Assembly (NCBI GenBank): GCA_943370635.1
Contig: CALRRY020000012.1
Location: forward strand, 7,856-71,855
DNA length: 64,000 nt
Reading direction: 5' to 3'
DNA from: Variovorax paradoxus
GTDB lineage: Bacteria; Bacteroidota; Bacteroidia; Flavobacteriales; Flavobacteriaceae
In this document: positions 1 to 64,000 of the stretch, in pieces
Numbering within the stretch: the first letter of the stretch is position 1
Layout of the letters: every line of letters starts with the position of its first letter
Position numbers and translations under genes: made by a program
The notes under the pieces: generated by a model
Database searches by the model: none
Seen by the model: the letters and a program-made list of their open reading frames with translations, nothing else
What the model was told of the DNA's origin: nothing

Positions 1-2719
1 TGTTCCTGATGTGGGTTGAAGTATTAACTTCTCCACCTTCATCCGGATTTTGATTTAGTTTATTGTATAGTCCTGATGCCGTTGGCTCTTCTTCTTCATC
101 AAACATTTTGGCATCTTCTCCCAATGAACTGTGAATTAAGAACATCTTTTGGGCCGCTATTTCTCGTGATTTTACAATATCAGCACCTATCTCTGATGGG
201 AAAAAGTTATAAATGTATAATTCATCAAATACCTTTGCTCCAATACGATTTATACGACCTACTCTTTGAATTACCCTTGTTGGGTTCCAAGGAATATCAT
301 AATTGATAATAACACCAGCTCGGTTTAAATTGAAGCCCTCAGAAAGCTTGTCGCTAGTTAATAATACATCAAAGTGATTGGTTTGTGTTCCTTTGTATTG
401 TGCGTTATAGTCTGTATTTAGATTTTTAGCCAATTCTTTTGAAACCTTACCATCACAAACGATTAATCGTATTCCAAATTTCTCACGGAAATAAGGCTCT
501 AGGTGTTTTATAGTATCAACATATTCTGAAAATAATATTACTTTTCTGTTTTTGTCAGCTGCTAGAATGGCTTTTATTTCATCTGCTATACGTTCTCTTT
601 TTGGATCATTATCTACAATTTTCAATGCTGTCAATTGGTTTTGTATTTCCTGAAACACCACTATATCACTTTCTATATCTGCCAAAAAATCTGACTTTCT
701 TTGAAAATCATTTACATCATAAACTGTATTATTTTTAGGTACTTTTTTATTTAATAAGTCTTTTGAATATTCGCTTAAAACCCTATCAATATCATCTTCA
801 TCATACATTTTTATTTTATCAATCAATCCTCTGTCTAATATGTATTTACCGTTTGATTTTTCAATGAAATCTCTGACTACAATATGAACTTGTAAAAATC
901 TATCGATGGATTGGCTGAAAGCTCCAAAAGAGCTTTCGAAACGTTTTACTAATAAACGTCTCATAAAATCAAATAAGTTTTGTTGTTGTTGGAATTGTCT
1001 GTTTCCTTGTTCGTCTAACTTTTCTTCATCAACTATTTTTTCATAACTGAATGGCTGGTAAATTGCCCCTTTGAACCTTCCGTTTTCTTCAAAATATTCG
1101 TTTAGAATTCTGTCGTAAAAAGTGTTTTGTTCGTGTGTTAAATGATAAAATAATTCTACTGGGTCTTTTACTTTTGATAAATCTCCCACTTCTGCTTTAT
1201 AAATGTAATCTTCTTTTAAATCTAATCGGTTTCTACGGATTACTACAGATGAAATAATATTTTTGATTTGATTGGCTAACACTTTGGTTTCGTGTCGAAC
1301 GATATTAATATCAACTGGTAATTCCTTGTTTAGCATTGTCACATAAAGTGCTTCCGCCTTTTGTCTCTTTTGTGGTTTATTTGAATTCCAATTTTTAATG
1401 ATGTCAGAAAGTCTTTTATATTTGTAATTAAAACCACGAAACAATCCTTCTAAATTGTCATCAATCGTTATTCCAGATTTACCAGGAACAATAAATAATT
1501 TCAATAAGGAAAATATATCCGCAGGAGAATTATTAAAAGGCGTAGCCGTTAATAAAATAACGGTTCTGTCTCTACAAATAGTTAATAATGCTTCATAATC
1601 GGCAGTATCTTGGTTTCTGAAATAATGTGCTTCGTCGACAATCACCACTTCAATTCCTTTGGTTTGAATAGTATCTGCCAAATCTTCTAATTTTCCACGA
1701 CTTTCTACTTCCCAATCGTATAACTTAAAATCATTAATATATCCCCACCAACCCGAACTGTATGTTTTGTCACCTATTAATCCCGGAGGACAAATAACCA
1801 TTCCTCTTTTACCTAAATTTTTAGCGATTAATGAAGCAATTACCGATTTACCTAAACCAACTACATCGGCAATAATAACACCGTTGTATTCTTCAATTAT
1901 TGATAATGCTTGATTTACAGCATCGGTTTGATAACTGTATTTTTTATATCCGATTTCCTCCAGTAGGTTTTCTACTTCGGGTTTTATTTGTTTTTGTTGC
2001 TGTAAGTCTAAATAGGTTTTTAGTATTAAAACATACGCTTCAAAAGGTGTAACTGATGCTGCTTGAGATTTGTGCTGAATGAATTGAATAAGAAACTCTT
2101 TTCTGTTTTCGATTTCTGAAATAGGAATAGCTCGTTCCCAAAGTTCATCAAAATAGGTTTCGGCATCTACAAAACCATAATCTTTTATCTCCACATTAAA
2201 CTCTTCTTGACCTGATAATCCCGCACGTGTTAAATTACTACTACCTGTAATAAATTGCCCTGTCATTGCTTGTATTTCTGCCTGTTCTTCGTTTAATCGG
2301 AATAGGTATAACTTAGCGTGGTTTGAATTTTCGGTTTTGCGAATTATTAATCGTTTTTCGTTTAGCATTTGCAGAAAGAACTCTACTTGGTTGTAGAATG
2401 CTTCTGTGTCCATTTCTTCGTTGTTAATGGCATTACCCATTGAAGTCATAAACTGATTGAATTGGTCGTCTTGTGATTGTTCTTCTTCTTGACTACCGTG
2501 TTCAACAATTTTATTTAGAATTTGATCTACTTGTAGTCCAACCAATAATTTTAGTGTTAGTTTATCATTCTTTTTAAGATTTTCAAAGAGTTCTTGCCAT
2601 CCTGAAAAATAAAAGAAACCTACTAGAAATTTAAGTTCATCACTAATTCCGATTAATGTATTTAACCTCCCTTTTAGTGATTTATGTGTTTTATTATTGG
2701 TTATGAAATTGTTTGCCAT
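1..2719 (-). CDS. PLD-family nuclease fused to SF2 (SNF2-like) helicase; 3' end runs off the window (over 906 aa)
   Basis: Not in the ORF track. I translated from the ATG at 2719 (MANNFITNNKTHKSLKGRL) and the motif-bearing segments, down to base 1, stay in one frame. Motifs: HAKLY and GSSNLT (PLD half-site), ADVVGLGKS (Walker A), DEAH, TATP, SEGFNL, QRVGRINR. Confidence 0.92.
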   Translation of the reverse strand, partial: MANNFITNNKTHKSLKGRLNTLIGISDELKFLVGFFYFSGWQELFENLKKNDKLTLKLLVGLQVDQILNKIVEHGSQEEEQSQDDQFNQFMTSMGNAINNEEMDTEAFYNQVEFFLQMLNEKRLIIRKTENSNHAKLYLFRLNEEQAEIQAMTGQFITGSSNLTRAGLSGQEEFNVEIKDYGFVDAETYFDELWERAIPISEIENRKEFLIQFIQHKSQAASVTPFEAYVLILKTYLDLQQQKQIKPEVENLLEEIGYKKYSYQTDAVNQALSIIEEYNGVIIADVVGLGKSVIASLIAKNLGKRGMVICPPGLIGDKTYSSGWWGYINDFKLYDWEVESRGKLEDLADTIQTKGIEVVIVDEAHYFRNQDTADYEALLTICRDRTVILLTATPFNNSPADIFSLLKLFIVPGKSGITIDDNLEGLFRGFNYKYKRLSDIIKNWNSNKPQKRQKAEALYVTMLNKELPVDINIVRHETKVLANQIKNIISSVVIRRNRLDLKEDYIYKAEVGDLSKVKDPVELFYHLTHEQNTFYDRILNEYFEENGRFKGAIYQPFSYEKIVDEEKLDEQGNRQFQQQQNLFDFMRRLLVKRFESSFGAFSQSIDRFLQVHIVVRDFIEKSNGKYILDRGLIDKIKMYDEDDIDRVLSEYSKDLLNKKVPKNNTVYDVNDFQRKSDFLADIESDIVVFQEIQNQLTALKIVDNDPKRERIADEIKAILAADKNRKVILFSEYVDTIKHLEPYFREKFGIRLIVCDGKVSKELAKNLNTDYNAQYKGTQTNHFDVLLTSDKLSEGFNLNRAGVIINYDIPWNPTRVIQRVGRINRIGAKVFDELYIYNFFPSEIGADIVKSREIAAQKMFLIHSSLGEDAKMFDEEEEPTASGLYNKLNQNPDEGGEVNTSTHIRN

Positions 2720-2750
2720 CTTATTAATGCACTTATAATCTATTATTTAT

Positions 2751-4172
2751 TTATTTTTTGACAATATAGCCACCCGTTTTTGGAGCACCTGCAAATTCAA
2801 CTAAGTTATTCTCTTTTAGAATTTTCATATATCTTTCGACCGTGGATATTCCCTTGTCAATTTTTGAAGCTATATCCGGAACTTTTAACATTGGTTGATT
2901 GTTCAAAGCATTTAATATACTTATCAATTCTAATTTTACTCCCTCGTTTACTCCCTCAATATTTAATTTTACTCCCTCGTTTACTCCCTCGTTTACTCCC
3001 TCATATTTTTTACTATGAAAGACACCCGGAAAGGCTAATTTTAAAACATTATCGTTCTCAGACCAAACAGGCGGTTTGAATTTGTTTTTCTTGCAATCTT
3101 TAATAATACGCAGTGTTCCGCTACCAAGCATTTCAATATATTTTCTGATGAAGCATATTTGAGCAATATCTGGATTTCTTAAAATAGAATGATGTTCTGT
3201 TTTTAACTCTTGTAATGTTATACCATTAAGAAGGCCTCCGAAATTGCTGATTTCAGTTTTGTTTTCATAAATAGAAATTTGTAAAAACCCATTAACCGAA
3301 TTGTAATCACGGTGTACTATTGCATTTAAAATACCCTCACGAAAAGCTAACTCAGGGAAGTTTTTTCTTTCTTCTCTTAAAATGCCTTCCACTTTTATTG
3401 ATTTGCCAAAAATGGCTTCTATGTATTGTAGAACCTCGTTGATATTCTTGAAGATGTTACCATCAAATATTTTATCATCAATGAATGAATTGGAAGATTT
3501 GTTTCCTGGATAAACTGTAATTCTAATTTTAGATTGCGGAATAAAACGAGTAGGGTGTTTGCCAAAAAGAACCATACAAGCATTGGTAATATTGCCGTTT
3601 TGAATTAATCCTAACTGAATAAGGAAGTCTTCAACATCCAGAAATTTAGCCTCTTTTTTATATTCTAAATAGGAAGAAATTGTTTTGTTTATTTCAACAA
3701 AATCTAAATCTTCTAATTCAGCACCAAGAACCGCCATTCGCTCCCAATTGAAATCGGCTTGTTTTCTGTCTGATATTAAAACATTTAAAGCATTTTCTTT
3801 TGATGACTTTGTTTGTTGTCCGGCTCTATTGTATATTGTGTTATTGTATGTGTAAGGTTTTCTTGCTCCTTCCCAAACACTTACTAATACTAATTCTCTG
3901 TTTTTATAGATTACTTTTTGAACCGCAATTGGTGCTAATGGTTTTATACTCTCCACAAGAAAATTTTGAAGATTATCTACCATTTCATCGGCATTGTGAA
4001 CACCTACTATTTTTTTATCATTATCAACACCTACAATTAAATCACCACCTTGTGTATTAATAAAAGCTGTAATTGTTTTAGCAATTGTATCGGTATTAAA
4101 AGAAGTTTTAAACTCCAATCTTTCACTTTCATTTTGTTGGAGTAAATTATCAATAATAAAACTATTCTCCAT
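2751..4172 (-). CDS. Schlafen/AlbA_2 domain + RecG-C-like ATPase (HATPase_c_4) + C-terminal winged HTH protein
   Basis: N-terminal ESERLEFK and AFINTQGGDLIVGVD (AlbA_2/Schlafen); FREGILNAIVHRDY and RNP..IEMLGSG (HATPase_c_4); C-terminal HTH-like ISTVERYMKILKE..GAPKTGGY. Confidence 0.85.
   Translation of the reverse strand: MENSFIIDNLLQQNESERLEFKTSFNTDTIAKTITAFINTQGGDLIVGVDNDKKIVGVHNADEMVDNLQNFLVESIKPLAPIAVQKVIYKNRELVLVSVWEGARKPYTYNNTIYNRAGQQTKSSKENALNVLISDRKQADFNWERMAVLGAELEDLDFVEINKTISSYLEYKKEAKFLDVEDFLIQLGLIQNGNITNACMVLFGKHPTRFIPQSKIRITVYPGNKSSNSFIDDKIFDGNIFKNINEVLQYIEAIFGKSIKVEGILREERKNFPELAFREGILNAIVHRDYNSVNGFLQISIYENKTEISNFGGLLNGITLQELKTEHHSILRNPDIAQICFIRKYIEMLGSGTLRIIKDCKKNKFKPPVWSENDNVLKLAFPGVFHSKKYEGVNEGVNEGVKLNIEGVNEGVKLELISILNALNNQPMLKVPDIASKIDKGISTVERYMKILKENNLVEFAGAPKTGGYIVKK
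2935..3003. repeat. Five copies of a 12-bp unit (TTTACTCCCTCR) encoding EGVN/EGVK tetrapeptides
   Basis: Units at 2935, 2947, 2968, 2980 and 2992; protein EGVNEGVNEGVKLNIEGVNEGVK. Confidence 0.95.
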
Positions 4173-4794
4173 CGTTTTCTTCTTTATAGGTTAATACTCT
4201 TTCAACAAATTGCAAGTCAGAAAACTGTGCATTGATATAGATTAGCATTTCATCTAAACGGTAAAATTCCTGTGCCCAATTACCATTTCGTAAAGTAACT
4301 GGAACGTGATTTTTTATTACATATTCATAAACCTCAATACTTCTTTTATCAAATAAACGCTTATCATCAATAACCAATCCATCAAAAAATGCTTTGTCTT
4401 CAAAAACACTCTTCTCATCAATTTTAAACTTCATTTTTTTAAATAGGTTCCGAGCAAAAACAACGTCTCTATGTACCAAAAACCAGTATGGTTTTTTGAG
4501 TTCGATGGCTTTTTTAATTTCCTCAAAAGTGATGTTCTTTTCTCCAATGTTACCTGTGCCATAATAGCCTCTAATAATACCTAAAAACAAATCGCATTCC
4601 TCTACAGCAGCTAAACAGTTGTCTAAATTTGACAACTTAGGATTTACTTTGATACTGCCGTGATGTGAATTGAGCACATCATAACCCAACATTGTAAGTT
4701 GGGCTACAATTTGAGACAATTGGTCTTCAAAACCATAAACGGTAGAGCCTACCATTATTTTTATCTTTTTTTGTTGCTGCTTTTTCTTTGCCAT
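4162..4794 (-). CDS. Stand-alone DUF4062 (TIR-like / nucleoside deoxyribosyltransferase-like fold) protein
   Basis: IMVGST..FED, CLAAVEECDLFLGIIRGYYG, ITFEEIKKAIELKKP match the DUF4062 pattern, including the conserved Glu. Confidence 0.8.
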   Translation of the reverse strand: MAKKKQQQKKIKIMVGSTVYGFEDQLSQIVAQLTMLGYDVLNSHHGSIKVNPKLSNLDNCLAAVEECDLFLGIIRGYYGTGNIGEKNITFEEIKKAIELKKPYWFLVHRDVVFARNLFKKMKFKIDEKSVFEDKAFFDGLVIDDKRLFDKRSIEVYEYVIKNHVPVTLRNGNWAQEFYRLDEMLIYINAQFSDLQFVERVLTYKEENDGE

Positions 4795-7700
4795 TATTTT
4801 ATGCTATAATTATCATACTCCTGCTCACTTAAACCAAAGTCTTTATCTACCACCAAAACTTCTTCATAAGTAAGCTCGTAGAGTTTGTAAACCATTAGGT
4901 CGATTTTGGCTTCTAAATCAGTAGTGTCAATGTTATCTTTTTTTAAATTTAAGATTTCATCGGCTATTTTTACAAACTGACTTTGAGTTATAGTGTCTGC
5001 AATCTTAATAGGTATCTTTCTTAAAAAGGTTAGTTTTACCTGTGCAAAAACCTTTCCGCTTTCAGTTATTAAAAGCTTATAGAGAAAATTTCCAAATTTT
5101 GAATTTAAAATTGATAAAATATATTTAAGATTGTAATCTTTATCATTATTAATAATTGAATGTACGGAATCTATACAATAAAACTCTTCTTCTTTGAAAG
5201 TAGCAATTAAATCAGCAGACGTTTGACGAAGAAAAATTTTAGGACTTTTAAAAAATTTATCATCTCTTTTACACCATAACCACTCACCATATTCAATAAA
5301 ACCATCATTCCAACTTTCTTCATACCTATTAAAGTCTTTACCTCTCATTACTGGTTTTGATGATTTTGATATTATTGAATTATTAAAATAATTTATCTTC
5401 TCACCTTGTACCTTCGCATAGACAGTAATCCCTTGTGTGCTAAAAGTTATTGACCCAAGTTCCTCAGTATTGGTTGAGTATTTTTTTAGAATTTTATAAT
5501 TATCAATTGTTTTGAAATCAAACGAATTTGAATCATAATCTTCTTTATCTAATTCATACTTACTTAATAAATTGAGATCATTATTTTTAATTTGATATTT
5601 TGTAAATTTGGTTTTTGTATGTTTTTTTTCGTTGTTTTTTATTAAGAAAGAAATCGAACTATCTACAATAGCTGTTTCAAAAACATTTTCAATCCTTTCT
5701 GTAACCTCAATAATATCAGTATGCTTTCTAATATAATTTCTTAGTCCCTGGAATTGTGTATAAACCGTAAAAGTATGAGGCGTTATGTAAGAAAGTATTC
5801 CTTTTTCACTTAAATAATCTATACCTATCTTAAAGAAGAAAATGTATAAATCATAATGTTTCGATAAAACATCTTTAAATAAATTTTGAAAAAAATCTTT
5901 GTCTTTTTTTGTTGAAACTTCAACGTAAGGTGGATTACCTATAACTATATCAAATTTTTCTACACCAAACATCCAATCAGGGTCAAACCATTTAGAACCT
6001 TCATTGCTAAAAGGGTTCCAATGATACAATTGACTTTCTCTAGCGGTTAAATTATTTGTGTTATTGGTTTTATTTATTTTGTTTTGAACGGCTTTAAACT
6101 TACTTTTTAAATCAACTTTTTCAACTGGTGTTGCTTGTAAATAAGCATTTCTTATTTTTTGTAATTCAATCAAAATCTCTTCATTTTCCCCAAAGTCAAA
6201 ACTCATTGATTTACCAACAGTATTTCCTTTGTCTAAACTAATTAAAGTATTTGCTGTCACAAACTTAAATTCTAAATTAGGCAAAGGTTCAATCCCTCTG
6301 TTTTCCGCTTTATCATCAATATTTTCATCTATAATTAAAGAAAGAAAACTTCTTAATTTAGAGATTTCAGCTGCAATGGGTTGAATGTCCACACCATAAA
6401 TAGAGTGTTGAATAACGCCCAATTTACGAGCATAATCATTATTTGAAAATTGAAGTTTTCGCTTAAAATCATTTAAGTAAATAGAATCTAAAACCTTTGA
6501 AGCTTTACTTATTTGCATTTCTCTCCACCATACAGCTTTATCATCTAGTTTTTTTAGAATTTTGATAATTTTATGCAATACTCCCATAGGAAAAGCTCCC
6601 GAACCACAAGCAGGATCTAAAATTTTCACTTCGCTTAAGGCTTCGAGTATTGCGATGGTTTCTTTTTCGTTGAACGGGTTTTCGGTATCGTCTTTTAGCA
6701 ATACTTCCAACTGTTCTTCGTCTTCAATATTGGTTTTGGTTTTGATGTACTGCAATAGTGATTGTTCTACCATATAATCAACAATCTCACGAGGTGTATA
6801 GAAACTCCCTGTAGATTTACGAGCACTTTTCTCGGTATCGGGGTCAATCTCTGCCAATAGATTTTCGAAAATAGTTCCTAACATTTCCGGGTCAATACTT
6901 ACCTCAAAATCGTTAATGCTATTTTCATCAATGGTAAAATTGTATTGTTCTAGTGTTTCAAAGAAATCTCTAAACCATTGGTTAGGTATGTTCAGTGCAA
7001 AATTTTGACTGTGAATTCCTTTGCTGTCTTTTGGGAAAAAGTCATCATCTTGAGCTTCAAAAAGTCCACCATTTAAAAACGGTACAAACTCGTGATTGTT
7101 CGGTAACACATAGGGTTTTCTGTCTTCGTGCTTTTTGTTTAAAACTAAAAAGAATAATTTTTCTAGAATGGAATGATAGTAATTGTGTTGGTCGTTATTG
7201 ACACTTGCCACCATATTTGACGAAAGCCATTCTTCGGGAATTAACGGAACTCCACTGTCTGACTTCTTATTTTTTAGAAACCAACAAAAAATAGTTCTAC
7301 CAATTAATCGTACTGCGAATTCTTGGTATACTTTTCTATTCTCGGTAGGTGTTGATGGAAGTTGCAAGCAGGAATTAAAAGAAACTTCTTTTTTGTTTAT
7401 ACTTACTTTACCTCCAATAAGACTATAAAAAGCGGTTGCAATCTCTTCATAGAATTTTTTGTTTAATTTTTCAACACTAAATGCTTCTTGAATGTCTTCT
7501 AACGAGCCAAAATTACATCCATTAATTCTGTTTTTGAATGTTTTGTTTGTTCTTGATGGGTCAACAAAATAAGTATAACGTTTCCAATTGGTAAACTTTT
7601 GGTCTTTGTTACCATAATTTTTACGGATGAATGAAAAACGGAAGCAATCATTACTATCATAGAAAATAAAAATAGCACCGTCTTTAAAATCTTCTTTCAG

Positions 7701-7961
7701 GACTTTTTTGGCAATTTCAAACTGTCGTTTCTTTGAAGAGCGTTCCGATAATACTCCTTGAAATTTACAGGCAAAAACAATTAATTCATCTGAGTTACTA
7801 AATTCTACTTCTCCAATTTTTTGTAGTTCAGAGAAATGAGCAAAATCCGCATCTTTTAGTATGTAGTCTAGGTTCTCGCTATTTGGAGAAAATGAGGAAA
7901 TTTTATTTTTAAAAAAATCAGCAATTGATTTTACAGAGAAATTTTGAATTAGTTTGTCCAT
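4794..7961 (-). CDS. Type IIG/Eco57I-like N6-adenine DNA methyltransferase with C-terminal target recognition domain
   Basis: GSFYTPREIV, ILDPACGSGAF (SAM binding), DIVIGNPPY (motif IV), TaqI_C-like TRD (PKIFLRQT, YILSILNSK). The first M in the ORF track is a TTG; the ATG at 7961 is taken as start. Confidence 0.9.
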   Translation of the reverse strand: MDKLIQNFSVKSIADFFKNKISSFSPNSENLDYILKDADFAHFSELQKIGEVEFSNSDELIVFACKFQGVLSERSSKKRQFEIAKKVLKEDFKDGAIFIFYDSNDCFRFSFIRKNYGNKDQKFTNWKRYTYFVDPSRTNKTFKNRINGCNFGSLEDIQEAFSVEKLNKKFYEEIATAFYSLIGGKVSINKKEVSFNSCLQLPSTPTENRKVYQEFAVRLIGRTIFCWFLKNKKSDSGVPLIPEEWLSSNMVASVNNDQHNYYHSILEKLFFLVLNKKHEDRKPYVLPNNHEFVPFLNGGLFEAQDDDFFPKDSKGIHSQNFALNIPNQWFRDFFETLEQYNFTIDENSINDFEVSIDPEMLGTIFENLLAEIDPDTEKSARKSTGSFYTPREIVDYMVEQSLLQYIKTKTNIEDEEQLEVLLKDDTENPFNEKETIAILEALSEVKILDPACGSGAFPMGVLHKIIKILKKLDDKAVWWREMQISKASKVLDSIYLNDFKRKLQFSNNDYARKLGVIQHSIYGVDIQPIAAEISKLRSFLSLIIDENIDDKAENRGIEPLPNLEFKFVTANTLISLDKGNTVGKSMSFDFGENEEILIELQKIRNAYLQATPVEKVDLKSKFKAVQNKINKTNNTNNLTARESQLYHWNPFSNEGSKWFDPDWMFGVEKFDIVIGNPPYVEVSTKKDKDFFQNLFKDVLSKHYDLYIFFFKIGIDYLSEKGILSYITPHTFTVYTQFQGLRNYIRKHTDIIEVTERIENVFETAIVDSSISFLIKNNEKKHTKTKFTKYQIKNNDLNLLSKYELDKEDYDSNSFDFKTIDNYKILKKYSTNTEELGSITFSTQGITVYAKVQGEKINYFNNSIISKSSKPVMRGKDFNRYEESWNDGFIEYGEWLWCKRDDKFFKSPKIFLRQTSADLIATFKEEEFYCIDSVHSIINNDKDYNLKYILSILNSKFGNFLYKLLITESGKVFAQVKLTFLRKIPIKIADTITQSQFVKIADEILNLKKDNIDTTDLEAKIDLMVYKLYELTYEEVLVVDKDFGLSEQEYDNYSIK

Positions 7962-8072
7962 CAAAGTATATTTTGTGAGCTAATGATTAACTTGAAAAAT
8001 GTAAAGTTGTAAATGTATGAAAAAGCAATGGAAAGAAAAATGAGGAAAACCGTAAACGGATGAAATAAACAG

Positions 8073-8296
8073 AAAAATAGGGCAAAAAAAAATAGGGCAA
8101 GGAGGGTAACCAAATTTGGAGTAAAAGATATTTTATATTTTTATAAAATAAAAAACAGATTTATATGGCTGTTTGAGTGCAAAGTGGAACGACAACTTTA
8201 TTAATTTGCGTTGTTGTGGTCTTATATTACCCGATTGTTTGAGAAGAAAAAAAACAAAAAATGTTTGTTGCGTTTTTTGGTTACCCTGCCTGCCCT
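8073..8296. repeat. 21-bp inverted repeat (19/21 match) plus 13-bp direct repeat around an AT-rich core; candidate element replication origin
   Basis: agggcaaggagggtaaccaaa (8094-8114) versus tttggttaccctgcctgccct (8276-8296); aaaaatagggcaa at 8073 and 8088. Confidence 0.6.
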
Positions 8297-8340
8297 GTGA
8301 AAATAATGTAAAATGAAGTAATGCAAAGAAGAAAACACAA

Positions 8341-8369
8341 AAAAAGTGGAAACGCTAGTTTTCCACTTT
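8341..8369 (-). terminator. Intrinsic terminator after the primase/VapE gene
   Basis: aaagtggaaa/tttccacttt stem with a U-tract on the minus strand, just past the stop at 8392. Confidence 0.7.
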
Positions 8370-8391
8370 AAAAATGATGATTTTTTGTTGT

Positions 8392-10485
8392 TTATTCTTC
8401 AACCATTTTGTTTCTGTTATCAACGTCTTCCCAAGTATTTTCTATTAAAGCGTACACTGCTATTCCGTTCTTTTTTAATCGAATGAAGTTGTGTTTTTTT
8501 AATGCTTTGCCTAATTTGTTAATTGTGCCATCGGTGATGTTTATTTTAGCTTTTTCAGCCAGTTTGGCTGCTATTTGCGAAGCATTGAGGAAAACATTAG
8601 CCTTTTCTCTTTGGCAAGGTTCAAACCACGTTAAAAGCAATTCTTCTTCTGGACTGTGGAGTTGGTATTGTTCGTTATTTTCGGTGATGTTTTTGATTTC
8701 TTCCTGGTCGAACCAATATCTAAAACCACTTTTGAAAAGAAACAATGCTTGTGAAAAAGCCAGATTAATATCTACATTGTGTTGGTATTTGATGCCTTCT
8801 AATTCAAAACAAAGAAACCTTCTGCTTCCTGTACTGTCGTTTAAGAACTGTGCTGTATTGACACTTCCGGCAAACGATGCCCTTCTGGGCATTGTTTCGT
8901 TATTGTGTCCGTAGGCTTTTCTCATTCTTATTTGAGTTTTTGTAATGATTTCTTTGAGTGATCCAATTTCGGAACGGTTTAAGTTTTCTAGTTCGTCCAA
9001 GTTGATTAACATACATTCTGAAAGCTGCACCAATGTATCTTTGTTGTTTGGGTTTATGGTCCCGGAAAATAGATATTCTTTCAAAGGTTTTGGAACCAGT
9101 TTTTCCACCCAAGTTGTTTTACCCAGTCCTTGCTTGCCACTGAATACAATTACCGTGTGATTGATTACTTTATCATCAAGGACACAACCCACCATTGCCA
9201 CTAACCATTTCTTGAAACATTGCTGCCAAAGGTCTTGTTTTGTAGTTGTGATTGTGTTTGCTAATTCAGTAATATAATCGGTCTTTTCATCATAAGAGGG
9301 CAAATTAAAAAAGTAATCTTCAAATGGATTGAACAGTACACAAAAATCAGAATACAATAAATTTCGTAATGAAGATAGGTTTGTTTTAATTCTACCTTTT
9401 AAACACTCTCGGAGCATTGAATTTTCTATAAAATCATTCATCACATTCCACTTTTTTTTACCAAAATATTGGAACTCTAATTTTCCAGATACTATGTTGT
9501 GCCGAAATACATATTTGTTTGATAAAAACAACTCTAAACGGTCAATTTGGGTTGGTTTTGGTTTGTCTTCGTCGTCTTCGTCAGTAGTATCTGTTATTGA
9601 AAAATTATCGTTCTTTTTGGGTTTATTAGGTTGTTCAAATTTCTCATTTTTGCCAAACTCGTGGATGTTTCCGTAGGCACTATTGACTGCTTGTGTTACT
9701 TCTTTTTCATCATATCCAAAATCTGTTAGAATATATCCCAAAGCATCGTTTAATGCAACTCCTTTTCGGTTTAGGTTGCACGCTAGTTGGTGTACGAATA
9801 CGTTGCGACTACCATTCACAAATTGTACTTTTTTTTCGGTGAAATTTACGCAATGGTTGTAAATGGCTTCGCTGTTGTCGGTTGTTGGTTGTTGGTTGTC
9901 AGTTTGAGATTGCTTCACTTCGTTCGCAATGACATCTTCTTTAACTTCACTCGCAAAGACGGTAGAGTTTTCATTGAGATACAAATTTTCATCCCAGGAA
10001 TAAAAGCATAACCTAGTTAAATCTTTGCCTGATTTGTCTATTTCTAATTTTAAAATATTCTCATAATGAGCTTGAACCTTTAGGAACGTTTCTTTATGTT
10101 CGGTTTTTGGTGTTTCTATTTTTACAAGAATTTTTAAACCATTTCCAGAAGGACTAATGAAACACGCATACGTGAACTCACTTTGTGCAGCTATACTTTT
10201 TGATTTTTGTAAATCGGTTGTACTTAATTTGTCAATATCTAAGATTATAAACTTTGAATATTCTGTTAGGAATTCTAATTTACGACCACCAACAAATTTT
10301 CCTGAAGGTGTGAATGCTGAAAGTGATTTTTTTGCTTTGTTGTATGCTTCCTCTTTCTTTTCAGCCAATGATTTACGCAAGTAAATTATGCCGGGTTTGT
10401 ACTTTCCAGTTTTAATTTCCTCCAAAATTGTTGCAATTGTTTTGTGTTCTACAACTTCGTTGAAATTCTTGAATATTGTTACCAT
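8392..10485 (-). CDS. BT4734-like/VirE-N primase-like domain + PriCT-like domain + VapE P-loop helicase (element replication protein)
   Basis: FTPSG.F, IILDID, FISPSGNGLK (BT4734-like N-terminus); GSRNVFVHQLAC (PriCT-like); GKQGLGKT Walker A, LINLDEL Walker B, RKAYG..MPRRASFAGSVN, DSTGSRRF (VapE). Confidence 0.85.
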   Translation of the reverse strand: MVTIFKNFNEVVEHKTIATILEEIKTGKYKPGIIYLRKSLAEKKEEAYNKAKKSLSAFTPSGKFVGGRKLEFLTEYSKFIILDIDKLSTTDLQKSKSIAAQSEFTYACFISPSGNGLKILVKIETPKTEHKETFLKVQAHYENILKLEIDKSGKDLTRLCFYSWDENLYLNENSTVFASEVKEDVIANEVKQSQTDNQQPTTDNSEAIYNHCVNFTEKKVQFVNGSRNVFVHQLACNLNRKGVALNDALGYILTDFGYDEKEVTQAVNSAYGNIHEFGKNEKFEQPNKPKKNDNFSITDTTDEDDEDKPKPTQIDRLELFLSNKYVFRHNIVSGKLEFQYFGKKKWNVMNDFIENSMLRECLKGRIKTNLSSLRNLLYSDFCVLFNPFEDYFFNLPSYDEKTDYITELANTITTTKQDLWQQCFKKWLVAMVGCVLDDKVINHTVIVFSGKQGLGKTTWVEKLVPKPLKEYLFSGTINPNNKDTLVQLSECMLINLDELENLNRSEIGSLKEIITKTQIRMRKAYGHNNETMPRRASFAGSVNTAQFLNDSTGSRRFLCFELEGIKYQHNVDINLAFSQALFLFKSGFRYWFDQEEIKNITENNEQYQLHSPEEELLLTWFEPCQREKANVFLNASQIAAKLAEKAKINITDGTINKLGKALKKHNFIRLKKNGIAVYALIENTWEDVDNRNKMVEE
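9874..9960. repeat. REP-like half palindrome, a degenerate second copy and four GTTGTYR heptamers, all in frame in the VapE linker
   Basis: gagattgcttcacttcgttcgcaatgac at 9906-9933 (VIANEVKQS); degenerate copy at 9940-9960 (VFASEVK); heptamers at 9874-9901. Confidence 0.7.
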
Positions 10486-10614
10486 TTAGGAGTAATTAGT
10501 GATTAGTAAATTGCTTTGCCAGTTCGCCTCAATTGAGGCTCGTGTGTGAATAGTTTTTAAGTTTGTGCCTGTCTTACAGACACAAACTTCACAAGTTCCA
10601 TTACAATCGCTCAT
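10486..10614 (-). CDS. 42-aa Cys-rich small protein (MSDCNGTCEVCVCK...)
   Basis: ATG lies 1 nt after the xis stop, and its TAA abuts the VapE ATG, filling the gap exactly. Confidence 0.55.
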   Translation of the reverse strand: MSDCNGTCEVCVCKTGTNLKTIHTRASIEANWQSNLLITNYS

Positions 10615-10615
10615 A

Positions 10616-10897
10616 CTATCGTCCTTTAAATGATTTGTTGTAATGCTCTTGTAGTAGCTTTTCAACATCGGAAAGTTTGTAGTAGATTTTGTTTCCCACT
10701 TGACTGAATGAAATTTTGCCTTCGTCTCTCCAGGTTTGAGCTGTACGTTTTGAAATTTTCATTAGTAATAGGAATTCTTGATTGTCTAAAAAGGTTTCCT
10801 TCTTTGGGTCTGCCTTGATAGAAATTTGAGATTGAATAGTGTCTAATTTGCTCATTAGATCTGTGAACTGGTCTTTTGTGAAGATAATTGCATCCAT
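10616..10897 (-). CDS. Excisionase-like helix-turn-helix (HTH_17/MerR-like) protein
   Basis: FLDNQEFLLLMKISKRTAQTWRDEGKISFSQVGNKIYYKLSDV; typical of Bacteroidetes integrative elements; likely start MDAIIF. Confidence 0.85.
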   Translation of the reverse strand: MDAIIFTKDQFTDLMSKLDTIQSQISIKADPKKETFLDNQEFLLLMKISKRTAQTWRDEGKISFSQVGNKIYYKLSDVEKLLQEHYNKSFKGR

Positions 10898-10954
10898 TTT
10901 TAAAAGTTTTAAATTGTTATGGTGCAAATGTGAGCAGTTGAAAAAAGTCTTTTA

Positions 10955-10980
10955 GTCCCCACTTGGTCTCCAGGGGACCA
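10955..10980. promoter_or_regulatory. Nested inverted repeats upstream of the xis operon; candidate operator
   Basis: gtcccc...ggggac and tggtc...gacca, a GC-rich patch in AT-rich DNA. Confidence 0.4.
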
Positions 10981-10986
10981 TTTTGT

Positions 10987-11895
10987 TTAAAGCAATTTGT
11001 CGATGTCCAGTCTTTTATGGGTGTTCGGACGTTTATCCTCTTTGGAAGGTTTGAGGATTGTTTTGACTGTTAGGGGACTTATTTCTTTACCTTCCTTATC
11101 CAAGAAGGAATTTACAATCCAATCCGCTAGATCGTTTGTGTTTTCGTCAATATAAGGTTTGCCATCAATAAAAAGTTCTCGATTTAATTGGTAAAACATA
11201 TCTACTAATTGGTTTAGATTTCCATTGAATTTTAGTTTTTTGTTTGGTTTTGGGCTGCTTAATTTTAGTTTTTGAGCTTCTTCAATTGCCGCTTGTATTT
11301 TTTGTAAGGCATAAATATTCTCTATTTCTTTGGTGCATTGTGCATCATAAAACGGTGTCTTTTGATTGATAAACTCGATATTGGCTTGTTGGTATTCAAA
11401 CATTTCTTTGGTTAGCAACAATATTTTTTGATTGTCATCATTGATATTATCCAACTGCTTTTTTAACTCATAAAATGAAAAATGACGGTCTTCACTTTCA
11501 GCATTAATGAATTTTTTAGGAGTTTTTGCAACTGGTTCTTTTACTCTCAAAGATTGCAACTCAGTTCGTTTTTTCTCGATTAAAAAATACAATTTATTGT
11601 ATCTACTCATAGCTGTTTTGGAGCTGAAAAAGGCTTCATTATTGGCTAATAATTTTTCGAGTTTACATATCCATATTTCCGGGTTCTTCACCTGGTTGAA
11701 TTGATAATCAATAAATGCAGGAAATTGAGATTGTTTGAGTTCTAGAATTTTTGCAATTAAAGCATTGCAATAGTTTTGAATGTTGATTTTTTCTTCAACG
11801 ATTATATCAAATAAAGGATTTTTGGCTAGAGCCGCAGGCACTGCCAATAATTCTACAAACGGAGCTGTTTGCATATTTTGATCCTTTGAATTCAA
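10987..11895 (-). CDS. Hypothetical element protein; position and C-terminus suggest an RteC-like regulator
   Basis: 302-aa ORF between integrase and xis; C-terminal helical domain LVDMFYQL...ISPLTVKTIL. Confidence 0.5.
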   Translation of the reverse strand: MNSKDQNMQTAPFVELLAVPAALAKNPLFDIIVEEKINIQNYCNALIAKILELKQSQFPAFIDYQFNQVKNPEIWICKLEKLLANNEAFFSSKTAMSRYNKLYFLIEKKRTELQSLRVKEPVAKTPKKFINAESEDRHFSFYELKKQLDNINDDNQKILLLTKEMFEYQQANIEFINQKTPFYDAQCTKEIENIYALQKIQAAIEEAQKLKLSSPKPNKKLKFNGNLNQLVDMFYQLNRELFIDGKPYIDENTNDLADWIVNSFLDKEGKEISPLTVKTILKPSKEDKRPNTHKRLDIDKLL

Positions 11896-12062
11896 ATTGT
11901 AGTATGTTTTTTTTGGTGTTCATTTAGTATTGAAAGGTAATTAAAAGCGTTTTTAAATTGGTTGCTTTTTGGAAGTCCTAGTGTTTTCTACTAGAGTTCG
12001 TTTATCACTCGTTTCGAATGCTTTAAAAATTACTTGTTTACTCTGTTGTAAAGTTATAAAAT

Positions 12063-12088
12063 AAAAAAAATCCTTGTTAAAGGATTTT
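12063..12088 (-). terminator. Intrinsic terminator after the integrase
   Basis: aaaatcctt-gtta-aaggatttt stem with U-tract on the minus strand. Confidence 0.6.
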
Positions 12089-12144
12089 AGTTGAAGTTAT
12101 TAACAATCGTTTAAGGTCAATAAAATAAGCACTTAACACGAAAT

Positions 12145-13362
12145 TTAAAAAATATAGTTGTCTACAGCTTTGTCCAGTTCTTCGCTGATGATTTTGGCAT
12201 ATACTTGAGTGGTGCTGATGTCACGGTGGTCCATTAATTTAGAAACGTGCTCAATTCTCATTCCGTTATTTAACGCATTGGTTGCAAAGCTGTGTCTTGA
12301 TAAATGGAAAGAAAGGTCGAAAGGTAATTTTATTTTTACTCCCATTTTTTTAAGATGCCAGTTTGCCAATTTATTAAAAGCTGCTGTTTGAAAATATCGT
12401 TTTGCTTCGCTGTTCAAATAGCCTTCTTTGTCCATAATTATCGGAAAGATAAAATCATCGTGATTGGCGTTTTCCTTTTTGTATTTTTCTAAAATATCGA
12501 TAGCCACTTTACCAATTTTGAACTGGTGTACTCTTCCAGTTTTACGAATGTGTTTGTTGATTTTATGTTCTGCTTCATTGTAATTGGAATATTGCATTTC
12601 GATAACATCACTAAAACGCAAACCGCCCGCATAGATAGAGAAAAGGAATATATCCCTCCACATCATCGCTTTTTTGCCCTCAGTTAGCTTTAAATTGGTT
12701 AATGCATCTATCTGTACTTTATTAAGAAATAATCTTTTAGAAGAGCTGATTTTGAGGGTTATTTTGCTAAAAGGAAACATAGTTTCAGGAATTACTTCCT
12801 CCCGAATTGCATCCCTGAATATGGTTCCGAGCACAATTATGGAAAGGCGTTGAGTTGTATCACCGTTGCCTAAAGTATCTCCTAAATGAAATTTATAGTC
12901 GTTTAATAAAGCTACCGTAATTTCATCAAAATATACATCCTTTGTTCCCATATATTTTTCAAATTTATCAACCTGAGAGGTGTAAGCTCTGTAAGTGGAA
13001 TAAGAAACAGTGCTTTTAATTTTCTCTAATCTCTTTCTGGCATATTCAAAAAAGTTTGGCACTTCTTTACCCTTTATGGCTTCTTTGAGCTTTTTAACCG
13101 AAACGGTTTTGATTTTACGTTCCATATCGGCAACCTGACCTTCAGCATCTGCAATCTTTTGAGATAATGCAGCATTCATCCTAGCACTGTTTGAATGGTT
13201 CTTTTTTACTTTCTGCTTTACTTCATCCCACTCGTTCTCTTTAAGCTTCACTCCAGCAGTGATAAATTTCGTTTTTCTATCTTTTATAATTCGGATATAC
13301 AAAGGGCTGTGTCCGGTTTGGTCTACCTGATGTGTTCTTAAAATTAGTTTTACTGATGCCAT
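12145..13362 (-). CDS. Site-specific tyrosine integrase (Bacteroidetes Arm-DNA-bind_5/SAM_5 type)
   Basis: LYIRIIKDRKTKFI arm domain; GGLRFSD (Arg), KTG (Lys), SFHLSRHSFAT (HxxR), HRDISTTQVY (His/Tyr). Confidence 0.95.
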   Translation of the reverse strand: MASVKLILRTHQVDQTGHSPLYIRIIKDRKTKFITAGVKLKENEWDEVKQKVKKNHSNSARMNAALSQKIADAEGQVADMERKIKTVSVKKLKEAIKGKEVPNFFEYARKRLEKIKSTVSYSTYRAYTSQVDKFEKYMGTKDVYFDEITVALLNDYKFHLGDTLGNGDTTQRLSIIVLGTIFRDAIREEVIPETMFPFSKITLKISSSKRLFLNKVQIDALTNLKLTEGKKAMMWRDIFLFSIYAGGLRFSDVIEMQYSNYNEAEHKINKHIRKTGRVHQFKIGKVAIDILEKYKKENANHDDFIFPIIMDKEGYLNSEAKRYFQTAAFNKLANWHLKKMGVKIKLPFDLSFHLSRHSFATNALNNGMRIEHVSKLMDHRDISTTQVYAKIISEELDKAVDNYIF

Positions 13363-13443
13363 AATAATAGGAATTTAGGATTGTTGTACTATATTTGTAA
13401 AGTAATGCAAACGAGTGAAAGTATTGTAAATACTAGGTTTTCA

Positions 13444-13486
13444 ATTGGGTGCATCGTGATACGAAGGTACAACATTGGGTACAACA
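13444..13486. repeat. Short direct repeats upstream of the integrase; candidate arm-type sites
   Basis: ggtacaaca at 13466 and 13478; attgggtgca at 13444 and attgggtaca at 13474. Confidence 0.45.
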
Positions 13487-13846
13487 AAACAAGTATTTCG
13501 TTGCTTTTTGTTGCTTAAAATTGCATTGTTAATTTTTATAAAGTCAATGAATACAACACTTTAAGTGCAAATGGGAGGGTTGAATGAAAAGTTGTAGATA
13601 ACTAGTATATATCCGTAAGTTTATGTAACTTTTTTCAATTTATATCAGAAAAAAAATTGATTGTACAGTTCTTATTCTGTGCTGTGGTATTTTTTTTATA
13701 AAGATATCCTTCACCCATCAAACCTTTTTACGGATTCCCGTATTGCTCAAAAAAATAAATGGGGGTATTCTTGCCAACCGGCTAATTTGTTTTTGGAATT
13801 ACTAAGATATAAAAAAAGTGATTTGTTCTTACAAAAAACTACATTT

Positions 13847-16393
13847 TTAAAAATTCAACTTCAAAAACGCATTGGGAGTCATTTCCAAAGAATAGGTATT
13901 TACCTCTTCAATGGAAGTATTGGCTGTATTGAGGCGATAAAAGCGATTAATTGTATTGCGTTGGTTCAGGAGGTTCATGATGGACACACCCAAAAATAGT
14001 TTGGTTTTTTTGCCCAATGGCATAGAGTAGGCAGTTGAAAAATTCAATTGAATATAATCATCCAAATTTTCTGCGTTGGGTAAGCTGTAGGCAATTTCGG
14101 GATTATCGGGTATATTAAAGACAGGTTCACCCGTTAACGGTACCGTATTGGGGCGGCCGGTAAACCAGCGTCCACCCAAGGCTATTTTCAGTTGTTTCCA
14201 TTCATAGGTTGTACTCATTGCTACACTGTGGTTTACTTCAAAATTATTAGCAAATTGGGGTGGAATATAGCCGTCAAAAGTGTATTCGTTGTTATTAAAA
14301 CTGTAATTGATCCAACCGGTGAACCGGTCTATTTGTTTTTGTACCAATACTTCCACACCATATACTTCGTAGGCTCCAATGATTTTGAGGAATTCCAATT
14401 GGTTTTGAAATCCTTGAGCGGAACTGGTAATGCCATTCACTTTTTTATAAAATACTTCCGGTTGGATGAGCCAATTGTTTTTTCGAAAAGTTACATTCAT
14501 CCCAATTTGATTGCTTTTTTGAATCGGAATATTGTCATTATTGGCTAGTATCCAACGTCTTTTTTCTACGCCTAAAAAGTCTTGTTGTAAATCGATGATT
14601 TGAGATGCGGTTTGGCTTTTTTGTTCACCGGAGACTTCTATTTTCAGGTGATTTGTAACGGCATAATTGAATACGAATCGCGGTTCTATCAGGAAGAGTG
14701 TCCATTTTTCAAAGTAATTGCCTCGGACTCCTATTCTTGCAAAGAAATTACCGTTTTTTGACTGATAATCCAGTTCGGCAATGGCGGCATGACTTCGGAG
14801 TACTTCTTTAACGGTTCGTTGAAATTGGGGTTGGTTTACTTCATCAAAACTGCGGATTCCGATTTCATTAAATTGGTAACCATTTTTAAAGAGCCATTGT
14901 TCCGAGAGTTGGTGAGTGTTTTTCAATCGTAAGCCATTGTCCAACACTGAATTTTCTTGAACTAAAAGCTGATTGGTTGTTACGGATTGGTTTTCGCCTT
15001 CTAATTGATAAAATGAACTGTAAAGGCTCAACTCTGTTTGATGTTTTTTGTTCCATTGGGTTTTCCACGTTAGATTTCCGCCTAATGTTCGTTGATTTAA
15101 TTCGCTTTGTTTGGAGCGTATTTGACTACCTTCTATTTTATTTTCATTAAAACTCAATTCGTTTGAAATGGCAATTCCATCCACCAAAAGCTCACTTTTA
15201 TTTCCTATTTTTTGGTGGTATTGCACCGTAAAATCATAAAAATAAAAGTCTTCAGAGCTATTGAATGCTACTCCTTGATTGTTGGTTAAATTGACTACCT
15301 CGGTATTTTGAAAAATACGTTTGAAATAGTTTTCATAGGTAGGTGATGAAGCAAAGTCAGTAAACGAGCGTCGCCCAGAAATTTCAATACCGGCATTTTT
15401 TCCTACTTTCACTTTAGTGTACACTTCGGCATTGATCATGTTTACCCCTATAGTTGAAGATGTTTCCTCAGAGAGGTCAGTACGGGATGAAATGTCGACT
15501 ACGCTGGAAACACTTTCCCCATAAAAAGCCGAACTTCCATTTTTGGCTACTTGAATGGTATGAGCTAAATTGGGATTTAAAGCCGAAATTAACCCAAAAA
15601 AGTGTCCGGTTTGATAGAGTCGAATTCCGTTCCAAAGGAATAAATTTTGGTCATGGGTGCCGCCTCTTACATTTAAATTGGCAATGGTTTCGTCGGTGCT
15701 GATAATGCCCGGTATTTGTTGCATGGTTTGCAAAACATCGGGTTCTACCAATCCGGGTAGTATGCCAAACTTTTTAGGTTTGATTTCAATGGTTCCGTCC
15801 AATTTTTTTCGTATACCGTTGGTGAGGTATTTTTGGGCTACAACTTCTTCCAATTCCTGAACGGCATAGACTAAGGTAAAGGTTGGACAGTTTTCAACAT
15901 ACATTTCTTTTACTGAAAGGGTAATTGATAGATAGCTTACATGGCTGATTTCGATTGGATTTGGAGAATAAACGGGTAATTGAAAAAATCCTTGCTCGTT
16001 TGAAACGGTAAAGGTATTGGTCCCCGAAATTCGTATGGTTGCATTGAAAATTGGTATATTTGATTCGCTATCGAGCAAATAACCACAGAGAGGTTTGTCT
16101 AATTTTTTGTTGTTGGAAATCGCAATAAGTTGGTCACTAATGAATTTAAACCGCAAATTGGTTTGGCTTTGTAAGTAGTCGAGTTTTTCTTCCAGTGTTT
16201 TTTTTGCGATGGGCCATTTTACAGTATAAATGGTAATTTCTTCTTCAATAAAATTGAATTTAAGTTGGTGTTGTTGTTCCATTTCCTGAAGGATTTCCTT
16301 GAGGGGCATAGGTTTACTGAGGTTTTGACTCATTAGACTCAAAACCCAACCTATTGTAACGAGTAGCGTTACTCTGCAATGGGATACCTTCAT
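13847..16393 (-). CDS. TonB-dependent receptor with N-terminal signalling and CarboxypepD_reg-like domains
   Basis: Plug motifs EPDVLQTMQQIPG, NVRGGTHDQN, LYQTGHFFG; C-terminal Phe; downstream of ECF sigma and FecR. Confidence 0.9.
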   Translation of the reverse strand: MKVSHCRVTLLVTIGWVLSLMSQNLSKPMPLKEILQEMEQQHQLKFNFIEEEITIYTVKWPIAKKTLEEKLDYLQSQTNLRFKFISDQLIAISNNKKLDKPLCGYLLDSESNIPIFNATIRISGTNTFTVSNEQGFFQLPVYSPNPIEISHVSYLSITLSVKEMYVENCPTFTLVYAVQELEEVVAQKYLTNGIRKKLDGTIEIKPKKFGILPGLVEPDVLQTMQQIPGIISTDETIANLNVRGGTHDQNLFLWNGIRLYQTGHFFGLISALNPNLAHTIQVAKNGSSAFYGESVSSVVDISSRTDLSEETSSTIGVNMINAEVYTKVKVGKNAGIEISGRRSFTDFASSPTYENYFKRIFQNTEVVNLTNNQGVAFNSSEDFYFYDFTVQYHQKIGNKSELLVDGIAISNELSFNENKIEGSQIRSKQSELNQRTLGGNLTWKTQWNKKHQTELSLYSSFYQLEGENQSVTTNQLLVQENSVLDNGLRLKNTHQLSEQWLFKNGYQFNEIGIRSFDEVNQPQFQRTVKEVLRSHAAIAELDYQSKNGNFFARIGVRGNYFEKWTLFLIEPRFVFNYAVTNHLKIEVSGEQKSQTASQIIDLQQDFLGVEKRRWILANNDNIPIQKSNQIGMNVTFRKNNWLIQPEVFYKKVNGITSSAQGFQNQLEFLKIIGAYEVYGVEVLVQKQIDRFTGWINYSFNNNEYTFDGYIPPQFANNFEVNHSVAMSTTYEWKQLKIALGGRWFTGRPNTVPLTGEPVFNIPDNPEIAYSLPNAENLDDYIQLNFSTAYSMPLGKKTKLFLGVSIMNLLNQRNTINRFYRLNTANTSIEEVNTYSLEMTPNAFLKLNF

Positions 16394-16397
16394 TAAC

Positions 16398-17288
16398 CTA
16401 TTCTAAGCTATATTGATTGTTACCGGTTTTGTTTATTTTTAAATGATAAGTAGTGGCAATAATATCGAGTGTAGCTTCGAGATTATCAGTTGGAATAACC
16501 CCTGTAAATCGTTGTTGAGTTGGAGGAGTTTTGATTTCTATTTCTATCTTGTATTGTCTTTTTATTTCTTCTACAACAGCGGTTAGTTGCTCTTTAGAAA
16601 ATTCCATTTGTTTTTGCAACCATCCAGGTGCAGTAAGTTGCGTTTGTTCGTCTAGAATTAGGTTGCCGCTTTCAAAAGCAACTGTTTTTCCGGGAGTTAA
16701 GATGATAAGTTGATTTTGGTAGTTAACTTGAACTTTACCTTCATAGCAAGTAACATCTAATCGATTGGCACGACTTTTCACATTGAATTGCGTACCTAAA
16801 ACAGTAACTTTACCAATTTCAGTATTTACTTCAAATTTTTTTCCTTTGGCGACTTTAAAATAGGCTTCTCCATCGAGGGTTAATTTGCGTTCGTTGTTCC
16901 AGTTCCATTTTTTGTATTCTATCTCCGAACCCGAATTGAGTAATACGGTTGAATTGTCGGGTAACAAAAATTCTGTTGTGGAACCATTTAAAGCATATTC
17001 CGTGAAATTTGCAAAATTTTTCACGGCAAAGGTAATTCCGAAACTTAAGATGACAACGGCAGCTATGTGAAGCACCACTTTTTGAATGGAAATGCTTTTT
17101 GTTTTTTTCGTTTGTAAAATATTTTGCAACATTTTATTTTCGTCAAAATCTGGTGTTTTGAGTTCAGCTGAATAGTGTTTAATTTTTTGGTAAAGTGCAA
17201 AATCTTCTGAGGCTTCAAAAGCTTTCAGCTCTTCACCTTCCAGTTCATTGTTCAGCCATTTTGCTAAGTTGTAATGTTCTTCCATCAT
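16398..17288 (-). CDS. FecR family anti-sigma factor
   Basis: LPDNSTVLLNSGS, LDGEAYFKV, TVLGTQFNV, V.CYEGKV; one TM segment. Confidence 0.92.
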   Translation of the reverse strand: MMEEHYNLAKWLNNELEGEELKAFEASEDFALYQKIKHYSAELKTPDFDENKMLQNILQTKKTKSISIQKVVLHIAAVVILSFGITFAVKNFANFTEYALNGSTTEFLLPDNSTVLLNSGSEIEYKKWNWNNERKLTLDGEAYFKVAKGKKFEVNTEIGKVTVLGTQFNVKSRANRLDVTCYEGKVQVNYQNQLIILTPGKTVAFESGNLILDEQTQLTAPGWLQKQMEFSKEQLTAVVEEIKRQYKIEIEIKTPPTQQRFTGVIPTDNLEATLDIIATTYHLKINKTGNNQYSLE

Positions 17289-17302
17289 GATGATTTTATA
17301 CT

Positions 17303-17330
17303 AAAACAAGTTGGATTTCAAATACCCTAC
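17303..17330 (-). promoter_or_regulatory. Putative ECF-dependent promoter upstream of fecR (GTAGGGTA-N13-TTGTTTT)
   Basis: The same bipartite motif with the same spacing occurs at 17895-17922 and 22269-22296. Confidence 0.7.
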
Positions 17331-17848
17331 TTTAACATTGTAATTTCTTTTCTCAGTTCGAGCAAGGCTAAATGCATTCTTTTTTCAACTGCTTTCACGC
17401 TTATGCCAAGAGTTTCGGCAATTTCACTGTATTTTTTTCCGTCAATTCGGTGCATTAAAAAGCAAGTGCGTTGGCCTTCAGTTAATTTATCGATTGCCTT
17501 TTGCAGTTTGACTTTGAATTCATTTTCTTCCAAATGAAAATCAGGGCTTTCAAACGTTTTGTCTTGTTTTGGGACGCTTTTAGCATATTCCAACACTACT
17601 TTTTGATGGGCAATTTGATTGTGTGTTGTATTGTTAGCGATAGTGTATAAATAGGATTTTGCTTTGTCTAAAGGTACTTTTTCGCAGTTTTCCCAAAGTT
17701 TGATAAAGGCTTCTTGAGTTACATCTTCGGCTTGCTCTGCATTACCGAATTTATAATACATATAATTTCGTAAGGCTTTTACGTGGTTTTTGAAAAAGTT
17801 ATTAAAAATGACTTCTTCACAAATTCCTGTGAGTGATTGATTATTCAT
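17327..17848 (-). CDS. ECF-type RNA polymerase sigma factor (FecI-like)
   Basis: AEDVTQEAFIKLW (region 2); KKYSEIAETLGISVKAVEKRM (region 4). Confidence 0.95.
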   Translation of the reverse strand: MNNQSLTGICEEVIFNNFFKNHVKALRNYMYYKFGNAEQAEDVTQEAFIKLWENCEKVPLDKAKSYLYTIANNTTHNQIAHQKVVLEYAKSVPKQDKTFESPDFHLEENEFKVKLQKAIDKLTEGQRTCFLMHRIDGKKYSEIAETLGISVKAVEKRMHLALLELRKEITMLK

Positions 17849-17894
17849 TTATGATAAAAAAACTTTGTGAAATTATAAAAAAAAACTTAGGTAG

Positions 17895-17922
17895 GTAGGG
17901 TAATTTGGATTTAATTTGTTTT
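17895..17922 (+). promoter_or_regulatory. Putative ECF-dependent promoter (GTAGGGTA-N13-TTGTTTT)
   Basis: gtagggta at 17895-17902 and ttgtttt at 17916-17922, about 20 nt before the ATG at 17942. Confidence 0.7.
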
Positions 17923-17941
17923 GTATTTAAACAAGAGTCTG

Positions 17942-18949
17942 ATGAGAACATTTTTACTTTTTTTGAATGTAGTCATTTTGACAGGATTTTTTAGTTCCTG
18001 TCAAGAAGAGGAAAACAAGGTCATACAAGATACCACACAAAATTTGAATAGCTCTTCGCCGGTTAGTAAATTTTTGTCAAGGGTAAGTCAAAATAACACA
18101 TCAATAGATAACATTGTAGATGGAACGAGTGTGTTTAGAGTTAAATTACCGGTGACTATCAATTTGAATGATACTGATTTAACGTTGAATGATGTTTCAG
18201 ATTATCAAGAGGTGGAAGACTTAAAAAATGCTTCCAATTCTGATGATGACATAGTGAATTATCAATATCCGATAACAGTATCATTACGAAATTTTCAAGA
18301 AATTGTAGTAAATAGTTCTTCACAACTAGCACAAATCATCCTTCAAAATGACGATATTAATGACATCAGTTGTGTGTCAATTGTTTATCCTATAGTAATC
18401 AATCTTTATGATAGTTCGAATCAAATAGCAGATACCATAACTCTAAATAGTGATGCTCAGTTGATCAATTTTTTAGTGAATTTGAATCCTGCTGTTTTTT
18501 ATGCGATTAATTATCCCATCTCGATTATAAATCCGGCTAGCCAAACGGTTGTAGTCAATTCAAATCAAGCTTTAGCTGATGAAATTGAAGGGGCCATTAG
18601 TCAATGTGGAAGTAATTCGGGTAGTAATGATGATTTTGTTACAATCATAACCAGTGGCACATGGCGGGTTTCGTATTATTTTGATGATGAAGAAGAAACA
18701 GCAGATTTTAATGGTTATGTATTCACGTTTAATACGAATAATGCCATTCAAATAGTAAAAAATTCGAACAGTTATACCGGAACATGGAGTTTTTATGAAG
18801 ATGATGGGATTGATGTTTTTGACATACAATTTAGTGACCCAATTTTAAATGAATTAGGCGATGACTGGGAGTTATTAGAGTTTTCTTCTACTTTGATTCA
18901 ATTGAAAGACGATGGAAATGATGAATATTTAAATTTTTCTAAACTATAA
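17942..18949 (+). CDS. Lipoprotein, hypothetical (ECF/TonB receptor-associated)
   Basis: Signal peptide II MRTFLLFLNVVILTGFFSSC; repeated YPI motifs; lipocalin-like C-terminus (GTWRV, GTWSF). Confidence 0.75.
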   Translation: MRTFLLFLNVVILTGFFSSCQEEENKVIQDTTQNLNSSSPVSKFLSRVSQNNTSIDNIVDGTSVFRVKLPVTINLNDTDLTLNDVSDYQEVEDLKNASNSDDDIVNYQYPITVSLRNFQEIVVNSSSQLAQIILQNDDINDISCVSIVYPIVINLYDSSNQIADTITLNSDAQLINFLVNLNPAVFYAINYPISIINPASQTVVVNSNQALADEIEGAISQCGSNSGSNDDFVTIITSGTWRVSYYFDDEEETADFNGYVFTFNTNNAIQIVKNSNSYTGTWSFYEDDGIDVFDIQFSDPILNELGDDWELLEFSSTLIQLKDDGNDEYLNFSKL

Positions 18950-19098
18950 TTGTGTGAAAGATGAAAACGATACTCCAAAATTTTATATACGGAAAAAATA
19001 ATTTCATTTATTTTTTAACACAAGCCGTGATTTGGGTGTTTAACTTTTTGTTGATTTACATCTTGTTTTTTTAGTTTTTACTCCGTAAAAAAGTATTT

Positions 19099-19706
19099 AT
19101 GAAAGGTATCTTGAATTATTTTGATCCGGATTTATTAACTCTTTTTGAAAAAGAAGGTGTCATTAAAGATATTCCTAAGGATACTGAGCTTATTAGAGAC
19201 GGTCAATACATTAATTCTATTCCTATTGTTATCCGAGGACTGGTAAAAGTTTTTACGAAATACCATGAAAAAGAATTCCTACTTTATTATATTCAACCGG
19301 CTGAAAGTTGTGTTTTATCATTTATTGTGAGTAAAAAAATGAGCCGAGTACTTTTTTTGCCAAAACTGAGGAAGATAGCGAAATTTTATTGTTGCCGGCC
19401 ATAAAAGTGCAGGAATGGATAAAAAAGTACCCGCAGTTTAACGCTATGTATTTTAATTTATTTAATGAGCGTTATTTTGATTTAATTGATACTTTAAACC
19501 ATGTTTTGTTTGATCGGTTAGATGCCAGGTTATATTTATATTTAAAAGAAAAAATGACGCATCATCCTAGTGCTGTCATTACTACTTCACACAAAGATAT
19601 TGCCTATGAAATGGGCACTTCCCGAGAGGTAATCACCCGTGTTTTAAAGAAATTAGAAACGGAATCTAAAGTGATTCAGACTTCAAGAGGGATCGAATTA
19701 TTGTAA
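19099..19706 (+). pseudogene. Crp/Fnr family regulator split by a frameshift in an A7 run (19333-19339)
   Basis: ORF1 holds the cNMP-binding half and ORF2 the HTH (HKDIAYEMGTSREVITRVLKKL); one extra A would give a single 202-aa protein. Confidence 0.8.
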
Positions 19707-19708
19707 AG

Positions 19709-19722
19709 GTGACTTTTGTCAC
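19709..19722. promoter_or_regulatory. Crp/Fnr-type palindromic operator GTGA-N6-TCAC
   Basis: gtgacttttgtcac directly after the Crp gene and upstream of the DUF2892 gene. Confidence 0.65.
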
Positions 19723-19781
19723 TTTTTTTAGATTTTAGTTGATTTACTTTTACATAAGTAAACCAATTAAAATCAAATCGT

Positions 19782-19997
19782 ATGAAATCAAATGTAGGAA
19801 CCACAGACAAATTAATCCGAATTATTTTAGCCGTAGTATTAGGAACACTTTTTCTAACCAATACCGTAAGTGATACTTTAGGCATCGTGTTTTTAATTTT
19901 TGCCATTGTTTTAATTGCAACAAGTTTGATTAGCTTTTGTCCTCTTTATACTTTATTGGGTGTTAATACTTGTACCATTAACAGAAAGAAATCATGA
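19782..19997 (+). CDS. DUF2892 (YgaP-like) membrane protein
   Basis: MKSNVGTTDKLIRII...LISFCPLYTLLGVNTC. Confidence 0.9.
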   Translation: MKSNVGTTDKLIRIILAVVLGTLFLTNTVSDTLGIVFLIFAIVLIATSLISFCPLYTLLGVNTCTINRKKS

Positions 19998-21445
19998 AAA
20001 ATACCTTAACAATATTATTTTTCATGTTTTTAACCTCACAAGCACAAGTGAACGTGGAATGGTCGAATTATCCGGGTGGAGTTTCAGTTGCGGTTAATTC
20101 ATCACATGAAGTATATTCAGTTAATTGGGAGTATAATCCAGCCGGTGACATTACGTTAACCAAACGAAATTCATCCGGTACTGTTTTGTGGAGTTCAACT
20201 TATGACAATACCGACAATACGCGACATGAAGTGGCTACATGGATAGCAACTGACAGTCAGAATAATTGTATTGTATCCGGGACCATTCGTTCGGGGTATT
20301 CCAATCCGGTGAATGCTGCCAGCCTTTTAATGAAGTATAATCCTGAGGGAGAGTTATTGTGGCGAGTGGTTTATGAATCTACTTTTGAAGGTTCCTCAAC
20401 AAGAAAAATTTTGATTGATTCATCCGACAATATCTATGTATTAGGATTAGGAATGGGTCCAAATGGAATGGTTAGCAGAGTTAAAAAGTTTAATTCGAAT
20501 GGTGAAATGCTTTGGACCTATTATGATGTTAACGGTATAGGTTCGCCAATCAACTGTAAATTTACACCGGATAACGCATTAATTGTTTCCGGCAGAAGTA
20601 TAACCGGAATAATTAATGGATATTTGAAATTAAGTACCGAAGGCACATTACTTTGGAGTAAAACAGGAATAACCAGTCCAACTGTTGGAGATCTTGCAGG
20701 TGATGCTTTTGGCCATACGTATATCATTAATGGCGAGAATGTAGGTTCAAATGCCGGAAGTATACTTGAAAAATTGGATACGAGTGGTGTTTCCATTTGG
20801 ACACATACTAATGTTATGGCAGGAAGTAAGGTAGAAGTAGGTTCAGACCATCAACCCATTATTAGTGGCTTTCCCAATTCAGGAACAGGAGGAGCTGCCT
20901 TTATTAAATATACTTCTGAAGGGGCTGTACTTTGGCAAAATCTAAATGCTGATGGTCCGGAAATTCTACTTTTGCATGGTCAGTTAAAACTAGATGCGGC
21001 CAATAATGCTTATTTATCTGCCGGAAATCTGTTCAACATGGCCATATGTAAAATAAATGCTGACGGAACAAATGGTTGGGTAGGTTTAGTTTCGGGCAGT
21101 AGTCAAGCCAGTTCGTTTGTTATAGATACTGATAACTCTGTTTATGTAGTAGGAGGAACGACAGCCAAATTAGGTCAAAGCCCACTGAATGTTACCCTAT
21201 TTGATTCTGCCAGCTTTATCATTTCTCCAAATCCATTTGCATCAAGAATTGATATTTTAAATGAAAATGATGAAGCAACAAAAAATGTATTTTTATATGA
21301 TTTATATGGTAAATTAATTTACAAAGGAGATTTTTCGGGGTTGACAACCAGTTTGTATTTACCGGATATTTCAAAGGGAATTTATATCATAACAATTGTT
21401 AATCAATATGGGAAACGATATCAACAAAAGTTGATTAAACAATAA
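19994..21445 (+). CDS. T9SS-secreted beta-propeller (SBBP-like repeat) protein
   Basis: Signal peptide; repeats of D.S.N.YV.G and K.N..G..LW; CTD ISPNPF..LYDLYGK..GIYII..KLIKQ; ATGA overlap with DUF2892. Confidence 0.8.
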   Translation: MKNTLTILFFMFLTSQAQVNVEWSNYPGGVSVAVNSSHEVYSVNWEYNPAGDITLTKRNSSGTVLWSSTYDNTDNTRHEVATWIATDSQNNCIVSGTIRSGYSNPVNAASLLMKYNPEGELLWRVVYESTFEGSSTRKILIDSSDNIYVLGLGMGPNGMVSRVKKFNSNGEMLWTYYDVNGIGSPINCKFTPDNALIVSGRSITGIINGYLKLSTEGTLLWSKTGITSPTVGDLAGDAFGHTYIINGENVGSNAGSILEKLDTSGVSIWTHTNVMAGSKVEVGSDHQPIISGFPNSGTGGAAFIKYTSEGAVLWQNLNADGPEILLLHGQLKLDAANNAYLSAGNLFNMAICKINADGTNGWVGLVSGSSQASSFVIDTDNSVYVVGGTTAKLGQSPLNVTLFDSASFIISPNPFASRIDILNENDEATKNVFLYDLYGKLIYKGDFSGLTTSLYLPDISKGIYIITIVNQYGKRYQQKLIKQ

Positions 21446-21451
21446 AACAAA

Positions 21452-21481
21452 AAAAAAGCTGCATTTTCGTGCAGCTTTTTT
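21452..21481. terminator. Bidirectional intrinsic terminator
   Basis: aaaaaagctgca-ttttcg-tgcagctttttt between convergent genes. Confidence 0.85.
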
Positions 21482-21523
21482 ACGCATAGTAGGTTAAAAG
21501 TGGTATTTGGAAACTAACTAACT

Positions 21524-22240
21524 TTAATCGTCTAATAGATCGGTGTATTCTTCAATTTTATCTTTGATGGTGTTGGCTAAGCTACGGTTTCCATCATTGT
21601 CAGTTGGACTAATTTCGATTAAACCGTCACCGTTATCATCGGTCGCATTGGATAAATCAACGTTGGCTAAAACAGCGTCTAAGTTGAAGTTTATCACTAA
21701 AGTGGCTGAGTTATCAGCAATTACTAGGTTTTGTCCGGCATCTTCGTAGTCAATTTCAAAATCCTCATCAATGTTGTGCCAAAAGATGAAAGGAGTTGAA
21801 CCAATAGTTCCTTTTATTAAAACGGATTTGTTAAATAATTCACTGTTTGAATTGTTGTTTCTTGCCATTTCAAACTCAACTTCTTCATAAATTCCATTTG
21901 GAATATTGATGGATGTAATGGTCGTTTGTCCACTTAACAAATCCAATTCAAACGGTCCGCTCAATTCGAATTCATCGTCATCGCCATAAAACCCATCTCC
22001 GTAGTCATCATCATCGTCATCATAAAAATCATCATCCAATTCGAATTCAATTTCCTTTAAATTAACTTTAAAGTCAGAAATAGCAACAGCATTTGCACTT
22101 CTTCCTGTATTTCCTGAATAGCTGGCTTTGGCCACTATACGAAGATTATCATTTCCGTTTGTTGATGAATTTTCATCATTTGAACAGGAAACCATAACTA
22201 TTCCTGCAAAAAGGCCTAAAAGAATTTTTTTGTTTTTCAT
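21524..22240 (-). CDS. Lipoprotein, DUF4382-like, with an Asp-rich insert
   Basis: Lipobox MVSC; DDDFYDDDDDDYGDGFYGDDDE; GPFELDLL and GIYEEVEF. Confidence 0.65.
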   Translation of the reverse strand: MKNKKILLGLFAGIVMVSCSNDENSSTNGNDNLRIVAKASYSGNTGRSANAVAISDFKVNLKEIEFELDDDFYDDDDDDYGDGFYGDDDEFELSGPFELDLLSGQTTITSINIPNGIYEEVEFEMARNNNSNSELFNKSVLIKGTIGSTPFIFWHNIDEDFEIDYEDAGQNLVIADNSATLVINFNLDAVLANVDLSNATDDNGDGLIEISPTDNDGNRSLANTIKDKIEEYTDLLDD

Positions 22241-22268
22241 AGTGAGTTATATTTTGATTTATATGTTT

Positions 22269-22296
22269 AAAACAATCTACTATTCATTTACCCTAC
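22269..22296 (-). promoter_or_regulatory. Putative ECF-dependent promoter (GTAGGGTA-N13-TTGTTTT)
   Basis: Third copy of the motif, about 30 nt upstream of the ATG at 22240. Confidence 0.7.
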
Positions 22297-22353
22297 CTCA
22301 TTTTAAAAAAAAAATTACTTCACCTCATTTTTTGATGCTTATTTGCTTTATGT

Positions 22354-22361
22354 TATCTTTG
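22354..22361 (+). promoter_or_regulatory. Bacteroidetes housekeeping -7 element TAnnTTTG for ffh
   Basis: TATCTTTG 26 nt upstream of the ffh ATG. Confidence 0.6.
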
Positions 22362-22387
22362 CACTTCATTAAAAGAAAATCAGATTT

Positions 22388-23728
22388 ATGTTCAGTAATT
22401 TAAGCGATAAATTAGATAAAGCTCTTCATATATTAAAAGGTCACGGTAAAATTACCGAAGTAAATGTAGCTGATACTTTGAAAGAAGTACGTCGAGCGTT
22501 ATTAGATGCCGATGTGAATTTTAAGATTGCTAAAGATTTTACCACTACCGTTAAAGAAAAGGCTATCGGTCAAAACGTATTGACGTCGTTACAGCCCGGT
22601 CAATTGATGGTTAAATTAGTGAAAGACGAATTAACTGAATTAATGGGTGGTTCCGAAGTAGGAATTAATCTTTCCGGACATCCGACGGTTATTTTAATGT
22701 CGGGTTTACAGGGTTCCGGTAAGACGACTTTTTCGGGTAAATTAGCCAATTTTCTAAAAACTAAAAAAGGGAAAAAACCACTTTTGGTAGCGTGTGATAT
22801 ATACCGTCCGGCAGCGATTAACCAGTTGCATGTGGTGGGTGGTCAAATAGGAGTAGAGGTGTATTCAGAACCGGAAAATAAAAATCCGGTGGAGATTGCT
22901 CAAAATGCCATTAAACATGCCAAAGCCAACGGATTTAATGTTGTAATTGTGGATACGGCAGGTCGTTTGGCAGTTGATGAACAAATGATGAATGAGATTG
23001 CGAATGTACATCAAGCCATTCAACCTCAAGAAACCTTGTTTGTAGTGGATTCCATGACCGGACAAGACGCCGTGAATACTGCAAAAGCCTTCAATGACCG
23101 TTTGAATTTTGACGGGGTAATTTTGACCAAGTTAGATGGTGATACACGTGGGGGAGCTGCTTTATCGATTAAGTCGGTGGTAAACAAACCGATTAAATTC
23201 ATCGGTACTGGGGAAAAAATGGAAGCCATTGATGTATTTTATCCTTCCCGTATGGCGGATAGAATTTTGGGAATGGGTGACGTTGTTTCCTTAGTTGAAA
23301 GAGCTCAAGAGCAATACGACGAAGAAGAAGCCCGTAAATTGCAGAAGAAAATTGCCAAAAACGAATTTGGTTTTGATGATTTCTTGGTGCAAATTCAGCA
23401 AATCAAAAAAATGGGTAACATGAAAGATTTGGTGGGCATGATTCCCGGAGCCGGAAAAGCATTAAAAGATGTGGAAATTGAAGATGATGCGTTCAAACAC
23501 ATCGAAGCGATTATTCATTCGATGACGCCAACAGAAAGAAGCAAACCGGCTATTATAGACGGAAAGCGAAAAATCAGAATTGCTAAAGGATCCGGTACTA
23601 AGATTGAGCAAGTAAATCAATTGATGAAACAGTTTGATCAGATGAGCAAAATGATGAAAATGATGCAAGGAGGTGGCGGAAAAAACCTAGTCAGAATGAT
23701 GGGCGGAATGAAAGGAATGCGACCCTAA
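22388..23728 (+). CDS. ffh: Signal recognition particle protein
   Basis: GLQGSGKTT, DTAGR, TKLDGDTRGGAALS, Met-rich M domain. Confidence 0.98.
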   Translation: MFSNLSDKLDKALHILKGHGKITEVNVADTLKEVRRALLDADVNFKIAKDFTTTVKEKAIGQNVLTSLQPGQLMVKLVKDELTELMGGSEVGINLSGHPTVILMSGLQGSGKTTFSGKLANFLKTKKGKKPLLVACDIYRPAAINQLHVVGGQIGVEVYSEPENKNPVEIAQNAIKHAKANGFNVVIVDTAGRLAVDEQMMNEIANVHQAIQPQETLFVVDSMTGQDAVNTAKAFNDRLNFDGVILTKLDGDTRGGAALSIKSVVNKPIKFIGTGEKMEAIDVFYPSRMADRILGMGDVVSLVERAQEQYDEEEARKLQKKIAKNEFGFDDFLVQIQQIKKMGNMKDLVGMIPGAGKALKDVEIEDDAFKHIEAIIHSMTPTERSKPAIIDGKRKIRIAKGSGTKIEQVNQLMKQFDQMSKMMKMMQGGGGKNLVRMMGGMKGMRP

Positions 23729-23739
23729 TATAGACAACT

Positions 23740-23769
23740 GAGACGCGATGATTCGCGTCTTATTTTTTT
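23740..23769 (+). terminator. Hairpin and U-tract after ffh (REP-like stem)
   Basis: agacgcga-tgat-tcgcgtct followed by tattttttt. Confidence 0.65.
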
Positions 23770-23796
23770 AGCATAAATCAACCAACACAACACACT

Positions 23797-24684
23797 ATGA
23801 AAATTTTAGATGGTAAAAAAGTTTCCGAAGACATCAAGAATGAAATTGCTGCCGAGGTGCAGAAAATGAAAGATAATGGTGAGAAAGTTCCTCATTTGGC
23901 AGCCGTTATTGTTGGGAATGACGGAGCGAGTTTAACGTATGTAGGCAGTAAAGTAAAAGCCTGTGAGCGAGTAGGTTTTGAAAGTACCTTGATAAAAATG
24001 CCCAACACTACTTCTGAAACCGAATTACTCAAAAAAATAAAAGAATTAAATGAGGATGATAATATTGACGGTTTTATTGTACAGTTACCATTGCCAAAAC
24101 AAATTGACACGCAAGAAGTGTTAATGGCAATTGATCCCAGTAAAGATGTAGATGGATTTCATCCGGAAAACTTTGGGAAAATGGCGTTGGATATGACGAC
24201 ATTTATTCCGGCTACTCCATTTGGTATTTTAGAATTATTAGAGCGTTACGGGGTGGAAACTCAAGGAAAACATACGGTTGTAATTGGCAGAAGTCATATC
24301 GTTGGAAGACCGATGAGTATTTTGATGGGAAGAAAAGGTTTTCCGGGAAATTCTACCGTTACGTTAACGCATAGTTACACCAAAAACATTGCTCAAATCA
24401 CTACACAAGCGGATATTATCATTACTGCATTGGGCGTACCGAATTATTTAAAAGCGGAAATGGTGAAAGACGATGCTGTTGTGATTGATGTTGGAATCAC
24501 TCGTGTTGCCGATGATACCACTGAAAAAGGCTACCGTATTACCGGTGATGTTGATTTTGAGCATGTGAGTAAGAAATCCTCCTATATTACGCCTGTTCCG
24601 GGTGGGGTTGGTCCAATGACGATTGCGATGTTGCTGAAAAACACCTTATTGGCAAGAGAACAGAAGCGTTTAAAACTTAAATAA
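23797..24684 (+). CDS. folD: Methylenetetrahydrofolate dehydrogenase/cyclohydrolase
   Basis: KDVDGFHP, PATP.G, GRSHIVGRP, TPVPGGVGPMTIAML. Confidence 0.97.
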   Translation: MKILDGKKVSEDIKNEIAAEVQKMKDNGEKVPHLAAVIVGNDGASLTYVGSKVKACERVGFESTLIKMPNTTSETELLKKIKELNEDDNIDGFIVQLPLPKQIDTQEVLMAIDPSKDVDGFHPENFGKMALDMTTFIPATPFGILELLERYGVETQGKHTVVIGRSHIVGRPMSILMGRKGFPGNSTVTLTHSYTKNIAQITTQADIIITALGVPNYLKAEMVKDDAVVIDVGITRVADDTTEKGYRITGDVDFEHVSKKSSYITPVPGGVGPMTIAMLLKNTLLAREQKRLKLK

Positions 24685-24687
24685 AAT

Positions 24688-24720
24688 AAAAAAACCCAAG
24701 TGATGAACTTGGGTTTTTTT
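24688..24720. terminator. Bidirectional intrinsic terminator
   Basis: aaaaaaacccaagt-gatga-acttgggttttttt. Confidence 0.85.
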
Positions 24721-24734
24721 ATTTGATTTTTCTC

Positions 24735-25313
24735 TTACAAACCATTTGAAACCGTACCGGTTATATCCATATTTACCGGAATGTTTGATGTTTGGTTGAT
24801 ATTTTTGAAATTACCATTGAATTTAATGGTATAAATATTTCCGCCGTTAGAAATGATTTGTACCGTTCCGGTAGGAGCATTTCCGCTTTCTATTTCTTGA
24901 GTGGCAATTTTTGTAGTAGCGATTAAGGAAGTCCAACCAATACAAACGCGAACATTAGAGCCAAGAATATTATCAATACTGGTAAAAGTATCTTCATCCT
25001 GGTCAGTTGAAATTTGATATACACCGGCAAGTGATTCCCCATTTTTTACAAACAGGTCAAAAGTTACCGAGGCTACATCTGAAAGACCTTTTGTTCCATT
25101 GATAACAATAGTATTACGATTGTAACTATTTCCATCTAATTCATATGCATTAGGGGATACTACATTTACAATACCTTGAGAAGAAAGTAATGTATAATTT
25201 TCTCCATTCACAGAAAAAGTTGTAGGCGAATTGTTTGAATCGCTATCTCCACTACAAGAGAGCGTAATTAGTAAAGTTAGCATTGCTAAACTTGATAGCA
25301 TTAATTTTTTCAT
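24735..25313 (-). CDS. Hypothetical lipoprotein
   Basis: Lipobox LSC after a hydrophobic leader; 192 aa, beta-rich. Confidence 0.7.
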   Translation of the reverse strand: MKKLMLSSLAMLTLLITLSCSGDSDSNNSPTTFSVNGENYTLLSSQGIVNVVSPNAYELDGNSYNRNTIVINGTKGLSDVASVTFDLFVKNGESLAGVYQISTDQDEDTFTSIDNILGSNVRVCIGWTSLIATTKIATQEIESGNAPTGTVQIISNGGNIYTIKFNGNFKNINQTSNIPVNMDITGTVSNGL

Positions 25314-25377
25314 GATTTTGTTTTTTTATTGTTCGCTGCAAAAGTAACGTAATCTTTTGAAGGTCTTACTTTTTATG

Positions 25378-26148
25378 TTATTTTTTTTTGGGTTGAAAAG
25401 GGGTTCTGATTTTTGGCAAACTTGCCTCTTCCGTTTTGCTGGAGGGTTCAATCAATTGATTCAATTCTTTGATTTCAGCATCGGTTAACACCCGGTATCT
25501 TCCCACGGGAATATCCAATGTAATGTTGATGATTCGGGTGCGTTTCAAAGCTGTAACTTCATAGCCTAAATACTCACACATTCTTCTGATTTGACGGTTT
25601 AAGCCTTGGGTAAGTACTATCCGAAAAATGTATTTACTGATTTGTTCAACTTTACATTTTCTGGTAATGGTATCTAAAATCGGAACACCGTTTCCCATTC
25701 GTTGAATGAATCGGTCGGTGATGGGGCGATCTACCGTTACAATATATTCTTTTTCATGATTGTTTCTGGCCCGTAGAATTTTGTTGACAATATCGCCGTC
25801 GTTGGTCATAAATATCAGTCCTTCACTGGCTTTGTCCAATCTCCCAATCGGGAAAATTCGTTCCGGATAATTGATATAATCTACAATGTTATTTTTAACA
25901 TTTAAATTGGTGGTACATTCAATTCCTACCGGTTTGTAAAAAGCTAAGTAAATAGGTTTATTCCTTTTTTCTTTAATTAATTTTCCATCCACACGAATTT
26001 CATCAGCATCGGTAATTTTAGTACCCATTTCAGCAATTTTTCCATTAATGGTAATTCGTTTGGCTTCAATTAGTTTATCGGCTTCACGTCTGGAGCAAAA
26101 ACCTGATTCTGATAAAAATTTATTTATGCGTTTTTCATTGTATTCCAT
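25378..26148 (-). CDS. rluF: 23S rRNA pseudouridine synthase (RluF-like, S4 domain)
   Basis: [40 protein letters not shown]. Confidence 0.9.
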
Positions 26149-26251
26149 GATACAAAGTTAATTTTTTTGTTGTTTATATATGAACAATCATTTTTTTTAA
26201 TTCATACTATTTTTTAAATTGCAACAAAATTGCTAAAATAGATTAACCTTT

Positions 26252-27940
26252 ATGAAAAAAAATCTACTTCTTCTGTTGGTTGTGTTTTTTTCATCTGTTG
26301 CCAGTAGCCAGTCTCGTAAAAATCAATTTTATCTTGACCAAGAGAGTGAGCAACATGATTTACATGTTTCATTTATTGGAACAGATGAAATACAAACTAT
26401 ATCTGAATTAATAATTCGATTTCCGGAATTAGCTACTCTGATATCAGAATACGAATTAAGTTTTGAAAAATCTATTCGTTTTTCATCTGAGAAATGGCAG
26501 GAATTAGAGCGAAATGCAAATCGATTTCATCAAAATGCTCAATCGGTTCAACGCTTAAAAAATATTTTTAAAGTCATTGTTAGTTCTCCTACTAATGAAA
26601 AGCTGTACCAATTGGCCAGTTTATTTGAAAAATTTGATTTTGTTCATTATGCCAGTTTATTTTCACATAAACCAGTAAAACCTCCTTTTGATATTGCCCC
26701 AACCACACCTAATTTTATGTTAAATCAAACCTACATTGGTCCAAATCCCGGTTTAAATATGCAATATGCATGGGATTTAGGTTTGAAAGGAGCCGGAATT
26801 CGTATTCGAGATGTGGAATATGGATTTAACGAAAACCATGAAGATTTGCATGTTGTCAATGCTTTTGTTGCTGAAGGAATGACAATTTCATCCAACGCAA
26901 CTGTAGACTATACGGAACATGGAACACCGGTTTTCGGAATCATGATGGCTGAGAACGGAGGGTATGGCATAACCGGTCTAGCCCATGAAGCATTAGAAAT
27001 GATTTTGTTCCCTGAATGGCAGCAAATTGGTTACAATCGAATATTGGCTGTAAATGAATCCATTGCAGCTTCGTCTGCTGGTGATGTTATTCTCTATGAG
27101 ATGCAAGCCGATGGTCCTTTAAACGGATTTACTGACTATGTTCCAGCTGAATATAATAATGTGATTTGGGATTTAACTAAAGCGGCATCCGATGCCGGAA
27201 TTATAATAGTGGCAGCAGCCGGAAATGGGAATCAGAATTTAGACGGAGCTACTTATCAAGAGTACATGAACCGTGGCAATAGTGGAGCTATAATTGTTGG
27301 AGCCGGTACTCCGGATTTAAATCATTTTCGATTTAATCAACCCGGTTGGTGGGGAAGTACGTTTGGTTCAAGAGTTGATCTTCAGGGTTGGGCCCGAAAT
27401 GTATATGCGTGTGGTTATGGAGATGTCATTCGAATAGGAAATGATTTTAATCAAGGGTATACTAATTTTTCCGGAACCAGTTCTGCTACTCCTATGGTTG
27501 CAGCTTGTGTGGTGGTGTTACAAAGTTATCATCACTCGTTGACCGGTGAATATTTGACCGGTCCACAAATTAGTACTATTTTAAAGGAAACGGGCATTCC
27601 ACAAGGTAATCCTTCTACCGGTAATGTAGGGCCATTTCCTAACATGCAGTCTGCTGTTCAACGTGTTTTTGATGATTACAGTTTAGCGTTGTCCAGTCAA
27701 AATAAAATGGATTTTTATTTTTACCCTAATCCGGTTGATAATGAAGTTCATATTCAATTGGATTCTCAAAAGCGTTCTGAAGTCACTTTTGAGCTTTATT
27801 CCACTTTAGGGCAATTGGTTCATTCAGGGGAGTTATCGGATACTAGGATGATAAATCTTTCTCATTTAGCAAAAGGATTGTATTATCTTCAATTATCAGA
27901 TGGTGAAGGGAAAGTAGTAAAAAAAATAGTTAAGAAGTAA
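26252..27940 (+). CDS. S8 subtilisin-like serine protease with T9SS CTD
   Basis: Triad IRDVE (Asp), EHGT (His), GTSSATP (Ser); AAGNG; CTD FYPNP..YSTLGQ..KGLYYL..KKIVKK. Confidence 0.92.
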   Translation: MKKNLLLLLVVFFSSVASSQSRKNQFYLDQESEQHDLHVSFIGTDEIQTISELIIRFPELATLISEYELSFEKSIRFSSEKWQELERNANRFHQNAQSVQRLKNIFKVIVSSPTNEKLYQLASLFEKFDFVHYASLFSHKPVKPPFDIAPTTPNFMLNQTYIGPNPGLNMQYAWDLGLKGAGIRIRDVEYGFNENHEDLHVVNAFVAEGMTISSNATVDYTEHGTPVFGIMMAENGGYGITGLAHEALEMILFPEWQQIGYNRILAVNESIAASSAGDVILYEMQADGPLNGFTDYVPAEYNNVIWDLTKAASDAGIIIVAAAGNGNQNLDGATYQEYMNRGNSGAIIVGAGTPDLNHFRFNQPGWWGSTFGSRVDLQGWARNVYACGYGDVIRIGNDFNQGYTNFSGTSSATPMVAACVVVLQSYHHSLTGEYLTGPQISTILKETGIPQGNPSTGNVGPFPNMQSAVQRVFDDYSLALSSQNKMDFYFYPNPVDNEVHIQLDSQKRSEVTFELYSTLGQLVHSGELSDTRMINLSHLAKGLYYLQLSDGEGKVVKKIVKK

Positions 27941-28775
27941 GAAGAAAGCGTTGGATTTTCAAATATAAATCATGGTCATGCATGCTATGGCCTAATCCAT
28001 TTGTTTCTACAAAAACAGCCTTTTTCCAAGCTGAACTAATCTTTACTGCTTCCTCAAAAAGTACTACATCATCAAATTTGTCATGGGAGATAAAACCCTC
28101 TAATTCTATAGAGGAGGCAAATGTTTTTCCGGAAAACTCTGAAAAGTTCATTTTAAATTTTTGAACAAAAAACATTTCTAATAATTGCACCGCTTTTGAG
28201 TTCAATCCAAGAATTTTGGCATAATTATCAATTAGAATTTCCAAATCAGACGGAGCTCCCAATAATACCATTTTTACAATATTTTTTGGTTGATATCGGT
28301 GATGAAAATACAAACAAGTTGCACCACCAATAGAATGCCCGATAATGGTTTTTGGCTGATACTGTTCAACCACTTTGTTGACAAAAGAAGCAAATTTGGG
28401 TACGCTAAATTCTTTACCGCTTGATAAACCATGAGCAGGACCATCTAGGGCAATAATTGCATTACCGTTTTGTTGCAAATAGGGTAGTAAAGTCTCCCAT
28501 CGTGAAGAATTGCTTTCCCAACCATGTATCAACAATATCGGTTCTTTTGTTCCGCTCCAATGATAGACTTCAAAATATTCATTGTTTACAGCTAAAGTTT
28601 CGCGATTAGCTTTTTTCAGAATTTCGGGTAAATCATCCGGATGTAATCTTCCTTCTCTAGGTTCACTGAAAAAGCGATAAGCCAGTTGTGTAGCTTTTTT
28701 GGGCCATACATAACTCAGAAAGGAAATGTAAAGTCCAATGGATTTGGCCATTATTTTTTTTAAAAATTCAGTCAT
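27930..28775 (-). CDS. Alpha/beta hydrolase
   Basis: LIHGWES, DGPAHG, GHSIGG nucleophile elbow, HDKFD, GLGH. Confidence 0.9.
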   Translation of the reverse strand: MTEFLKKIMAKSIGLYISFLSYVWPKKATQLAYRFFSEPREGRLHPDDLPEILKKANRETLAVNNEYFEVYHWSGTKEPILLIHGWESNSSRWETLLPYLQQNGNAIIALDGPAHGLSSGKEFSVPKFASFVNKVVEQYQPKTIIGHSIGGATCLYFHHRYQPKNIVKMVLLGAPSDLEILIDNYAKILGLNSKAVQLLEMFFVQKFKMNFSEFSGKTFASSIELEGFISHDKFDDVVLFEEAVKISSAWKKAVFVETNGLGHSMHDHDLYLKIQRFLLTS

Positions 28776-28797
28776 AAAAAAACCCCGAATCTCGGGG
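28776..28797 (-). terminator. Intrinsic terminator
   Basis: ccccga-atc-tcgggg stem with U-tract on the minus strand. Confidence 0.7.
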
Positions 28798-28804
28798 CTT
28801 TAGA

Positions 28805-29584
28805 TTATATAGTAGCAAATATGCTTTCCATTTTTTGTTTTTCTTCGGCTGCCAATACATTGTCAACTAAAATTCTTCCGCTGTGCTCATCGGTAATTAT
28901 TTTTTTACGGGCTGCAATTTCCACTTGTGTTTGTGGTGGAATGGTGAAAAACGAACCTGTAGAAGCTCCTCTTTCAATAGAAACGATGGCTAAACCATTT
29001 CTAACATTGTTTCTGATTCTGTTATAAGCTGCTAAAAGCCTATCTTCAACATTGGATGCATATTCAGCAGAAAGTTTAGTCAAAAACTCTTCTTCTTTCT
29101 GTGTTTCAGCCATAATATCACCTAATTCCGCTTTTTTGTGATCCAAGTGATTTTGTTTAGTGGCTAATTTTTCTTGTGAATCAGCAACTTGTTGTTTTTT
29201 GTATTCAATAGACGCTTTTAATTCTTTAATGTGCTTTTCATTCAATTGAATTTCTAACTCTTGGTATTCAATTTCTTTTGTTAAGGAATTGAATTCTCTG
29301 TTGTTACGCACATTTTTTTGTTGTTCTGTATATTTTTTGATACCTTCTTTGTGAGCTTCAATTGCATTTTTTTTGGCTCTGATTTGATCATCAATTTGTT
29401 CTAAATCGGCTTTTAGTTTTTCATTTCTAGCTTTTAATCCAGCTACTTCATCTTCTAAATCTTGCACTTCCAGAGGCAATTCTCCTCTAACGTTTCTGAT
29501 TTCATCTATTCGTGAGTCGATTAACTGCAAATCATAGAGAGCTCTCAACTTCTCTTCAACACTCATTTCTTTTACGTTTGTCAT
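28805..29584 (-). CDS. DUF164/C4-type zinc-ribbon family coiled-coil protein with a degenerate ribbon
   Basis: LYDLQLIDSRID, long coiled coil, GASTGSFFTIPPQ...DEHSGRILVD; follows the Nif3 gene. Confidence 0.85.
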   Translation of the reverse strand: MTNVKEMSVEEKLRALYDLQLIDSRIDEIRNVRGELPLEVQDLEDEVAGLKARNEKLKADLEQIDDQIRAKKNAIEAHKEGIKKYTEQQKNVRNNREFNSLTKEIEYQELEIQLNEKHIKELKASIEYKKQQVADSQEKLATKQNHLDHKKAELGDIMAETQKEEEFLTKLSAEYASNVEDRLLAAYNRIRNNVRNGLAIVSIERGASTGSFFTIPPQTQVEIAARKKIITDEHSGRILVDNVLAAEEKQKMESIFATI

Positions 29585-29587
29585 AGT

Positions 29588-30682
29588 CTAAAAGTACTTA
29601 ACTGGGTTTGTATTCTGTTCTGATAAAATGATGGCAAAATTAGGAATTTTTTTGATAAGAAAATCAACAATATAGTTTTTTGTGTAACGTTCGCTTTCAT
29701 AATGTCCAATATCAGCCAAAAGCAACTGATTTTCAGCTTCATAGAATTGGTGATATTTTAAATCGGCGGTTAAAAAAGCATCAGCACCCATAATTTTTGC
29801 TTGTTGTATGGCAAAACTTCCGGCACCACCTAAAACAGCCACTTTTTTGATTGGCTTATTCATAAAAACGGAATGACGAATGTTTTCACACTTCATTTTT
29901 TCTTTTACAAATTGTAAAAAATCACGTTCAGGCATCTCGTTTTCCAATTCACCAATCATGCCTAACCCAATATTTTGGTGTTTATTTTGCAATTCATAAA
30001 TTTCATATGCCACTTCTTCATACACATGATTGGTAAAAAGAGCTTTCAAGATTTTGGCTTCCAAATGCTTTTCAAAGGTCACTTCAATTTTGATTTCTTC
30101 ACTTTCTACAAACTCAAAGCGTTCTCCTATTTCCGGATTACTGTGTTCATTGCCCATATACGTTCCGATTCCTTTAGAATTAAAACTGCAATCTTCATAA
30201 TTGCCAATGTTTCCGGCTCCGGCATCAAATAAGGCATTCCGCAATTGTTGATGGTTTTCGGGAATGGTGAAAGTGACTAATTTTCGAATGAATTTTTCTT
30301 TAGGAACCAATATTTTTGTTTTTTTTAATTCTAATTGGTTGCAAATCATCTTGTTTACTCCTTCCGGATGATTGTCTAAAGCGGTATGGACAGCATATAT
30401 GGCAATATCGTGTTTGATGGCTTTCATCACCACACGTTCAACATAGGTTTTTCCCGTTATCTTTTTCAATCCGGAAAAAAGAATCGGATGGAAGCAGACA
30501 ATCAGGTTGCATTTTTTTTGAATGGCTTCGTCCACAACCGCTTCCAGAGCATCGTGACACACTAAAATGCCGCTGATTTCTTGTTGCGGATTCCCGACCA
30601 AAAGGCCAACATTGTCAAAATCTTCCGCATAAGCCAAAGGAGCTAATGCTTCTAAAATGGGAGTAATGGTGTGAAGTTGCAT
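29588..30682 (-). CDS. Nif3-like dinuclear metal centre protein (YbgI family)
   Basis: DFDNVGLLVG, FHPILF, HTALD, HVYEEVAY, ADLKYH, GHYESE. Confidence 0.95.
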   Translation of the reverse strand: MQLHTITPILEALAPLAYAEDFDNVGLLVGNPQQEISGILVCHDALEAVVDEAIQKKCNLIVCFHPILFSGLKKITGKTYVERVVMKAIKHDIAIYAVHTALDNHPEGVNKMICNQLELKKTKILVPKEKFIRKLVTFTIPENHQQLRNALFDAGAGNIGNYEDCSFNSKGIGTYMGNEHSNPEIGERFEFVESEEIKIEVTFEKHLEAKILKALFTNHVYEEVAYEIYELQNKHQNIGLGMIGELENEMPERDFLQFVKEKMKCENIRHSVFMNKPIKKVAVLGGAGSFAIQQAKIMGADAFLTADLKYHQFYEAENQLLLADIGHYESERYTKNYIVDFLIKKIPNFAIILSEQNTNPVKYF

Positions 30683-30814
30683 AAGATTGAATTGATTTTC
30701 AAAGATAGTATATTTCGTTTTGTAAGTTAACCTGAATAAAAAAAAGTAATATACTAGTATTTGTATTTATAAAACAATTATTTAATTTTAAACAAATATC
30801 CCTACCTTCGTAAC

Positions 30815-31849
30815 ATGATTTTGTTGCGAAAAATACTCTTTCCTATTGCCATTTTATATGGGTTGATTACCGCCATTCGCAATTGGTGTTTTGATAAAGG
30901 AATACTAAAGTCATTTTCATTTTCTATTCCCATTATCGCTGTTGGAAACCTTAGTGTGGGTGGAACCGGAAAAACACCGCAAATTGAATATTTGATTCGA
31001 TTGCTTTCCCCAAATTATAAAATCGCTGTTTTAAGCAGAGGCTATAAACGCAAGTCATCCGGTTTTTTGTTAGCGGAGTATTCCTCAACTGCTGAATCAT
31101 TGGGCGATGAACCCTTTCAACTTCATCAAAAATTTCCAACCATTCAAGTGGCTGTTGATGCCAACCGTAAAAACGGGATTGAACGATTATTGGCTTTACA
31201 AAACAAACCTGATATCATTTTACTTGACGATGCTTTTCAACACCGCAAAGTGAGAGCCGGTTTTTATATTTTGCTCACCGCTTATAATGATTTGTATGCG
31301 GATGATTATATTTTACCAACCGGAAATCTACGTGAAAGAAGAAGCGGAGCAAAACGTGCAAATATCGTTGTTGTCACTAAGTGTCCGCCAACGCTGTCCG
31401 AAGCTGAACAAAATCAAATTCGAGAAAAGTTACATCTTTCAGCACATCAACAACTTTATTTTTCGGCAATTCAGTATGATGAAATTTTGTATTCCGAAAC
31501 CGAAAGTCGTACCGTTGCTTCACTACATAACACTGATAAATTGTTAGTTGCCGGAATCGCCAAACCCAAACCTTTTTTCAACCATTTGCAAGATGGCAAC
31601 GATGAAGAATTGGAATTTCCTGACCACCACGATTTTACAGAAAGTGATATCCAAACCATTCAAAAAAAATCAAAAAATAAACCCATTATTACCACCGAAA
31701 AAGATTTCGTACGGCTAAAAGGAAAAGTAAATCAGGCACAATTATTTTATTTGCCCATTCAAAGTGTTTTTCTTTCTGATGGTGAACATTTTAATCAACA
31801 AATCAACAATTATGTGGAACAAAGTACAGGAGACCGTTCAGTTTCTTAA
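30815..31849 (+). CDS. lpxK: Tetraacyldisaccharide 4'-kinase
   Basis: VGNLSVGGTGKTP, LSRGYKR, GDEP, LDDAFQH, GNLRE, TTEKD. Confidence 0.97.
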   Translation: MILLRKILFPIAILYGLITAIRNWCFDKGILKSFSFSIPIIAVGNLSVGGTGKTPQIEYLIRLLSPNYKIAVLSRGYKRKSSGFLLAEYSSTAESLGDEPFQLHQKFPTIQVAVDANRKNGIERLLALQNKPDIILLDDAFQHRKVRAGFYILLTAYNDLYADDYILPTGNLRERRSGAKRANIVVVTKCPPTLSEAEQNQIREKLHLSAHQQLYFSAIQYDEILYSETESRTVASLHNTDKLLVAGIAKPKPFFNHLQDGNDEELEFPDHHDFTESDIQTIQKKSKNKPIITTEKDFVRLKGKVNQAQLFYLPIQSVFLSDGEHFNQQINNYVEQSTGDRSVS

Positions 31850-32624
31850 AGAAAAAACCAATTATTCTCCCGAATACGGCATCATTTTAGGTTCCGGTTT
31901 GGGTACATTCACACAGGATATCGACATCGAATTTACCATTCCGTATTCCGAAATTCCAAACTTTCCGGTTTCCACTGTGCAAGGTCACAAAGGGGCGTTG
32001 GTTTTTGGAACTATTGGAAACAAAAAAGTGGTGGCCATGCAAGGAAGATTTCATTATTATGAAGGATATGATATGCAAACGGTTACATTTCCGGTAAGGG
32101 TTTTACATTATTTGGGCATACAAAATTTGATTGTTTCCAATGCTTCCGGCGGTGTGAATCCGAATTATAAAGTGGGGGATGTAGTATTAATAAAAGACCA
32201 TATCAATTTGTTTCCTGATCATCCGTTACGTGGTGCAAATGATGAGCGTTTTGGTCCACGCTTCGTAAACATGAGCGAGCCTTATTCCCGCACCTTACAA
32301 CAAAAAGCGAAAGCCATTGCTTTGCAACACAACATTGATTTAAAAGAAGGTATTTATTTAGGTCTTCAAGGCCCAACTTTTGAGACCTTAGCCGAGTATA
32401 AAATGGTTAAAATTTTAGGTGCAGATTGCGTAGGAATGTCCACTGTGCCCGAGGTGATTGTAGCCCGCCACATGAATTTAGATTGTTTAGGAATTTCAGT
32501 TATCACCGACATGGGCGATGAAGATAATATTGATGAGGTCAACCATGATGAGGTTTTGCAAGCCGCCAAAAAGGCCGAACCGGTGGTTAGAAAATTAATT
32601 AAAGCGTTTATTCTTAACGATTAG
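31812..32624 (+). CDS. Purine nucleoside phosphorylase (trimeric type)
   Basis: GIILGSGLG, STVQGHKG, QGRFHYYEG, GPTFETLAE, VGMSTVPE; start taken at MWNKVQ. Confidence 0.95.
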   Translation: MWNKVQETVQFLKEKTNYSPEYGIILGSGLGTFTQDIDIEFTIPYSEIPNFPVSTVQGHKGALVFGTIGNKKVVAMQGRFHYYEGYDMQTVTFPVRVLHYLGIQNLIVSNASGGVNPNYKVGDVVLIKDHINLFPDHPLRGANDERFGPRFVNMSEPYSRTLQQKAKAIALQHNIDLKEGIYLGLQGPTFETLAEYKMVKILGADCVGMSTVPEVIVARHMNLDCLGISVITDMGDEDNIDEVNHDEVLQAAKKAEPVVRKLIKAFILND

Positions 32625-32626
32625 AC

Positions 32627-32790
32627 AGCTATTCGGTTATCCGTTGTATTCGGATTGCTATTGGAATTAGCCTTCAATCTATTTTTCTATAGTTTTTTCG
32701 TGGCTTCATAGGTCGCCCTAAAATAGCAAAGAAAAATTAGCTTTCAGTCTTGCGGGGTTTTCTCCCGAAACTTCAGGACTAAACGTGCTG
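32627..32790. ncRNA. Structured intergenic element resembling the Flavo-1 RNA motif / REP-like family
   Basis: Stems atccg/cggat, tttttct/agaaaaa enclosing ggc-ttcataggtc-gcc, and agtcttg/caggact enclosing cggg/cccg; paired ttcaatct and ttcagtct motifs. The family name is from memory, not a search. Confidence 0.45.
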
Positions 32791-32821
32791 AAAAGTACAT
32801 TCTTGAAAGAGAATTGAATTT

Positions 32822-34993
32822 TTAACTCAACAGTTGAGCTATCGATTGATAAAAATTATCCGGATTGAAGGGTTTTGTCACTACATCATTCATTCCGTAG
32901 GATAATAGCATTTCACGGTTTTCATTCAATGAAATGGCCGTAAGGGCTATTATGGGTAATGTTTTATTGAATTCCCTAATTTTTTGTGTTGCTTCCGTTC
33001 CATTGATGCCCGGTAGATGTACATCCATGAGCACCAAATCAAAATGTTGGTTGCGTATCAATTCAATGGCATCTTCACCATTATCAATGATTTCACATTG
33101 AATGGATTTGTTTTCAACCATTTTTTTGGTAATCATCTGGTTGATTTTATTGTCTTCAACAATCAATATTTTTTTGTTTTCAAAAACACTTTCATCATAT
33201 TGTTTCTTATCTTCTACAAATTGTTGTTCGCCTACAATAAATTTTATATCAAATGAAAAGGTAGAACCAATACCTTCTGAACTGGATAATTCTATTTGAC
33301 CACCTAAAAGTTCAACTAATCTTTTAACGATGGCTAAGCCCAAACCGGTTCCACCGTATTTTCGATTGATTTCTAAAGAGCCTTGTGCGAAACTTTCAAA
33401 GATAGAGGATTGTTTTTCAGGAGAAATTCCAATTCCGGTATCAGCTATGTCAAAATGAATGGTACATTCTTCATCTTTTTTTTCAGTAACGGATGCTTTA
33501 ACAAAGACTTTTCCGTTTTGTGTAAATTTTAAAGCGTTATTGATGAGGTTGATGAAAATCTGAGATAATTTTGTTGGATCGCCAATTAAATTTTCCGGTA
33601 TATTTTCGTCCATTTCCAACACAAAATCATTGTTGTTTTTAGACGCTAAATCTTTGAATGAATTGTGTAGGTCACTTAATAATTGTTTAATGTTTACATT
33701 GATTTTTTCAATTTCAATGTTCTCACTTTCTACTCGGTTAATTTCCAAAATATCATTGATAAACGTCAATAAATAATCACCGGAGAATTTCAGTGAAGTT
33801 AAATACTGCATTTGTGATTTTTTAGGATTTTCTTCTAACAAAAGATGTGTAATTCCGTTGATGGCATTTAATGGCGTTCTTAATTCATGACTTACAGTAG
33901 ATAAAAATTCGGCTCTTGCTTTCGAGGCTTTTTCCGCTTTTTCTTTTGCTTGAATTAACTCTTGATTTTTATCTTGAAGTAATTTATTGCTTTGACTTCT
34001 GATGATATTGTTTTTGTATAACGACAAACTCAATAACGACAAAATTGAAATCAAGGCAATACTCAAAATGCTGATGAGTTTAGAAAATTTATTAGCTCTT
34101 TGTTGCTCTTTGTTTTCTTTGTTCATTTGTTCAACAGCTTTCAACCGTTCGGCTTCTTTGTAGCTTAAAAAATCCTCTGTACCAACTCTTTTGTTATTTA
34201 AATTTTTTAAACTATCACGTAATAAAAGATGTTGTTTAAGGTATTTGTGAGATTGTTTGATATCAATCATTTCTTCGTAAATATCACTTAACGATTTAGA
34301 AATATCAGCCGATAATTGTAAATCTTTATATTTTGAGCTAAGTTCTAATGATTTATTTAAATAATTGATAGCTAGATTATTGTGATTTTTTTTTATTTCA
34401 ATTTGACCAATATAAAAATAAGCTTTTGCTTTTATTTTTAAACGATCTTCCTCATCAGGTTTTGCGATTAATGAGTTGAAAATTTCTAACGCTTTATTTT
34501 CATCGCCTTTTATTTGATTTAAAATTCCTTTTTGGAGGCTAATTAATTCTTTTCCCTCCGGAACATTTATGATGTCATATATTTTTTCAGCTTCGTTCAA
34601 ATGGTATTCAGCTGTTACATAATCCTTTTTTTCTAAATAACACAACCCTAAAGTATAGATAGTATAAGCCTGATTGATAGAAGGTTTATATTTAGCATAA
34701 AGAGGAATACTTTTGCGAAACACGATAATGGCATCATTTATTTTTTTAAGTTCAAAATAAACATTTCCTAAAAACGAAAACGCATTGGCTTGAGCAAAAT
34801 AATCTTGGTTTCTTTCTGCTACTTTAATAGCTTTTTGTATATAGTCCATTGAACTTCCATAATTGTTATTTTTTTTGTGGAAATTAGCTAGTTCAATGTA
34901 ATAGGTTGTACTGTCGATTTCTTCTTTTCCATTTTTCTTTTGAGCAAAAAGAGTAAACGTACAGAAAAATATCGTTAAAAAATAATATTTCAT
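32822..34993 (-). CDS. TPR-containing hybrid sensor histidine kinase/response regulator
   Basis: Periplasmic TPRs; SHELRTPLNAI, NLINNALKFT, DTGIG, YGGTGLGL; receiver LMDVHLP. Confidence 0.95.
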   Translation of the reverse strand: MKYYFLTIFFCTFTLFAQKKNGKEEIDSTTYYIELANFHKKNNNYGSSMDYIQKAIKVAERNQDYFAQANAFSFLGNVYFELKKINDAIIVFRKSIPLYAKYKPSINQAYTIYTLGLCYLEKKDYVTAEYHLNEAEKIYDIINVPEGKELISLQKGILNQIKGDENKALEIFNSLIAKPDEEDRLKIKAKAYFYIGQIEIKKNHNNLAINYLNKSLELSSKYKDLQLSADISKSLSDIYEEMIDIKQSHKYLKQHLLLRDSLKNLNNKRVGTEDFLSYKEAERLKAVEQMNKENKEQQRANKFSKLISILSIALISILSLLSLSLYKNNIIRSQSNKLLQDKNQELIQAKEKAEKASKARAEFLSTVSHELRTPLNAINGITHLLLEENPKKSQMQYLTSLKFSGDYLLTFINDILEINRVESENIEIEKINVNIKQLLSDLHNSFKDLASKNNNDFVLEMDENIPENLIGDPTKLSQIFINLINNALKFTQNGKVFVKASVTEKKDEECTIHFDIADTGIGISPEKQSSIFESFAQGSLEINRKYGGTGLGLAIVKRLVELLGGQIELSSSEGIGSTFSFDIKFIVGEQQFVEDKKQYDESVFENKKILIVEDNKINQMITKKMVENKSIQCEIIDNGEDAIELIRNQHFDLVLMDVHLPGINGTEATQKIREFNKTLPIIALTAISLNENREMLLSYGMNDVVTKPFNPDNFYQSIAQLLS

Positions 34994-35030
34994 ACTAAAA
35001 GGCGTGCTTTTATTTAGCGTATAAAAATAA

Positions 35031-36023
35031 TTATTTATTTGAAATATATGTAATTAAGTCTATAATTCTCGATGAATAACCAATTTCATTGTCATACCAC
35101 CCCACAACCTTGACCATTTTATCAATAGTTGATGTGAGTTGAGCATCAAAAAGGCAGGAATGAGTATTTCCGATGATATCAACCGAAACAATAGGAGCTT
35201 CCGTATAGGCTAAAATATTTTTCAATTCTTTTTTTGAAGCGTTTAAGAATGCTGCATTTATCTCTTCAATCGTAACCACTTTTGAAACATAACAGGTGAT
35301 GTCTGTTAGTGAGCCATTGGCAACCGGAACACGAATACCACTTCCACCAAGTTTTCCTTCCAGTTTTGGGAAAATTTTTGTCAATGCTTTTGCTGCACCG
35401 GTTGTAGTTGGGACGATAGATTGAGCCGCACCACGGGCTCTTCTCAAATCATGATGAGGTTGATCGTGTAAACTTTGGTCGGTAGTGTAGGAGTGAACTG
35501 TAGTGATATATGCTTGTTCAATTCCGCAAAGTTTATCAATAATTTTAATCATTGGAGCGGCATTGTTAGTGGTGCAACTCGCATTAGATATGATTTTTTC
35601 CGTGCCGTTTAAAATGGATTCATTGACACCCAATACAACTGTTTTAATAGAATCATCTTCTGATGGTGCAGATAAAATGACTTTTTTAGCTCCGGCATTC
35701 AGATGAGCCTGAGCCGCTTGATACGTTTTAAACTTTCCGGTAGATTCAATTACAAAATCAATTCTGTTCCAGTTTAGGTTTTCTATATTTTTTTCTGAAA
35801 AGAATGAAATTTTTTTTCCAGCAACAATCAAATGTTTCTCATCAAAGTTAACTTCTTCCTTTAAAATGCCATGAATGCTATCATATTTGAGCAAATGAGC
35901 CATGGTTTTTACATCTGCTAAATCATTGATAGCAACCACTTCAATGGTAGGATGGTTTAACAATAAACGGAAAAGATTTCTTCCGATACGACCGAAACCG
36001 TTGATGGCGATATTTGTTTTCAA
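35031..36023 (-). CDS. gap: Type I glyceraldehyde-3-phosphate dehydrogenase paralogue
   Basis: AINGFGRIGR, ESTG, SNASCTTN, PTTTGAAKA, WYDNE; TTG start. Confidence 0.9.
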   Translation of the reverse strand: MKTNIAINGFGRIGRNLFRLLLNHPTIEVVAINDLADVKTMAHLLKYDSIHGILKEEVNFDEKHLIVAGKKISFFSEKNIENLNWNRIDFVIESTGKFKTYQAAQAHLNAGAKKVILSAPSEDDSIKTVVLGVNESILNGTEKIISNASCTTNNAAPMIKIIDKLCGIEQAYITTVHSYTTDQSLHDQPHHDLRRARGAAQSIVPTTTGAAKALTKIFPKLEGKLGGSGIRVPVANGSLTDITCYVSKVVTIEEINAAFLNASKKELKNILAYTEAPIVSVDIIGNTHSCLFDAQLTSTIDKMVKVVGWYDNEIGYSSRIIDLITYISNK

Positions 36024-36034
36024 GGTTAATTTTA

Positions 36035-36092
36035 GTTTCAGGTTTCAAGTTTCAGGTTTTCGGGACTTAACTTGAAACCTGAAACCTGAAAC
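36035..36092. repeat. Heptamer tandem repeats arranged as an inverted repeat (GTTTCAR x3 / YTGAAAC x3)
   Basis: gtttcag gtttcaa gtttcag gttttcg ... cttgaaac ctgaaac ctgaaac between lipA and gap. Confidence 0.85.
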
Positions 36093-36097
36093 AAATT

Positions 36098-36970
36098 TTA
36101 AAGTATATGTTTCTGAGCATGATAAGATGATCTTACCAACGCTCCACTTTCCACATGGCGGAAACCTAATTCTTTTCCGATTTCTTCGTATTTTTTGAAT
36201 TGTTCCGGAGTGATGAATTCTTTTACCGGTAAATGTTTTTTGCTCGGTTGAAGGTATTGTCCAATCGTAACAATATCTACGTTTACAGAGCGAAGGTCTT
36301 TCATGGTTTCAATAACTTCTTCTTCTGTTTCGCCTAAGCCTAACATGATTCCGGATTTGGTTCTTCGGATTCCTTTTTCTTTTAAGTAGCGTAAAACTTC
36401 TAAGCTTCGGTCATATTTTGCTTGAATACGCACTTCGCGAGTTAAGCGACGTACTGTTTCCATATTATGTGAAACTACTTCCGGATTGGCTTCAATGATT
36501 CGATCGATATTTCTTTCCACTCCTTGAAAATCAGGAATTAAGGTTTCTAAGGTGGTTTGCGGATTCATTCTTCGGATGGCCAAAATTGTTTCATACCAAA
36601 TAATGGATCCCATATCTTTTAAATCGTCGCGGTCTACACTAGTTACTACCGCATGTTTGATATTCATGATTTTGATGGAACGAGCCACTTTTTCCGGTTC
36701 ATCCCAATCTACTGTTTCCGGACGACCGGTTTTTACTCCACAAAATCCACATGAACGCGTACAAATATTTCCGAGAATCATAAAGGTTGCCGTGCCTTCT
36801 CCCCAACATTCTCCCATGTTTGGGCAACTTCCGGAGGTGCAAATGGTGTTCAATTTATATTTATCAACCAATCCTCTAAGCTCGGTGTATTTTTGTCCGG
36901 TTGGCAATTTTACTCTCAGCCATTTCGGTTTTCCAACCGGTGGTTGAACATGGTCTAAAACAGTATTCAT
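36098..36970 (-). CDS. lipA: Lipoyl synthase
   Basis: [21 protein letters not shown] radical SAM motif, [17 protein letters not shown]. Confidence 0.98.
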
Positions 36971-37067
36971 ATTCTTTTTATTGAAGTACAAAGATAAGAA
37001 AAAACGAAATGTAAACTCAAGAACTCAAAAATTAGGATTTCTTTATTATTTGTTGAATTAAGCGAAC

Positions 37068-38312
37068 TCAATCAATAAAATCCAAATCGGAATTGTGCGT
37101 TTCAGCAATAGTTAATGTTGCATAAATTCCCAGTCCAAAAACAACTGCTCCAACAATAGCTGCGGACCAAATTACACCATAATCTACTTTGAAAAAATCA
37201 AATCCGATAAGCATTATCGGTAATAAACCTCTCACCATATTGGGTACAGTTGTTGTGGCTGTACTTCGAATATTTGTACCAAATTGTTCTGCCGCTACAG
37301 TTACAAACATGGCCCAATAACCGGTTCCTAATCCGAGCCAGCAGCAATAGAAATAATACATGTTTTCGGATTTTTGACCACTAAATAGAAGGAGTAAAAC
37401 ACCAATAATGGTGAAAAGCATCATGTATAAAATTGCTTTTTTTCGTGAATGCAATGCATGAGAAATAAAACCACTGGCAAAATCTCCGGCAGAAATTCCG
37501 ATATATGCCCACATGATCGCTTTTCCGGGTTGTAGGGAATCAATTCCCATAACATCAGCAAATTGATTCGCCATGACGGCTAAAATTCCAATGCAAAACC
37601 AAGTGGGTAAACCAATCGCAATGCATCGTAGGTATTTTATAAATCTGTCTTTGTTGGTAAAAAAAGAGATAAAATTGCCTTTTGAAACCTGATGACGATG
37701 TTGAATGTCTTTATAAATACCACTTTCCACTACACCAATACGTAGAAGTAAAAGAGCTAAACCCATGGCACCACCAATAAAATAGGCAATTGTCCAACTT
37801 CCGGCCAATTCAACAGTAAGTTGAGCGACTACAGCCCCTAACAATCCAAATCCAGCCACAATGGAAGTGCCAATTGCACGTAATTCTTTTGGTAAACTTT
37901 CTGCAACTAAAGTGATGCCTGCTCCTAATTCTCCTGCTAAACCTACTCCGGCAATAAAGCGTAAAACAGCATACAGCATGACTTTGTCTTCCATAGGAAA
38001 TTGAGGTAAAAATCCACACGCAATATTGGCCAATGAATACACCAAAATGGAACCGAATAAAACAGAAAGACGTCCTTTTTTGTCGCCAAGCACTCCCCAA
38101 AGAATACCACCGACCAGCAAACCGGTCATTTGAAAATTTAGAATTGTTGTTCCGTCTTGGTCAACATTCATTCCTAATTCAATAAGACTTGGCACTCGCA
38201 CAATTCCGAAAAGCAATAAATCATAAATGTCTACAAAATAGCCTAAAGCAGCCACAATAACAGGAAGACTTAAAAGATGTTTGAGTTTTTCAGCTCGGGT
38301 AAAAGTTGTCAT
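37068..38312 (-). CDS. MFS transporter
   Basis: VAALGYFVDIYDLLLF, GDKKGR, GLAGELGAG; about 12 TM segments. Confidence 0.92.
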   Translation of the reverse strand: MTTFTRAEKLKHLLSLPVIVAALGYFVDIYDLLLFGIVRVPSLIELGMNVDQDGTTILNFQMTGLLVGGILWGVLGDKKGRLSVLFGSILVYSLANIACGFLPQFPMEDKVMLYAVLRFIAGVGLAGELGAGITLVAESLPKELRAIGTSIVAGFGLLGAVVAQLTVELAGSWTIAYFIGGAMGLALLLLRIGVVESGIYKDIQHRHQVSKGNFISFFTNKDRFIKYLRCIAIGLPTWFCIGILAVMANQFADVMGIDSLQPGKAIMWAYIGISAGDFASGFISHALHSRKKAILYMMLFTIIGVLLLLFSGQKSENMYYFYCCWLGLGTGYWAMFVTVAAEQFGTNIRSTATTTVPNMVRGLLPIMLIGFDFFKVDYGVIWSAAIVGAVVFGLGIYATLTIAETHNSDLDFID

Positions 38313-38351
38313 TTTTTGTTTGTTGAGAAAAACAAAAATAACAAAATAGTA

Positions 38352-38900
38352 TTATCGTTGTTGAATGATTTCAGCGAGTAATTTTTTTGCTCGAAGTAGC
38401 TTCACTTTTACATTGCTGAGAGGTTCATTCAATTGTTCTGCAATTTCCTGGTAACTTAATTCCTGAAAATATCGAAGTTGAATTACTTCCTGATAATGGG
38501 GTTTCAATTCCTTGATATAACTCAATAATCGGGAAAGATTTTGTTCCGTTATTAATTTATCTTCTACCGAAGGTGTAGTATCAGCGACATTGTACATTGG
38601 GTGGTTTTCTTCATCGGAAATTTCTACGAATGGTGTAATTTTCTTTTTCCGTAAAGCATCAATATGTACATTTTTTGCAATGGCAATCAACCAAGTATTG
38701 AATTGAAATTCAGGATTGTAACTGTTCAGTTTGTCGAAGGCTTTTGAAAATGTTTCTATGGTAATGTCTTCTGCATCCGTTTCATTTTCTGTTCTTTTCA
38801 GCATAAAACCATATACTTCATTCCAATACATATCCAACAAGGAAGTAAAGGCAACTTGGTCGCCATTGATTGCTTTTTGTATGGTTTTATTTATTTCCAA
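38352..38900 (-). CDS. ECF RNA polymerase sigma factor
   Basis: AEDITIETFSKAF, FNTWLIAIAKN, LSYQEIAEQLNEPLSNVKVKLLRAKK; TTG start at 38900 inferred. Confidence 0.9.
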   Translation of the reverse strand: MEINKTIQKAINGDQVAFTSLLDMYWNEVYGFMLKRTENETDAEDITIETFSKAFDKLNSYNPEFQFNTWLIAIAKNVHIDALRKKKITPFVEISDEENHPMYNVADTTPSVEDKLITEQNLSRLLSYIKELKPHYQEVIQLRYFQELSYQEIAEQLNEPLSNVKVKLLRAKKLLAEIIQQR

Positions 38901-39997
38901 TGTACAGGTTTTGAGAAAATATTGCTCAGAAAAACATTTAATTGTACCACTAATAAAGCAATTTCCATAAATGGGTACCAATAGATAACGTCTTTTTCAT
39001 TCAATTTATTTGCGGCATATCCCATTACCAACCAGGCAACCAAATAGCGAAACAAAACGATTGGTAAAACAATCATCCACAAATACTGAAATGATAAAAG
39101 TAAAACAGCAAGTAGCAAAAAGGAAAGTTGTGAAAAATAGAATAATCCCAATTGAAAACGGTCAAAACCTTTGTAATAAGAGGCCGTTGAAACATGTCTT
39201 CTTTTTTGGGTAAACCATTCTTTGAACGTTGTTTTAGGTTTTGAATACGTAAAGCTATCTTTAGAAAAGCAAATGGTTGTGTTGGCTCCGTTTGCCGCTT
39301 GATTGATAAACAAATCATCATCTCCTGAGCGAATTTTCATGTGGTCAATAAAGCCGTTTACTTTGAAAAATTCTTCTCTTTTGTAGGCTAAATTTCGACC
39401 AACTCCCATGTATGGTTTCCCTATTTTAGCCCAACCAAAATATTGGGTAGCGGTTAGTAAGGTTTCAAAACGAATTAACTTATTTAAAAAGGAATTTTGA
39501 ATTTTTTCATACGCTCCATAACCTAAAACAATGGTTTTTTTGAGTGTAAATTGTGCACTCATTTCTTTAATCCAATTGGGTGAGGTAGGATAACAATCAG
39601 CATCTGTAAACAAAAGATATTCGAATTTTGCGGCTTTGATACCCAGCGTTAAAGCAAATTTTTTATTTCCCCAAAAGGCTTCATTGTTTTCAACTTTAAC
39701 CAATTTAATATTGGAATATTGTTTTTCAAATGCTTCAAAAATTTCTAATGTGTTATCAGAAGAGGAATCGTCAATTAATACAATTTCAAATTCAGGATAG
39801 TTTTGTTCTAAAAGAAGCGGTACAAACTTCTGTACGTTTTCCTCCTCATTTTTAGCACAAACAATTACTGAAATCGGAATTCTTTTAGGAGTAGAATCGT
39901 TGTTTTTCAGAAAAGAGAATTTTCCAAAAACCACCAAATAGTATAAAAGCTGAATGATTCCAATACCAATTAGAGCATAAAATAATAAGTGCAGCAT
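38891..39997 (-). CDS. Glycosyltransferase family 2
   Basis: SVIVCAKNE, IDDSSSD, KKFALTLG, LLFTDADC, SGDDDL, QKRRH. Confidence 0.92.
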   Translation of the reverse strand: MLHLLFYALIGIGIIQLLYYLVVFGKFSFLKNNDSTPKRIPISVIVCAKNEEENVQKFVPLLLEQNYPEFEIVLIDDSSSDNTLEIFEAFEKQYSNIKLVKVENNEAFWGNKKFALTLGIKAAKFEYLLFTDADCYPTSPNWIKEMSAQFTLKKTIVLGYGAYEKIQNSFLNKLIRFETLLTATQYFGWAKIGKPYMGVGRNLAYKREEFFKVNGFIDHMKIRSGDDDLFINQAANGANTTICFSKDSFTYSKPKTTFKEWFTQKRRHVSTASYYKGFDRFQLGLFYFSQLSFLLLAVLLLSFQYLWMIVLPIVLFRYLVAWLVMGYAANKLNEKDVIYWYPFMEIALLVVQLNVFLSNIFSKPVHWK

Positions 39998-40009
39998 AAA
40001 TTTTATCGC

Positions 40010-40213
40010 TTACGAATGACTTGGTTCTGAACAATCTTTCATTTCTTCCGGCGTGCGACCACAAAAACTACAGTTTTCACCGTCTTTGTTTAAAAATGGG
40101 CTTTGGCTGGCACAGGTACCGGCAAATTTACCGTCTTTTTTCAACCATATTTTAATTGCTATTCCGGCAAAAGCCAAAGCAAGAAGACCAATCGTAAGAA
40201 GTATCAATTTCAT
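40010..40213 (-). CDS. Small membrane-anchored Cys-containing protein
   Basis: N-terminal TM helix, then KKDGKFAGTCAS...CSFCG. Confidence 0.7.
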   Translation of the reverse strand: MKLILLTIGLLALAFAGIAIKIWLKKDGKFAGTCASQSPFLNKDGENCSFCGRTPEEMKDCSEPSHS

Positions 40214-40275
40214 GTGTGGTAATTTTTGATGGCAAAGGTACAAAAAAGAAAGAAATTTTAATTCAAAAAGAAGGG

Positions 40276-41289
40276 TTAAATAATGTTCACTTCTGCTTCT
40301 ATCGATATACCGTATTGCTCAAAAACAGTTTGTTGAATGGTTTTCGAAAGAGCATAAATTTCCTTTCCGGTTGCCTTTCCATAATTAACCAAAACTAAGG
40401 CTTGAAATTGATGGATTCCTGCATCACCAAAACGTTTTCCTTTGAATCCGGCTTGTTCAATTAGCCAACCTGCAGGAACTTTTACTTCCGTTTCAGAAAC
40501 GGTGTAGCTTGGCATTTCGGGAAATTTCACTTTAATTTTATCATAATCTGCTTTTAGAATTACCGGATTTTTAAAAAAACTTCCGCTATTTCCCAGTTCT
40601 TTAGGGTCGGGAAGTTTGCTTTTTCGAATGGCAATAACCGCATCACTAACATCTTTTATGGTAGGTTGTAGTATTCCGTTTTTCACTAATTCAGTATCAA
40701 TCGCACCGTAAGAAGTATTCAGTTGGTGATTTCTTTTGGTCAGTTTAAAAACAACAGATAAGATAATAAATTCATCTTTGACTTCATTTTTAAAAATACT
40801 TTCGCGGTAGCCAAACCGGCATTTTTCTTTGGTAAAAATCAGGTTTTCAGTCGTTTCGATATGCATCGCTTCGCAGAGAACAAAACTGTCTTTCATTTCA
40901 ACGCCATAGGCACCAATATTTTGAATTGGTGTAGTACCCACATTTCCGGGAATGAGCGAAAGATTTTCTAAACCACCAAAATCCTGGTCAATTGTCCAAA
41001 GTACAAATTCATGCCAATTCTCCCCGGCTTGAGCTTCTACCCATACAAAATTGTCGTTTTCATCAATAATTTTTTTGCCTTTTAGATCAACATGAATGAC
41101 TAATGCATCAATATCTTTCGTTAAAAGCATGTTACTTCCACCACCCAAAATAAATTTTTTAGAGGAAGGAAATTGAATTAACACTTCTTTTAATTCAGCT
41201 TGATTGTGCACGGAAACAAATTCTTTTGCTTTCGCTTCAATACCAAAAGTGTTGTAGTTTTTTAATGAAAAATCGGTTAAAATTTGCAT
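40276..41289 (-). CDS. murB: UDP-N-acetylmuramate dehydrogenase
   Basis: LGGGSNML, IPGNVG, QNIGAYG, FGYRES, GNSGSFFKNP, HQFQALV, EAEVN. Confidence 0.97.
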   Translation of the reverse strand: MQILTDFSLKNYNTFGIEAKAKEFVSVHNQAELKEVLIQFPSSKKFILGGGSNMLLTKDIDALVIHVDLKGKKIIDENDNFVWVEAQAGENWHEFVLWTIDQDFGGLENLSLIPGNVGTTPIQNIGAYGVEMKDSFVLCEAMHIETTENLIFTKEKCRFGYRESIFKNEVKDEFIILSVVFKLTKRNHQLNTSYGAIDTELVKNGILQPTIKDVSDAVIAIRKSKLPDPKELGNSGSFFKNPVILKADYDKIKVKFPEMPSYTVSETEVKVPAGWLIEQAGFKGKRFGDAGIHQFQALVLVNYGKATGKEIYALSKTIQQTVFEQYGISIEAEVNII

Positions 41290-41296
41290 GATTCAG

Positions 41297-41971
41297 TTAT
41301 TCAACGGTTTCTAACGCTCGGTTTAAAAATTCGTTCAAGGGTTTTAATAAAAGTAATTTATCCGCTATTTTTTTAGCAAAATCAGCATCAAAAAAGTCTG
41401 AGTCTTTGATGGAATACGTAGCAGTATAACTCTTTAATTTCAGATGTTCAATGGCCGGATGATTCGGTTCAACATCTTTTGGGGCTTTTTTCAACACATT
41501 TTGTTCTTCGCGATCAAGTGCATGAAAGGTATTTTTGAAAGCTACATCATTTAAAATGGTGTTTAAGTCTTCATAAAAAAAAGCAATTTCTTTTCTTATT
41601 TTTTTTACCTCTTCAGGTTCCGGACAATACAATCCACCGGCAATGAAGCTTTTACCCTTTTCGTAATGGACATAATATCCGGGTGCATTTTTTTGGTTTT
41701 TTCGGGTAGAAAACCAAATGCCTAAATTGGTTTTATAAGGCGATTTATCTTTTGCAAAACGAATGTCGCGATTGATTCGGAAAGTACAATTTTTAATTTC
41801 TAAATCACTTAACATCGGGTCTCCTTTTTTCATTTCCTCTAACAAAGCTGCAATTAGTGCATGATATTCTTTTTTAAATAGTTCATATTGCTTTTTATGG
41901 TCGTGAAACCATTCTTTGTTATTGTTGTTTTTCAACTCTTCTAAAAACAGAAATGCGTCTTTTAAAGCCAT
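41297..41971 (-). CDS. DUF2461 family protein
   Basis: LKNNNNKEWF, FRINRDIRFAKDKSPYK, PGYYVH, AGGLY. Confidence 0.9.
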   Translation of the reverse strand: MALKDAFLFLEELKNNNNKEWFHDHKKQYELFKKEYHALIAALLEEMKKGDPMLSDLEIKNCTFRINRDIRFAKDKSPYKTNLGIWFSTRKNQKNAPGYYVHYEKGKSFIAGGLYCPEPEEVKKIRKEIAFFYEDLNTILNDVAFKNTFHALDREEQNVLKKAPKDVEPNHPAIEHLKLKSYTATYSIKDSDFFDADFAKKIADKLLLLKPLNEFLNRALETVE

Positions 41972-42063
41972 ATTTAATTTATTTAATGAAGGCACACAAA
42001 GGTAAAAGAACCATTTTAATTTGAATGGAAATCAACATTAATTTTTAGTGGTAGCCGAAAAGT

Positions 42064-43146
42064 TTAGGATAACGTAAACAAAGAATATTTTTGTTTTGTT
42101 TTTTTTACAATTAACTCGGTGCGTTCTTCATGTGTATCAGAAATAAACAATTGCCCAAATTCGTCTTTGTTAACCATTTCTACAATTTTAGCCACACGGG
42201 ATTCATCGAGTTTATCAAAAATATCATCGAGCAGTAAGATTGGTTTTTGTCCGCTTTGTTTCTTTAAAAAATCAAATTGAGCTAGTTTTAAAGCGATTAA
42301 AAATGATTTTTGCTGACCTTGTGAACCAAATTTTTTGATGGGATATCCTTTGATTTCAAACGCTAAATCATCTTTGTGAATACCCATTGTGGTGTATTGA
42401 ACTATTTTGTCTTTTTGAATGGATTCGTCCAATAATTGATGCAAATCGTTATCAAAAAGGTGGCTTTCATACCGCAAAGAAACCTCTTCAACGGAATTCG
42501 TTATCGATTGATGATGCTTGTTAAAAATCGGTAAGAATAATTCAATAAATTCTTTTCGGGTTTCAAAAATGGCATGCCCTAATTGATGCAATTGTTCGTT
42601 GTAAATGGAAAGTGTTTCACCATCAAAAGTATGATTAAGAGCAAAATACTTCAGTAATGCATTTCGTTGTTGAAGAATTTTTTGGTACTGAATCAATTGA
42701 TTTAAATACGTTGGGTTCAATTGTGAAATAACGGAATCCATAAATTTTCTTCTGGTTTCGCTACCTTCAATGATTAAATCCGTATCATAGGGGGAAATAA
42801 TCACTAACGGAATTAATCCTAAATGTTCAGAAAATTTTTCATACACCTTACCATTGCGTTTTAAGGTTTTTTTGAACCCTTTTTTTAAGCTACACACAAT
42901 TTGTTCGGTGCGATCGTTTTTATCAAAATCACCTTCAATTACAAAAAAATCTTCTCCGTGTTTGATATTTTGAACCGCTAATGGATTAAAATAACTTTTT
43001 CCATTTGCCAAATGGTAAATGGCATCTAACACATTGGTTTTTCCTACACCGTTTTTCCCCACAAAACAATTGATTTTACTCTCAAAATTGAATTCAATTT
43101 CGGAGAAGTTTTTATAATTGAGTAAAGAAATTCGTTTTAAATACAA
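42064..43146 (-). CDS. recF: DNA replication/repair protein RecF
   Basis: [35 protein letters not shown]. Confidence 0.97.
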
Positions 43147-43285
43147 GGTAAAAGAACAATTTTTCGGATTAAATTTTATACAGCAAAAATAATCGGATTT
43201 TAAGTAATAACTACACTATTATGGAAAGACTTTTAAATAAATTAAAAATATCTGGAAAATTACTTTTAAATAGGAATAAAAATTT

Positions 43286-43293
43286 TATTTTTG
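43286..43293 (+). promoter_or_regulatory. Bacteroidetes -7 element TAnnTTTG
   Basis: TATTTTTG 22 nt upstream of the ATG at 43316. Confidence 0.55.
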
Positions 43294-43315
43294 CCGCTCA
43301 TTAAATTTAGAATAA

Positions 43316-44098
43316 ATGGCAACTTATAACAAAAGAGGATTCAAAGCACCTAAACCGAAAGAAGTTGAAGATATTGAAAATGATGTAGAAGTTGATATCG
43401 ATGCAAAAGACAGTACTACAGCAGGAGTATTTAATTCACTTGATGAAGGAGCTTCCAAAGCAGAAGAGTGGGTAGTACGCAATCAAAAATATATTTTTGG
43501 AGTTGTGGGTGCTATTGCTTTGGTTACAATTGGATATTTGGCATATCAAAAATTTATTGTAGAACCAAAAGAGTTAGAAGCGGCGGATGAAATGTTTTTA
43601 GCTCAACAAAATTTTCAAAAAGCGTTAGATGCCACTACGGGACAAGATAGTTTGTTTAATGTGGCGTTGAATGGTGCAGATGGAAAATACGGTTTTGTTA
43701 AAATAGCTGCTGAGTATTCAGGTACAGATGCAGGAAATTTAGCGAATTATTATGCCGGAATTGCCTATTTAAACACCGGAAAAAATACGGAAGCGATTGC
43801 TTATTTAGATAAGTTTTCCTCTGAGGATATGATTTTAAGTGCTTTAGCAAAAGGTGCGGTTGGAGATGCGTTTGCTCAAAAAAATCAGTTAAAAGAAGCG
43901 TTGGAATATTATAAAAAAGCAGCTGAAATGAATCCAAACGATTTAACTACGCCTCGCTTTTTATTGAAAGCCGGTCAAACCGCTTTTAGTTTAGGTCAAA
44001 AAGCGGATGCTTTAAAATATTTTACAGAAATTAAAGAAAAATACGAAGCTGCACCGGAAGCAAAAAACATTGACGGATTAATCGGAATGGCTCAATAA
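43316..44098 (+). CDS. Membrane-anchored TPR protein (YfgM-like)
   Basis: One TM segment, then TPRs (ANYYAGIAY, ALEYYKKAA). Confidence 0.85.
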   Translation: MATYNKRGFKAPKPKEVEDIENDVEVDIDAKDSTTAGVFNSLDEGASKAEEWVVRNQKYIFGVVGAIALVTIGYLAYQKFIVEPKELEAADEMFLAQQNFQKALDATTGQDSLFNVALNGADGKYGFVKIAAEYSGTDAGNLANYYAGIAYLNTGKNTEAIAYLDKFSSEDMILSALAKGAVGDAFAQKNQLKEALEYYKKAAEMNPNDLTTPRFLLKAGQTAFSLGQKADALKYFTEIKEKYEAAPEAKNIDGLIGMAQ

Positions 44099-44100
44099 AT

Positions 44101-44580
44101 ATGGCAACCGAAAATAAAAATTTATCGCATTACGATAAAAATACACTCCCAAACGTTAGTCAACTTTCGTTTGGGATTGTTGTTTCTGAATGGAATGAAA
44201 CGATAACTGAAGGTCTTTTTAAAGGAGCTTTGGATACTTTATTAGATTGTGATGTTCATCCGGACAATATCATTCGATGGAATGTTCCCGGCAGTTTTGA
44301 ATTGATTTATGGCTGTAAAAAAATGATGGACAAACATCCGGATTTAGCCGGAATTATTGCCATTGGAAGTGTAATTCAAGGGGAAACTAAACATTTTGAT
44401 TTTGTTTGTGAAGGTGTCACACAAGGAATCAAAGACCTAAATATTTTAGGGAAAATGCCCGTTATTTTTTGTGTATTGACGGATAATAACATGCAACAAT
44501 CGCTTGACAGAAGTGGAGGAAAGCACGGCAATAAAGGTGTAGAAGCGGCAGTTGCGGCAATAAAAATGACAGCTTTATAG
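44101..44580 (+). CDS. ribH: 6,7-dimethyl-8-ribityllumazine synthase
   Basis: VVSEWN, VPGSFEL, IGSVIQGETKHFDFV, HGNKG.EAA. Confidence 0.97.
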   Translation: MATENKNLSHYDKNTLPNVSQLSFGIVVSEWNETITEGLFKGALDTLLDCDVHPDNIIRWNVPGSFELIYGCKKMMDKHPDLAGIIAIGSVIQGETKHFDFVCEGVTQGIKDLNILGKMPVIFCVLTDNNMQQSLDRSGGKHGNKGVEAAVAAIKMTAL

Positions 44581-44607
44581 AAAAAATATTTCTTGTACAA
44601 AACTTAC

Positions 44608-44636
44608 AGCCAAAGTCAAATGATTTTGGCTTTTTT
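44608..44636 (+). terminator. Intrinsic terminator after ribH
   Basis: agccaaagtca-aa-tgattttggct plus T-tract. Confidence 0.65.
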
Positions 44637-44794
44637 AGTTTTAAGATTCATTAACTAATGATTTTAATCTTGATAGTTTTTAAAACCTGTTAGGTGTATG
44701 ATTAGTATTCTTTTAAAAACTAACAAAACTTTCACACGGTTAAATTTTCTAGTCTTTTTAGAATTGCTTAACTTTGAATGTTAATATTGAAAAC

Positions 44795-45088
44795 ATGTTA
44801 AAGCGATCGTTATTTAAATTACCTAGAAACAAAAGTTTTAATTACACTCCCCGTTATTATGATGGAAAGGAGTTGGGTAATCCTTATGATTTTGACTCTG
44901 TTTTTTATAAAAATAGAGATTCGGTAAATTATAATGATTATCGATCGCATTGGAAACAAGCCAGAAATGAAAGTAGGCATCGAGGGAACCGAGAGGTCAG
45001 CTTCAGACTTATTGCGATAGTTTTGGTTTTGATTTTATTGTTTTTATTCGTTATCGATTTCGATTTGTCTATATTCAATAGAAGATAA
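44795..45088 (+). CDS. Small hypothetical membrane protein
   Basis: F.YTPRYY motif and C-terminal TM helix; TAATG coupling to mutL. Confidence 0.7.
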   Translation: MLKRSLFKLPRNKSFNYTPRYYDGKELGNPYDFDSVFYKNRDSVNYNDYRSHWKQARNESRHRGNREVSFRLIAIVLVLILLFLFVIDFDLSIFNRR

Positions 45089-46938
45089 TGTCGAGTGTTA
45101 TTCATTTACTTCCCGATCATGTAGCTAATCAAATTGCTGCCGGTGAGGTCGTTCAGCGGCCTGCCTCGGTGGTGAAGGAATTATTGGAAAATGCTGTAGA
45201 TGCAAAAGCAACCAACATCAAATTAATAGTAAAAGATGCCGGAAGATCGCTCGTTCAAGTGATTGATAACGGTCAAGGAATGAATGTGACGGATGCCAGA
45301 ATGTGTTTTGAACGTCATGCTACTTCCAAAATTCGTCATGCCGAAGATTTGTTTTCACTCTATACCAAAGGTTTTCGTGGTGAAGCATTGGCTTCTATTG
45401 CTGCAATTGCTCATGTTGAGTTAAAAACGAAGCAAGAAAATGATGAATTAGGTACACACATCATTATCGAAGGGAGTAAATTTATTTCTCAAGATCCTGC
45501 TGTTTTACCTAAAGGAACCTCTTTTGCTGTCAAAAATTTATTTTTTAATATTCCGGCACGTCGAAATTTTTTAAAATCAGAAACGGTTGAACATCGTCAT
45601 ATTATTGATGAATTTCAGCGGGTAGCTTTGGCACATCCTGCCATTCATTTTACCTTTATTCATAACGGAAGTGAATTATTTAATCTTCCTTCCTCCAATT
45701 TACGTCAACGAATTGTAAATCTGTTTGCCGGTAAAACAAATGAAAAGTTGGTGCCGATTTCTGAAGAAACAGAAATTGTGAAAGTACAAGGTTTTATTGC
45801 AAAACCTGAATTTTCTAAGAAAAGCAGAACCGAACAATTCTTTTTTGTGAATGATCGATTCATTAAAAGTGGTTATTTGCATCATGCCGTGATGGCTGCT
45901 TATGAAGGCTTATTAAAAGACGGAATGCAACCTGCTTACTTTATATATTTAGAGGTGCCACCGAATACCATCGATATCAATATTCATCCTACTAAAACAG
46001 AAATCAAATTTGATGATGAGCATTCGTTATATGCGATTTTGCGTTCAACCGTTAAACATAGTTTAGGTCAATTTAATGTTGCCCCAGTATTGGATTTTGA
46101 ACGGGATCCAAATTTGGATACGCCTTATGAATACCAAGAAAAAGAGGCTTCTATGCCGATCATTCAGGTAGATGCTAATTTTAATCCGTTTGCACAAGAT
46201 AAACCATCAAAATCGTATTCAGGTTCAAGTTACAGAGAAAAAAGGGCAGATGCTCCAGCATGGGAAAGTTTGTATGTGGGTTTAAAAAATGATGTACAAG
46301 AAATTGATGTGCATTCGTTTGAACAAGTGGCGGTATCCAGTTCATTGTTTAATGATGTTGATTTGGAAGAATCTCAAAACAGGACTTACCAAATTCATAA
46401 AAAATATATCGTAAGTTCTATTAAGTCCGGAATGATGGTGATTGACCAACAAAGGGCTCATCAACGTATTTTATATGAACAGTATCTAAAAAATATGACC
46501 GTTCAACAAGCTTCAAGTCAACAGTTGCTTTTTCCATTGGAATTGTATTTTTCTGTGCATGAGATTCAATTGTTGAATGAATTGAAACCATCTTTAGTTA
46601 CTACCGGATTTGTTTTTGATTTGATAGAAAATGATAAAGTAATCATTTCAGGCATTCCCGTTCATATCACGGAAAGTGAAGTTTCGATTGTATTAGAAGA
46701 ACTGATGAATGATTTACAAAGTGATACTCCTGAAAACAGTTTTAGTTTAAATGACAGCATTGCCAAATCAATGGCCAAAAGTTTAGCGGTTCGAACAGGA
46801 ACCTATTTGACCGAAAAAGAACAGGAAAACATTGTCAACAGTTTATTTGCATGTAAAGAACCAGATGTTTCTCCATTTCATAAACCCACATTCATCACCA
46901 TTAGCGTAGATGATTTAGATAAAAAATTTGCTATATGA
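45088..46938 (+). CDS. mutL: DNA mismatch repair protein MutL
   Basis: NQIAAGEVVQRPASVVKELLENAVDA, GFRGEALAS, DINIHPTKTE, DQQRAHQR. Confidence 0.98.
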   Translation: MSSVIHLLPDHVANQIAAGEVVQRPASVVKELLENAVDAKATNIKLIVKDAGRSLVQVIDNGQGMNVTDARMCFERHATSKIRHAEDLFSLYTKGFRGEALASIAAIAHVELKTKQENDELGTHIIIEGSKFISQDPAVLPKGTSFAVKNLFFNIPARRNFLKSETVEHRHIIDEFQRVALAHPAIHFTFIHNGSELFNLPSSNLRQRIVNLFAGKTNEKLVPISEETEIVKVQGFIAKPEFSKKSRTEQFFFVNDRFIKSGYLHHAVMAAYEGLLKDGMQPAYFIYLEVPPNTIDINIHPTKTEIKFDDEHSLYAILRSTVKHSLGQFNVAPVLDFERDPNLDTPYEYQEKEASMPIIQVDANFNPFAQDKPSKSYSGSSYREKRADAPAWESLYVGLKNDVQEIDVHSFEQVAVSSSLFNDVDLEESQNRTYQIHKKYIVSSIKSGMMVIDQQRAHQRILYEQYLKNMTVQQASSQQLLFPLELYFSVHEIQLLNELKPSLVTTGFVFDLIENDKVIISGIPVHITESEVSIVLEELMNDLQSDTPENSFSLNDSIAKSMAKSLAVRTGTYLTEKEQENIVNSLFACKEPDVSPFHKPTFITISVDDLDKKFAI

Positions 46939-47747
46939 TGCGAATGACTGAAACCGTTAAGCAATTGGTAATCATCAATGTAATCTTTTATATTGGATCT
47001 AATACCATTGCACCTGCTGCCTACGATTATTTGGCTTTACACTATCCATTGAGTGAAGGTTTTAGATGGTGGCAACCAATCACACACATGTTTATGCATG
47101 CCAAAATGCCTAATTTGATGCATATTTTCTTTAATATGTTTGGTTTAATCATGTTTGGTTCAGCATTAGAACATTTTTGGGGGTGGAAAAAATTCTTATT
47201 TTTCTATATTTCTTGTGGTTTAGGAGCTTCTTTGTTGCACATGGGAATGACCTATTATGAAATTCATTCTTTGATGGCAAAAGTTTCAGATTTAAATTTA
47301 ACCACATCTGAAATTGATTATTTGTTAAAGGCAAATCATTTTCAGCATTTTGATACTAATAATAAAATTATTTCCGGTCAGTTGAATGATATTCTAGAAA
47401 AAGTGAATGCTAATCAAGAACAATACAATACCATTGCAAGAGCATCGTTGGAGTTTCAAACTACTGCTGTTGGTGCTTCCGGTGCATTGTATGGAATATT
47501 AGTAGCATTTGCTTTTATGTTTCCTAATGCGGAATTGATGTTATTGTTTTTGCCAATACCAATTAAAGCAAAATATTTTGTTCCCGTTTTAGTTTTGGGT
47601 GATTTGTTCATGGGACTTCAAGGGGGGTCTATATTTGGAGGAGGTGGCGGCATTGCCCATTTTGCTCACGTTGGAGGTGCAGTTACCGGTTTTTTGATGA
47701 TGTGGTTTTGGAAGAAAAATCAGTTTAACGATAGGAGATGGGATTAG
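46935..47747 (+). CDS. Rhomboid intramembrane serine protease
   Basis: HMFMH, HIFFNM, GASGA, AHFAHVGG. Confidence 0.93.
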   Translation: MMRMTETVKQLVIINVIFYIGSNTIAPAAYDYLALHYPLSEGFRWWQPITHMFMHAKMPNLMHIFFNMFGLIMFGSALEHFWGWKKFLFFYISCGLGASLLHMGMTYYEIHSLMAKVSDLNLTTSEIDYLLKANHFQHFDTNNKIISGQLNDILEKVNANQEQYNTIARASLEFQTTAVGASGALYGILVAFAFMFPNAELMLLFLPIPIKAKYFVPVLVLGDLFMGLQGGSIFGGGGGIAHFAHVGGAVTGFLMMWFWKKNQFNDRRWD

Positions 47748-47787
47748 AGTAGGTTAATGCTAATAGTTAAAAGGTAATTGGAAAAAG

Positions 47788-48663
47788 ATGAGCATTTTAA
47801 ATGAAATAAAGCAACAGTACCGTATGGGTGGCGTAACAGAAAAGTTAATCTACCTTAATGTATTTTTATTTGCGATTCCGTGGGTGCTAACCGGTATATT
47901 ATTTCTATTTGGAATCAAATTTAATTTTACGCAGTTTATCAGTTTATCTTCAACTCCGGCCGATTTACTTTGGAAACCATGGTCGGTTTTGAGTTATGCT
48001 TTTTTCCATGCGGATATTTTTCATATTCTATTTAATTTAATCATTTTCAATTTTGCAGGACGTTTGTTTTTGACCTTTTTTACTCAAAAACAATTGTTGA
48101 GTTTGTATCTCATGGGGGCCATTTTTTCGGGCTTAATATTTGTTATCAGTTACTTAATTTTTCCTGCCTTAATTAATCAAAATGCAACTTTAATTGGTGC
48201 TTCAGGTGCCATTATGGCTGTTCTTTTTGCTACCACAACTTATGCTCCCTATATGCAAATTCGTTTGTTGCTGATAGGAACGGTTAAACTTTGGCATATC
48301 GCTTTATTTTATTTAGTTATTGATTTAATTAGTCTTTCTTTTAGTAATGTGGGTGGACATATCGCACATCTTGGTGGTGCTTTGTTTGGGTATTTGTATA
48401 GTAGTCAGCTAAAAAAAGGAACGGATATTACTAAATCATTTACTTCATTTGTAGATGGTTTGGTTAATTTATTTAAGGGAAGAAAATCGACTCCTTTCAA
48501 GAAGGTACATAAGAATTCAACCTATTCTAAACCAAAACCTGCCGGTAAAGATAAAACACAACAGCAGATTGATGATATATTAGACAAAATCAGTAAGTCA
48601 GGTTATGATAGTTTAACCAAAGAGGAAAAAGAGTTTTTGTTTAAAGCCGGAAATAATAATTAG
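47788..48663 (+). CDS. Rhomboid protease with C-terminal DUF6576-like tail
   Basis: YAFFH, HILFN, GASGA, GHIAHLGG; IDDILDKISKSGYDSLTKEEKEFL. Confidence 0.92.
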   Translation: MSILNEIKQQYRMGGVTEKLIYLNVFLFAIPWVLTGILFLFGIKFNFTQFISLSSTPADLLWKPWSVLSYAFFHADIFHILFNLIIFNFAGRLFLTFFTQKQLLSLYLMGAIFSGLIFVISYLIFPALINQNATLIGASGAIMAVLFATTTYAPYMQIRLLLIGTVKLWHIALFYLVIDLISLSFSNVGGHIAHLGGALFGYLYSSQLKKGTDITKSFTSFVDGLVNLFKGRKSTPFKKVHKNSTYSKPKPAGKDKTQQQIDDILDKISKSGYDSLTKEEKEFLFKAGNNN

Positions 48664-48672
48664 TTTCGTTGT

Positions 48673-49725
48673 ATGAAAAAGTTGGGCTGGTTTAATAAAG
48701 GAATATTTTACATCAATATTGCACTTACGATATTGACCTTTACGGCTTATATACTTCCTTTTTTAGCTCCAAAACTATTTCCTTTATTATCTGTTTTTAC
48801 GCTTTTTTTACCATTAATGCTTATTTTGAATTTGTTATTTTTTGGTTATTGGTTACTTCAATTCAAACGCCAAATGTTACTTTCAGGAGTAGTTTTATTA
48901 TTAGGCATTACGTTTGTATCAAAATTTTATAAATTTTCGGAAACAAACTTACCTAAAGAAGAAAACGATTTTGTGGTGATGAGTTTTAATGTTCGTTTAT
49001 TTAATTTATACGAATGGATTAAACGAGATGATGTTAGTGAACAAATTTCAGATTTTATAAAAGAGCAGACGCCTGATATTTTGTGTATTCAAGAATTTTC
49101 AAATCGAAATGAGGTGGATTTCAGAATCTATAAACATAAATATATTTTTATTGAAGGTCAAAATACAAAATTAGGACAGGCTATTTTTTCCAAATACCCA
49201 ATTGTGAATGAAGGTGTAATTCCGTTTCCAAATTCTACTAACAATGCTGTTTATGCTGATGTTAAAAGAGGAAAAGATACGATTCGGGTATACAGTATTC
49301 ATCTTCAATCCATCAAAATAACACCAGATGTGCATGAAATTGATGAAAACATTCAAGGGGTATCACAAAATCAATCAAAACGTATTCTTAAGCGAATGAG
49401 TAGTTCGTTTAAGCTTCAACAACAACAAGCCGAAATTATCAAAAAGCACAAATCAGATTGTCATTATCCTATTATTGTTTGTGGGGATATGAATAACAGT
49501 CCTTTTTCATTTGTATACAGAAGTATCAAAGGCGACTTAAATGATACCTTTGAAGAAGCCGGAAAAGGTTTTGGTACCACGTATAATTTTAAATATTATC
49601 CTGCTAGGATCGATTATGTTTTTGCAGACAAACAGTTTAAAGTCAAACAATTTCAATCTTTTCCGAATTTTAAAAATTCAGACCATTTTCCTATTGTGTC
49701 CAGATTGACTTTTGATAATGAATAA
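48673..49725 (+). CDS. Membrane-anchored endonuclease/exonuclease/phosphatase family protein
   Basis: SFNV, LCIQE, IHLQS, GDMN, RIDYVF, SDHFP. Confidence 0.9.
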   Translation: MKKLGWFNKGIFYINIALTILTFTAYILPFLAPKLFPLLSVFTLFLPLMLILNLLFFGYWLLQFKRQMLLSGVVLLLGITFVSKFYKFSETNLPKEENDFVVMSFNVRLFNLYEWIKRDDVSEQISDFIKEQTPDILCIQEFSNRNEVDFRIYKHKYIFIEGQNTKLGQAIFSKYPIVNEGVIPFPNSTNNAVYADVKRGKDTIRVYSIHLQSIKITPDVHEIDENIQGVSQNQSKRILKRMSSSFKLQQQQAEIIKKHKSDCHYPIIVCGDMNNSPFSFVYRSIKGDLNDTFEEAGKGFGTTYNFKYYPARIDYVFADKQFKVKQFQSFPNFKNSDHFPIVSRLTFDNE

Positions 49726-49726
49726 T

Positions 49727-50338
49727 TTAAAAGGATTGTTTTTTAAGATAATCTAAGGCATATCTTCCTTCGTTGAATATCAAATCTAAGATGGTTAAAT
49801 TATTGATGAATCCATGTTTTTCATCAAAAACCTGTTGATATGGTTCACAAATGGTTGTGTCTTTTTTTCCATTAGCCAAATGCCTAAAATCAATCATTTC
49901 TGACACTTCATGAAAATATTCAGCAGTGAATTCCGGTTGAATAGAAATACCTAAACACTGATTTACAATTTCGAAAAGCTGAATATTCAAGTCAAATAGA
50001 AAGGTGTGTTGCTTTTCAAAAACAGGAGCAATATCATCTTCAAAATATTCAAAAAATGGAGAGGTGCGATAAGCGGCTTCTAAGGATTTAAAATGTTGTT
50101 TTTGCCAATTAAATGCAGGCTCAATTTTGATGTCTTTGTATTTTTGATAAGCGGTTTTGGAATGTTTTATCGGAATATTCAACAATTGAATTCCATTCGG
50201 ACTGTAAATATACATTCTGTTCCGATTAGTTTGTTTTTGAAAATTGTCTTCCCTTTCAAATATTAAACCCTCCGCTTGGACTATTGCAGCATATTGACTA
50301 ATTGACGGAAAATAAGTGGGATGTAAAAGGGTTTTCAT
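49727..50338 (-). CDS. WbqC-like protein
   Basis: FQKQTNRNR, AYRTSPFFEYF, NLTILDLIFNEG. Confidence 0.9.
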   Translation of the reverse strand: MKTLLHPTYFPSISQYAAIVQAEGLIFEREDNFQKQTNRNRMYIYSPNGIQLLNIPIKHSKTAYQKYKDIKIEPAFNWQKQHFKSLEAAYRTSPFFEYFEDDIAPVFEKQHTFLFDLNIQLFEIVNQCLGISIQPEFTAEYFHEVSEMIDFRHLANGKKDTTICEPYQQVFDEKHGFINNLTILDLIFNEGRYALDYLKKQSF

Positions 50339-50344
50339 AACCAA

Positions 50345-52045
50345 TTATGCACTTTGTTTTTTCTTGCGTTTGCGGTAAAAACTATAACCATTCCATCCAA
50401 TTAAAACAATTACAAAATAAATGAAATATGATACCGGTTCGCCATTTCCACCAACAGTTGTAAACATTCTTTCCCATCTTATTTTATCTAAAGCTTTACT
50501 CCAAGGAACATTTTGATCTAGGCTTAACCAAATAAATACAGGTTTTCCAACAATGTGGTCAGAAGGAACAAATCCCCAATAGCGACTATCTTCTGAGTTG
50601 TGACGATTATCACCCATCATCCAATAATAATCTAATTTGAATGTATAGTCTTTCGCTACTTTACCGTTTATTCTGATTTCATCGCCATTAACTTCCAATT
50701 TGTTTTTTTCATAATCAGTGATAATCATTTTATAAAATGGAAGAGTTTCTTTATTCAGTGCAACTGTTACGCCAGCTTTTGGAATGAATAATGGTCCCAT
50801 GTTGTCACTGCTCCAACTAGGTTTTGTGTGGGGAAAAATAGCAGTTGAACCTTCGGCAATATCATATTTTACAGAAACCACTCTGCTATCCTTTTTGATT
50901 TCCTCTGCTAGTTCCTTTGTTAAATTTAAATAGGCAATTTTTGTAGAAACACCCATTTCTAATTTTTTAAAATCCTCTTCATCTAGCTGTCCAGAAACAG
51001 TAGCTTGAATGCTGTCTTTAAAAACTTCAACTAATTTAGAATTGTTATTTCCATTAGTTAAGTAGTCTTTTATTGAAGGGACATCCCAATATTTTCGATT
51101 GATAGTATAAAAGTATCTAACTTCGGTAAGTTTATAGTTATTGATAAAATCGCCTAGGTTATTATCTTTAAATTCTACTGTATAAAAATGTTGTAATTTT
51201 TGACGATCATGTTGAGGAAGAACTTTTCCATTTATGTAAACAACTCCATTTTTAATCGCTAAACTATCTCCGGGAATCCCGAGGCATCTTTTTACATAAT
51301 TTGATTTTTTATCTAAAGGTTTATCCACTCTTCTGCCAGAACGATCTCTAAATTGATAAACTGTATCAACCGGCCAGTTGAATACAACAATATCATTTCT
51401 TTCAATACTTTCTAATCCCGGAAAACGAAAAGAAGGCAGTTGAGGCCAACTTAAATATGATTTATTTTTTGTAAGCGGTATAGAGTCATGCACCATTGGC
51501 AAACCAACTGCTGTTGTTGGAGTTCTGGCACCATAATGAAACTTGCTTACAAATAAAAAGTCGCCAATAAGCAAAGATTTTTCTAAGGATGAAGTAGGAA
51601 TGGTAAAGGGTTGCATAACATAAGTATGCACAGTAGTCGCCACAACAATAGCAAACAAAATTGAACTGATAAAATCAGCTGTTTGGTTTTTGGGATGAAG
51701 ACTTCTATCTTTTATGTGATGAAGTTCTTGAGAATAATTAAAATAGTAGATGATAAAACCAAAAGTAATAATAGCTAAAAATGTATCAAAGGCTGAATTT
51801 TTACCAAAACTTCTCATAGTTTCCACCCAAATTACCGGAAACATGATTAAATTGACAATAGGAATAAAAAGCAAGAATGTCCACCACCATGGGCGATTGA
51901 TGATTTTCATCAAAACTATTGCATTATAGACCGGTATTGCGGCTTCCCATGATTTTCTTCCTGCTGCTTTATATAATTTCCATGTACCTAAATAGTGGAT
52001 TATTTGAACAACCAAAAAGAGAATAAACCATTGATATAAAGTCAT
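50345..52045 (-). CDS. lepB: Signal peptidase I with N-terminal DUF5684-like region
   Basis: IPTSSLE (Ser), GDFLFVSK, YVKRC (Lys), GDNRHNSEDSRYWG. Confidence 0.95.
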   Translation of the reverse strand: MTLYQWFILFLVVQIIHYLGTWKLYKAAGRKSWEAAIPVYNAIVLMKIINRPWWWTFLLFIPIVNLIMFPVIWVETMRSFGKNSAFDTFLAIITFGFIIYYFNYSQELHHIKDRSLHPKNQTADFISSILFAIVVATTVHTYVMQPFTIPTSSLEKSLLIGDFLFVSKFHYGARTPTTAVGLPMVHDSIPLTKNKSYLSWPQLPSFRFPGLESIERNDIVVFNWPVDTVYQFRDRSGRRVDKPLDKKSNYVKRCLGIPGDSLAIKNGVVYINGKVLPQHDRQKLQHFYTVEFKDNNLGDFINNYKLTEVRYFYTINRKYWDVPSIKDYLTNGNNNSKLVEVFKDSIQATVSGQLDEEDFKKLEMGVSTKIAYLNLTKELAEEIKKDSRVVSVKYDIAEGSTAIFPHTKPSWSSDNMGPLFIPKAGVTVALNKETLPFYKMIITDYEKNKLEVNGDEIRINGKVAKDYTFKLDYYWMMGDNRHNSEDSRYWGFVPSDHIVGKPVFIWLSLDQNVPWSKALDKIRWERMFTTVGGNGEPVSYFIYFVIVLIGWNGYSFYRKRKKKQSA

Positions 52046-52134
52046 TTTTTGTATATTTTTAATTTGATAATTATAATATTGAACATCCAATTAGTACCTA
52101 AAAGAGGTTTAATGTTACGTCAAAAACGTTCATT

Positions 52135-52836
52135 TTATTTTAAATTCAAAACATCTTTCATAGTAAAAACCCCTTTTTTACCTACAATCCATTCTGCCGC
52201 AATAACAGCACCGATAGCAAATCCTTCTCGATTATGAGCAATATGTTTGATTTCAATGGAATCAACAACAGATTGATAAAAAATACTATGAGTTCCTGGA
52301 ACTGCATCAATTCGTTTTACATCAATAAAAACATCATCTGGTCTAGGATTTTCAATACTCCAACTGTTTTTTGATGTATGATTGATGATTGCATTCGCTA
52401 AAGAAATTGCTGTTCCACTTGGTTTATCTAATTTTTGAGTGTGATGAATTTCTTCCATTGAAACATCATATTGCGAAAATTTAGCCATCATTTTAGCTAA
52501 ATAATCATTTAACTCAAAAAATAAATTTACCCCTAAACTAAAGTTTGAACCATAAATAAAAGCTCCATTTTTTTCTTTGCAAAGATTAACCATTTTATGA
52601 TAATCATGAAGCCAACCTGTTGTACCGGAAACTATCGGAGTATTATTTTCCAGACAAGCAGTAATGTTTTGCACCGCAGCATCAGGAATACTAAAATCAA
52701 TGGCAACATCTGCATTATTCAAACCATCAAATGAATCTTGACTATCTTTTTTCAGTACAATTTTATGACCTCTTTCTAAAGCAATTTTTTCAATTACTTT
52801 ACCCATTTTTCCATATCCGAGCAGTGCAATTTTCAT
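52135..52836 (-). CDS. dapB: 4-hydroxy-tetrahydrodipicolinate reductase
   Basis: GYGKMG, DFS, SGTTG, SNFSLG, EIHHTQKLDKPSGTA. Confidence 0.97.
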   Translation of the reverse strand: MKIALLGYGKMGKVIEKIALERGHKIVLKKDSQDSFDGLNNADVAIDFSIPDAAVQNITACLENNTPIVSGTTGWLHDYHKMVNLCKEKNGAFIYGSNFSLGVNLFFELNDYLAKMMAKFSQYDVSMEEIHHTQKLDKPSGTAISLANAIINHTSKNSWSIENPRPDDVFIDVKRIDAVPGTHSIFYQSVVDSIEIKHIAHNREGFAIGAVIAAEWIVGKKGVFTMKDVLNLK

Positions 52837-53402
52837 TAGAATTTAAAATTTAATACGATGCCAACATTATGTTTGTTGTCGATTTCGTTTTGATAAATAT
52901 CAGGACGAACTGATAAATTATCATTTACATTGAATTGTAATAAATGTGCATCAACATTGGCATCAATTATATTTAACACATAAAATCCCAACATAACAAC
53001 CAACGAAATGTCACGATTTCTTTGGTAAATTCGTTGGGCATTAATTAACACATTATTAGAATAAATTCCAAAATATTCATCATCTGTGTAACCTTCTAAC
53101 CTTCGTTTGTAAATATTTCTGAATTCTTTATAACTTTTATTGTTTTGATTGTAGAAATAATACCCAATAGCTATTCCTCCATAAACAATTGGAATTTTCC
53201 AATATTTTTTGTTATATGCCTGACCTAAACCCGGAAGAACAGCGGAGTAAAAAGCTGCTTTTGAAGGTGCAAGCGGATCGATTGGTTTGTATTGAATGGA
53301 ATCGGATTTGCTTTTAAATTCTTCAATTTGAATTTGAGAATAGGTGGAATGCATTCCTAATAATAGAAATACAATCATTGCTATTTGTTTAACCTTCAAC
53401 AC
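52836..53402 (-). CDS. DUF5683 family protein
   Basis: KAAFYSAVLPGLGQAYNKKYWKIP, NIIDANVDAHL. Confidence 0.88.
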   Translation of the reverse strand: MLKVKQIAMIVFLLLGMHSTYSQIQIEEFKSKSDSIQYKPIDPLAPSKAAFYSAVLPGLGQAYNKKYWKIPIVYGGIAIGYYFYNQNNKSYKEFRNIYKRRLEGYTDDEYFGIYSNNVLINAQRIYQRNRDISLVVMLGFYVLNIIDANVDAHLLQFNVNDNLSVRPDIYQNEIDNKHNVGIVLNFKF

Positions 53403-54304
53403 TATCCTTTGATTAAAGCAATAATGCGTTGAAAATCAGCTTCAGATTTAAATGGGATGGTAATTTTTCCTTTGCCGTTGGCATCAACTTTTACATCCAC
53501 TTTTGCACCTAAAACCGTTCCGATTTCTTTTTTATCCGCGTCAGCAATTACGAAAGCAGAAGCAGATTTAGTAGTTTTTCCGGTTTTGGGTTTTAAGCCT
53601 TCCTGATAATTTTTTACTAAGGTTTCGGTATCGCGAACAGAAAGATTTTGACTGATGATTTTATGATAAATGTCGGATTGAGCATCTTCGTCTTCAACGT
53701 TGATTAATGCACGACCATGTCCCATTGAAATAAATCCATCTCGAATTCCGGTCTGAATAATTGGGTCTAATTTCAACAAACGAAGGTAATTGGCAATGGT
53801 AGAACGTTTTTTTCCTACTTTTTCACTCATTTGTTCTTGTGTTAACTGAATTTCATCAATTAAACGTTGATAGGATAGTGCAATTTCAATCGGATCTAAA
53901 TCATGACGTTGAATGTTTTCCACCAATGCCATCACTAGCGACTCGTTATCGTTGGCAATTCTGATATATGAAGGAATAACAGTTAATCCGGCCATTTTAG
54001 AAGCACGAAGTCTTCGTTCACCCGAAATTAACTGGTATTTATTAAAGTCTAATTTTCTAACGGTAATGGGTTGAATGACTCCCAATTCTTTTATCGAAGA
54101 AGCCAATTCCTGAAGTGTTTCTTCATTAAAATTACTTCTTGGTTGAAACGGATTTATTTCAATGGCCTCAATTTCAAGCTCAATAATATTTCCAACCACT
54201 TTGTCGGCATTTTTATCATTTACCGATTTAATGTCGTTTTCGGGGTCTTTCAATAAAGCCGATAATCCTCTTCCTAAGGCTTGTTTTTTTGTGGCTTGTG
54301 TCAT
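53402..54304 (-). CDS. parB: Chromosome partitioning protein ParB/Spo0J
   Basis: ALGRGLSALL, NPFQPR, ISGERRLRAS, ENIQRHDL, HTH. Confidence 0.97.
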   Translation of the reverse strand: MTQATKKQALGRGLSALLKDPENDIKSVNDKNADKVVGNIIELEIEAIEINPFQPRSNFNEETLQELASSIKELGVIQPITVRKLDFNKYQLISGERRLRASKMAGLTVIPSYIRIANDNESLVMALVENIQRHDLDPIEIALSYQRLIDEIQLTQEQMSEKVGKKRSTIANYLRLLKLDPIIQTGIRDGFISMGHGRALINVEDEDAQSDIYHKIISQNLSVRDTETLVKNYQEGLKPKTGKTTKSASAFVIADADKKEIGTVLGAKVDVKVDANGKGKITIPFKSEADFQRIIALIKG

Positions 54305-54310
54305 AAAATC

Positions 54311-55075
54311 CTAGCTATTTTTTTTGATAATTTCTTCTGCTAAACTCAAATAATTATTGGCACCTTTGCTGGTAGCATCAAAATTAATGATGCTTTCGCC
54401 AAAACTTGGAGCTTCACTTAATTTCACATTTCGTTGAATGATGGTTGAAAAAACCATATCATTAAAATGCTTCTGAACTTCTTCCACCACTTGGTTCGAT
54501 AAACGCAAACGGGAATCGTACATGGTTAATAATAATCCTTCGATATCCAAATCCGGATTGTGTAATTTTTGAACACTTTTTATAGTATTTAATAATTTTC
54601 CTAAACCTTCTAAGGCAAAATATTCACATTGAATCGGAATGACCACACTGTCGGCAGCTGTTAAAGCATTCAAGGTTAATAACCCCAAAGAAGGAGCACA
54701 ATCAATCAAAATATAATCATAGTCATCTTTAATTGATGCCAATGCTTCTTTGAGCATGTATTCCCGATTTTCTTTGTCAACCAATTCAATTTCAATGGCC
54801 ACCAAATCAATATGAGCCGGAATAACATCTACGTTGGGAGCTGTACATTTTACAACAGCTTCTTGTGGCGTATTGCTGTGTTCCAATACTTGATAGGAGC
54901 CAATAGAAACCGTATCCACATCAATTCCCAACCCTGAACTGGCATTCGCTTGCGGGTCAGCATCAATTAATAATACTTTTTTTTCTAAAACACCTAATGA
55001 GGCAGCTAAATTCACTGTTGTAGTTGTTTTTCCAACGCCTCCTTTTTGATTCGCAATTGCAATAATTTTGCCCAT
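54311..55075 (-). CDS. parA: Chromosome partitioning ATPase ParA/Soj
   Basis: NQKGGVGKTTT, DADPQANA, DCAPSLG, EAPSFG. Confidence 0.97.
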   Translation of the reverse strand: MGKIIAIANQKGGVGKTTTTVNLAASLGVLEKKVLLIDADPQANASSGLGIDVDTVSIGSYQVLEHSNTPQEAVVKCTAPNVDVIPAHIDLVAIEIELVDKENREYMLKEALASIKDDYDYILIDCAPSLGLLTLNALTAADSVVIPIQCEYFALEGLGKLLNTIKSVQKLHNPDLDIEGLLLTMYDSRLRLSNQVVEEVQKHFNDMVFSTIIQRNVKLSEAPSFGESIINFDATSKGANNYLSLAEEIIKKNS

Positions 55076-55189
55076 TGATTCGATTAAATTTGAGCCGTAA
55101 AATTACGATTATTTACGGGTTTTTCAAGTTCAAGTTGTTAACAAATGTTAATTGTTTTACACACAATAATTTAGGGTCTAGCAAATGTT

Positions 55190-56071
55190 TTAGTTGCTTT
55201 TTTTCGCTTTAATCATGGCCTCTAACATATCCCACATTTGTTCCGGAATTTCTTCTAACAAATTGAATTGTCCTGCTCCTTTTAACCATTCTCCGCCATC
55301 AATGGTAATTACATCACCATTAATGTATGCTGAAAAATCTGAAACCAAATAAGCAGCCAAGTTGGCTAATTCCTGATGATCGCCCACGCGTTTAAGAGGT
55401 ACTTTCTTTGCCATATCAAATTTTTCAGCTAAATCGCCGGGCAACAATCTATCCCAAGCTCCTTTGGTTGGAAAAGGTCCCGGAGCAATAGCATTACTTC
55501 GAATACCATACTTTGCCCATTCTACCGCTAAACTTCTTGTCATGGCTAAAACACCTGCTTTTGCGGTGGCACTTGGTACTACATAGGCAGAACCGGTCCA
55601 TGCATAGGTTGTGACAATATTTAAAATTACTGAACTTTCTTGCTTGGAATCAATCCAATGTTTTCCGAAAGCTAAGGTGCAGTTTTTGGTTCCTTTTAAA
55701 ACTATATCAATAATTGTATCAAACGCATTGGCAGATAGTCGTTCAGTAGGAGAAATGAAATTTCCGGCTGCATTGTTTAATAAAACATCCACTTTTCCGA
55801 AGGTTTTTATCACTTCATCACGCATGGTTTCTACTTGTTCATAAAAACGCACATCGCATTGCAATGGCAAACACGTTCCTCCGGTTTCTTTTTCTAATTC
55901 GGCTGCGGTGGTTTTTAATTTTTCTAAATCTCTCGAGGTAATGGCGACTTTAGCACCCAATTCTAAAAAGTAATTGGTCATTGCTTTTCCGAGTCCGCTA
56001 CCGCCACCCGTTACCACAATTACTTTGCCTTCCAAGGCATTATCGCGAAGCATTTTTGCTGAAAAATTCAT
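55190..56071 (-). CDS. SDR oxidoreductase (2,4-dienoyl-CoA reductase-like)
   Basis: TGGGSGLG, NNAAGNF, S..KAG, NAIAPG. Confidence 0.9.
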   Translation of the reverse strand: MNFSAKMLRDNALEGKVIVVTGGGSGLGKAMTNYFLELGAKVAITSRDLEKLKTTAAELEKETGGTCLPLQCDVRFYEQVETMRDEVIKTFGKVDVLLNNAAGNFISPTERLSANAFDTIIDIVLKGTKNCTLAFGKHWIDSKQESSVILNIVTTYAWTGSAYVVPSATAKAGVLAMTRSLAVEWAKYGIRSNAIAPGPFPTKGAWDRLLPGDLAEKFDMAKKVPLKRVGDHQELANLAAYLVSDFSAYINGDVITIDGGEWLKGAGQFNLLEEIPEQMWDMLEAMIKAKKSN

Positions 56072-57204
56072 AGTCTTTTATTATAAGTGTTGTTAATCCA
56101 AATTTTAAAGATAGGGTCAATAAATTCAATTTTTTTTTCAAAAACGTCAATAATTTCTTTTTGAATGAGTGCTTCTTTTGAGCGGTTAACGCTTGCTGAA
56201 GAACTTAAATTATATTTTTTTATTGTTTTTTTACTACTCAATTCTTTTTCATCTGCTGCCAAAGCTTTCAAAAGATTGAGTTGTAAGTTTGATAGTCCAT
56301 CAACTTCTCTGCTAAAAAACAGTTCATATTGAAGCAGAAGTTTATCTAATCCGTTTTCAATATCCTCTTTCGAACATGCTTTGTTAACTTCTAACCAAAC
56401 CGCATTTGCTAATTGTTGCACAAAATACGAATGATTTTCCACTTTTTGAGTCAAAAATTCTGCTAATTCTATGGAAATATTTTTTTTTGTGGATTTGAAT
56501 TTTTCGATAATGTATTCTTGCCAATGATGTGTTTCAATCTTTGAAAGTAAAATTACTTCACCAAATTTGTAAAACGGCATCGACTTGTTTTCAAAAAGTT
56601 CTGCCATCATGTGCCGTTTACTACCATATAACACATAACTGCAATTTTGATGTTTTTGCCATGTTGCTCTGGCTTTTTTCTGAAAACTTAACGGATCATC
56701 AAAAAACGACAGGTTTTGAAATTCATCCAAACAAATAACAAGTTGAATGTTTTTGGCTTTAGAAACAACTTCCGGTAAATCTAAAATTTCTTGTTGATTT
56801 TTTGAGATGTTATCCCAGTCAAATGATACTGAAAACTCTTGATTAGGGTCTAAACCAAAACTAAATTTTGGTATGATTTGCTTGAAAAATAATTTTGCGT
56901 TTTCAACTCGCTCATCCCATTTTGAATAACTTGCTTTTAAAATTTCAGTCGCAAAATAGTTGTAAAATTCCTCCTCATTTCTAACGTTATATAAATCGAT
57001 AAAGCAAAATTTGATTTTTTTTTCGTCTTTTGCCATGCTTCGGGCAATTTTTGAAACCAACGACGACTTACCCCAGCGTCTGGGTGAGATAAGTGTAAGA
57101 TTAATTTTTGATTTAATGTTTTTTTTTAAAAAATCTATTTCACTTGTCCTGTTGACAAAAAAAACATCATCAATTATTTTTCCGTACTTGAATGGTAAGT
57201 TCAT
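56068..57204 (-). CDS. P-loop ATPase (ATPase_2/archaeal-ATPase-like) with C-terminal winged helix
   Basis: FVNR..E, PRRWGKSS Walker A, CLDEFQN Walker B, GSKRHMM, C-terminal DPIFKIW. ATG at 57204 preferred because a TAnnTTTG lies at 57223-57230. Confidence 0.85.
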   Translation of the reverse strand: MNLPFKYGKIIDDVFFVNRTSEIDFLKKNIKSKINLTLISPRRWGKSSLVSKIARSMAKDEKKIKFCFIDLYNVRNEEEFYNYFATEILKASYSKWDERVENAKLFFKQIIPKFSFGLDPNQEFSVSFDWDNISKNQQEILDLPEVVSKAKNIQLVICLDEFQNLSFFDDPLSFQKKARATWQKHQNCSYVLYGSKRHMMAELFENKSMPFYKFGEVILLSKIETHHWQEYIIEKFKSTKKNISIELAEFLTQKVENHSYFVQQLANAVWLEVNKACSKEDIENGLDKLLLQYELFFSREVDGLSNLQLNLLKALAADEKELSSKKTIKKYNLSSSASVNRSKEALIQKEIIDVFEKKIEFIDPIFKIWINNTYNKRL

Positions 57205-57242
57205 TTTTAATGAATTGAATAACAAAAGTACGATTTTTTAAA

Positions 57243-57284
57243 TAACTAACAAAATTGTAACTAACAAAATTGTAACTAACAAGG
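57243..57284. repeat. 15-bp tandem repeat (TAACTAACAAAATTG x2 plus a partial copy) next to the ATPase promoter
   Basis: Units at 57243, 57258 and 57273 (partial). Confidence 0.9.
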
Positions 57285-57299
57285 TTGTTATATTAATTA

Positions 57300-58430
57300 C
57301 TACTTGATTTTAATCAATCGTTCAGCCGCTTTCATCAATAGTTCATCATCTTTAGCAAAACAAAAACGAATGCGTTTTAAGTCTAAATTATCACCATAAA
57401 ATACTGAAAGCGGAATGGTTGAAACACCAAATTCGGTTACTAAATGTTTCGTAAAATCAACATCCTTTTCATCCGAAATGGTTTGATAGGATACGGTTTG
57501 AAAATACGTTCCTTCGCACGGCAACAATTCAAAAGCCGTTTCTTTTAAAAGGTTTTGAAAGAAGTTTCTTTTTTGAATATAGAGTTGAGCCACTTCATTC
57601 ACATCAAAAACGCTCAAGTATTCATTAATCGAAGCTTGAGCCAAACTATTTACACTGAATACTAAGTATTGATGCACTTTTTTGACTTCTTTCAAAAGAT
57701 TTTCAGGAGCGATTAAGTAGCCTATTTTCCATCCGGTTAAGTGAAGTGTTTTCCCGAAGGATGAAACAATTAAGCTTCTGTCTTTTAATTTTTCTCTTGT
57801 ATTAATGGAAATATGTTTGTTTTCAAACGTAATGAATTCATATACTTCGTCTGATAAAATCAATAGATTGGGGTACTTTTCGATGATTTTTTCGAGTTGA
57901 ATAAAATCATTTTCTGTCCAAATTTTTCCGGACGGATTGTGTGGATTATTCAAAATCAACATCCGAGTTTTCGTTGATAAATGCTGACTAATAGCTTCAA
58001 AATCGGGGGAATAATCTTCTTTTAACGCAATCCGAATGGGTTTGGCATTACTCAAAATGATTGGCATTTCATAACAATCATAACTTGGGTCGAGAATGAT
58101 GACTTCGTCTTGCGGTTGCACAAAAGCTTGAATGGCAGCAAAAATCGCTTCGGTTGCTCCGGCGGTGATTAAAATTTCGGTTGATGGATTCACTTTTCGC
58201 AGATAATGATCCAACGTCAATTGAGCAATTTTTTCCAATAACGGCGGATAACCGGCCATCGGAGCATATTGATGAATGTCGGTTTTGGCCAATCGAGCTA
58301 CAATTTCCGTCATTCGCACATCAATCGGGAAATTCGGGAAACCTTGTGAGAGATTGAAGGCTTGATAATCGGTTGCCATTTTAGACATTACTGTAAAAAT
58401 ACTAGTGCCGATATGCGGAAGTTTAGACAT
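57300..58430 (-). CDS. PLP-dependent class I aminotransferase (YbdL/methionine aminotransferase-like)
   Basis: SIFTVMS, NLSQGFP, TAGATEA, NNPHNPSG, SDEVY, SSFGKT..TGWKIGY. Confidence 0.92.
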   Translation of the reverse strand: MSKLPHIGTSIFTVMSKMATDYQAFNLSQGFPNFPIDVRMTEIVARLAKTDIHQYAPMAGYPPLLEKIAQLTLDHYLRKVNPSTEILITAGATEAIFAAIQAFVQPQDEVIILDPSYDCYEMPIILSNAKPIRIALKEDYSPDFEAISQHLSTKTRMLILNNPHNPSGKIWTENDFIQLEKIIEKYPNLLILSDEVYEFITFENKHISINTREKLKDRSLIVSSFGKTLHLTGWKIGYLIAPENLLKEVKKVHQYLVFSVNSLAQASINEYLSVFDVNEVAQLYIQKRNFFQNLLKETAFELLPCEGTYFQTVSYQTISDEKDVDFTKHLVTEFGVSTIPLSVFYGDNLDLKRIRFCFAKDDELLMKAAERLIKIK

Positions 58431-58513
58431 AGCTTTGATTTTGGTAAAGATAAAAAAAGCACTTAAATCATTAGTAGGTGATTTGTAATAAGAAATTGAA
58501 ATTTCAAAAATTA

Positions 58514-59713
58514 TTACTGCCAAATACAGTTTTGATTCATAATGATAATACTACGAACATAATTATCGTCTTTGACAATTATTTCCACTTTTATCTCATT
58601 AGCATACATTGAAATAGTTAATTCTTTTATGTTGTTGACTTTAAAATTATTTAATGCTCTTTGGTTGTTTTCGAGAAACGGATGTTTATTAAGAACGATC
58701 TCGTTTAATGCTTTAAATGAATTGGGATTGTTTGGTGGAGCAAGCGTTAAGGTGAATCGAACGCATTTTTCAACTGTGGTATTAATCGTTTGCATGGCTA
58801 TTCGGGTTGGCCTTACTTCAATTTTGTTTTCTGTTTTTGTTTCAATTTTGGAAGAGTCATCAACCGTTACTTCTTCTAGAATTTCCTTGGGAATTAGTAG
58901 ACTGATTTCCGATCTCGGGATAGCGAGTGTAGCTTCATAACTGACAACTTCATCAATATAATCTGAGGCGTTATAACTTGTATGGCTTCTGAAAAAACTC
59001 AAAAAATTTTGGTATTCTTTTTTGGAATCTTTGGTTTTGATATAAATGTCATACAATACACTCGAACAATATTTGTTGGTTTGTTGGTAAACTTGCTTAA
59101 CGATATCGGTAAGTAAACCTCTGTCTTTATTCTCGTCAACGGTTATTTTGACTTTGGCTTCTTTACGCAAATCGTTTACCAATTGTTGAATGGCGGTTGT
59201 TTTTTTGTTGCTTTTATCTGAGATGTAACGATTAATGAAATCGGCTAAAACTTGTTCTTCTGACAGATTAAAAATCATTAAACCCAATTCATATTTCTGT
59301 TTGAAGTCATTTGGATTATATTTATTTGGGTCGAAACTACGAAAGTAAGCCAATATTCGAAATTTTTGTTCCATTTGGATATTGAACGGCGTAGTAAAAT
59401 CAGGTTTATCTTTATTTACCACAATTTCTAATCCTGAATTGCCTATTTTGAACTGGTTTAATCTTTTAAAAATCAAACCCATACTCATAAAGGAAGCATC
59501 GCCTCTCGGATTGGCACTTTGTTGTAGGTCTTTATAGAACACCGCTTGTGTTAGGTTTTTTATCCAAGTATCGTAGTAATTAAAATCGTTAGGCATTTGT
59601 TTGTCAAAACTTTCGGAATATAGATTTTTAAGCGATGGATAATACCTTGGCGTATTTTGAGCCAAAAGCGAGTAGGATAGGAGTAATAGTGTAATGTATA
59701 TGATTTTTTTCAT
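58514..59713 (-). CDS. Secreted hypothetical protein
   Basis: 399-aa ORF with signal peptide MKKIIYITLLLLSYSLLAQ; no motif recognised with confidence. Confidence 0.7.
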   Translation of the reverse strand: MKKIIYITLLLLSYSLLAQNTPRYYPSLKNLYSESFDKQMPNDFNYYDTWIKNLTQAVFYKDLQQSANPRGDASFMSMGLIFKRLNQFKIGNSGLEIVVNKDKPDFTTPFNIQMEQKFRILAYFRSFDPNKYNPNDFKQKYELGLMIFNLSEEQVLADFINRYISDKSNKKTTAIQQLVNDLRKEAKVKITVDENKDRGLLTDIVKQVYQQTNKYCSSVLYDIYIKTKDSKKEYQNFLSFFRSHTSYNASDYIDEVVSYEATLAIPRSEISLLIPKEILEEVTVDDSSKIETKTENKIEVRPTRIAMQTINTTVEKCVRFTLTLAPPNNPNSFKALNEIVLNKHPFLENNQRALNNFKVNNIKELTISMYANEIKVEIIVKDDNYVRSIIIMNQNCIWQ

Positions 59714-59796
59714 TTATTTTTCAGATTTGAATGATCCAAACTCCAAATCAGAGAGGAGAATTGATTTTTTAAAATTAGAATTAAAAAACTACAGGA

Positions 59797-60363
59797 TTAA
59801 AATTTTTTAACAAAATTTCGTTTTAAAAGCGAATACACCACTGAATCCCAAAACTTGCCATCCCAAAATTCATTTTCTAAAAAATGAGCTTCTTTCACAA
59901 AGCCATTTTTTTCTAACACTTTGGCAGAAACATAATTTTCAGGATCAACCACTGCTTCCACAGAATGGAAATTTAATACATTAAAACCATACTCCAAAAC
60001 GATATTAATGGCTTCACTTGTAATTCCTTGGTTTTGATATTCTGGTAACAACATATACCCAATTTCTGACCGATAATTTTCAGGTTGAATGCGATAATGA
60101 CCGATCACACCCAACAATTTCGGATTTCCTTTTAACGTAATGGCCCAATTGATTCCGGTATTATTTTCAATTTTGTCGGTAATCATCGCAATGTGTTCCA
60201 ATGCCATTTCGGGCGAAGTCACCAACGGTCGCGGAATGAATTTCATCGTTTCCGGATTGCCACGAAGTGCCATTACTTCGTTCACATCTTCAACTGTAAC
60301 CGCTCGTAACAACAAACGGTTGGACTCGAGGATTGGGAAAGGGGTGAAGGAGAGGGTGAGCAT
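59797..60363 (-). CDS. GNAT N-acetyltransferase (RimJ/RimL family)
   Basis: FPILESNRLLLR, EIGYMLLPEYQNQG, SAKVLEKNGF. Confidence 0.92.
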   Translation of the reverse strand: MLTLSFTPFPILESNRLLLRAVTVEDVNEVMALRGNPETMKFIPRPLVTSPEMALEHIAMITDKIENNTGINWAITLKGNPKLLGVIGHYRIQPENYRSEIGYMLLPEYQNQGITSEAINIVLEYGFNVLNFHSVEAVVDPENYVSAKVLEKNGFVKEAHFLENEFWDGKFWDSVVYSLLKRNFVKKF

Positions 60364-60434
60364 TTTGTTTTGTGATAAAAATAAATAAAAACACCAACCT
60401 CTCAGTCAGTGTTTTCATTCATGTAATTTTTATA

Positions 60435-62576
60435 TTAATCTTCAAGCAAAACCTCCAAAATACTAATCGCCGCCTCACTAATTTTAGTTCCCGGTCCAAA
60501 AACGGCAACCGCTCCGGCATCAAACAAAAATTGGTAATCTTGGTGCGGAATTACGCCACCTACAATGACCATAATATCTTCACGACCGTATTTTTTAAGT
60601 TCTTCAATGACTTGTGGCACCAAAGTTTTGTGTCCGGCAGCTAAAGACGAGACACCTAAAATGTGTACGTCGTTTTCCACTGCTTGTTTGGCAGCTTCTT
60701 GTGGGGTTTGGAATAGCGGCCCAATATCCACATCAAAACCAACATCGGCATAACCGGTTGCCACTACTTTTGCCCCGCGATCGTGACCGTCTTGTCCCAT
60801 TTTGGCAATCATAATCCGCGGGCGACGACCTTCTTTCTTGGCGAAAGCATCGGCTAATTGTTTCGCTTTTTCAAAGCTTTCATCGTTTTTAATTTCTTTA
60901 CTATACACGCCACTAAAAGTTCTAATTTGTGCTTTATAACGTCCGAAAACTTCTTCTAAGGCATCACTAATTTCGCCTAGAGTTGCTCTGTTTCGGGCTG
61001 CTTCTATGGCTAAAGATAATAAATTTTCCTGACCTGATTTTGCCGCTTCGGTCAATTTTGTCAAACTGGCTTTTACTTTTTCCGTATCACGAGTGGATTT
61101 TATTTGTGCCAATCGTTCCAATTGTTGCTTGCGAACCATTTCATTATCCACATCCAAAATCATTAACGGATCTTCTTTCTCCAAACGGTATTTGTTTACG
61201 CCAACTATAATATCTTGTCCGCTATCAATACGGGCTTGCTTTCGGGCAGCGGCTTCTTCAATTCGCAGTTTCGGAATACCGGCTTCAATGGCTTTGGTCA
61301 TCCCGCCCAATTCTTCTACTTCTTCTATTAAAGCCCACGCTTTTTGAGCAATTTCATCGGTCAAACTTTCTACATAATAACTGCCTGCCCAAGGGTCAAC
61401 CGTTTTACAAATTTTCGTTTCTTCTTGCAAAAAGATTTGCGTATTTCTTGCAATTCGAGCAGAGAAATCGGTTGGTAAGGCAATCGCTTCATCCAATGCA
61501 TTCGTATGTAAGGATTGCGTTCCGCCAAAAGCTGCTGCTGCGGCTTCAATGCATGTTCGAGCCACATTATTAAACGGATCTTGCTCCGTTAAACTCCAAC
61601 CCGAAGTCTGACAATGAGTTCGCAACGCTAATGATTTTTCATCTTTCGGATTGAATTGTTTGAGCAATTTTGCCCATAACATTCGACCCGCACGCATTTT
61701 GGCGATTTCCATAAAATGATTCATGCCAATCGCCCAGAAAAAAGAAAGGCGAGGAGCAAAGGTATCAATATCCATTCCGGCTGCTAATCCGGTTCGAATG
61801 TATTCTAAACCATCGGCTAAGGTATAAGCCAATTCAATATCGGCGGTTGCTCCGGCTTCTTGCATGTGGTAACCCGAAATCGAAATCGAGTTGAATTTTG
61901 GCATATTTTTGCTCGTATATTCAAAAATATCGGCAATAATTTTCATCGAAGGAGAAGGCGGGTAGATGTACGTATTTCGCACCATGAACTCTTTCAAAAT
62001 ATCATTCTGAATTGTTCCAGAAAGTAAATGAGGAGCTACACCTTGTTCTTCGGCAGCGACAATATAAAACGCCATAATGGGTAAAACCGCTCCGTTCATT
62101 GTCATGGAAACCGACATTTCGTCTAACGGAATTTGGTCAAACAAAATTTTCATATCTTCCACTGAATCGATTGCGACACCGGCTTTTCCAACATCACCCA
62201 CCACACGTTCATGATCGGAATCATATCCTCGGTGTGTGGCTAAATCAAACGCTACTGAAAGTCCTTTTTGACCTGCAGCTAAATTTCTTCGGTAAAACGC
62301 ATTACTTTCTTCGGCTGTGGAAAATCCAGCATACTGACGAATGGTCCACGGTCGGCGAACATACATCGTAGCATAAGGACCTCGTAGGTTGGGAGCAAAT
62401 CCGGCACCGAAATCAAGATGTTTTAAATCAATCACATCCTCTTTTGAGTAGAACGATTTGAGATCGATGTTTTCTGCGGTGAGAAAGTGTTCAGTATTCA
62501 GTTTTGAGTTGGCAGTTTGTGCTTTTAAACCGTTACTGCTCACTTCTAATTTTATATGTTGGATATTTTTTCTCAT
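60435..62576 (-). CDS. scpA: Methylmalonyl-CoA mutase, large (catalytic) subunit
   Basis: [38 protein letters not shown]12-binding motif. Confidence 0.98.
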
Positions 62577-63637
62577 GAATTTTTTTTTAGTATTTTTTCA
62601 AATTCATTCACGGTAGGTATGTTTTTTTCGTAAATTTTTGGTAGTTTTTCAGTGAAAGTATATTCACTCACACCAATTGGTTTGTTTATGTCTTTTAAAG
62701 CATATTCTACTTCAATTCCATCTTTTCCATTACACAACAAAATACCGATTGTTGGATTTTCATTTTCTGTTTTCAATAGATCATCAACCGCTGATAAGTA
62801 AAAATTTAGTTTTCCTGCAAATTCAGGTTCAAATTCTTCTGCTTTTAATTCAATAACGATGTAGCATTTTAAATGAATGTGGTAGAAGAGTAAATCTAAC
62901 GAATATGATTTCTTACCAATTTCAATAGGATATTGTCTCCCAACAAAAGCAAAACCTTTTCCAAGTTCTAATAAAAACTTAGTGATATTTTCGGTAAGTT
63001 GCTTTTCTATTTCTAATTCGTGAACTTTTGCTTCTAAAGTTAAAAAATCAAAATTATAAGGATCTTTTAATAATTGATTGGCTAGTTCTGCTTGATTTGT
63101 TCTTAGATTTTTATCGAAATTATTTATTGATTTTCCTTGTCGTTCAAAGAGGTTTTGTTTTTGTTGTAAAGCTAAAATTGCTCTACTCCAATTGTTTTTA
63201 ACTGTTTCATTAATGTAAAAAAAAGCTTCTTCTTTTGTTTTCGTTTTTTCTAATATCAAAACATGATGTCCCCATGGAATTAAGACTAATCTTTCTAGTC
63301 CATCAACTTGTTGGATTGATTCTATTTGATTCAGTCCAACAAGCTGTTGAACTGAATTTTCAGCATAAAAAATATAAAACTTTCTAATATTGAATAGATT
63401 TGTTCTTGAAAAGCCTGAAATATGTGGGAATTCAGATTTAATATCTTTTGAGAGCTGGTCAATGTAATTGTTTCTTCCTTCCAAAAGTGACTGGTTTTCA
63501 AAAATCATTTTACCAATATTCCAATACAGTAAAATCAACTCTTTATTGACTGATAAAGCTGCTTTTTGATGAGAACTTAAAATTTGATTTTTAATTTCAA
63601 CAATTAAATCTTGGTATTTTGAAAACTGTAAATTCAT
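62573..63637 (-). CDS. DUF1016/YhcG family PD-(D/E)xK nuclease-like protein
   Basis: [68 protein letters not shown]. Confidence 0.93.
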
Positions 63638-64000
63638 TTATTCCTCTTTCAATCTTTCCTGTTCCAATTTCTCCGCCAATCGTCTTTCAATAATCGGCGT
63701 AATCAATGTTTTTCTCGGATTAGTTTTCACAAAAGGAAACAACTCTAAGTCATTGGCCATTTTATCATTCTTGTTCGGATATTTATTGGTTCCCAACAAA
63801 ACTTCTTTTCCGGAATCAAAAAAATCTTGCTCTTTTTGAGCACTTTCATTGATTTTTCGTTGAATCGTTCCTTCAATTAATTGTGTAATGAATCCGCCAT
63901 TGGCTTCAATATCTTTGAATAATGCCAAGGCTTTTTCTGCTAATTGTTCCGTTAAACTTTCAATGTAATACGCTCCGTCAGCTGGATTATGAACGTGATT
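63638..64000 (-). CDS. Methylmalonyl-CoA mutase small subunit, 3' part (start outside the window)
   Basis: Frame open to 64000: HVHNPADGAYYIESLTEQLAEKALALFKDIEANGGF...LLGTNKYPN...RRLAE. Confidence 0.93.
   Translation of the reverse strand, partial: NHVHNPADGAYYIESLTEQLAEKALALFKDIEANGGFITQLIEGTIQRKINESAQKEQDFFDSGKEVLLGTNKYPNKNDKMANDLELFPFVKTNPRKTLITPIIERRLAEKLEQERLKEE

Follow-up and report, generated by a model that had tools for sequence, protein, structure and literature searches.

A DNA adenine methylase paired with a PLD nuclease–SNF2 helicase fusion: a putative two-subunit, ATP-dependent restriction–modification system on a mobile element

The stretch of DNA analysed here (the window) comprises 64,000 nt of assembly GCA_943370635.1 (contig CALRRY020000012.1, positions 7,856-71,855 of the forward strand) and carries, on its minus strand, the genes of a 1055-aa methylase (MT) and of a PLD-nuclease::SNF2-helicase fusion (HEL; Table 1). 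The MT frame (4794..7964) opens at a TTG, and an ATG one codon in, at 7961, yields the 1055-aa protein. MT and HEL are not adjacent in the window but separated by two tightly packed genes in the same orientation, the first of which, a DUF4062 gene, overlaps the MT stop by 1 nt and the following Schlafen gene by 11 nt. Reading the DNA to the left of the window placed the end of HEL 643 nt beyond the edge (G000:C12:7212-10574), so that the full-length protein has 1120 aa. A preliminary description had already reported an ORF from 2719 of 906 aa that is open to the left edge, its fusion of a single PLD half-site (HAK, GSSN, QEE, lacking the HKD Asp) to a complete SF2 helicase, and a co-oriented 1055-aa N6 methylase with a recognition domain; all three held, as the ORF list, the named motifs and the Pfam matches (Eco57I, N6_Mtase, TaqI_C) bear out.

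Table 1. Features of the MT–HEL region in window coordinates
Feature	Nucleotides	Residues	Strand	Remarks
HEL	1..2719	first 906 of 1120 codons	minus	open at left edge; frame 2..2719 in the ORF list
HEL SNF2-type SF2 motor	110..1942	260-870	minus	Pfam SNF2-rel_dom, ResIII, Helicase_C
HEL motif VI QRVGRINR	245-268	818-825	minus	
HEL motif V	335-358	788-795	minus	
HEL motif III TATP	1538-1549	391-394	minus	
HEL DEAH	1625-1636	362-365	minus	
HEL Walker A GLGKS	1844-1858	288-292	minus	
HEL N-terminal PLD/HKD nuclease domain	2120..2719	1-200	minus	Pfam PLDc_2 at aa 125-194
HEL PLD single half-site	2201-2323	H134, K136, G159-S-S-N162, E173	minus	residues invariant in alignment A1
Schlafen/AlbA_2 + HATPase_c_4 + winged-HTH gene	2751..4172	473 aa	minus	Pfam
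DUF4062 gene	4162..4794	210 aa	minus	Pfam DUF4062 7e-13
MT	4794..7961	1055 aa	minus	Pfam Eco57I 4e-31, TaqI_C 7e-21, N6_Mtase; PADLOC REase_MTase_IIG 9e-84
MT exchangeable specificity module	4913..5929	678-1017	minus	post-NPPY half + TaqI_C-type recognition domain
MT methyltransferase catalytic domain	5565..6974	331-800	minus	motif I + NPPY
MT NPPY	5925-5936	677-680	minus	
MT motif I DPACGSGAF	6591-6617	450-458	minus	
MT helical spacer, MmeI/PglX-like	6975..7469	166-330	minus	helical in AF2 model
MT N-terminal family-specific domain	7470..7961	1-165	minus	candidate docking adaptor for HEL

HEL belongs to a family of proteins of around 1120 aa whose sole annotation is "helicase-related protein". 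Its N-terminal domain scores barely over the PLDc_2 cut-off (28.1 versus 27 bits) and carries the half-site of the PLD/HKD superfamily (HxK...GSxN...E) in the motifs NHAK (aa 133-136), GSSN (159-162) and GQEE (170-173), with no Asp at the fourth residue past the Lys of the HKD motif, a pattern that the preliminary description likened to BfiI-type nucleases, which it may resemble. None of the PLD and SF2 motifs varies across 20 homologues of 63-90% identity (alignment A1), and the PLD domain is predicted to be catalytically active. The sequence matches of the motor in the PDB are CHD1, ISWI, DDM1 and RapA, and the best PADLOC matches of HEL are the DrmD and BrxHI models. The C-terminal 270 aa gave no PDB match by sequence or fold and no Pfam match to SRA, DUF3427 or another reader domain.

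MT is, from its domain content, predicted to be a gamma-class N6-adenine DNA methyltransferase. No NCBIfam model reaches its cut-off on the protein, and the MmeI spacer (MmeI_hel) and MmeI_Mtase models match it weakly and below threshold; among 38 homologues, the spacer is matched by MmeI_hel in 19 and by DUF7814 in 14. The recognition modules are only 23-26% identical between loci whose MT N-termini are 85-96% identical, and a metagenome contig that is otherwise near-identical has this module replaced by 982 unrelated letters (run X4). The breakpoints of this natural replacement, which comes from another metagenome, lie at the NPPY motif and at the C-terminal helix, and several related loci hold a serine invertase and inverted MT 3' fragments in the gap between the two genes. 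The recognition module is swapped freely, via invertase shufflons as well as natural replacement, and this specificity behaviour is typical of restriction systems. Invertase shufflons on MT in relatives (PMC9881135) and the sequence similarity of HEL to RapA would also suit a chiefly epigenetic, phase-variable regulator (phasevarion) with defence as a secondary role, in which HEL would be a RapA-like SNF2 protein remodelling chromatin or RNA polymerase. However, HEL has a conserved nuclease, the locus lies in a mobile defence island, its presence among close relatives is patchy, and the window's own MT–HEL locus has no invertase, all of which makes this reading extremely improbable.

The first 165 residues of MT stand at the position where MmeI-type enzymes carry their nuclease domain. 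Together with two near-invariant aspartates (D95 and D103) and an alpha-beta-beta-beta-alpha order in the AF2 model that is compatible with a restriction-endonuclease-like core, this would fit MT being a Type IIG enzyme proper whose nuclease is cryptic and divergent, with HEL as a second-line or processive effector that is dispensable for the first cut. Topology and aspartates may indeed be compatible with a divergent nuclease fold, but the domain has no Pfam match in 38 homologues, nuclease families included, Foldseek found nothing in the PDB at E<=1e-3, nucleases included, and the MT profile aligned with MmeI over the spacer only (E=0.14). A conserved D..(D/E)XK was not found among the homologues of the domain either; where (D/E)XK would be expected there is a strand with R109-F-S111, followed by K128-R129 on the next strand. 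We therefore regard a cryptic nuclease as unlikely. What distinguishes the domain is its relationship to HEL: across pairs of loci (which are non-independent), the identity of MT aa 1-165 and that of HEL are correlated with a Spearman coefficient of 0.71, versus 0.14-0.28 for the rest of MT, and likewise for non-independent pairs the domain correlates with its own catalytic core at 0.35, versus 0.91 for spacer and core. MT evolution is mosaic, with the N-terminal domain tracking HEL, and because of this correlation the domain is probably a docking adaptor for HEL. It is confined to the extreme N-terminus of proteins of 1000-1270 aa when complete (698 clusters) and serves as a marker of HEL-adjacent methylases.

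The two genes also keep company over large evolutionary distances. We scored 40 HEL-related loci with at least 5.5 kb of upstream DNA for MT and found a full-length, co-oriented copy upstream of HEL in 35, with MT fragments in four of the remaining five. Between the two genes lie -3 to 4512 nt; in seven loci they all but abut (-3 to 17 nt), and these seven share no further conserved gene. In an independent survey of 401 Bacteroidota genomes, the profile of the MT N-terminal domain matched 30 and that of HEL 34, with both in 28 genomes (around 2.5 expected by chance) and the two genes as same-strand neighbours in 27 of these; an MT-family gene still adjoins HEL in four of the six genomes with HEL that lack a match to the domain. 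Synteny is conserved across phyla and in both gene orders, and the pairing is kept at 33-40% HEL identity on plasmids of Deinococcota and Parabacteroides. HEL-family relatives occur in Chloroflexota, Ignavibacteriota, Proteobacteria, Deinococcota and other phyla and in around 8% of the sampled Bacteroidota genomes, but patchily among close relatives, where HEL was found in only one of 60 besides its own genome; in some relatives MT is fragmented or HEL has an in-frame stop. These patterns of synteny, together with the N-terminal domain that tracks HEL, argue for functional coupling, and MT and HEL appear to form one conserved, mobile unit that has been glimpsed in print, where the pairing is mentioned in passing (PMC9881135), yet is unnamed.

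The same evidence speaks to the view that MT and HEL are independent neighbours, i.e., that MT is a Type IIG/IIL enzyme in its own right or else an orphan methylase, and HEL a stand-alone, SauUSI-like Type IV enzyme acting on modified DNA. PLD-helicase fusions such as SauUSI do act alone (PMC12707154), MT carries the PADLOC label of a Type IIG enzyme, and a HEL C-terminal region of 250 aa could be a reader domain. Set against a near-universal pairing in both gene orders, an MT domain that tracks HEL in evolution, the lack of a nuclease motif or fold in MT and of any reader match in the HEL C-terminus, this view is very unlikely.

Schlafen-ATPase relatives occupy the gap between MT and HEL in 10 loci and travel together with a DUF4062 gene in loci L008 and L074, but the Schlafen gene is missing from most other loci and therefore lies outside the core of the system. 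The gap is, in relatives, a hotspot in which toxin-antitoxin and abortive-infection genes are found as cargo, and DUF4062 and the Schlafen-ATPase appear to be independent cargo, unrelated defence genes rather than subunits. Downstream of HEL, to the left of the window, follow a 151-aa orphan, an SMC/LmuB-like ATPase and DarTG, none of which is conserved among related loci; the MT–HEL locus is part of a defence island that a mobile element carries.

Taken together, MT and HEL are probably the two subunits of an ATP-dependent defence system of the restriction–modification type on an integrative mobile element, most likely akin to a Type ISP enzyme split in two, with an effector of the MANTIS/SauUSI type. 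In this proposal, MT would be the methylase and specificity subunit that reads a short DNA target via its exchangeable TaqI_C-type module, marks host DNA with N6-methyladenine and, at unmarked targets, recruits or licenses HEL, probably via its N-terminal 165 residues. HEL would be an SNF2-type translocase on double-stranded DNA whose single HKD half-site forms an active site only as a dimer, tracking along DNA and cutting where two HEL protomers or complexes run into each other. The sequences show the domain content with its intact motifs, the pairing, the mosaic evolution of MT, the swapping of its recognition module and the lack of DISARM, MANTIS and BREX partners; methylation, restriction, protein contacts and cleavage trigger are what we infer for the pair. 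Cleavage upon the meeting of two motors has been proposed for MtsD of MANTIS and reported for SauUSI; since MtsD has so far cut no DNA in vitro, the scheme for HEL is borrowed from a model rather than from a result. The MANTIS methylase needs an AAA+ loader that has no counterpart here, and the recruitment of HEL must therefore differ. The DUF4062 and Schlafen-ATPase genes would have landed in a recurrent insertion hotspot as cargo, though the roughly 2 kb by which they separate MT and HEL in the window count against the proposal.

Exclusion without cleavage in the manner of BREX or DISARM, or an incomplete system that needs host factors or the embedded cargo, is an improbable alternative. MT resembles PglX and DrmMI, the best PADLOC matches of HEL point the same way, and the restriction chemistry of BREX and of MtsD is itself unsettled. 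On the other hand, the catalytic residues of the PLD domain are unchanged in every homologue aligned, which speaks for nuclease activity in HEL, the genome has neither BrxC/DUF499 nor DrmAB and only a lone PglZ on another contig, the seven abutting pairs stand without further conserved genes, and the genes 3' of HEL vary between loci. Beyond the proposal of a two-subunit system, it is a tentative possibility, on the doubtful side of even, that the pair represents a class of its own, and a widespread one, among ATP-dependent restriction–modification systems, in which a Type IIG/PglX-like methylase had its nuclease domain replaced or inactivated to become an adaptor of around 165 residues and licenses, without an AAA+ loader, a dimerising PLD-SNF2 effector in trans; the MT–HEL junction would then be a dedicated landing site whose toxin-antitoxin and abortive-infection cargo is co-transcribed as a second layer of defence.

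Standard annotation treats the two genes separately, as a "Type IIG enzyme" and as a "helicase-related protein", and defence inventories therefore miscount it by crediting MT with a nuclease that is probably absent and ignoring HEL as the effector. With two proteins and no AAA+ loader, the pair is the simplest available setting for the hand-over of unmodified sites from a methylase to a PLD-helicase, a question common to MANTIS, BREX and DISARM, and the co-evolving N-terminal domain of MT offers a concrete candidate for the interface with HEL. The cargo hotspot, in turn, offers a convenient natural inventory of genes carried along by restriction operons.

Among known systems, Type I enzymes differ from the locus, which has no HsdS/HsdM architecture, a PLD nuclease in place of the PD-(D/E)XK of HsdR and an SNF2-type motor. 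MT shares a helical spacer, a gamma-class methylase with NPPY and a C-terminal recognition domain with Type IIG/IIL enzymes (MmeI, Cj0031) and PglX of BREX. A PD-(D/E)XK nuclease in cis was not found in MT by Pfam, motif, PDB profile or Foldseek searches, and MT would, unlike Type IIG/IIL enzymes, depend on a separate motor-nuclease partner. The PglX equivalog reaches 97 bits on MT versus a cut-off of 500, PglZ and BrxC are missing from the locus, and the sole PglZ match in the genome is a lone 542-aa ORF on contig C8. Type ISP enzymes (LlaGI, LlaBIII; cited in PMC12707154) combine a nuclease, an SF2 translocase on double-stranded DNA, a gamma-class adenine methylase and a recognition domain, with cleavage coupled to translocation. 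Their functional logic is the same, but they unite these parts in one chain and use a PD-(D/E)XK nuclease of the Mrr type. In the locus, by contrast, the parts are divided between two genes, the nuclease is of the PLD kind, the motor is SNF2-type and the methylase carries an additional domain at its N-terminus. CglI and NgoAVII, like the pair, have a PLD nuclease working with a helicase ATPase, as a small separate PLD protein and a separate helicase with a C5 methylase. Phase variation and exchange of recognition domains are shared by MT and Type IIG/PglX enzymes (PMC9881135, PMC4889913).

Class 1 DISARM shares with the pair a large PglX/DrmMI-like adenine methylase, an SNF2 helicase and a PLD nuclease, and DrmD models are the best PADLOC and NCBIfam matches of HEL. 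However, HEL fuses PLD and SNF2 parts, the DrmD equivalog NF038317 reaches only 122 bits on it (cut-off 610; aa 575-955 only), and the defining DrmA/DrmB are missing: none (DUF1998/MZB) was found in 16 kb that take in the sequence beyond the left edge, and PF09369 (DUF1998) has no match in the genome, which is 99.99% complete (control positive in 8 of 14 genomes). The preliminary description had proposed a compact two-subunit restriction system, neither Type I, III nor IIG, on condition that drmA/drmB were not to be found past the left edge; the DNA left of base 1 holds neither gene, no downstream genes complete a DISARM system, and synteny and co-evolution of the N-terminal domain support the proposal, in which restriction is a predicted activity. 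MANTIS (formerly Gao_RL/Gao_29; "Type-2 BREX-related") consists of MtsA, MtsB, MtsC and MtsD and, like the pair, combines an effector whose single-HKD PLD nuclease lies N-terminal to an SF2/SNF2 motor with a specificity-setting N6-adenine methylase. The effector, MtsD, forms a dimer with one PLD site, has the architecture of the 1120-aa HEL, which likewise has an N-terminal HKD nuclease ahead of its SF2/SNF2 helicase, and has so far shown neither DNA cutting in vitro nor stable MtsABC binding (bioRxiv 10.64898/2026.09.23.753747). The models that we took, by assumption, to be of MtsD type match only the C-terminal helicase lobe of HEL (NF042964, 101 bits, cut-off 1100; PADLOC PLD_Helicase, 2e-14). 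MANTIS depends on a DUF499 AAA+ loader (MtsA), DUF3780 (MtsB) and a methylase of the DUF1156 type that is unable to bind DNA by itself, whereas MT, unlike MtsC, is of the Eco57I/MmeI/PglX type with its own recognition domain. DUF499 (PF04465; also missing from the locus) and DUF1156 (PF06634, MtsC) have no match in the genome with positive controls, and neither does DUF3780 (PF12635), a weak negative given its silent control. Without drmA/drmB, DUF1998, DUF499 and DUF1156, the system is therefore neither DISARM nor MANTIS. SauUSI (Type IV) has the same order of PLD and helicase as HEL, but recognises modified cytosine by means of an SRA domain at its C-terminus and works without a methylase, whereas HEL has a conserved methylase partner and no reader match. 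The closest characterised relative of the pair is MANTIS (MtsD) or SauUSI rather than DISARM.

The minus strand carries every gene in window positions 1-7964 of the ORF list, among them a gamma-class N6-adenine methyltransferase with its own recognition domain (MT) and a PLD-nuclease::SNF2-helicase fusion (HEL). MT matches the Pfam families Eco57I, N6_Mtase and TaqI_C, with weak matches to the MmeI spacer and MmeI methylase-domain families, and PADLOC labels it REase_MTase_IIG (9e-84). The window spans G000:C12:7856-71855, and HEL is complete at 1120 aa once the DNA to its left is read (C12:1-16000). Among 20 homologues of 63-90% identity, H134, K136, G159-S-S-N162 and E173 are invariant, as are the motor motifs GLGKS (288-292), DEAH (362-365), TATP (391-394) and QRVGRINR (818-825). 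The protein has one HKD half-site with no Asp at Lys+4, and N162 and E173 are spaced by 11 residues, which is the spacing of Nuc and BfiI. ORFs, Pfam, PADLOC and motifs thus confirm the methyltransferase and the nuclease-helicase fusion claimed in the preliminary description, and the HEL motifs that it listed lie where it placed them, as checked by position and homologue alignment. Promoter and terminator counts at this AT-rich Bacteroidota locus are close to shuffled background.

Features of the locus and of the DNA to its left (window positions unless marked; aa, residues of MT; L002, locus handle for DNA reaching left of the window)
Feature	Position	Strand	Length	Remarks
MT frame	4794-7964	-	1056 codons from TTG	ATG at 7961 gives 1055 aa
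MT conserved N-terminal domain	aa 1-165
MT helical spacer	aa 166-330
MT catalytic domain	aa 331-800
MT hypervariable recognition domain	aa 801-1000
MT conserved C-terminal helix	beyond recognition domain
DUF4062 gene	4162-4794	-	210 aa	Pfam
Schlafen/AlbA_2-HATPase_c_4-winged-HTH gene	2751-4172	-	473 aa	Pfam
HEL frame	start 2719, past left edge	-	906 codons in window	PLDc_2, SNF2-rel_dom, ResIII, Helicase_C (Pfam)
ORF behind HEL	L002 4139-7202 region, 9 nt behind HEL		151 aa	GIY-YIG match weak, sub-threshold
SMC/LmuB-like ATPase	L002 4139-7202 region, 178 nt beyond the 151-aa ORF		809 aa	PADLOC LmuB 1e-32, mad3 6e-18
DarG, 231-aa gene, DarT	L002 1520-4032, left of window		DarG 227 aa; DarT 379 aa	macro domain in DarG

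HEL belongs to a family of large proteins of ~1120 aa whose only name in the sources is "helicase-related protein". Searching a single genome for each species, we found at least 580 stretches that encode HEL, from which we kept 80 loci (53-97% identity), mostly from Bacteroidota, the remainder including Ignavibacteriota, Chloroflexota, Proteobacteria, Cloacimonadota, Marinimicrobia and Balneolaceae. Of the 40 loci having at least 5.5 kb of DNA upstream of HEL, 35 encode an MT homologue there that is full-length and co-oriented, and 4 of the other 5 either show C-terminal fragments of MT or are truncated by the edge of the locus. MT stop and HEL start are -3 to 4512 nt apart, with essentially no gap in 7 loci, and no gene is conserved downstream of HEL across the 80 loci.

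Because these loci had been picked via HEL, we also performed an unconditional test on 401 genomes drawn evenly from the phylum (Bacteroidota), using profiles of the MT N-terminal 165 residues (the N-domain) and of HEL (E<=1e-40). The N-domain profile matches 30 genomes and the HEL profile 34, and both are found in 28 genomes compared to a chance expectation of ~2.5. In 27 of these 28, MT and HEL are encoded on the same strand of the same contig roughly 0.1-5 kb apart, with the order MT-to-HEL in the window's clade and HEL-to-MT in others. Four of the 6 HEL-positive genomes without an N-domain match have an adjacent MT-family gene, and in one HEL lies at a contig end. The pairing also holds on plasmids of Allomeiothermus (40% HEL identity) and Parabacteroides (33%).

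Some loci depart from the simple arrangement. HEL is followed by two tandem MT genes (open frames of 1516 and 1138 aa), each with the N-terminal domain, at G178:C1:2214929-2224945, and two HEL homologues from other genomes (G121:C11:16689-20048 and G441:C1:235629-239000) each contain one in-frame TAA, being either decaying copies or sequencing errors. At locus L091 (G063:C1, 8988-17133), MT is in pieces of 263 and 794 aa followed by a 1096-aa ORF without HEL-profile match, which may be a different partner protein. Directly preceding the MT-HEL pair in our window is the VapE/primase gene of an integrase-bearing element (8392-13362), and five related loci (L004, L006, L047, L062 and L079) show a similar ORF series followed by MT and HEL, as judged by ORF sizes and shared clusters. 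Integrative elements of this type in Bacteroidota thus seem to carry the pair repeatedly as their first cargo. No tRNA attachment site was found in the window's first 20 kb or in the 7.9 kb to its left.

A conservation profile drawn from 38 homologues divides MT into the parts listed in the table and reveals that the protein is a mosaic. Three related loci (L003, L004 and L011) share 85-96% identity with the window's MT over residues 1-330 and 23-26% over the recognition domain; for two others (L006 and L010), identity is 70-84% in the N-domain and 30-38% in spacer and core. Across 703 pairs, which are not independent though the contrast is large, N-domain identity follows HEL identity with a Spearman coefficient of 0.71, while its correlation with its own catalytic core is only 0.35. 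Over the same non-independent pairs, the coefficient is 0.91 for spacer versus core and only 0.14-0.28 when spacer, core or recognition domain is compared to HEL.

The N-domain occurs in 698 proteins among 1.84 billion cluster representatives (374 at E<=1e-10) and, among the best 150 of the 698 matches, occupies residues ~2-170 of proteins whose complete length is 1000-1270 aa. None of the 38 homologues has a Pfam match in this domain, and their alignment contains no conserved (D/E)XK motif there. The AF2 model of the MT N-terminus is good (pLDDT 83) and has no Foldseek match in the PDB at E<=1e-3, and a profile search of the PDB gave no match below E=0.08; MmeI aligns with MT over the spacer alone (E=0.14). 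Likewise, the C-terminal 270 aa of HEL (model pLDDT 76) have no PDB sequence or fold match. From these sequence features, our reading is that MT probably lacks a functional intrinsic nuclease and that the N-domain would be the part of MT tied to HEL, most simply as a docking or licensing adaptor.

The gap between MT and HEL holds different cargo genes at different loci. The window's pair of DUF4062 and Schlafen genes recurs at L008 (70% and 57% identity) and L074 (73% and 57%), and Schlafen-ATPases are found at 10 loci, 8 of which are devoid of DUF4062, a family for which there is no matching PADLOC model. Other related loci carry DUF6088 with AbiEii, AbiEi with AbiEii, an AAA_14-DUF4143 ATPase, a Fic/DOC gene with a further gene, Bro-N, YhcG/DUF1016, DarTG (L015, L072 and L078) or, as recognized by eye, a HipA-like gene or an MqsRA-like pair. 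Since the gap genes are interchangeable, we regard them as riders and not as subunits. A single contig of the public metagenome run X3 fuses position 2719 straight to 4816 (with a 30-nt side), and this joint may tentatively represent a form without cargo, its MT stop and HEL start overlapping as TAATG. We also considered whether a residual MT 3' end precedes HEL, but the local alignment is not significant (score 22, which 40 of 500 shuffles reached); the shared start ATGGCAAA is all that is left.

The preliminary description had left room for DISARM being completed by drmA and drmB beyond the left edge. The retrieved DNA does not complete DISARM or any other named system, because there is no DrmA or DrmB behind HEL and no DUF1998/MZB, DUF499 or DUF1156 gene in the 99.99%-complete genome. 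Partners of the MANTIS/Hma or BREX type elsewhere in the genome were similarly rejected by genome-wide domain searches. DUF3780 was not found either, but its control was silent, and the genome's single PglZ-domain ORF, an isolated frame of 542 aa on a different contig (G000:C8:43656-44234), probably encodes a response regulator of the PorX type instead of a BREX protein. The ORFs downstream of HEL (the 151-aa ORF, the 809-aa ATPase, DarG and DarT) are discarded as extra subunits, given that none recurs beside HEL in the 80 loci except DarTG, which is gap cargo in 3 of them. The first two of these ORFs could form a small Lamassu-like module without recognized LmuA. The DarG/DarT pair is interrupted by the 231-aa gene, and DarT has a 187-residue N-terminal extension. 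Together with the pairing across loci and the N-domain tracking HEL, the lack of DrmA and DrmB supports the view that MT and HEL form a compact two-subunit restriction system.

Exchange of the recognition module is evident at several loci. A serine invertase (Resolvase, 1e-33) adjoins the MT gene in 15 loci, mostly inside the gap, and in 6 of them it is accompanied by MT 3'-end copies lying on the opposite strand (L012, L019, L022, L054, L074 and L081). There, the invertase is ~200 aa long and the MT 3'-end fragments are recognition-domain cassettes of 99-394 aa in or beside the gap. This combination looks like a specificity shufflon, an arrangement also reported by Milman et al. (PMC9881135). 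The window's own MT copy has no invertase. Four public metagenome runs (wastewater, sludge and plant samples) are near-identical to the window over 1-~4900 and ~6700-8400, and the region of ~5040-6440 is mostly missing from them. On one contig of run X4, window positions 4913-5929 (aa 678-1017) are swapped for 982 unrelated letters with breakpoints at the NPPY codons and the C-terminal helix of MT. Public metagenomes thus show recognition-module exchange on the window's own backbone.

SNF2 proteins are translocases on double-stranded DNA, and gamma-class methylases that carry a TaqI_C-type domain recognize short sequences and modify adenine by methylation. Proteins with a lone HKD half-site must dimerize to build an active site, of which Nuc and BfiI are examples. 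In the cryo-EM structure of MtsD, single half-sites likewise come together in a dimer with one active site (bioRxiv 10.64898/2026.09.23.753747). In the mechanism that we propose, MT would mark self DNA and supply specificity; at unmarked sites, it would engage HEL via the N-domain, HEL would translocate with ATP, and the PLD site would cut once two HEL protomers or complexes meet. We consider it quite probable that the MT-HEL pair is an ATP-dependent restriction-modification system of this kind, while the detail of collision-triggered cleavage is a more tentative proposal that may well prove wrong.

No NCBIfam model reaches its cut-off for the pair (DrmD 122 bits versus 610, PglX 97 versus 500), and the NCBIfam PLD anti-phage model scores 101 bits versus a cut-off of 1100. 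The PADLOC model "C3a139 HKD+Snf2", which stems from a study surveying the neighbors of type III CRISPR (PMC6546367), aligns across most of HEL (6e-26). In the literature searched, the pair receives only passing mention without name or experiment, and cd09178 appears in PMC9881135 alone. MANTIS and Type-2 BREX-related systems (PMC12839542; bioRxiv 10.64898/2026.09.23.753747), Class 1 DISARM, ARMADA II (bioRxiv 10.1101/2025.09.15.676423), Type ISP, MmeI/PglX and SauUSI all come near MT-HEL, but a defining feature of each is missing here. Type ISP enzymes and the MANTIS working model follow the same logic as proposed here, yet MT-HEL consists of two proteins and, compared to MANTIS, has no AAA+ loader. 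Our results support placing MT-HEL as an ATP-dependent, methylation-based restriction system with a PLD-helicase effector that is not categorically new. The window contributes three things: joint travel of methylase N-domain and helicase was tested explicitly, a recognition module is seen naturally swapped on one and the same backbone, and the gap between the genes emerges clearly as a cargo hotspot.

Follow-up and report, generated by a model that had tools for sequence, protein, structure and literature searches.

A recurrent DUF4062-Schlafen gene pair in a restriction-modification-like operon is a candidate mobile abortive-infection module

Does a gene pair lodged inside a restriction-modification (R-M)-like operon serve that operon, or is it a unit of its own? 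The question is raised by the window, the 64,000-nucleotide stretch of DNA that was analysed, in which genes encoding a DUF4062 protein and a Schlafen-ATPase lie between a methyltransferase gene and a helicase-nuclease gene. It was not until 2025-2026 that DUF4062/NIR NADases and bacterial Schlafens were each identified as immune effectors, and through these two families bacterial immunity is connected to human TEP1 and SLFN11-14. At this locus both are locked together in a unit that proves to be widespread. Our literature searches, which covered the text of papers, found none that mentions DUF4062 and Schlafen together; an unnamed example may still be pictured in figures or supplementary operon panels.

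The host operon and its variable slot

All four genes are encoded on the minus strand. The first (4794-7964) encodes a 1056-aa N6-adenine methyltransferase of the Eco57I/TaqI_C type (type IIG/PglX-like) with the Pfam domains Eco57I and TaqI_C. It is followed by the DUF4062 gene (4162-4794, 210 aa), the Schlafen gene (2751-4172, 473 aa), and a gene for a PLD(HKD)-SNF2 helicase-nuclease (1-2719; Pfam PLDc_2, SNF2 and Helicase_C) that runs past the window edge and encodes 1120 aa on the source contig (L173). We refer to the outer two as the genes of the host system and to the inner two as the cassette. The methyltransferase stop codon and the DUF4062 start codon have one base in common in a TAATG junction (4794), the DUF4062 and Schlafen genes overlap by 11 nt (4162-4172), and 31 nt separate the Schlafen stop codon from the helicase ATG (2719). 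The coordinates, overlaps and motifs reported in a first-pass annotation of this DNA were all reproduced from the window sequence.

The source contig carries a VapE-like primase gene upstream of the operon and genes for a 151-aa, a 62-aa and an SMC_N/AAA_23 protein downstream; defence genes on the contig include DarT/Macro and an SMC-like ATPase. Two assignments of the host operon were considered and rejected. A Type-2 BREX-related (BR) system would include a DUF499 ATPase and DUF3780, both of which are absent. DrmD models of DISARM matched only far under their curated cutoffs (123 versus 610 bits for the helicase), and neither DrmA nor DrmB was found in the flanks within the window and source contig. 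A scan for sigma-70 promoters was uninformative, as counts were similar to those in shuffled sequence and Bacteroidota use other promoters. A search of sequencing runs for the window sequence recovered only DNA metagenomes, from lake water and wastewater, and no transcripts.

The methyltransferase and helicase-nuclease genes form a two-gene core that recurs in the relatives L088-L167. We compared the window by blastn with relatives that carry other cargo (L088, L090, L092, L093, L094 and L098). DNA homology ends at approximately 4807-4813, within the last methyltransferase codons, and restarts at approximately 2719-2757, at the start of the helicase gene, which delimits an exchangeable cassette at 2720..4806 (minus strand). 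In relatives the slot is occupied by AbiE, by a lone Schlafen-ATPase or by nothing, and in at least 11 of them the two core genes are directly adjacent. The four genes had been annotated as a single unit. This does not hold, as the methyltransferase and helicase genes are complete without the pair in these relatives and the same slot holds unrelated cargo.

The two cassette genes, in contrast to the four, do behave as a unit. Using the DUF4062 protein alone as the query we retrieved 80 loci, and a full or partial Schlafen partner (SLFN_AlbA_2 and HATPase_c_4) lies directly downstream on the same strand in 77 of them. Of the other three, one is a truncated contig, one has a split gene and one reflects a missed ORF call. 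The paired genes overlap in 70 of the 77 loci, 40 of which have the identical 11-nt overlap. The reverse search gave the same picture, with DUF4062 directly upstream of all four Schlafen homologues used as queries. When loci were chosen by their helicase instead, DUF4062 accompanied every Schlafen protein of at least 58% identity and none of those at 22-26%. Divergence of the two proteins is also correlated (Mantel r = 0.87, a value reached in 0 of 999 permutations). In one protein (P0346) DUF4062, SLFN_AlbA_2 and HATPase_c_4 are fused in the order of the genes, although an assembly error or a frameshift could have produced this single example. Pairing is much more frequent than chance would allow, and the tight coupling noted in the first-pass annotation is confirmed and recurs. 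The survey of homologues that it proposed shows that the pair co-occurs widely, both with and without the methyltransferase and helicase.

We found no match to the pair in a phage collection and only two distant matches in a plasmid collection. The pair persists on a Hymenobacter conjugative plasmid at 33-39% identity, and also on an Acinetobacter baumannii plasmid, where the partner is Schlafen-degenerate. The best reading of the genomic comparisons is that the pair is a horizontally mobile cassette, probably inserted in a variable methyltransferase-helicase slot on an integrative defence island.

The two cassette proteins

The DUF4062 protein matches Pfam PF13271 over residues 12-96 (49 bits against a cutoff of 24.7; E 7e-13), and Pfam identified no extra domain. 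It was unmatched and unnamed in PADLOC, NCBIfam and PHROG searches, and a sequence search of the PDB gave zero matches. PADLOC v2 includes no DUF4062 model and does not name the pair, in line with the first-pass annotation, which could not match the four genes to a named system. Matching proteins are typically 186-215 aa in length and end soon after a conserved tryptophan motif. The small NADase forms 676 clusters at 90% identity and its wider family 570 clusters at 50% identity; these are mostly from Bacteroidota, with other phyla also represented.

The putative catalytic glutamate lies in the motif NITFEE, with the codons for E91 and E92 at 4519..4524 (minus strand). In 75 paired homologues F22, E92 and W173 are invariant and E91 is retained in 74. 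The fusion protein and the A. baumannii homologue retain E92 and have lysine in place of E91. Judged by position and motif rather than by direct alignment, E92 is comparable to E97 of KpSwz, E87 of Eva01, E98 of Vulcan and E103 of VstA. The AF2 model of this protein is poor (pLDDT 59, from a shallow alignment of 26 sequences). Its top Foldseek matches are the CMP N-glycosidase BcmB, DNPH1, NDTs and TIR domains (E 7e-4 to 1e-2), and an identical set of fold matches has been published for the NIR domain of PsAvs2. Assignment to a TIR/NDT-like fold is based chiefly on Pfam and on published work, with which the low-confidence model matches are consistent without being proof.

Three preprints from 2026 show DUF4062 domains to be NADase effectors, with Swarozyc, Evangelion, Vulcan and Vesta as the systems concerned. 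These convert NAD+ to ADPR and NAM, require the glutamate and a sensor (AUX) part, and result in abortive infection. These reports agree with the earlier identification of DUF4062 as a TIR/NDT-like domain, and the invariance of E92 agrees with the conserved glutamate described for it. From its sequence, the first gene of the cassette is the catalytic core alone of a putative DUF4062/NIR TIR-like NADase, standing by itself with no sensor of its own.

The 473-aa protein contains SLFN_AlbA_2 (residues 15-122), a middle domain, a GHKL ATPase domain (HATPase_c_4, residues 297-380, E 9e-16), a repeat linker and a winged helix-turn-helix (wHTH, residues 414-470), the architecture termed 'Schlatpase' or pSlfn-HisKinase-HTH. 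The AF2 model (pLDDT 80.9) has its best Foldseek matches to 3lmm (E 2e-23), 2kyy, SLFN12, the N-domain of SLFN11, the SAMD9 tRNase, and wHTH domains of the ArsR, MarR and Z-alpha types. A PDB sequence search gave only weak matches, to 3lmm and Schlafen 8. PADLOC, NCBIfam and PHROG searches identified only models of SLFN-pAgo/Aga fusions and a PHROG named 'DNA helicase'.

The nuclease motif follows the published definition Ex4(E/D)xK (PMC13056530). It is complete in the window protein as E15-x4-E20-x-K22 (NESERLEFK, 4107..4130, minus strand), with the companion aspartate D50 in GVD (4023-4025, minus strand). Among the 75 paired homologues, however, it is complete in 39 and incomplete in 36, and it is likewise incomplete in P0346 and in the homologues from the two plasmids. 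Because so many members lack it, tRNA cleavage cannot be an obligatory output of the family. The GHKL N-box is conserved throughout. E279 and N283 (REGILNAIVHRDY, 3324..3338, minus strand), the ATP gamma-phosphate/Mg2+ ligands, are invariant in all 75, as are G350, G352 and other GHKL residues; the equivalent ligands in RzAgo are E314 and N318 (bioRxiv 10.64898/2026.05.29.728809). A 12/33-nt tandem repeat detected by TRF (2924..3002, minus strand) encodes the EGVNEGV linker that joins the GHKL domain to the wHTH, and pLDDT falls below 50 at residues 389-402. The C-terminal wHTH (2760..2945, minus strand, residues 410-471; Pfam HTH_5/HrcA) is modelled as helices at 410-454 and a beta wing, with ArsR/SmtB/MarR/Z-alpha fold matches. 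Pfam and the motif residues thus uphold the description of a Schlafen, GHKL ATPase and wHTH protein with its nuclease motif kept in the window; the catalytic motif on which the first-pass annotation relied is not kept complete across the family.

Possible functions of the pair

We lean towards the reading that the two genes form a self-contained, mobile abortive-infection module. The module looks like an unnamed combination of two recently characterised parts and not a dedicated guard of the host operon. On genomic grounds, the NADase and the Schlafen protein may form a complex in which the Schlafen-ATPase acts as the sensor or scaffold that licenses the sensor-less NADase. An infection cue, whether foreign nucleic acid or a protein of the phage, would be detected by the Schlafen and wHTH parts, and the NADase domains would then be brought into an active arrangement. 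Hydrolysis of NAD+ would arrest growth of the infected cell. Where Ex4ExK is retained, as it is in the window, the Schlafen domain could add a second hit by cleaving tRNA. Residence in R-M operons would provide co-expression, co-transfer and a second line of defence, with no dependence on a particular R-M enzyme. Recent work (2026) describes Schlafen-GHKL proteins as ATP-switched tRNases that are often embedded in BREX and R-M loci. When Schlafen fusions were tested in E. coli, however, only those with DUF262 and Ig-like domains defended, and HisKinase fusions were among the architectures examined (PMC13056530); defence by the HisKinase-HTH class is therefore putative.

The first-pass annotation proposed a guard resembling PrrC, in which the adjacent R-M complex keeps the pair silent, or is monitored by it, and the pair fires once a phage anti-restriction protein has disabled that complex. 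The PrrC anticodon nuclease, encoded inside the EcoprrI type Ic R-M locus, is the precedent. Nesting within R-M operons is real, as the TAATG junction and 31-nt gap show for the window, and it recurs: the arrangement HsdS-pair-HsdM or HsdS-pair-HsdR is found in at least nine loci, and R-M or defence genes flank the pair on both sides in 20 of 79. Defence-rich neighbourhoods account for 41 of the 79 loci. However, the neighbours are mechanistically unrelated, comprising type I, type III and MmeI-type IIG systems, methyltransferase plus PLD-helicase, McrBC, Mrr, and pAgo, which lies directly downstream of the pair in six loci. The pair also occurs beside tra genes on a conjugative plasmid, or beside housekeeping genes with large intergenic gaps, and 38 of the 79 loci have no labelled defence neighbour, a count that reflects a limited label set and many short contigs. 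The host core is complete without the pair, its slot carries AbiE or other cargo, and it is implausible that the pair could directly recognise every one of these R-M enzymes. Since the neighbours fall into at least six unrelated kinds, or none is labelled, a guard tied to a particular R-M complex is unlikely, as far as this genomic proxy can tell. A softer version, in which the pair senses a feature common to R-M inhibitors, such as DNA mimics binding the wHTH or Schlafen surfaces, is included in this judgement; PARIS, which senses Ocr, is an analogy.

A more specific form of the module is conceivable, though we consider it improbable. The Schlafen-ATPase would be an ATP-driven sensor or scaffold with an optional nuclease that licenses the NADase in trans, and the pair a system-agnostic sentinel for failed restriction, for which the trigger might be a DNA-mimic anti-restriction protein or foreign DNA that has escaped restriction. 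Such a sentinel would explain how the pair came to colonise slots in unrelated R-M, BREX-like, McrBC and pAgo operons.

It is similarly doubtful that the genes are independent hitch-hikers or an addiction or regulatory module, that is, unrelated co-travelling defence genes or a toxin-antitoxin-like island stabiliser with the wHTH as transcription regulator. The ArsR/MarR-like C-terminus, the presence of the toxin-antitoxin system AbiE in the same slot of relatives, and the occurrence of the pair on mobile elements fit such a role. However, each gene is almost always found next to the other whichever is used as query, the genes overlap, their divergence is correlated and a fusion exists, all of which points to one functional unit. 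Invariant ATPase residues would also be superfluous in a simple repressor. Least probable of all is a Thoeris-like system, a form of the signal-producer/effector pair that the first-pass annotation also raised. DUF4062 would sense infection and make a nucleotide signal from NAD+, and the Schlafen-ATPase, on binding this signal, perhaps at its GHKL site, would have its tRNase activated as the true effector. The small sensor-less TIR-like protein does resemble ThsB, the nucleotide pocket is invariant, and Cash Schlafens are reported to be activated by cA4, but the frequent loss of the nuclease motif (in 36 of 75 homologues, the fusion and both plasmid proteins) rules out the tRNase as obligatory effector, characterised DUF4062 enzymes yield ADPR and NAM and no cyclic products, and a diffusible signal would not normally have its producer and receiver fused.

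The self-contained module offers several testable questions. These include how a separate protein could activate a TIR-like NADase that has no sensor, why R-M operons take up accessory abortive modules, and what role is played by the HisKinase-HTH Schlafen architecture, as phenotypes so far come only from other Schlafen fusions. The scattered loss of nuclease residues beside invariant ATPase and NADase residues makes a falsifiable prediction about which activity matters.

Comparison with known systems

PrrC resembles the pair in being an abortive, RNA-targeting effector whose gene is nested in an R-M operon. However, it has no sequence or domain relation to the pair (no Pfam, NCBIfam or PADLOC match in the pair to its ABC-ATPase-like N-domain or nuclease C-domain), and it is tied to one R-M family whereas the cassette is promiscuous. 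Closer in position are the Schlafen-HisK-wHTH genes found in more than 1000 BREX/BR loci, where they are presumed backup suicidal effectors (NAR 2026, PMC12839542). These have the same architecture and lie between an N6-methyltransferase and an HKD-SNF2 helicase, and the logic of a second line of defence is common to both. In that survey there are 0 occurrences of a DUF4062, TIR or NADase partner, and the host operon described here has neither of the defining components of Type-2 BR systems, the DUF499 ATPase and DUF3780.

The pSlfn-HisKinase-HTH proteins (PMC13056530; for RzAgo, bioRxiv 10.64898/2026.05.29.728809) share SLFN_AlbA_2, a PF13749 GHKL domain and a C-terminal HTH with the window protein, and represent the commonest prokaryotic Schlafen architecture. 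The E-x3-N ligands are conserved, and the window copy has Ex4ExK. Published Schlafens act alone or are fused to a sensor (Ig-like, DUF262, pAgo or Csx15), with the nuclease as effector. In contrast, the clade of the window is obligately paired with an NADase gene, and half of its members have lost nuclease residues.

In SPARTA and SPARSA (short pAgo with TIR- or SIR2-APAZ) a TIR-type NADase is activated by oligomerisation of a partner that senses nucleic acid, and the DUF4062-Schlafen pair lies upstream of pAgo in the six loci mentioned above. However, APAZ and pAgo are not needed in most loci, and the NADase is a separate small protein. Vesta (bioRxiv 10.64898/2026.09.04.749371) is likewise a two-gene operon built on a small stand-alone NIR protein, VstA. 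Its second protein, the alkaline phosphatase VstB, is not required for defence, whereas the partner here is a co-diverging Schlafen-GHKL-wHTH protein with an invariant ATPase.

The single-gene DUF4062 systems Swarozyc (KpSwz) and Evangelion (Eva01) share PF13271 with the window protein (bioRxiv 10.64898/2026.05.01.722283; 10.64898/2026.06.25.731849). The likeness extends to the glutamate (E92 versus E97/E87), an N-terminal aromatic residue (F22 versus F11) and the Q/W/E tryptophan (W173 versus W162). NAD+ depletion with abortive infection, the output of both systems, would also be expected here. In KpSwz and Eva01 the AUX sensor, a wHTH-like fold in KpSwz, is part of the same polypeptide and its truncation kills defence. 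The window DUF4062 protein, however, ends approximately 35 residues past W173 with no AUX, and has instead a separate Schlafen-ATPase-wHTH gene beside it.

Gene layout of the host operon and its island

The operon lies on the minus strand and consists of a 1056-aa methyltransferase (4794–7964; Pfam Eco57I and TaqI_C), a 210-aa DUF4062 protein (4162–4794; PF13271, scoring over the gathering cutoff), a 473-aa Schlafen protein (2751–4172; SLFN_AlbA_2 at residues 15–122, HATPase_c_4 at 297–380 and a wHTH at 414–470) and a helicase extending from 2719 to the window edge (PLDc_2, SNF2 and Helicase_C). The methyltransferase stop and the DUF4062 start have one base in common (TAATG), the DUF4062 and Schlafen ORFs overlap by 11 nt, and the Schlafen stop is 31 nt from the helicase ATG. 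The Schlafen protein contains NESERLEFK (E15-x4-E20-x-K22) and GVD (D50), and the DUF4062 protein contains NITFEE (E91/E92). The coordinates, overlaps, junctions and motifs that the first-pass annotation assigned to these four ORFs are confirmed by ORF calls and Pfam. A tandem DNA repeat with 12-nt and 33-nt units (2924–3002) encodes the EGVNEGV...EGVNEGVKL linker that joins the ATPase to the wHTH. Model confidence is low in this linker, and its length may differ between strains.

The operon is carried on an integrative element (window 8392–13362 and the flank in the source contig, L173) that constitutes a multi-system defence island. The element encodes a VapE-like (VapE/PrimPol) primase (8392–10485), an HTH_17 excisionase-like protein (10616–10927) and a tyrosine integrase (12145–13362). 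Beyond the window start, an SMC-like 809-aa ATPase (SMC_N/AAA_23) is followed by a Macro and DarT module (L173 15448–20633). The host operon has neither DUF499 nor DUF3780 and therefore falls outside the PMC12839542 definition of Type-2 BREX-related systems.

The slot between methyltransferase and helicase and other settings of the pair

The conserved core of 80 loci selected with the helicase is the methyltransferase together with the PLD-SNF2 helicase (~1120 aa). The slot between these two genes (window equivalent 2720–4806) is a cargo hotspot. It contains AbiEi (DUF6088) and AbiEii in several loci (including L128, L133, L134 and L164), a lone Schlafen-ATPase of 540–640 aa in approximately eight, assorted small ORFs in others, and the DUF4062-Schlafen pair in only two (L089 and L102). 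At locus L088 the helicase is 99% identical to that of the window as protein and 94.6% as DNA, and a different, frameshifted Schlafen-ATPase (103 + 548 aa) replaces the pair. DNA comparison places the edges of the cassette at approximately 4807–4813 and 2719–2757 of the window, and the insert therefore consists of exactly these two genes of the pair. The four-gene unit originally proposed is thus not a fixed one, as the slot cargo is variable and at least 11 loci have the core without the pair, the methyltransferase and helicase being directly adjacent (gap of -11 to +6 nt).

The pair is found inside type I R-M operons in 22 of 79 loci, often in the order HsdR-HsdS-[pair]-HsdM, and it also accompanies type III enzymes, MmeI-type enzymes, McrBC and Mrr. 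Other copies adjoin conjugative tra genes or ordinary metabolic genes. A labelled R-M or defence gene lies within four genes of the pair in 41 of 79 loci, and on both sides in 20, both counts being lower bounds given the small label set. The first-pass annotation regarded the genes as a candidate undescribed guard system inside an R-M-like operon. They remain a candidate for an unnamed defence pair within R-M loci, though probably not a dedicated guard of the R-M complex. A PrrC-like guard of one specific complex is unlikely considering the diversity of the neighbours and the occurrence of the pair in R-M-free contexts; the version of this explanation that could still apply is a guard sensing shared anti-restriction proteins.

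In six loci (L020, L023, L030, L040, L049 and L076; for example L030 9995–14094) the pair directly precedes a pAgo of ~690 aa (PADLOC PDLC02385, E 7e-268), and in several of them no more than about 10 nt separates the two. This arrangement may correspond to the fused SLFN-GHKL-pAgo proteins in split form, with an NADase added.

Several loci have additional features. One type I operon (L169) carries the pair between hsdS and hsdM and a second, unpaired Schlafen-ATPase (483 aa; 2097–3548) between hsdR and hsdS. In L081–L086 (for example L081 2438–7106) and L018 (2986–7814), an inverted fragment that follows the methyltransferase upstream of the pair encodes a serine recombinase of 200 aa (Resolvase) together with a TaqI_C specificity domain; it probably serves the methyltransferase as a phase-variable shufflon for target recognition. 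Downstream of the L018 helicase (13916–19095), genes for a 996-aa protein and for a 733-aa protein with TPR and S1CSD-TOTE are probably a separate TOTE-type conflict system.

Linkage of the DUF4062 and Schlafen genes

The DUF4062 and Schlafen-ATPase genes form a conserved unit. Homologues of the DUF4062 protein comprise 676 clusters at 90% identity; among the matches listed, nearly all are stand-alone proteins of ~196 aa, 55–77% identical and mainly from Bacteroidota. In 77 of 80 loci retrieved with this protein as the sole query, a homologue of the 473-aa protein is encoded directly downstream on the same strand, and the exceptions are one truncated contig, one split gene and one ORF missed in calling. 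Of the 77 paired loci, 70 show overlap between the genes, which in 40 is the identical 11 nt. In the reverse direction, a DUF4062 gene lies directly upstream in all four look-ups begun from Schlafen homologues. Within the 80 helicase-selected loci, Schlafen proteins of at least 58% identity are always accompanied by a DUF4062 gene, whereas Schlafen-ATPases at 22–26% identity never are. The pairwise divergences of the two proteins are strongly correlated (r = 0.87; Mantel, 0/999 permutations). Linkage that is obligate in both directions makes it quite improbable that the genes are independent hitch-hikers or a TA-like stabiliser.

Profile searching across 1.84 billion representative proteins identified 570 relatives of the small DUF4062 protein, almost all of 190–240 aa. 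Among them, P0346 alone (640 aa) joins DUF4062, SLFN_AlbA_2 and HATPase_c_4 in a fusion that keeps the gene order. The pair is also retained on a Hymenobacter conjugative plasmid at 33–39% identity and on the small A. baumannii plasmid pC9_4 (L172, NZ_CP113446, 1984–4351), which also carries a 166-aa ORF. On pC9_4 the DUF4062 protein is 41% identical over its core. Its partner, 27% identical along its length to the window Schlafen protein, is publicly annotated as a 'Fic family protein'; this label is misleading, as it is a Schlafen-degenerate GHKL protein with a Fic-like_C wHTH.

Tandem duplications of the NIR (DUF4062) domain occur in one polypeptide of 359–411 aa or as two adjacent genes (P0004, P0005, P0111, P0242, P0253 and P0267; L073 5559–6668), and would fit a domain that functions as a dimer. 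In another relative (P0294, 373 aa) DUF4062 is fused to a canonical TIR_2 domain, so that the protein combines TIR-type domains of two kinds.

Residue conservation and relation to known systems

Conservation was scored over 75 aligned DUF4062-Schlafen pairs. The GHKL ATP/Mg ligands are invariant (E279, N283, H287, G312, R332-N-P-D335, E347, G350, G352 and R355, among others), as are the NADase residues of the DUF4062 protein, with F22, E92 and W173 each present in 75/75. The Schlafen nuclease motif is intact in the window copy. Across the family E15 is found in 55/75, E20 (or D) in 60/75 and K22 in 49/75, and all three together in only 39/75. In close relatives (L006, L018 and L042) the losses are single, scattered substitutions, in L064–L079 they are clade-wide, and they extend to the P0346 fusion and both plasmid homologues. 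Judged by this pattern, the nuclease appears to be dispensable as a family property and the ATPase and NADase do not. A Thoeris-like signal-and-receiver pair is very unlikely given the frequent loss of the nuclease, the existence of the fusion, and the production of ADPR and NAM as the chemistry reported for DUF4062.

We lean towards the pair being a self-contained abortive-infection module, for which we infer a complex, a trigger, NADase activity and a phenotype. The Schlafen-ATPase-wHTH protein would act as sensor and ATP-driven oligomerisation scaffold, and the bare NIR protein would be its obligatory NADase effector, switched on by recruitment into the oligomer as in other TIR-type NADases. 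Cleavage of tRNA may provide a second hit in those members whose nuclease is competent.

DUF4062, renamed NIR, is shown in three preprints to be a TIR-like NADase, with Avs2, Vulcan, Vesta, Swarozyc and Evangelion as examples. The DUF4062 gene has no model in PADLOC v2. AF2 models the encoded protein poorly (pLDDT 59); its best fold matches are to the CMP N-glycosidase BcmB, DNPH1, NDTs and TIR domains, which are also those published for the NIR domain of Avs2. The Schlafen protein is modelled well (pLDDT 81) and is matched end to end by the structural-genomics protein 3lmm, and its single domains match SLFN11, SLFN12, SAMD9 and ArsR/MarR/Z-alpha wHTH structures. Its Schlafen, GHKL 'histidine-kinase-like' ATPase and HTH architecture is the commonest among prokaryotic Schlafens (PMC13056530) and is termed 'Schlatpase' in the SLFN-pAgo preprint, where ATP bound at E314/N318 leads to a tetramer that assembles the active tRNase. 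That preprint also records modules of this kind within type I R-M operons. In the NAR 2026 survey, over 1000 BREX and BREX-related loci contain embedded Schlafen-HisK-wHTH genes, presumed there to be 'backup suicidal effectors'. The texts of the DUF4062 preprints, PMC13056530, the SLFN-pAgo preprint and the NAR survey do not mention the two partners together. Single-gene DUF4062 systems have an indispensable C-terminal AUX sensor, with a wHTH-like fold in KpSwz. The window DUF4062 protein has all three conserved features of the family (F22, E92 and W173). Unlike Swarozyc and Evangelion, it is a bare catalytic core, since its sequence stops shortly beyond the W motif. The pair is a variant of two known kinds of system, the NIR NADases and the prokaryotic Schlafens, and yields a concrete, testable prediction.
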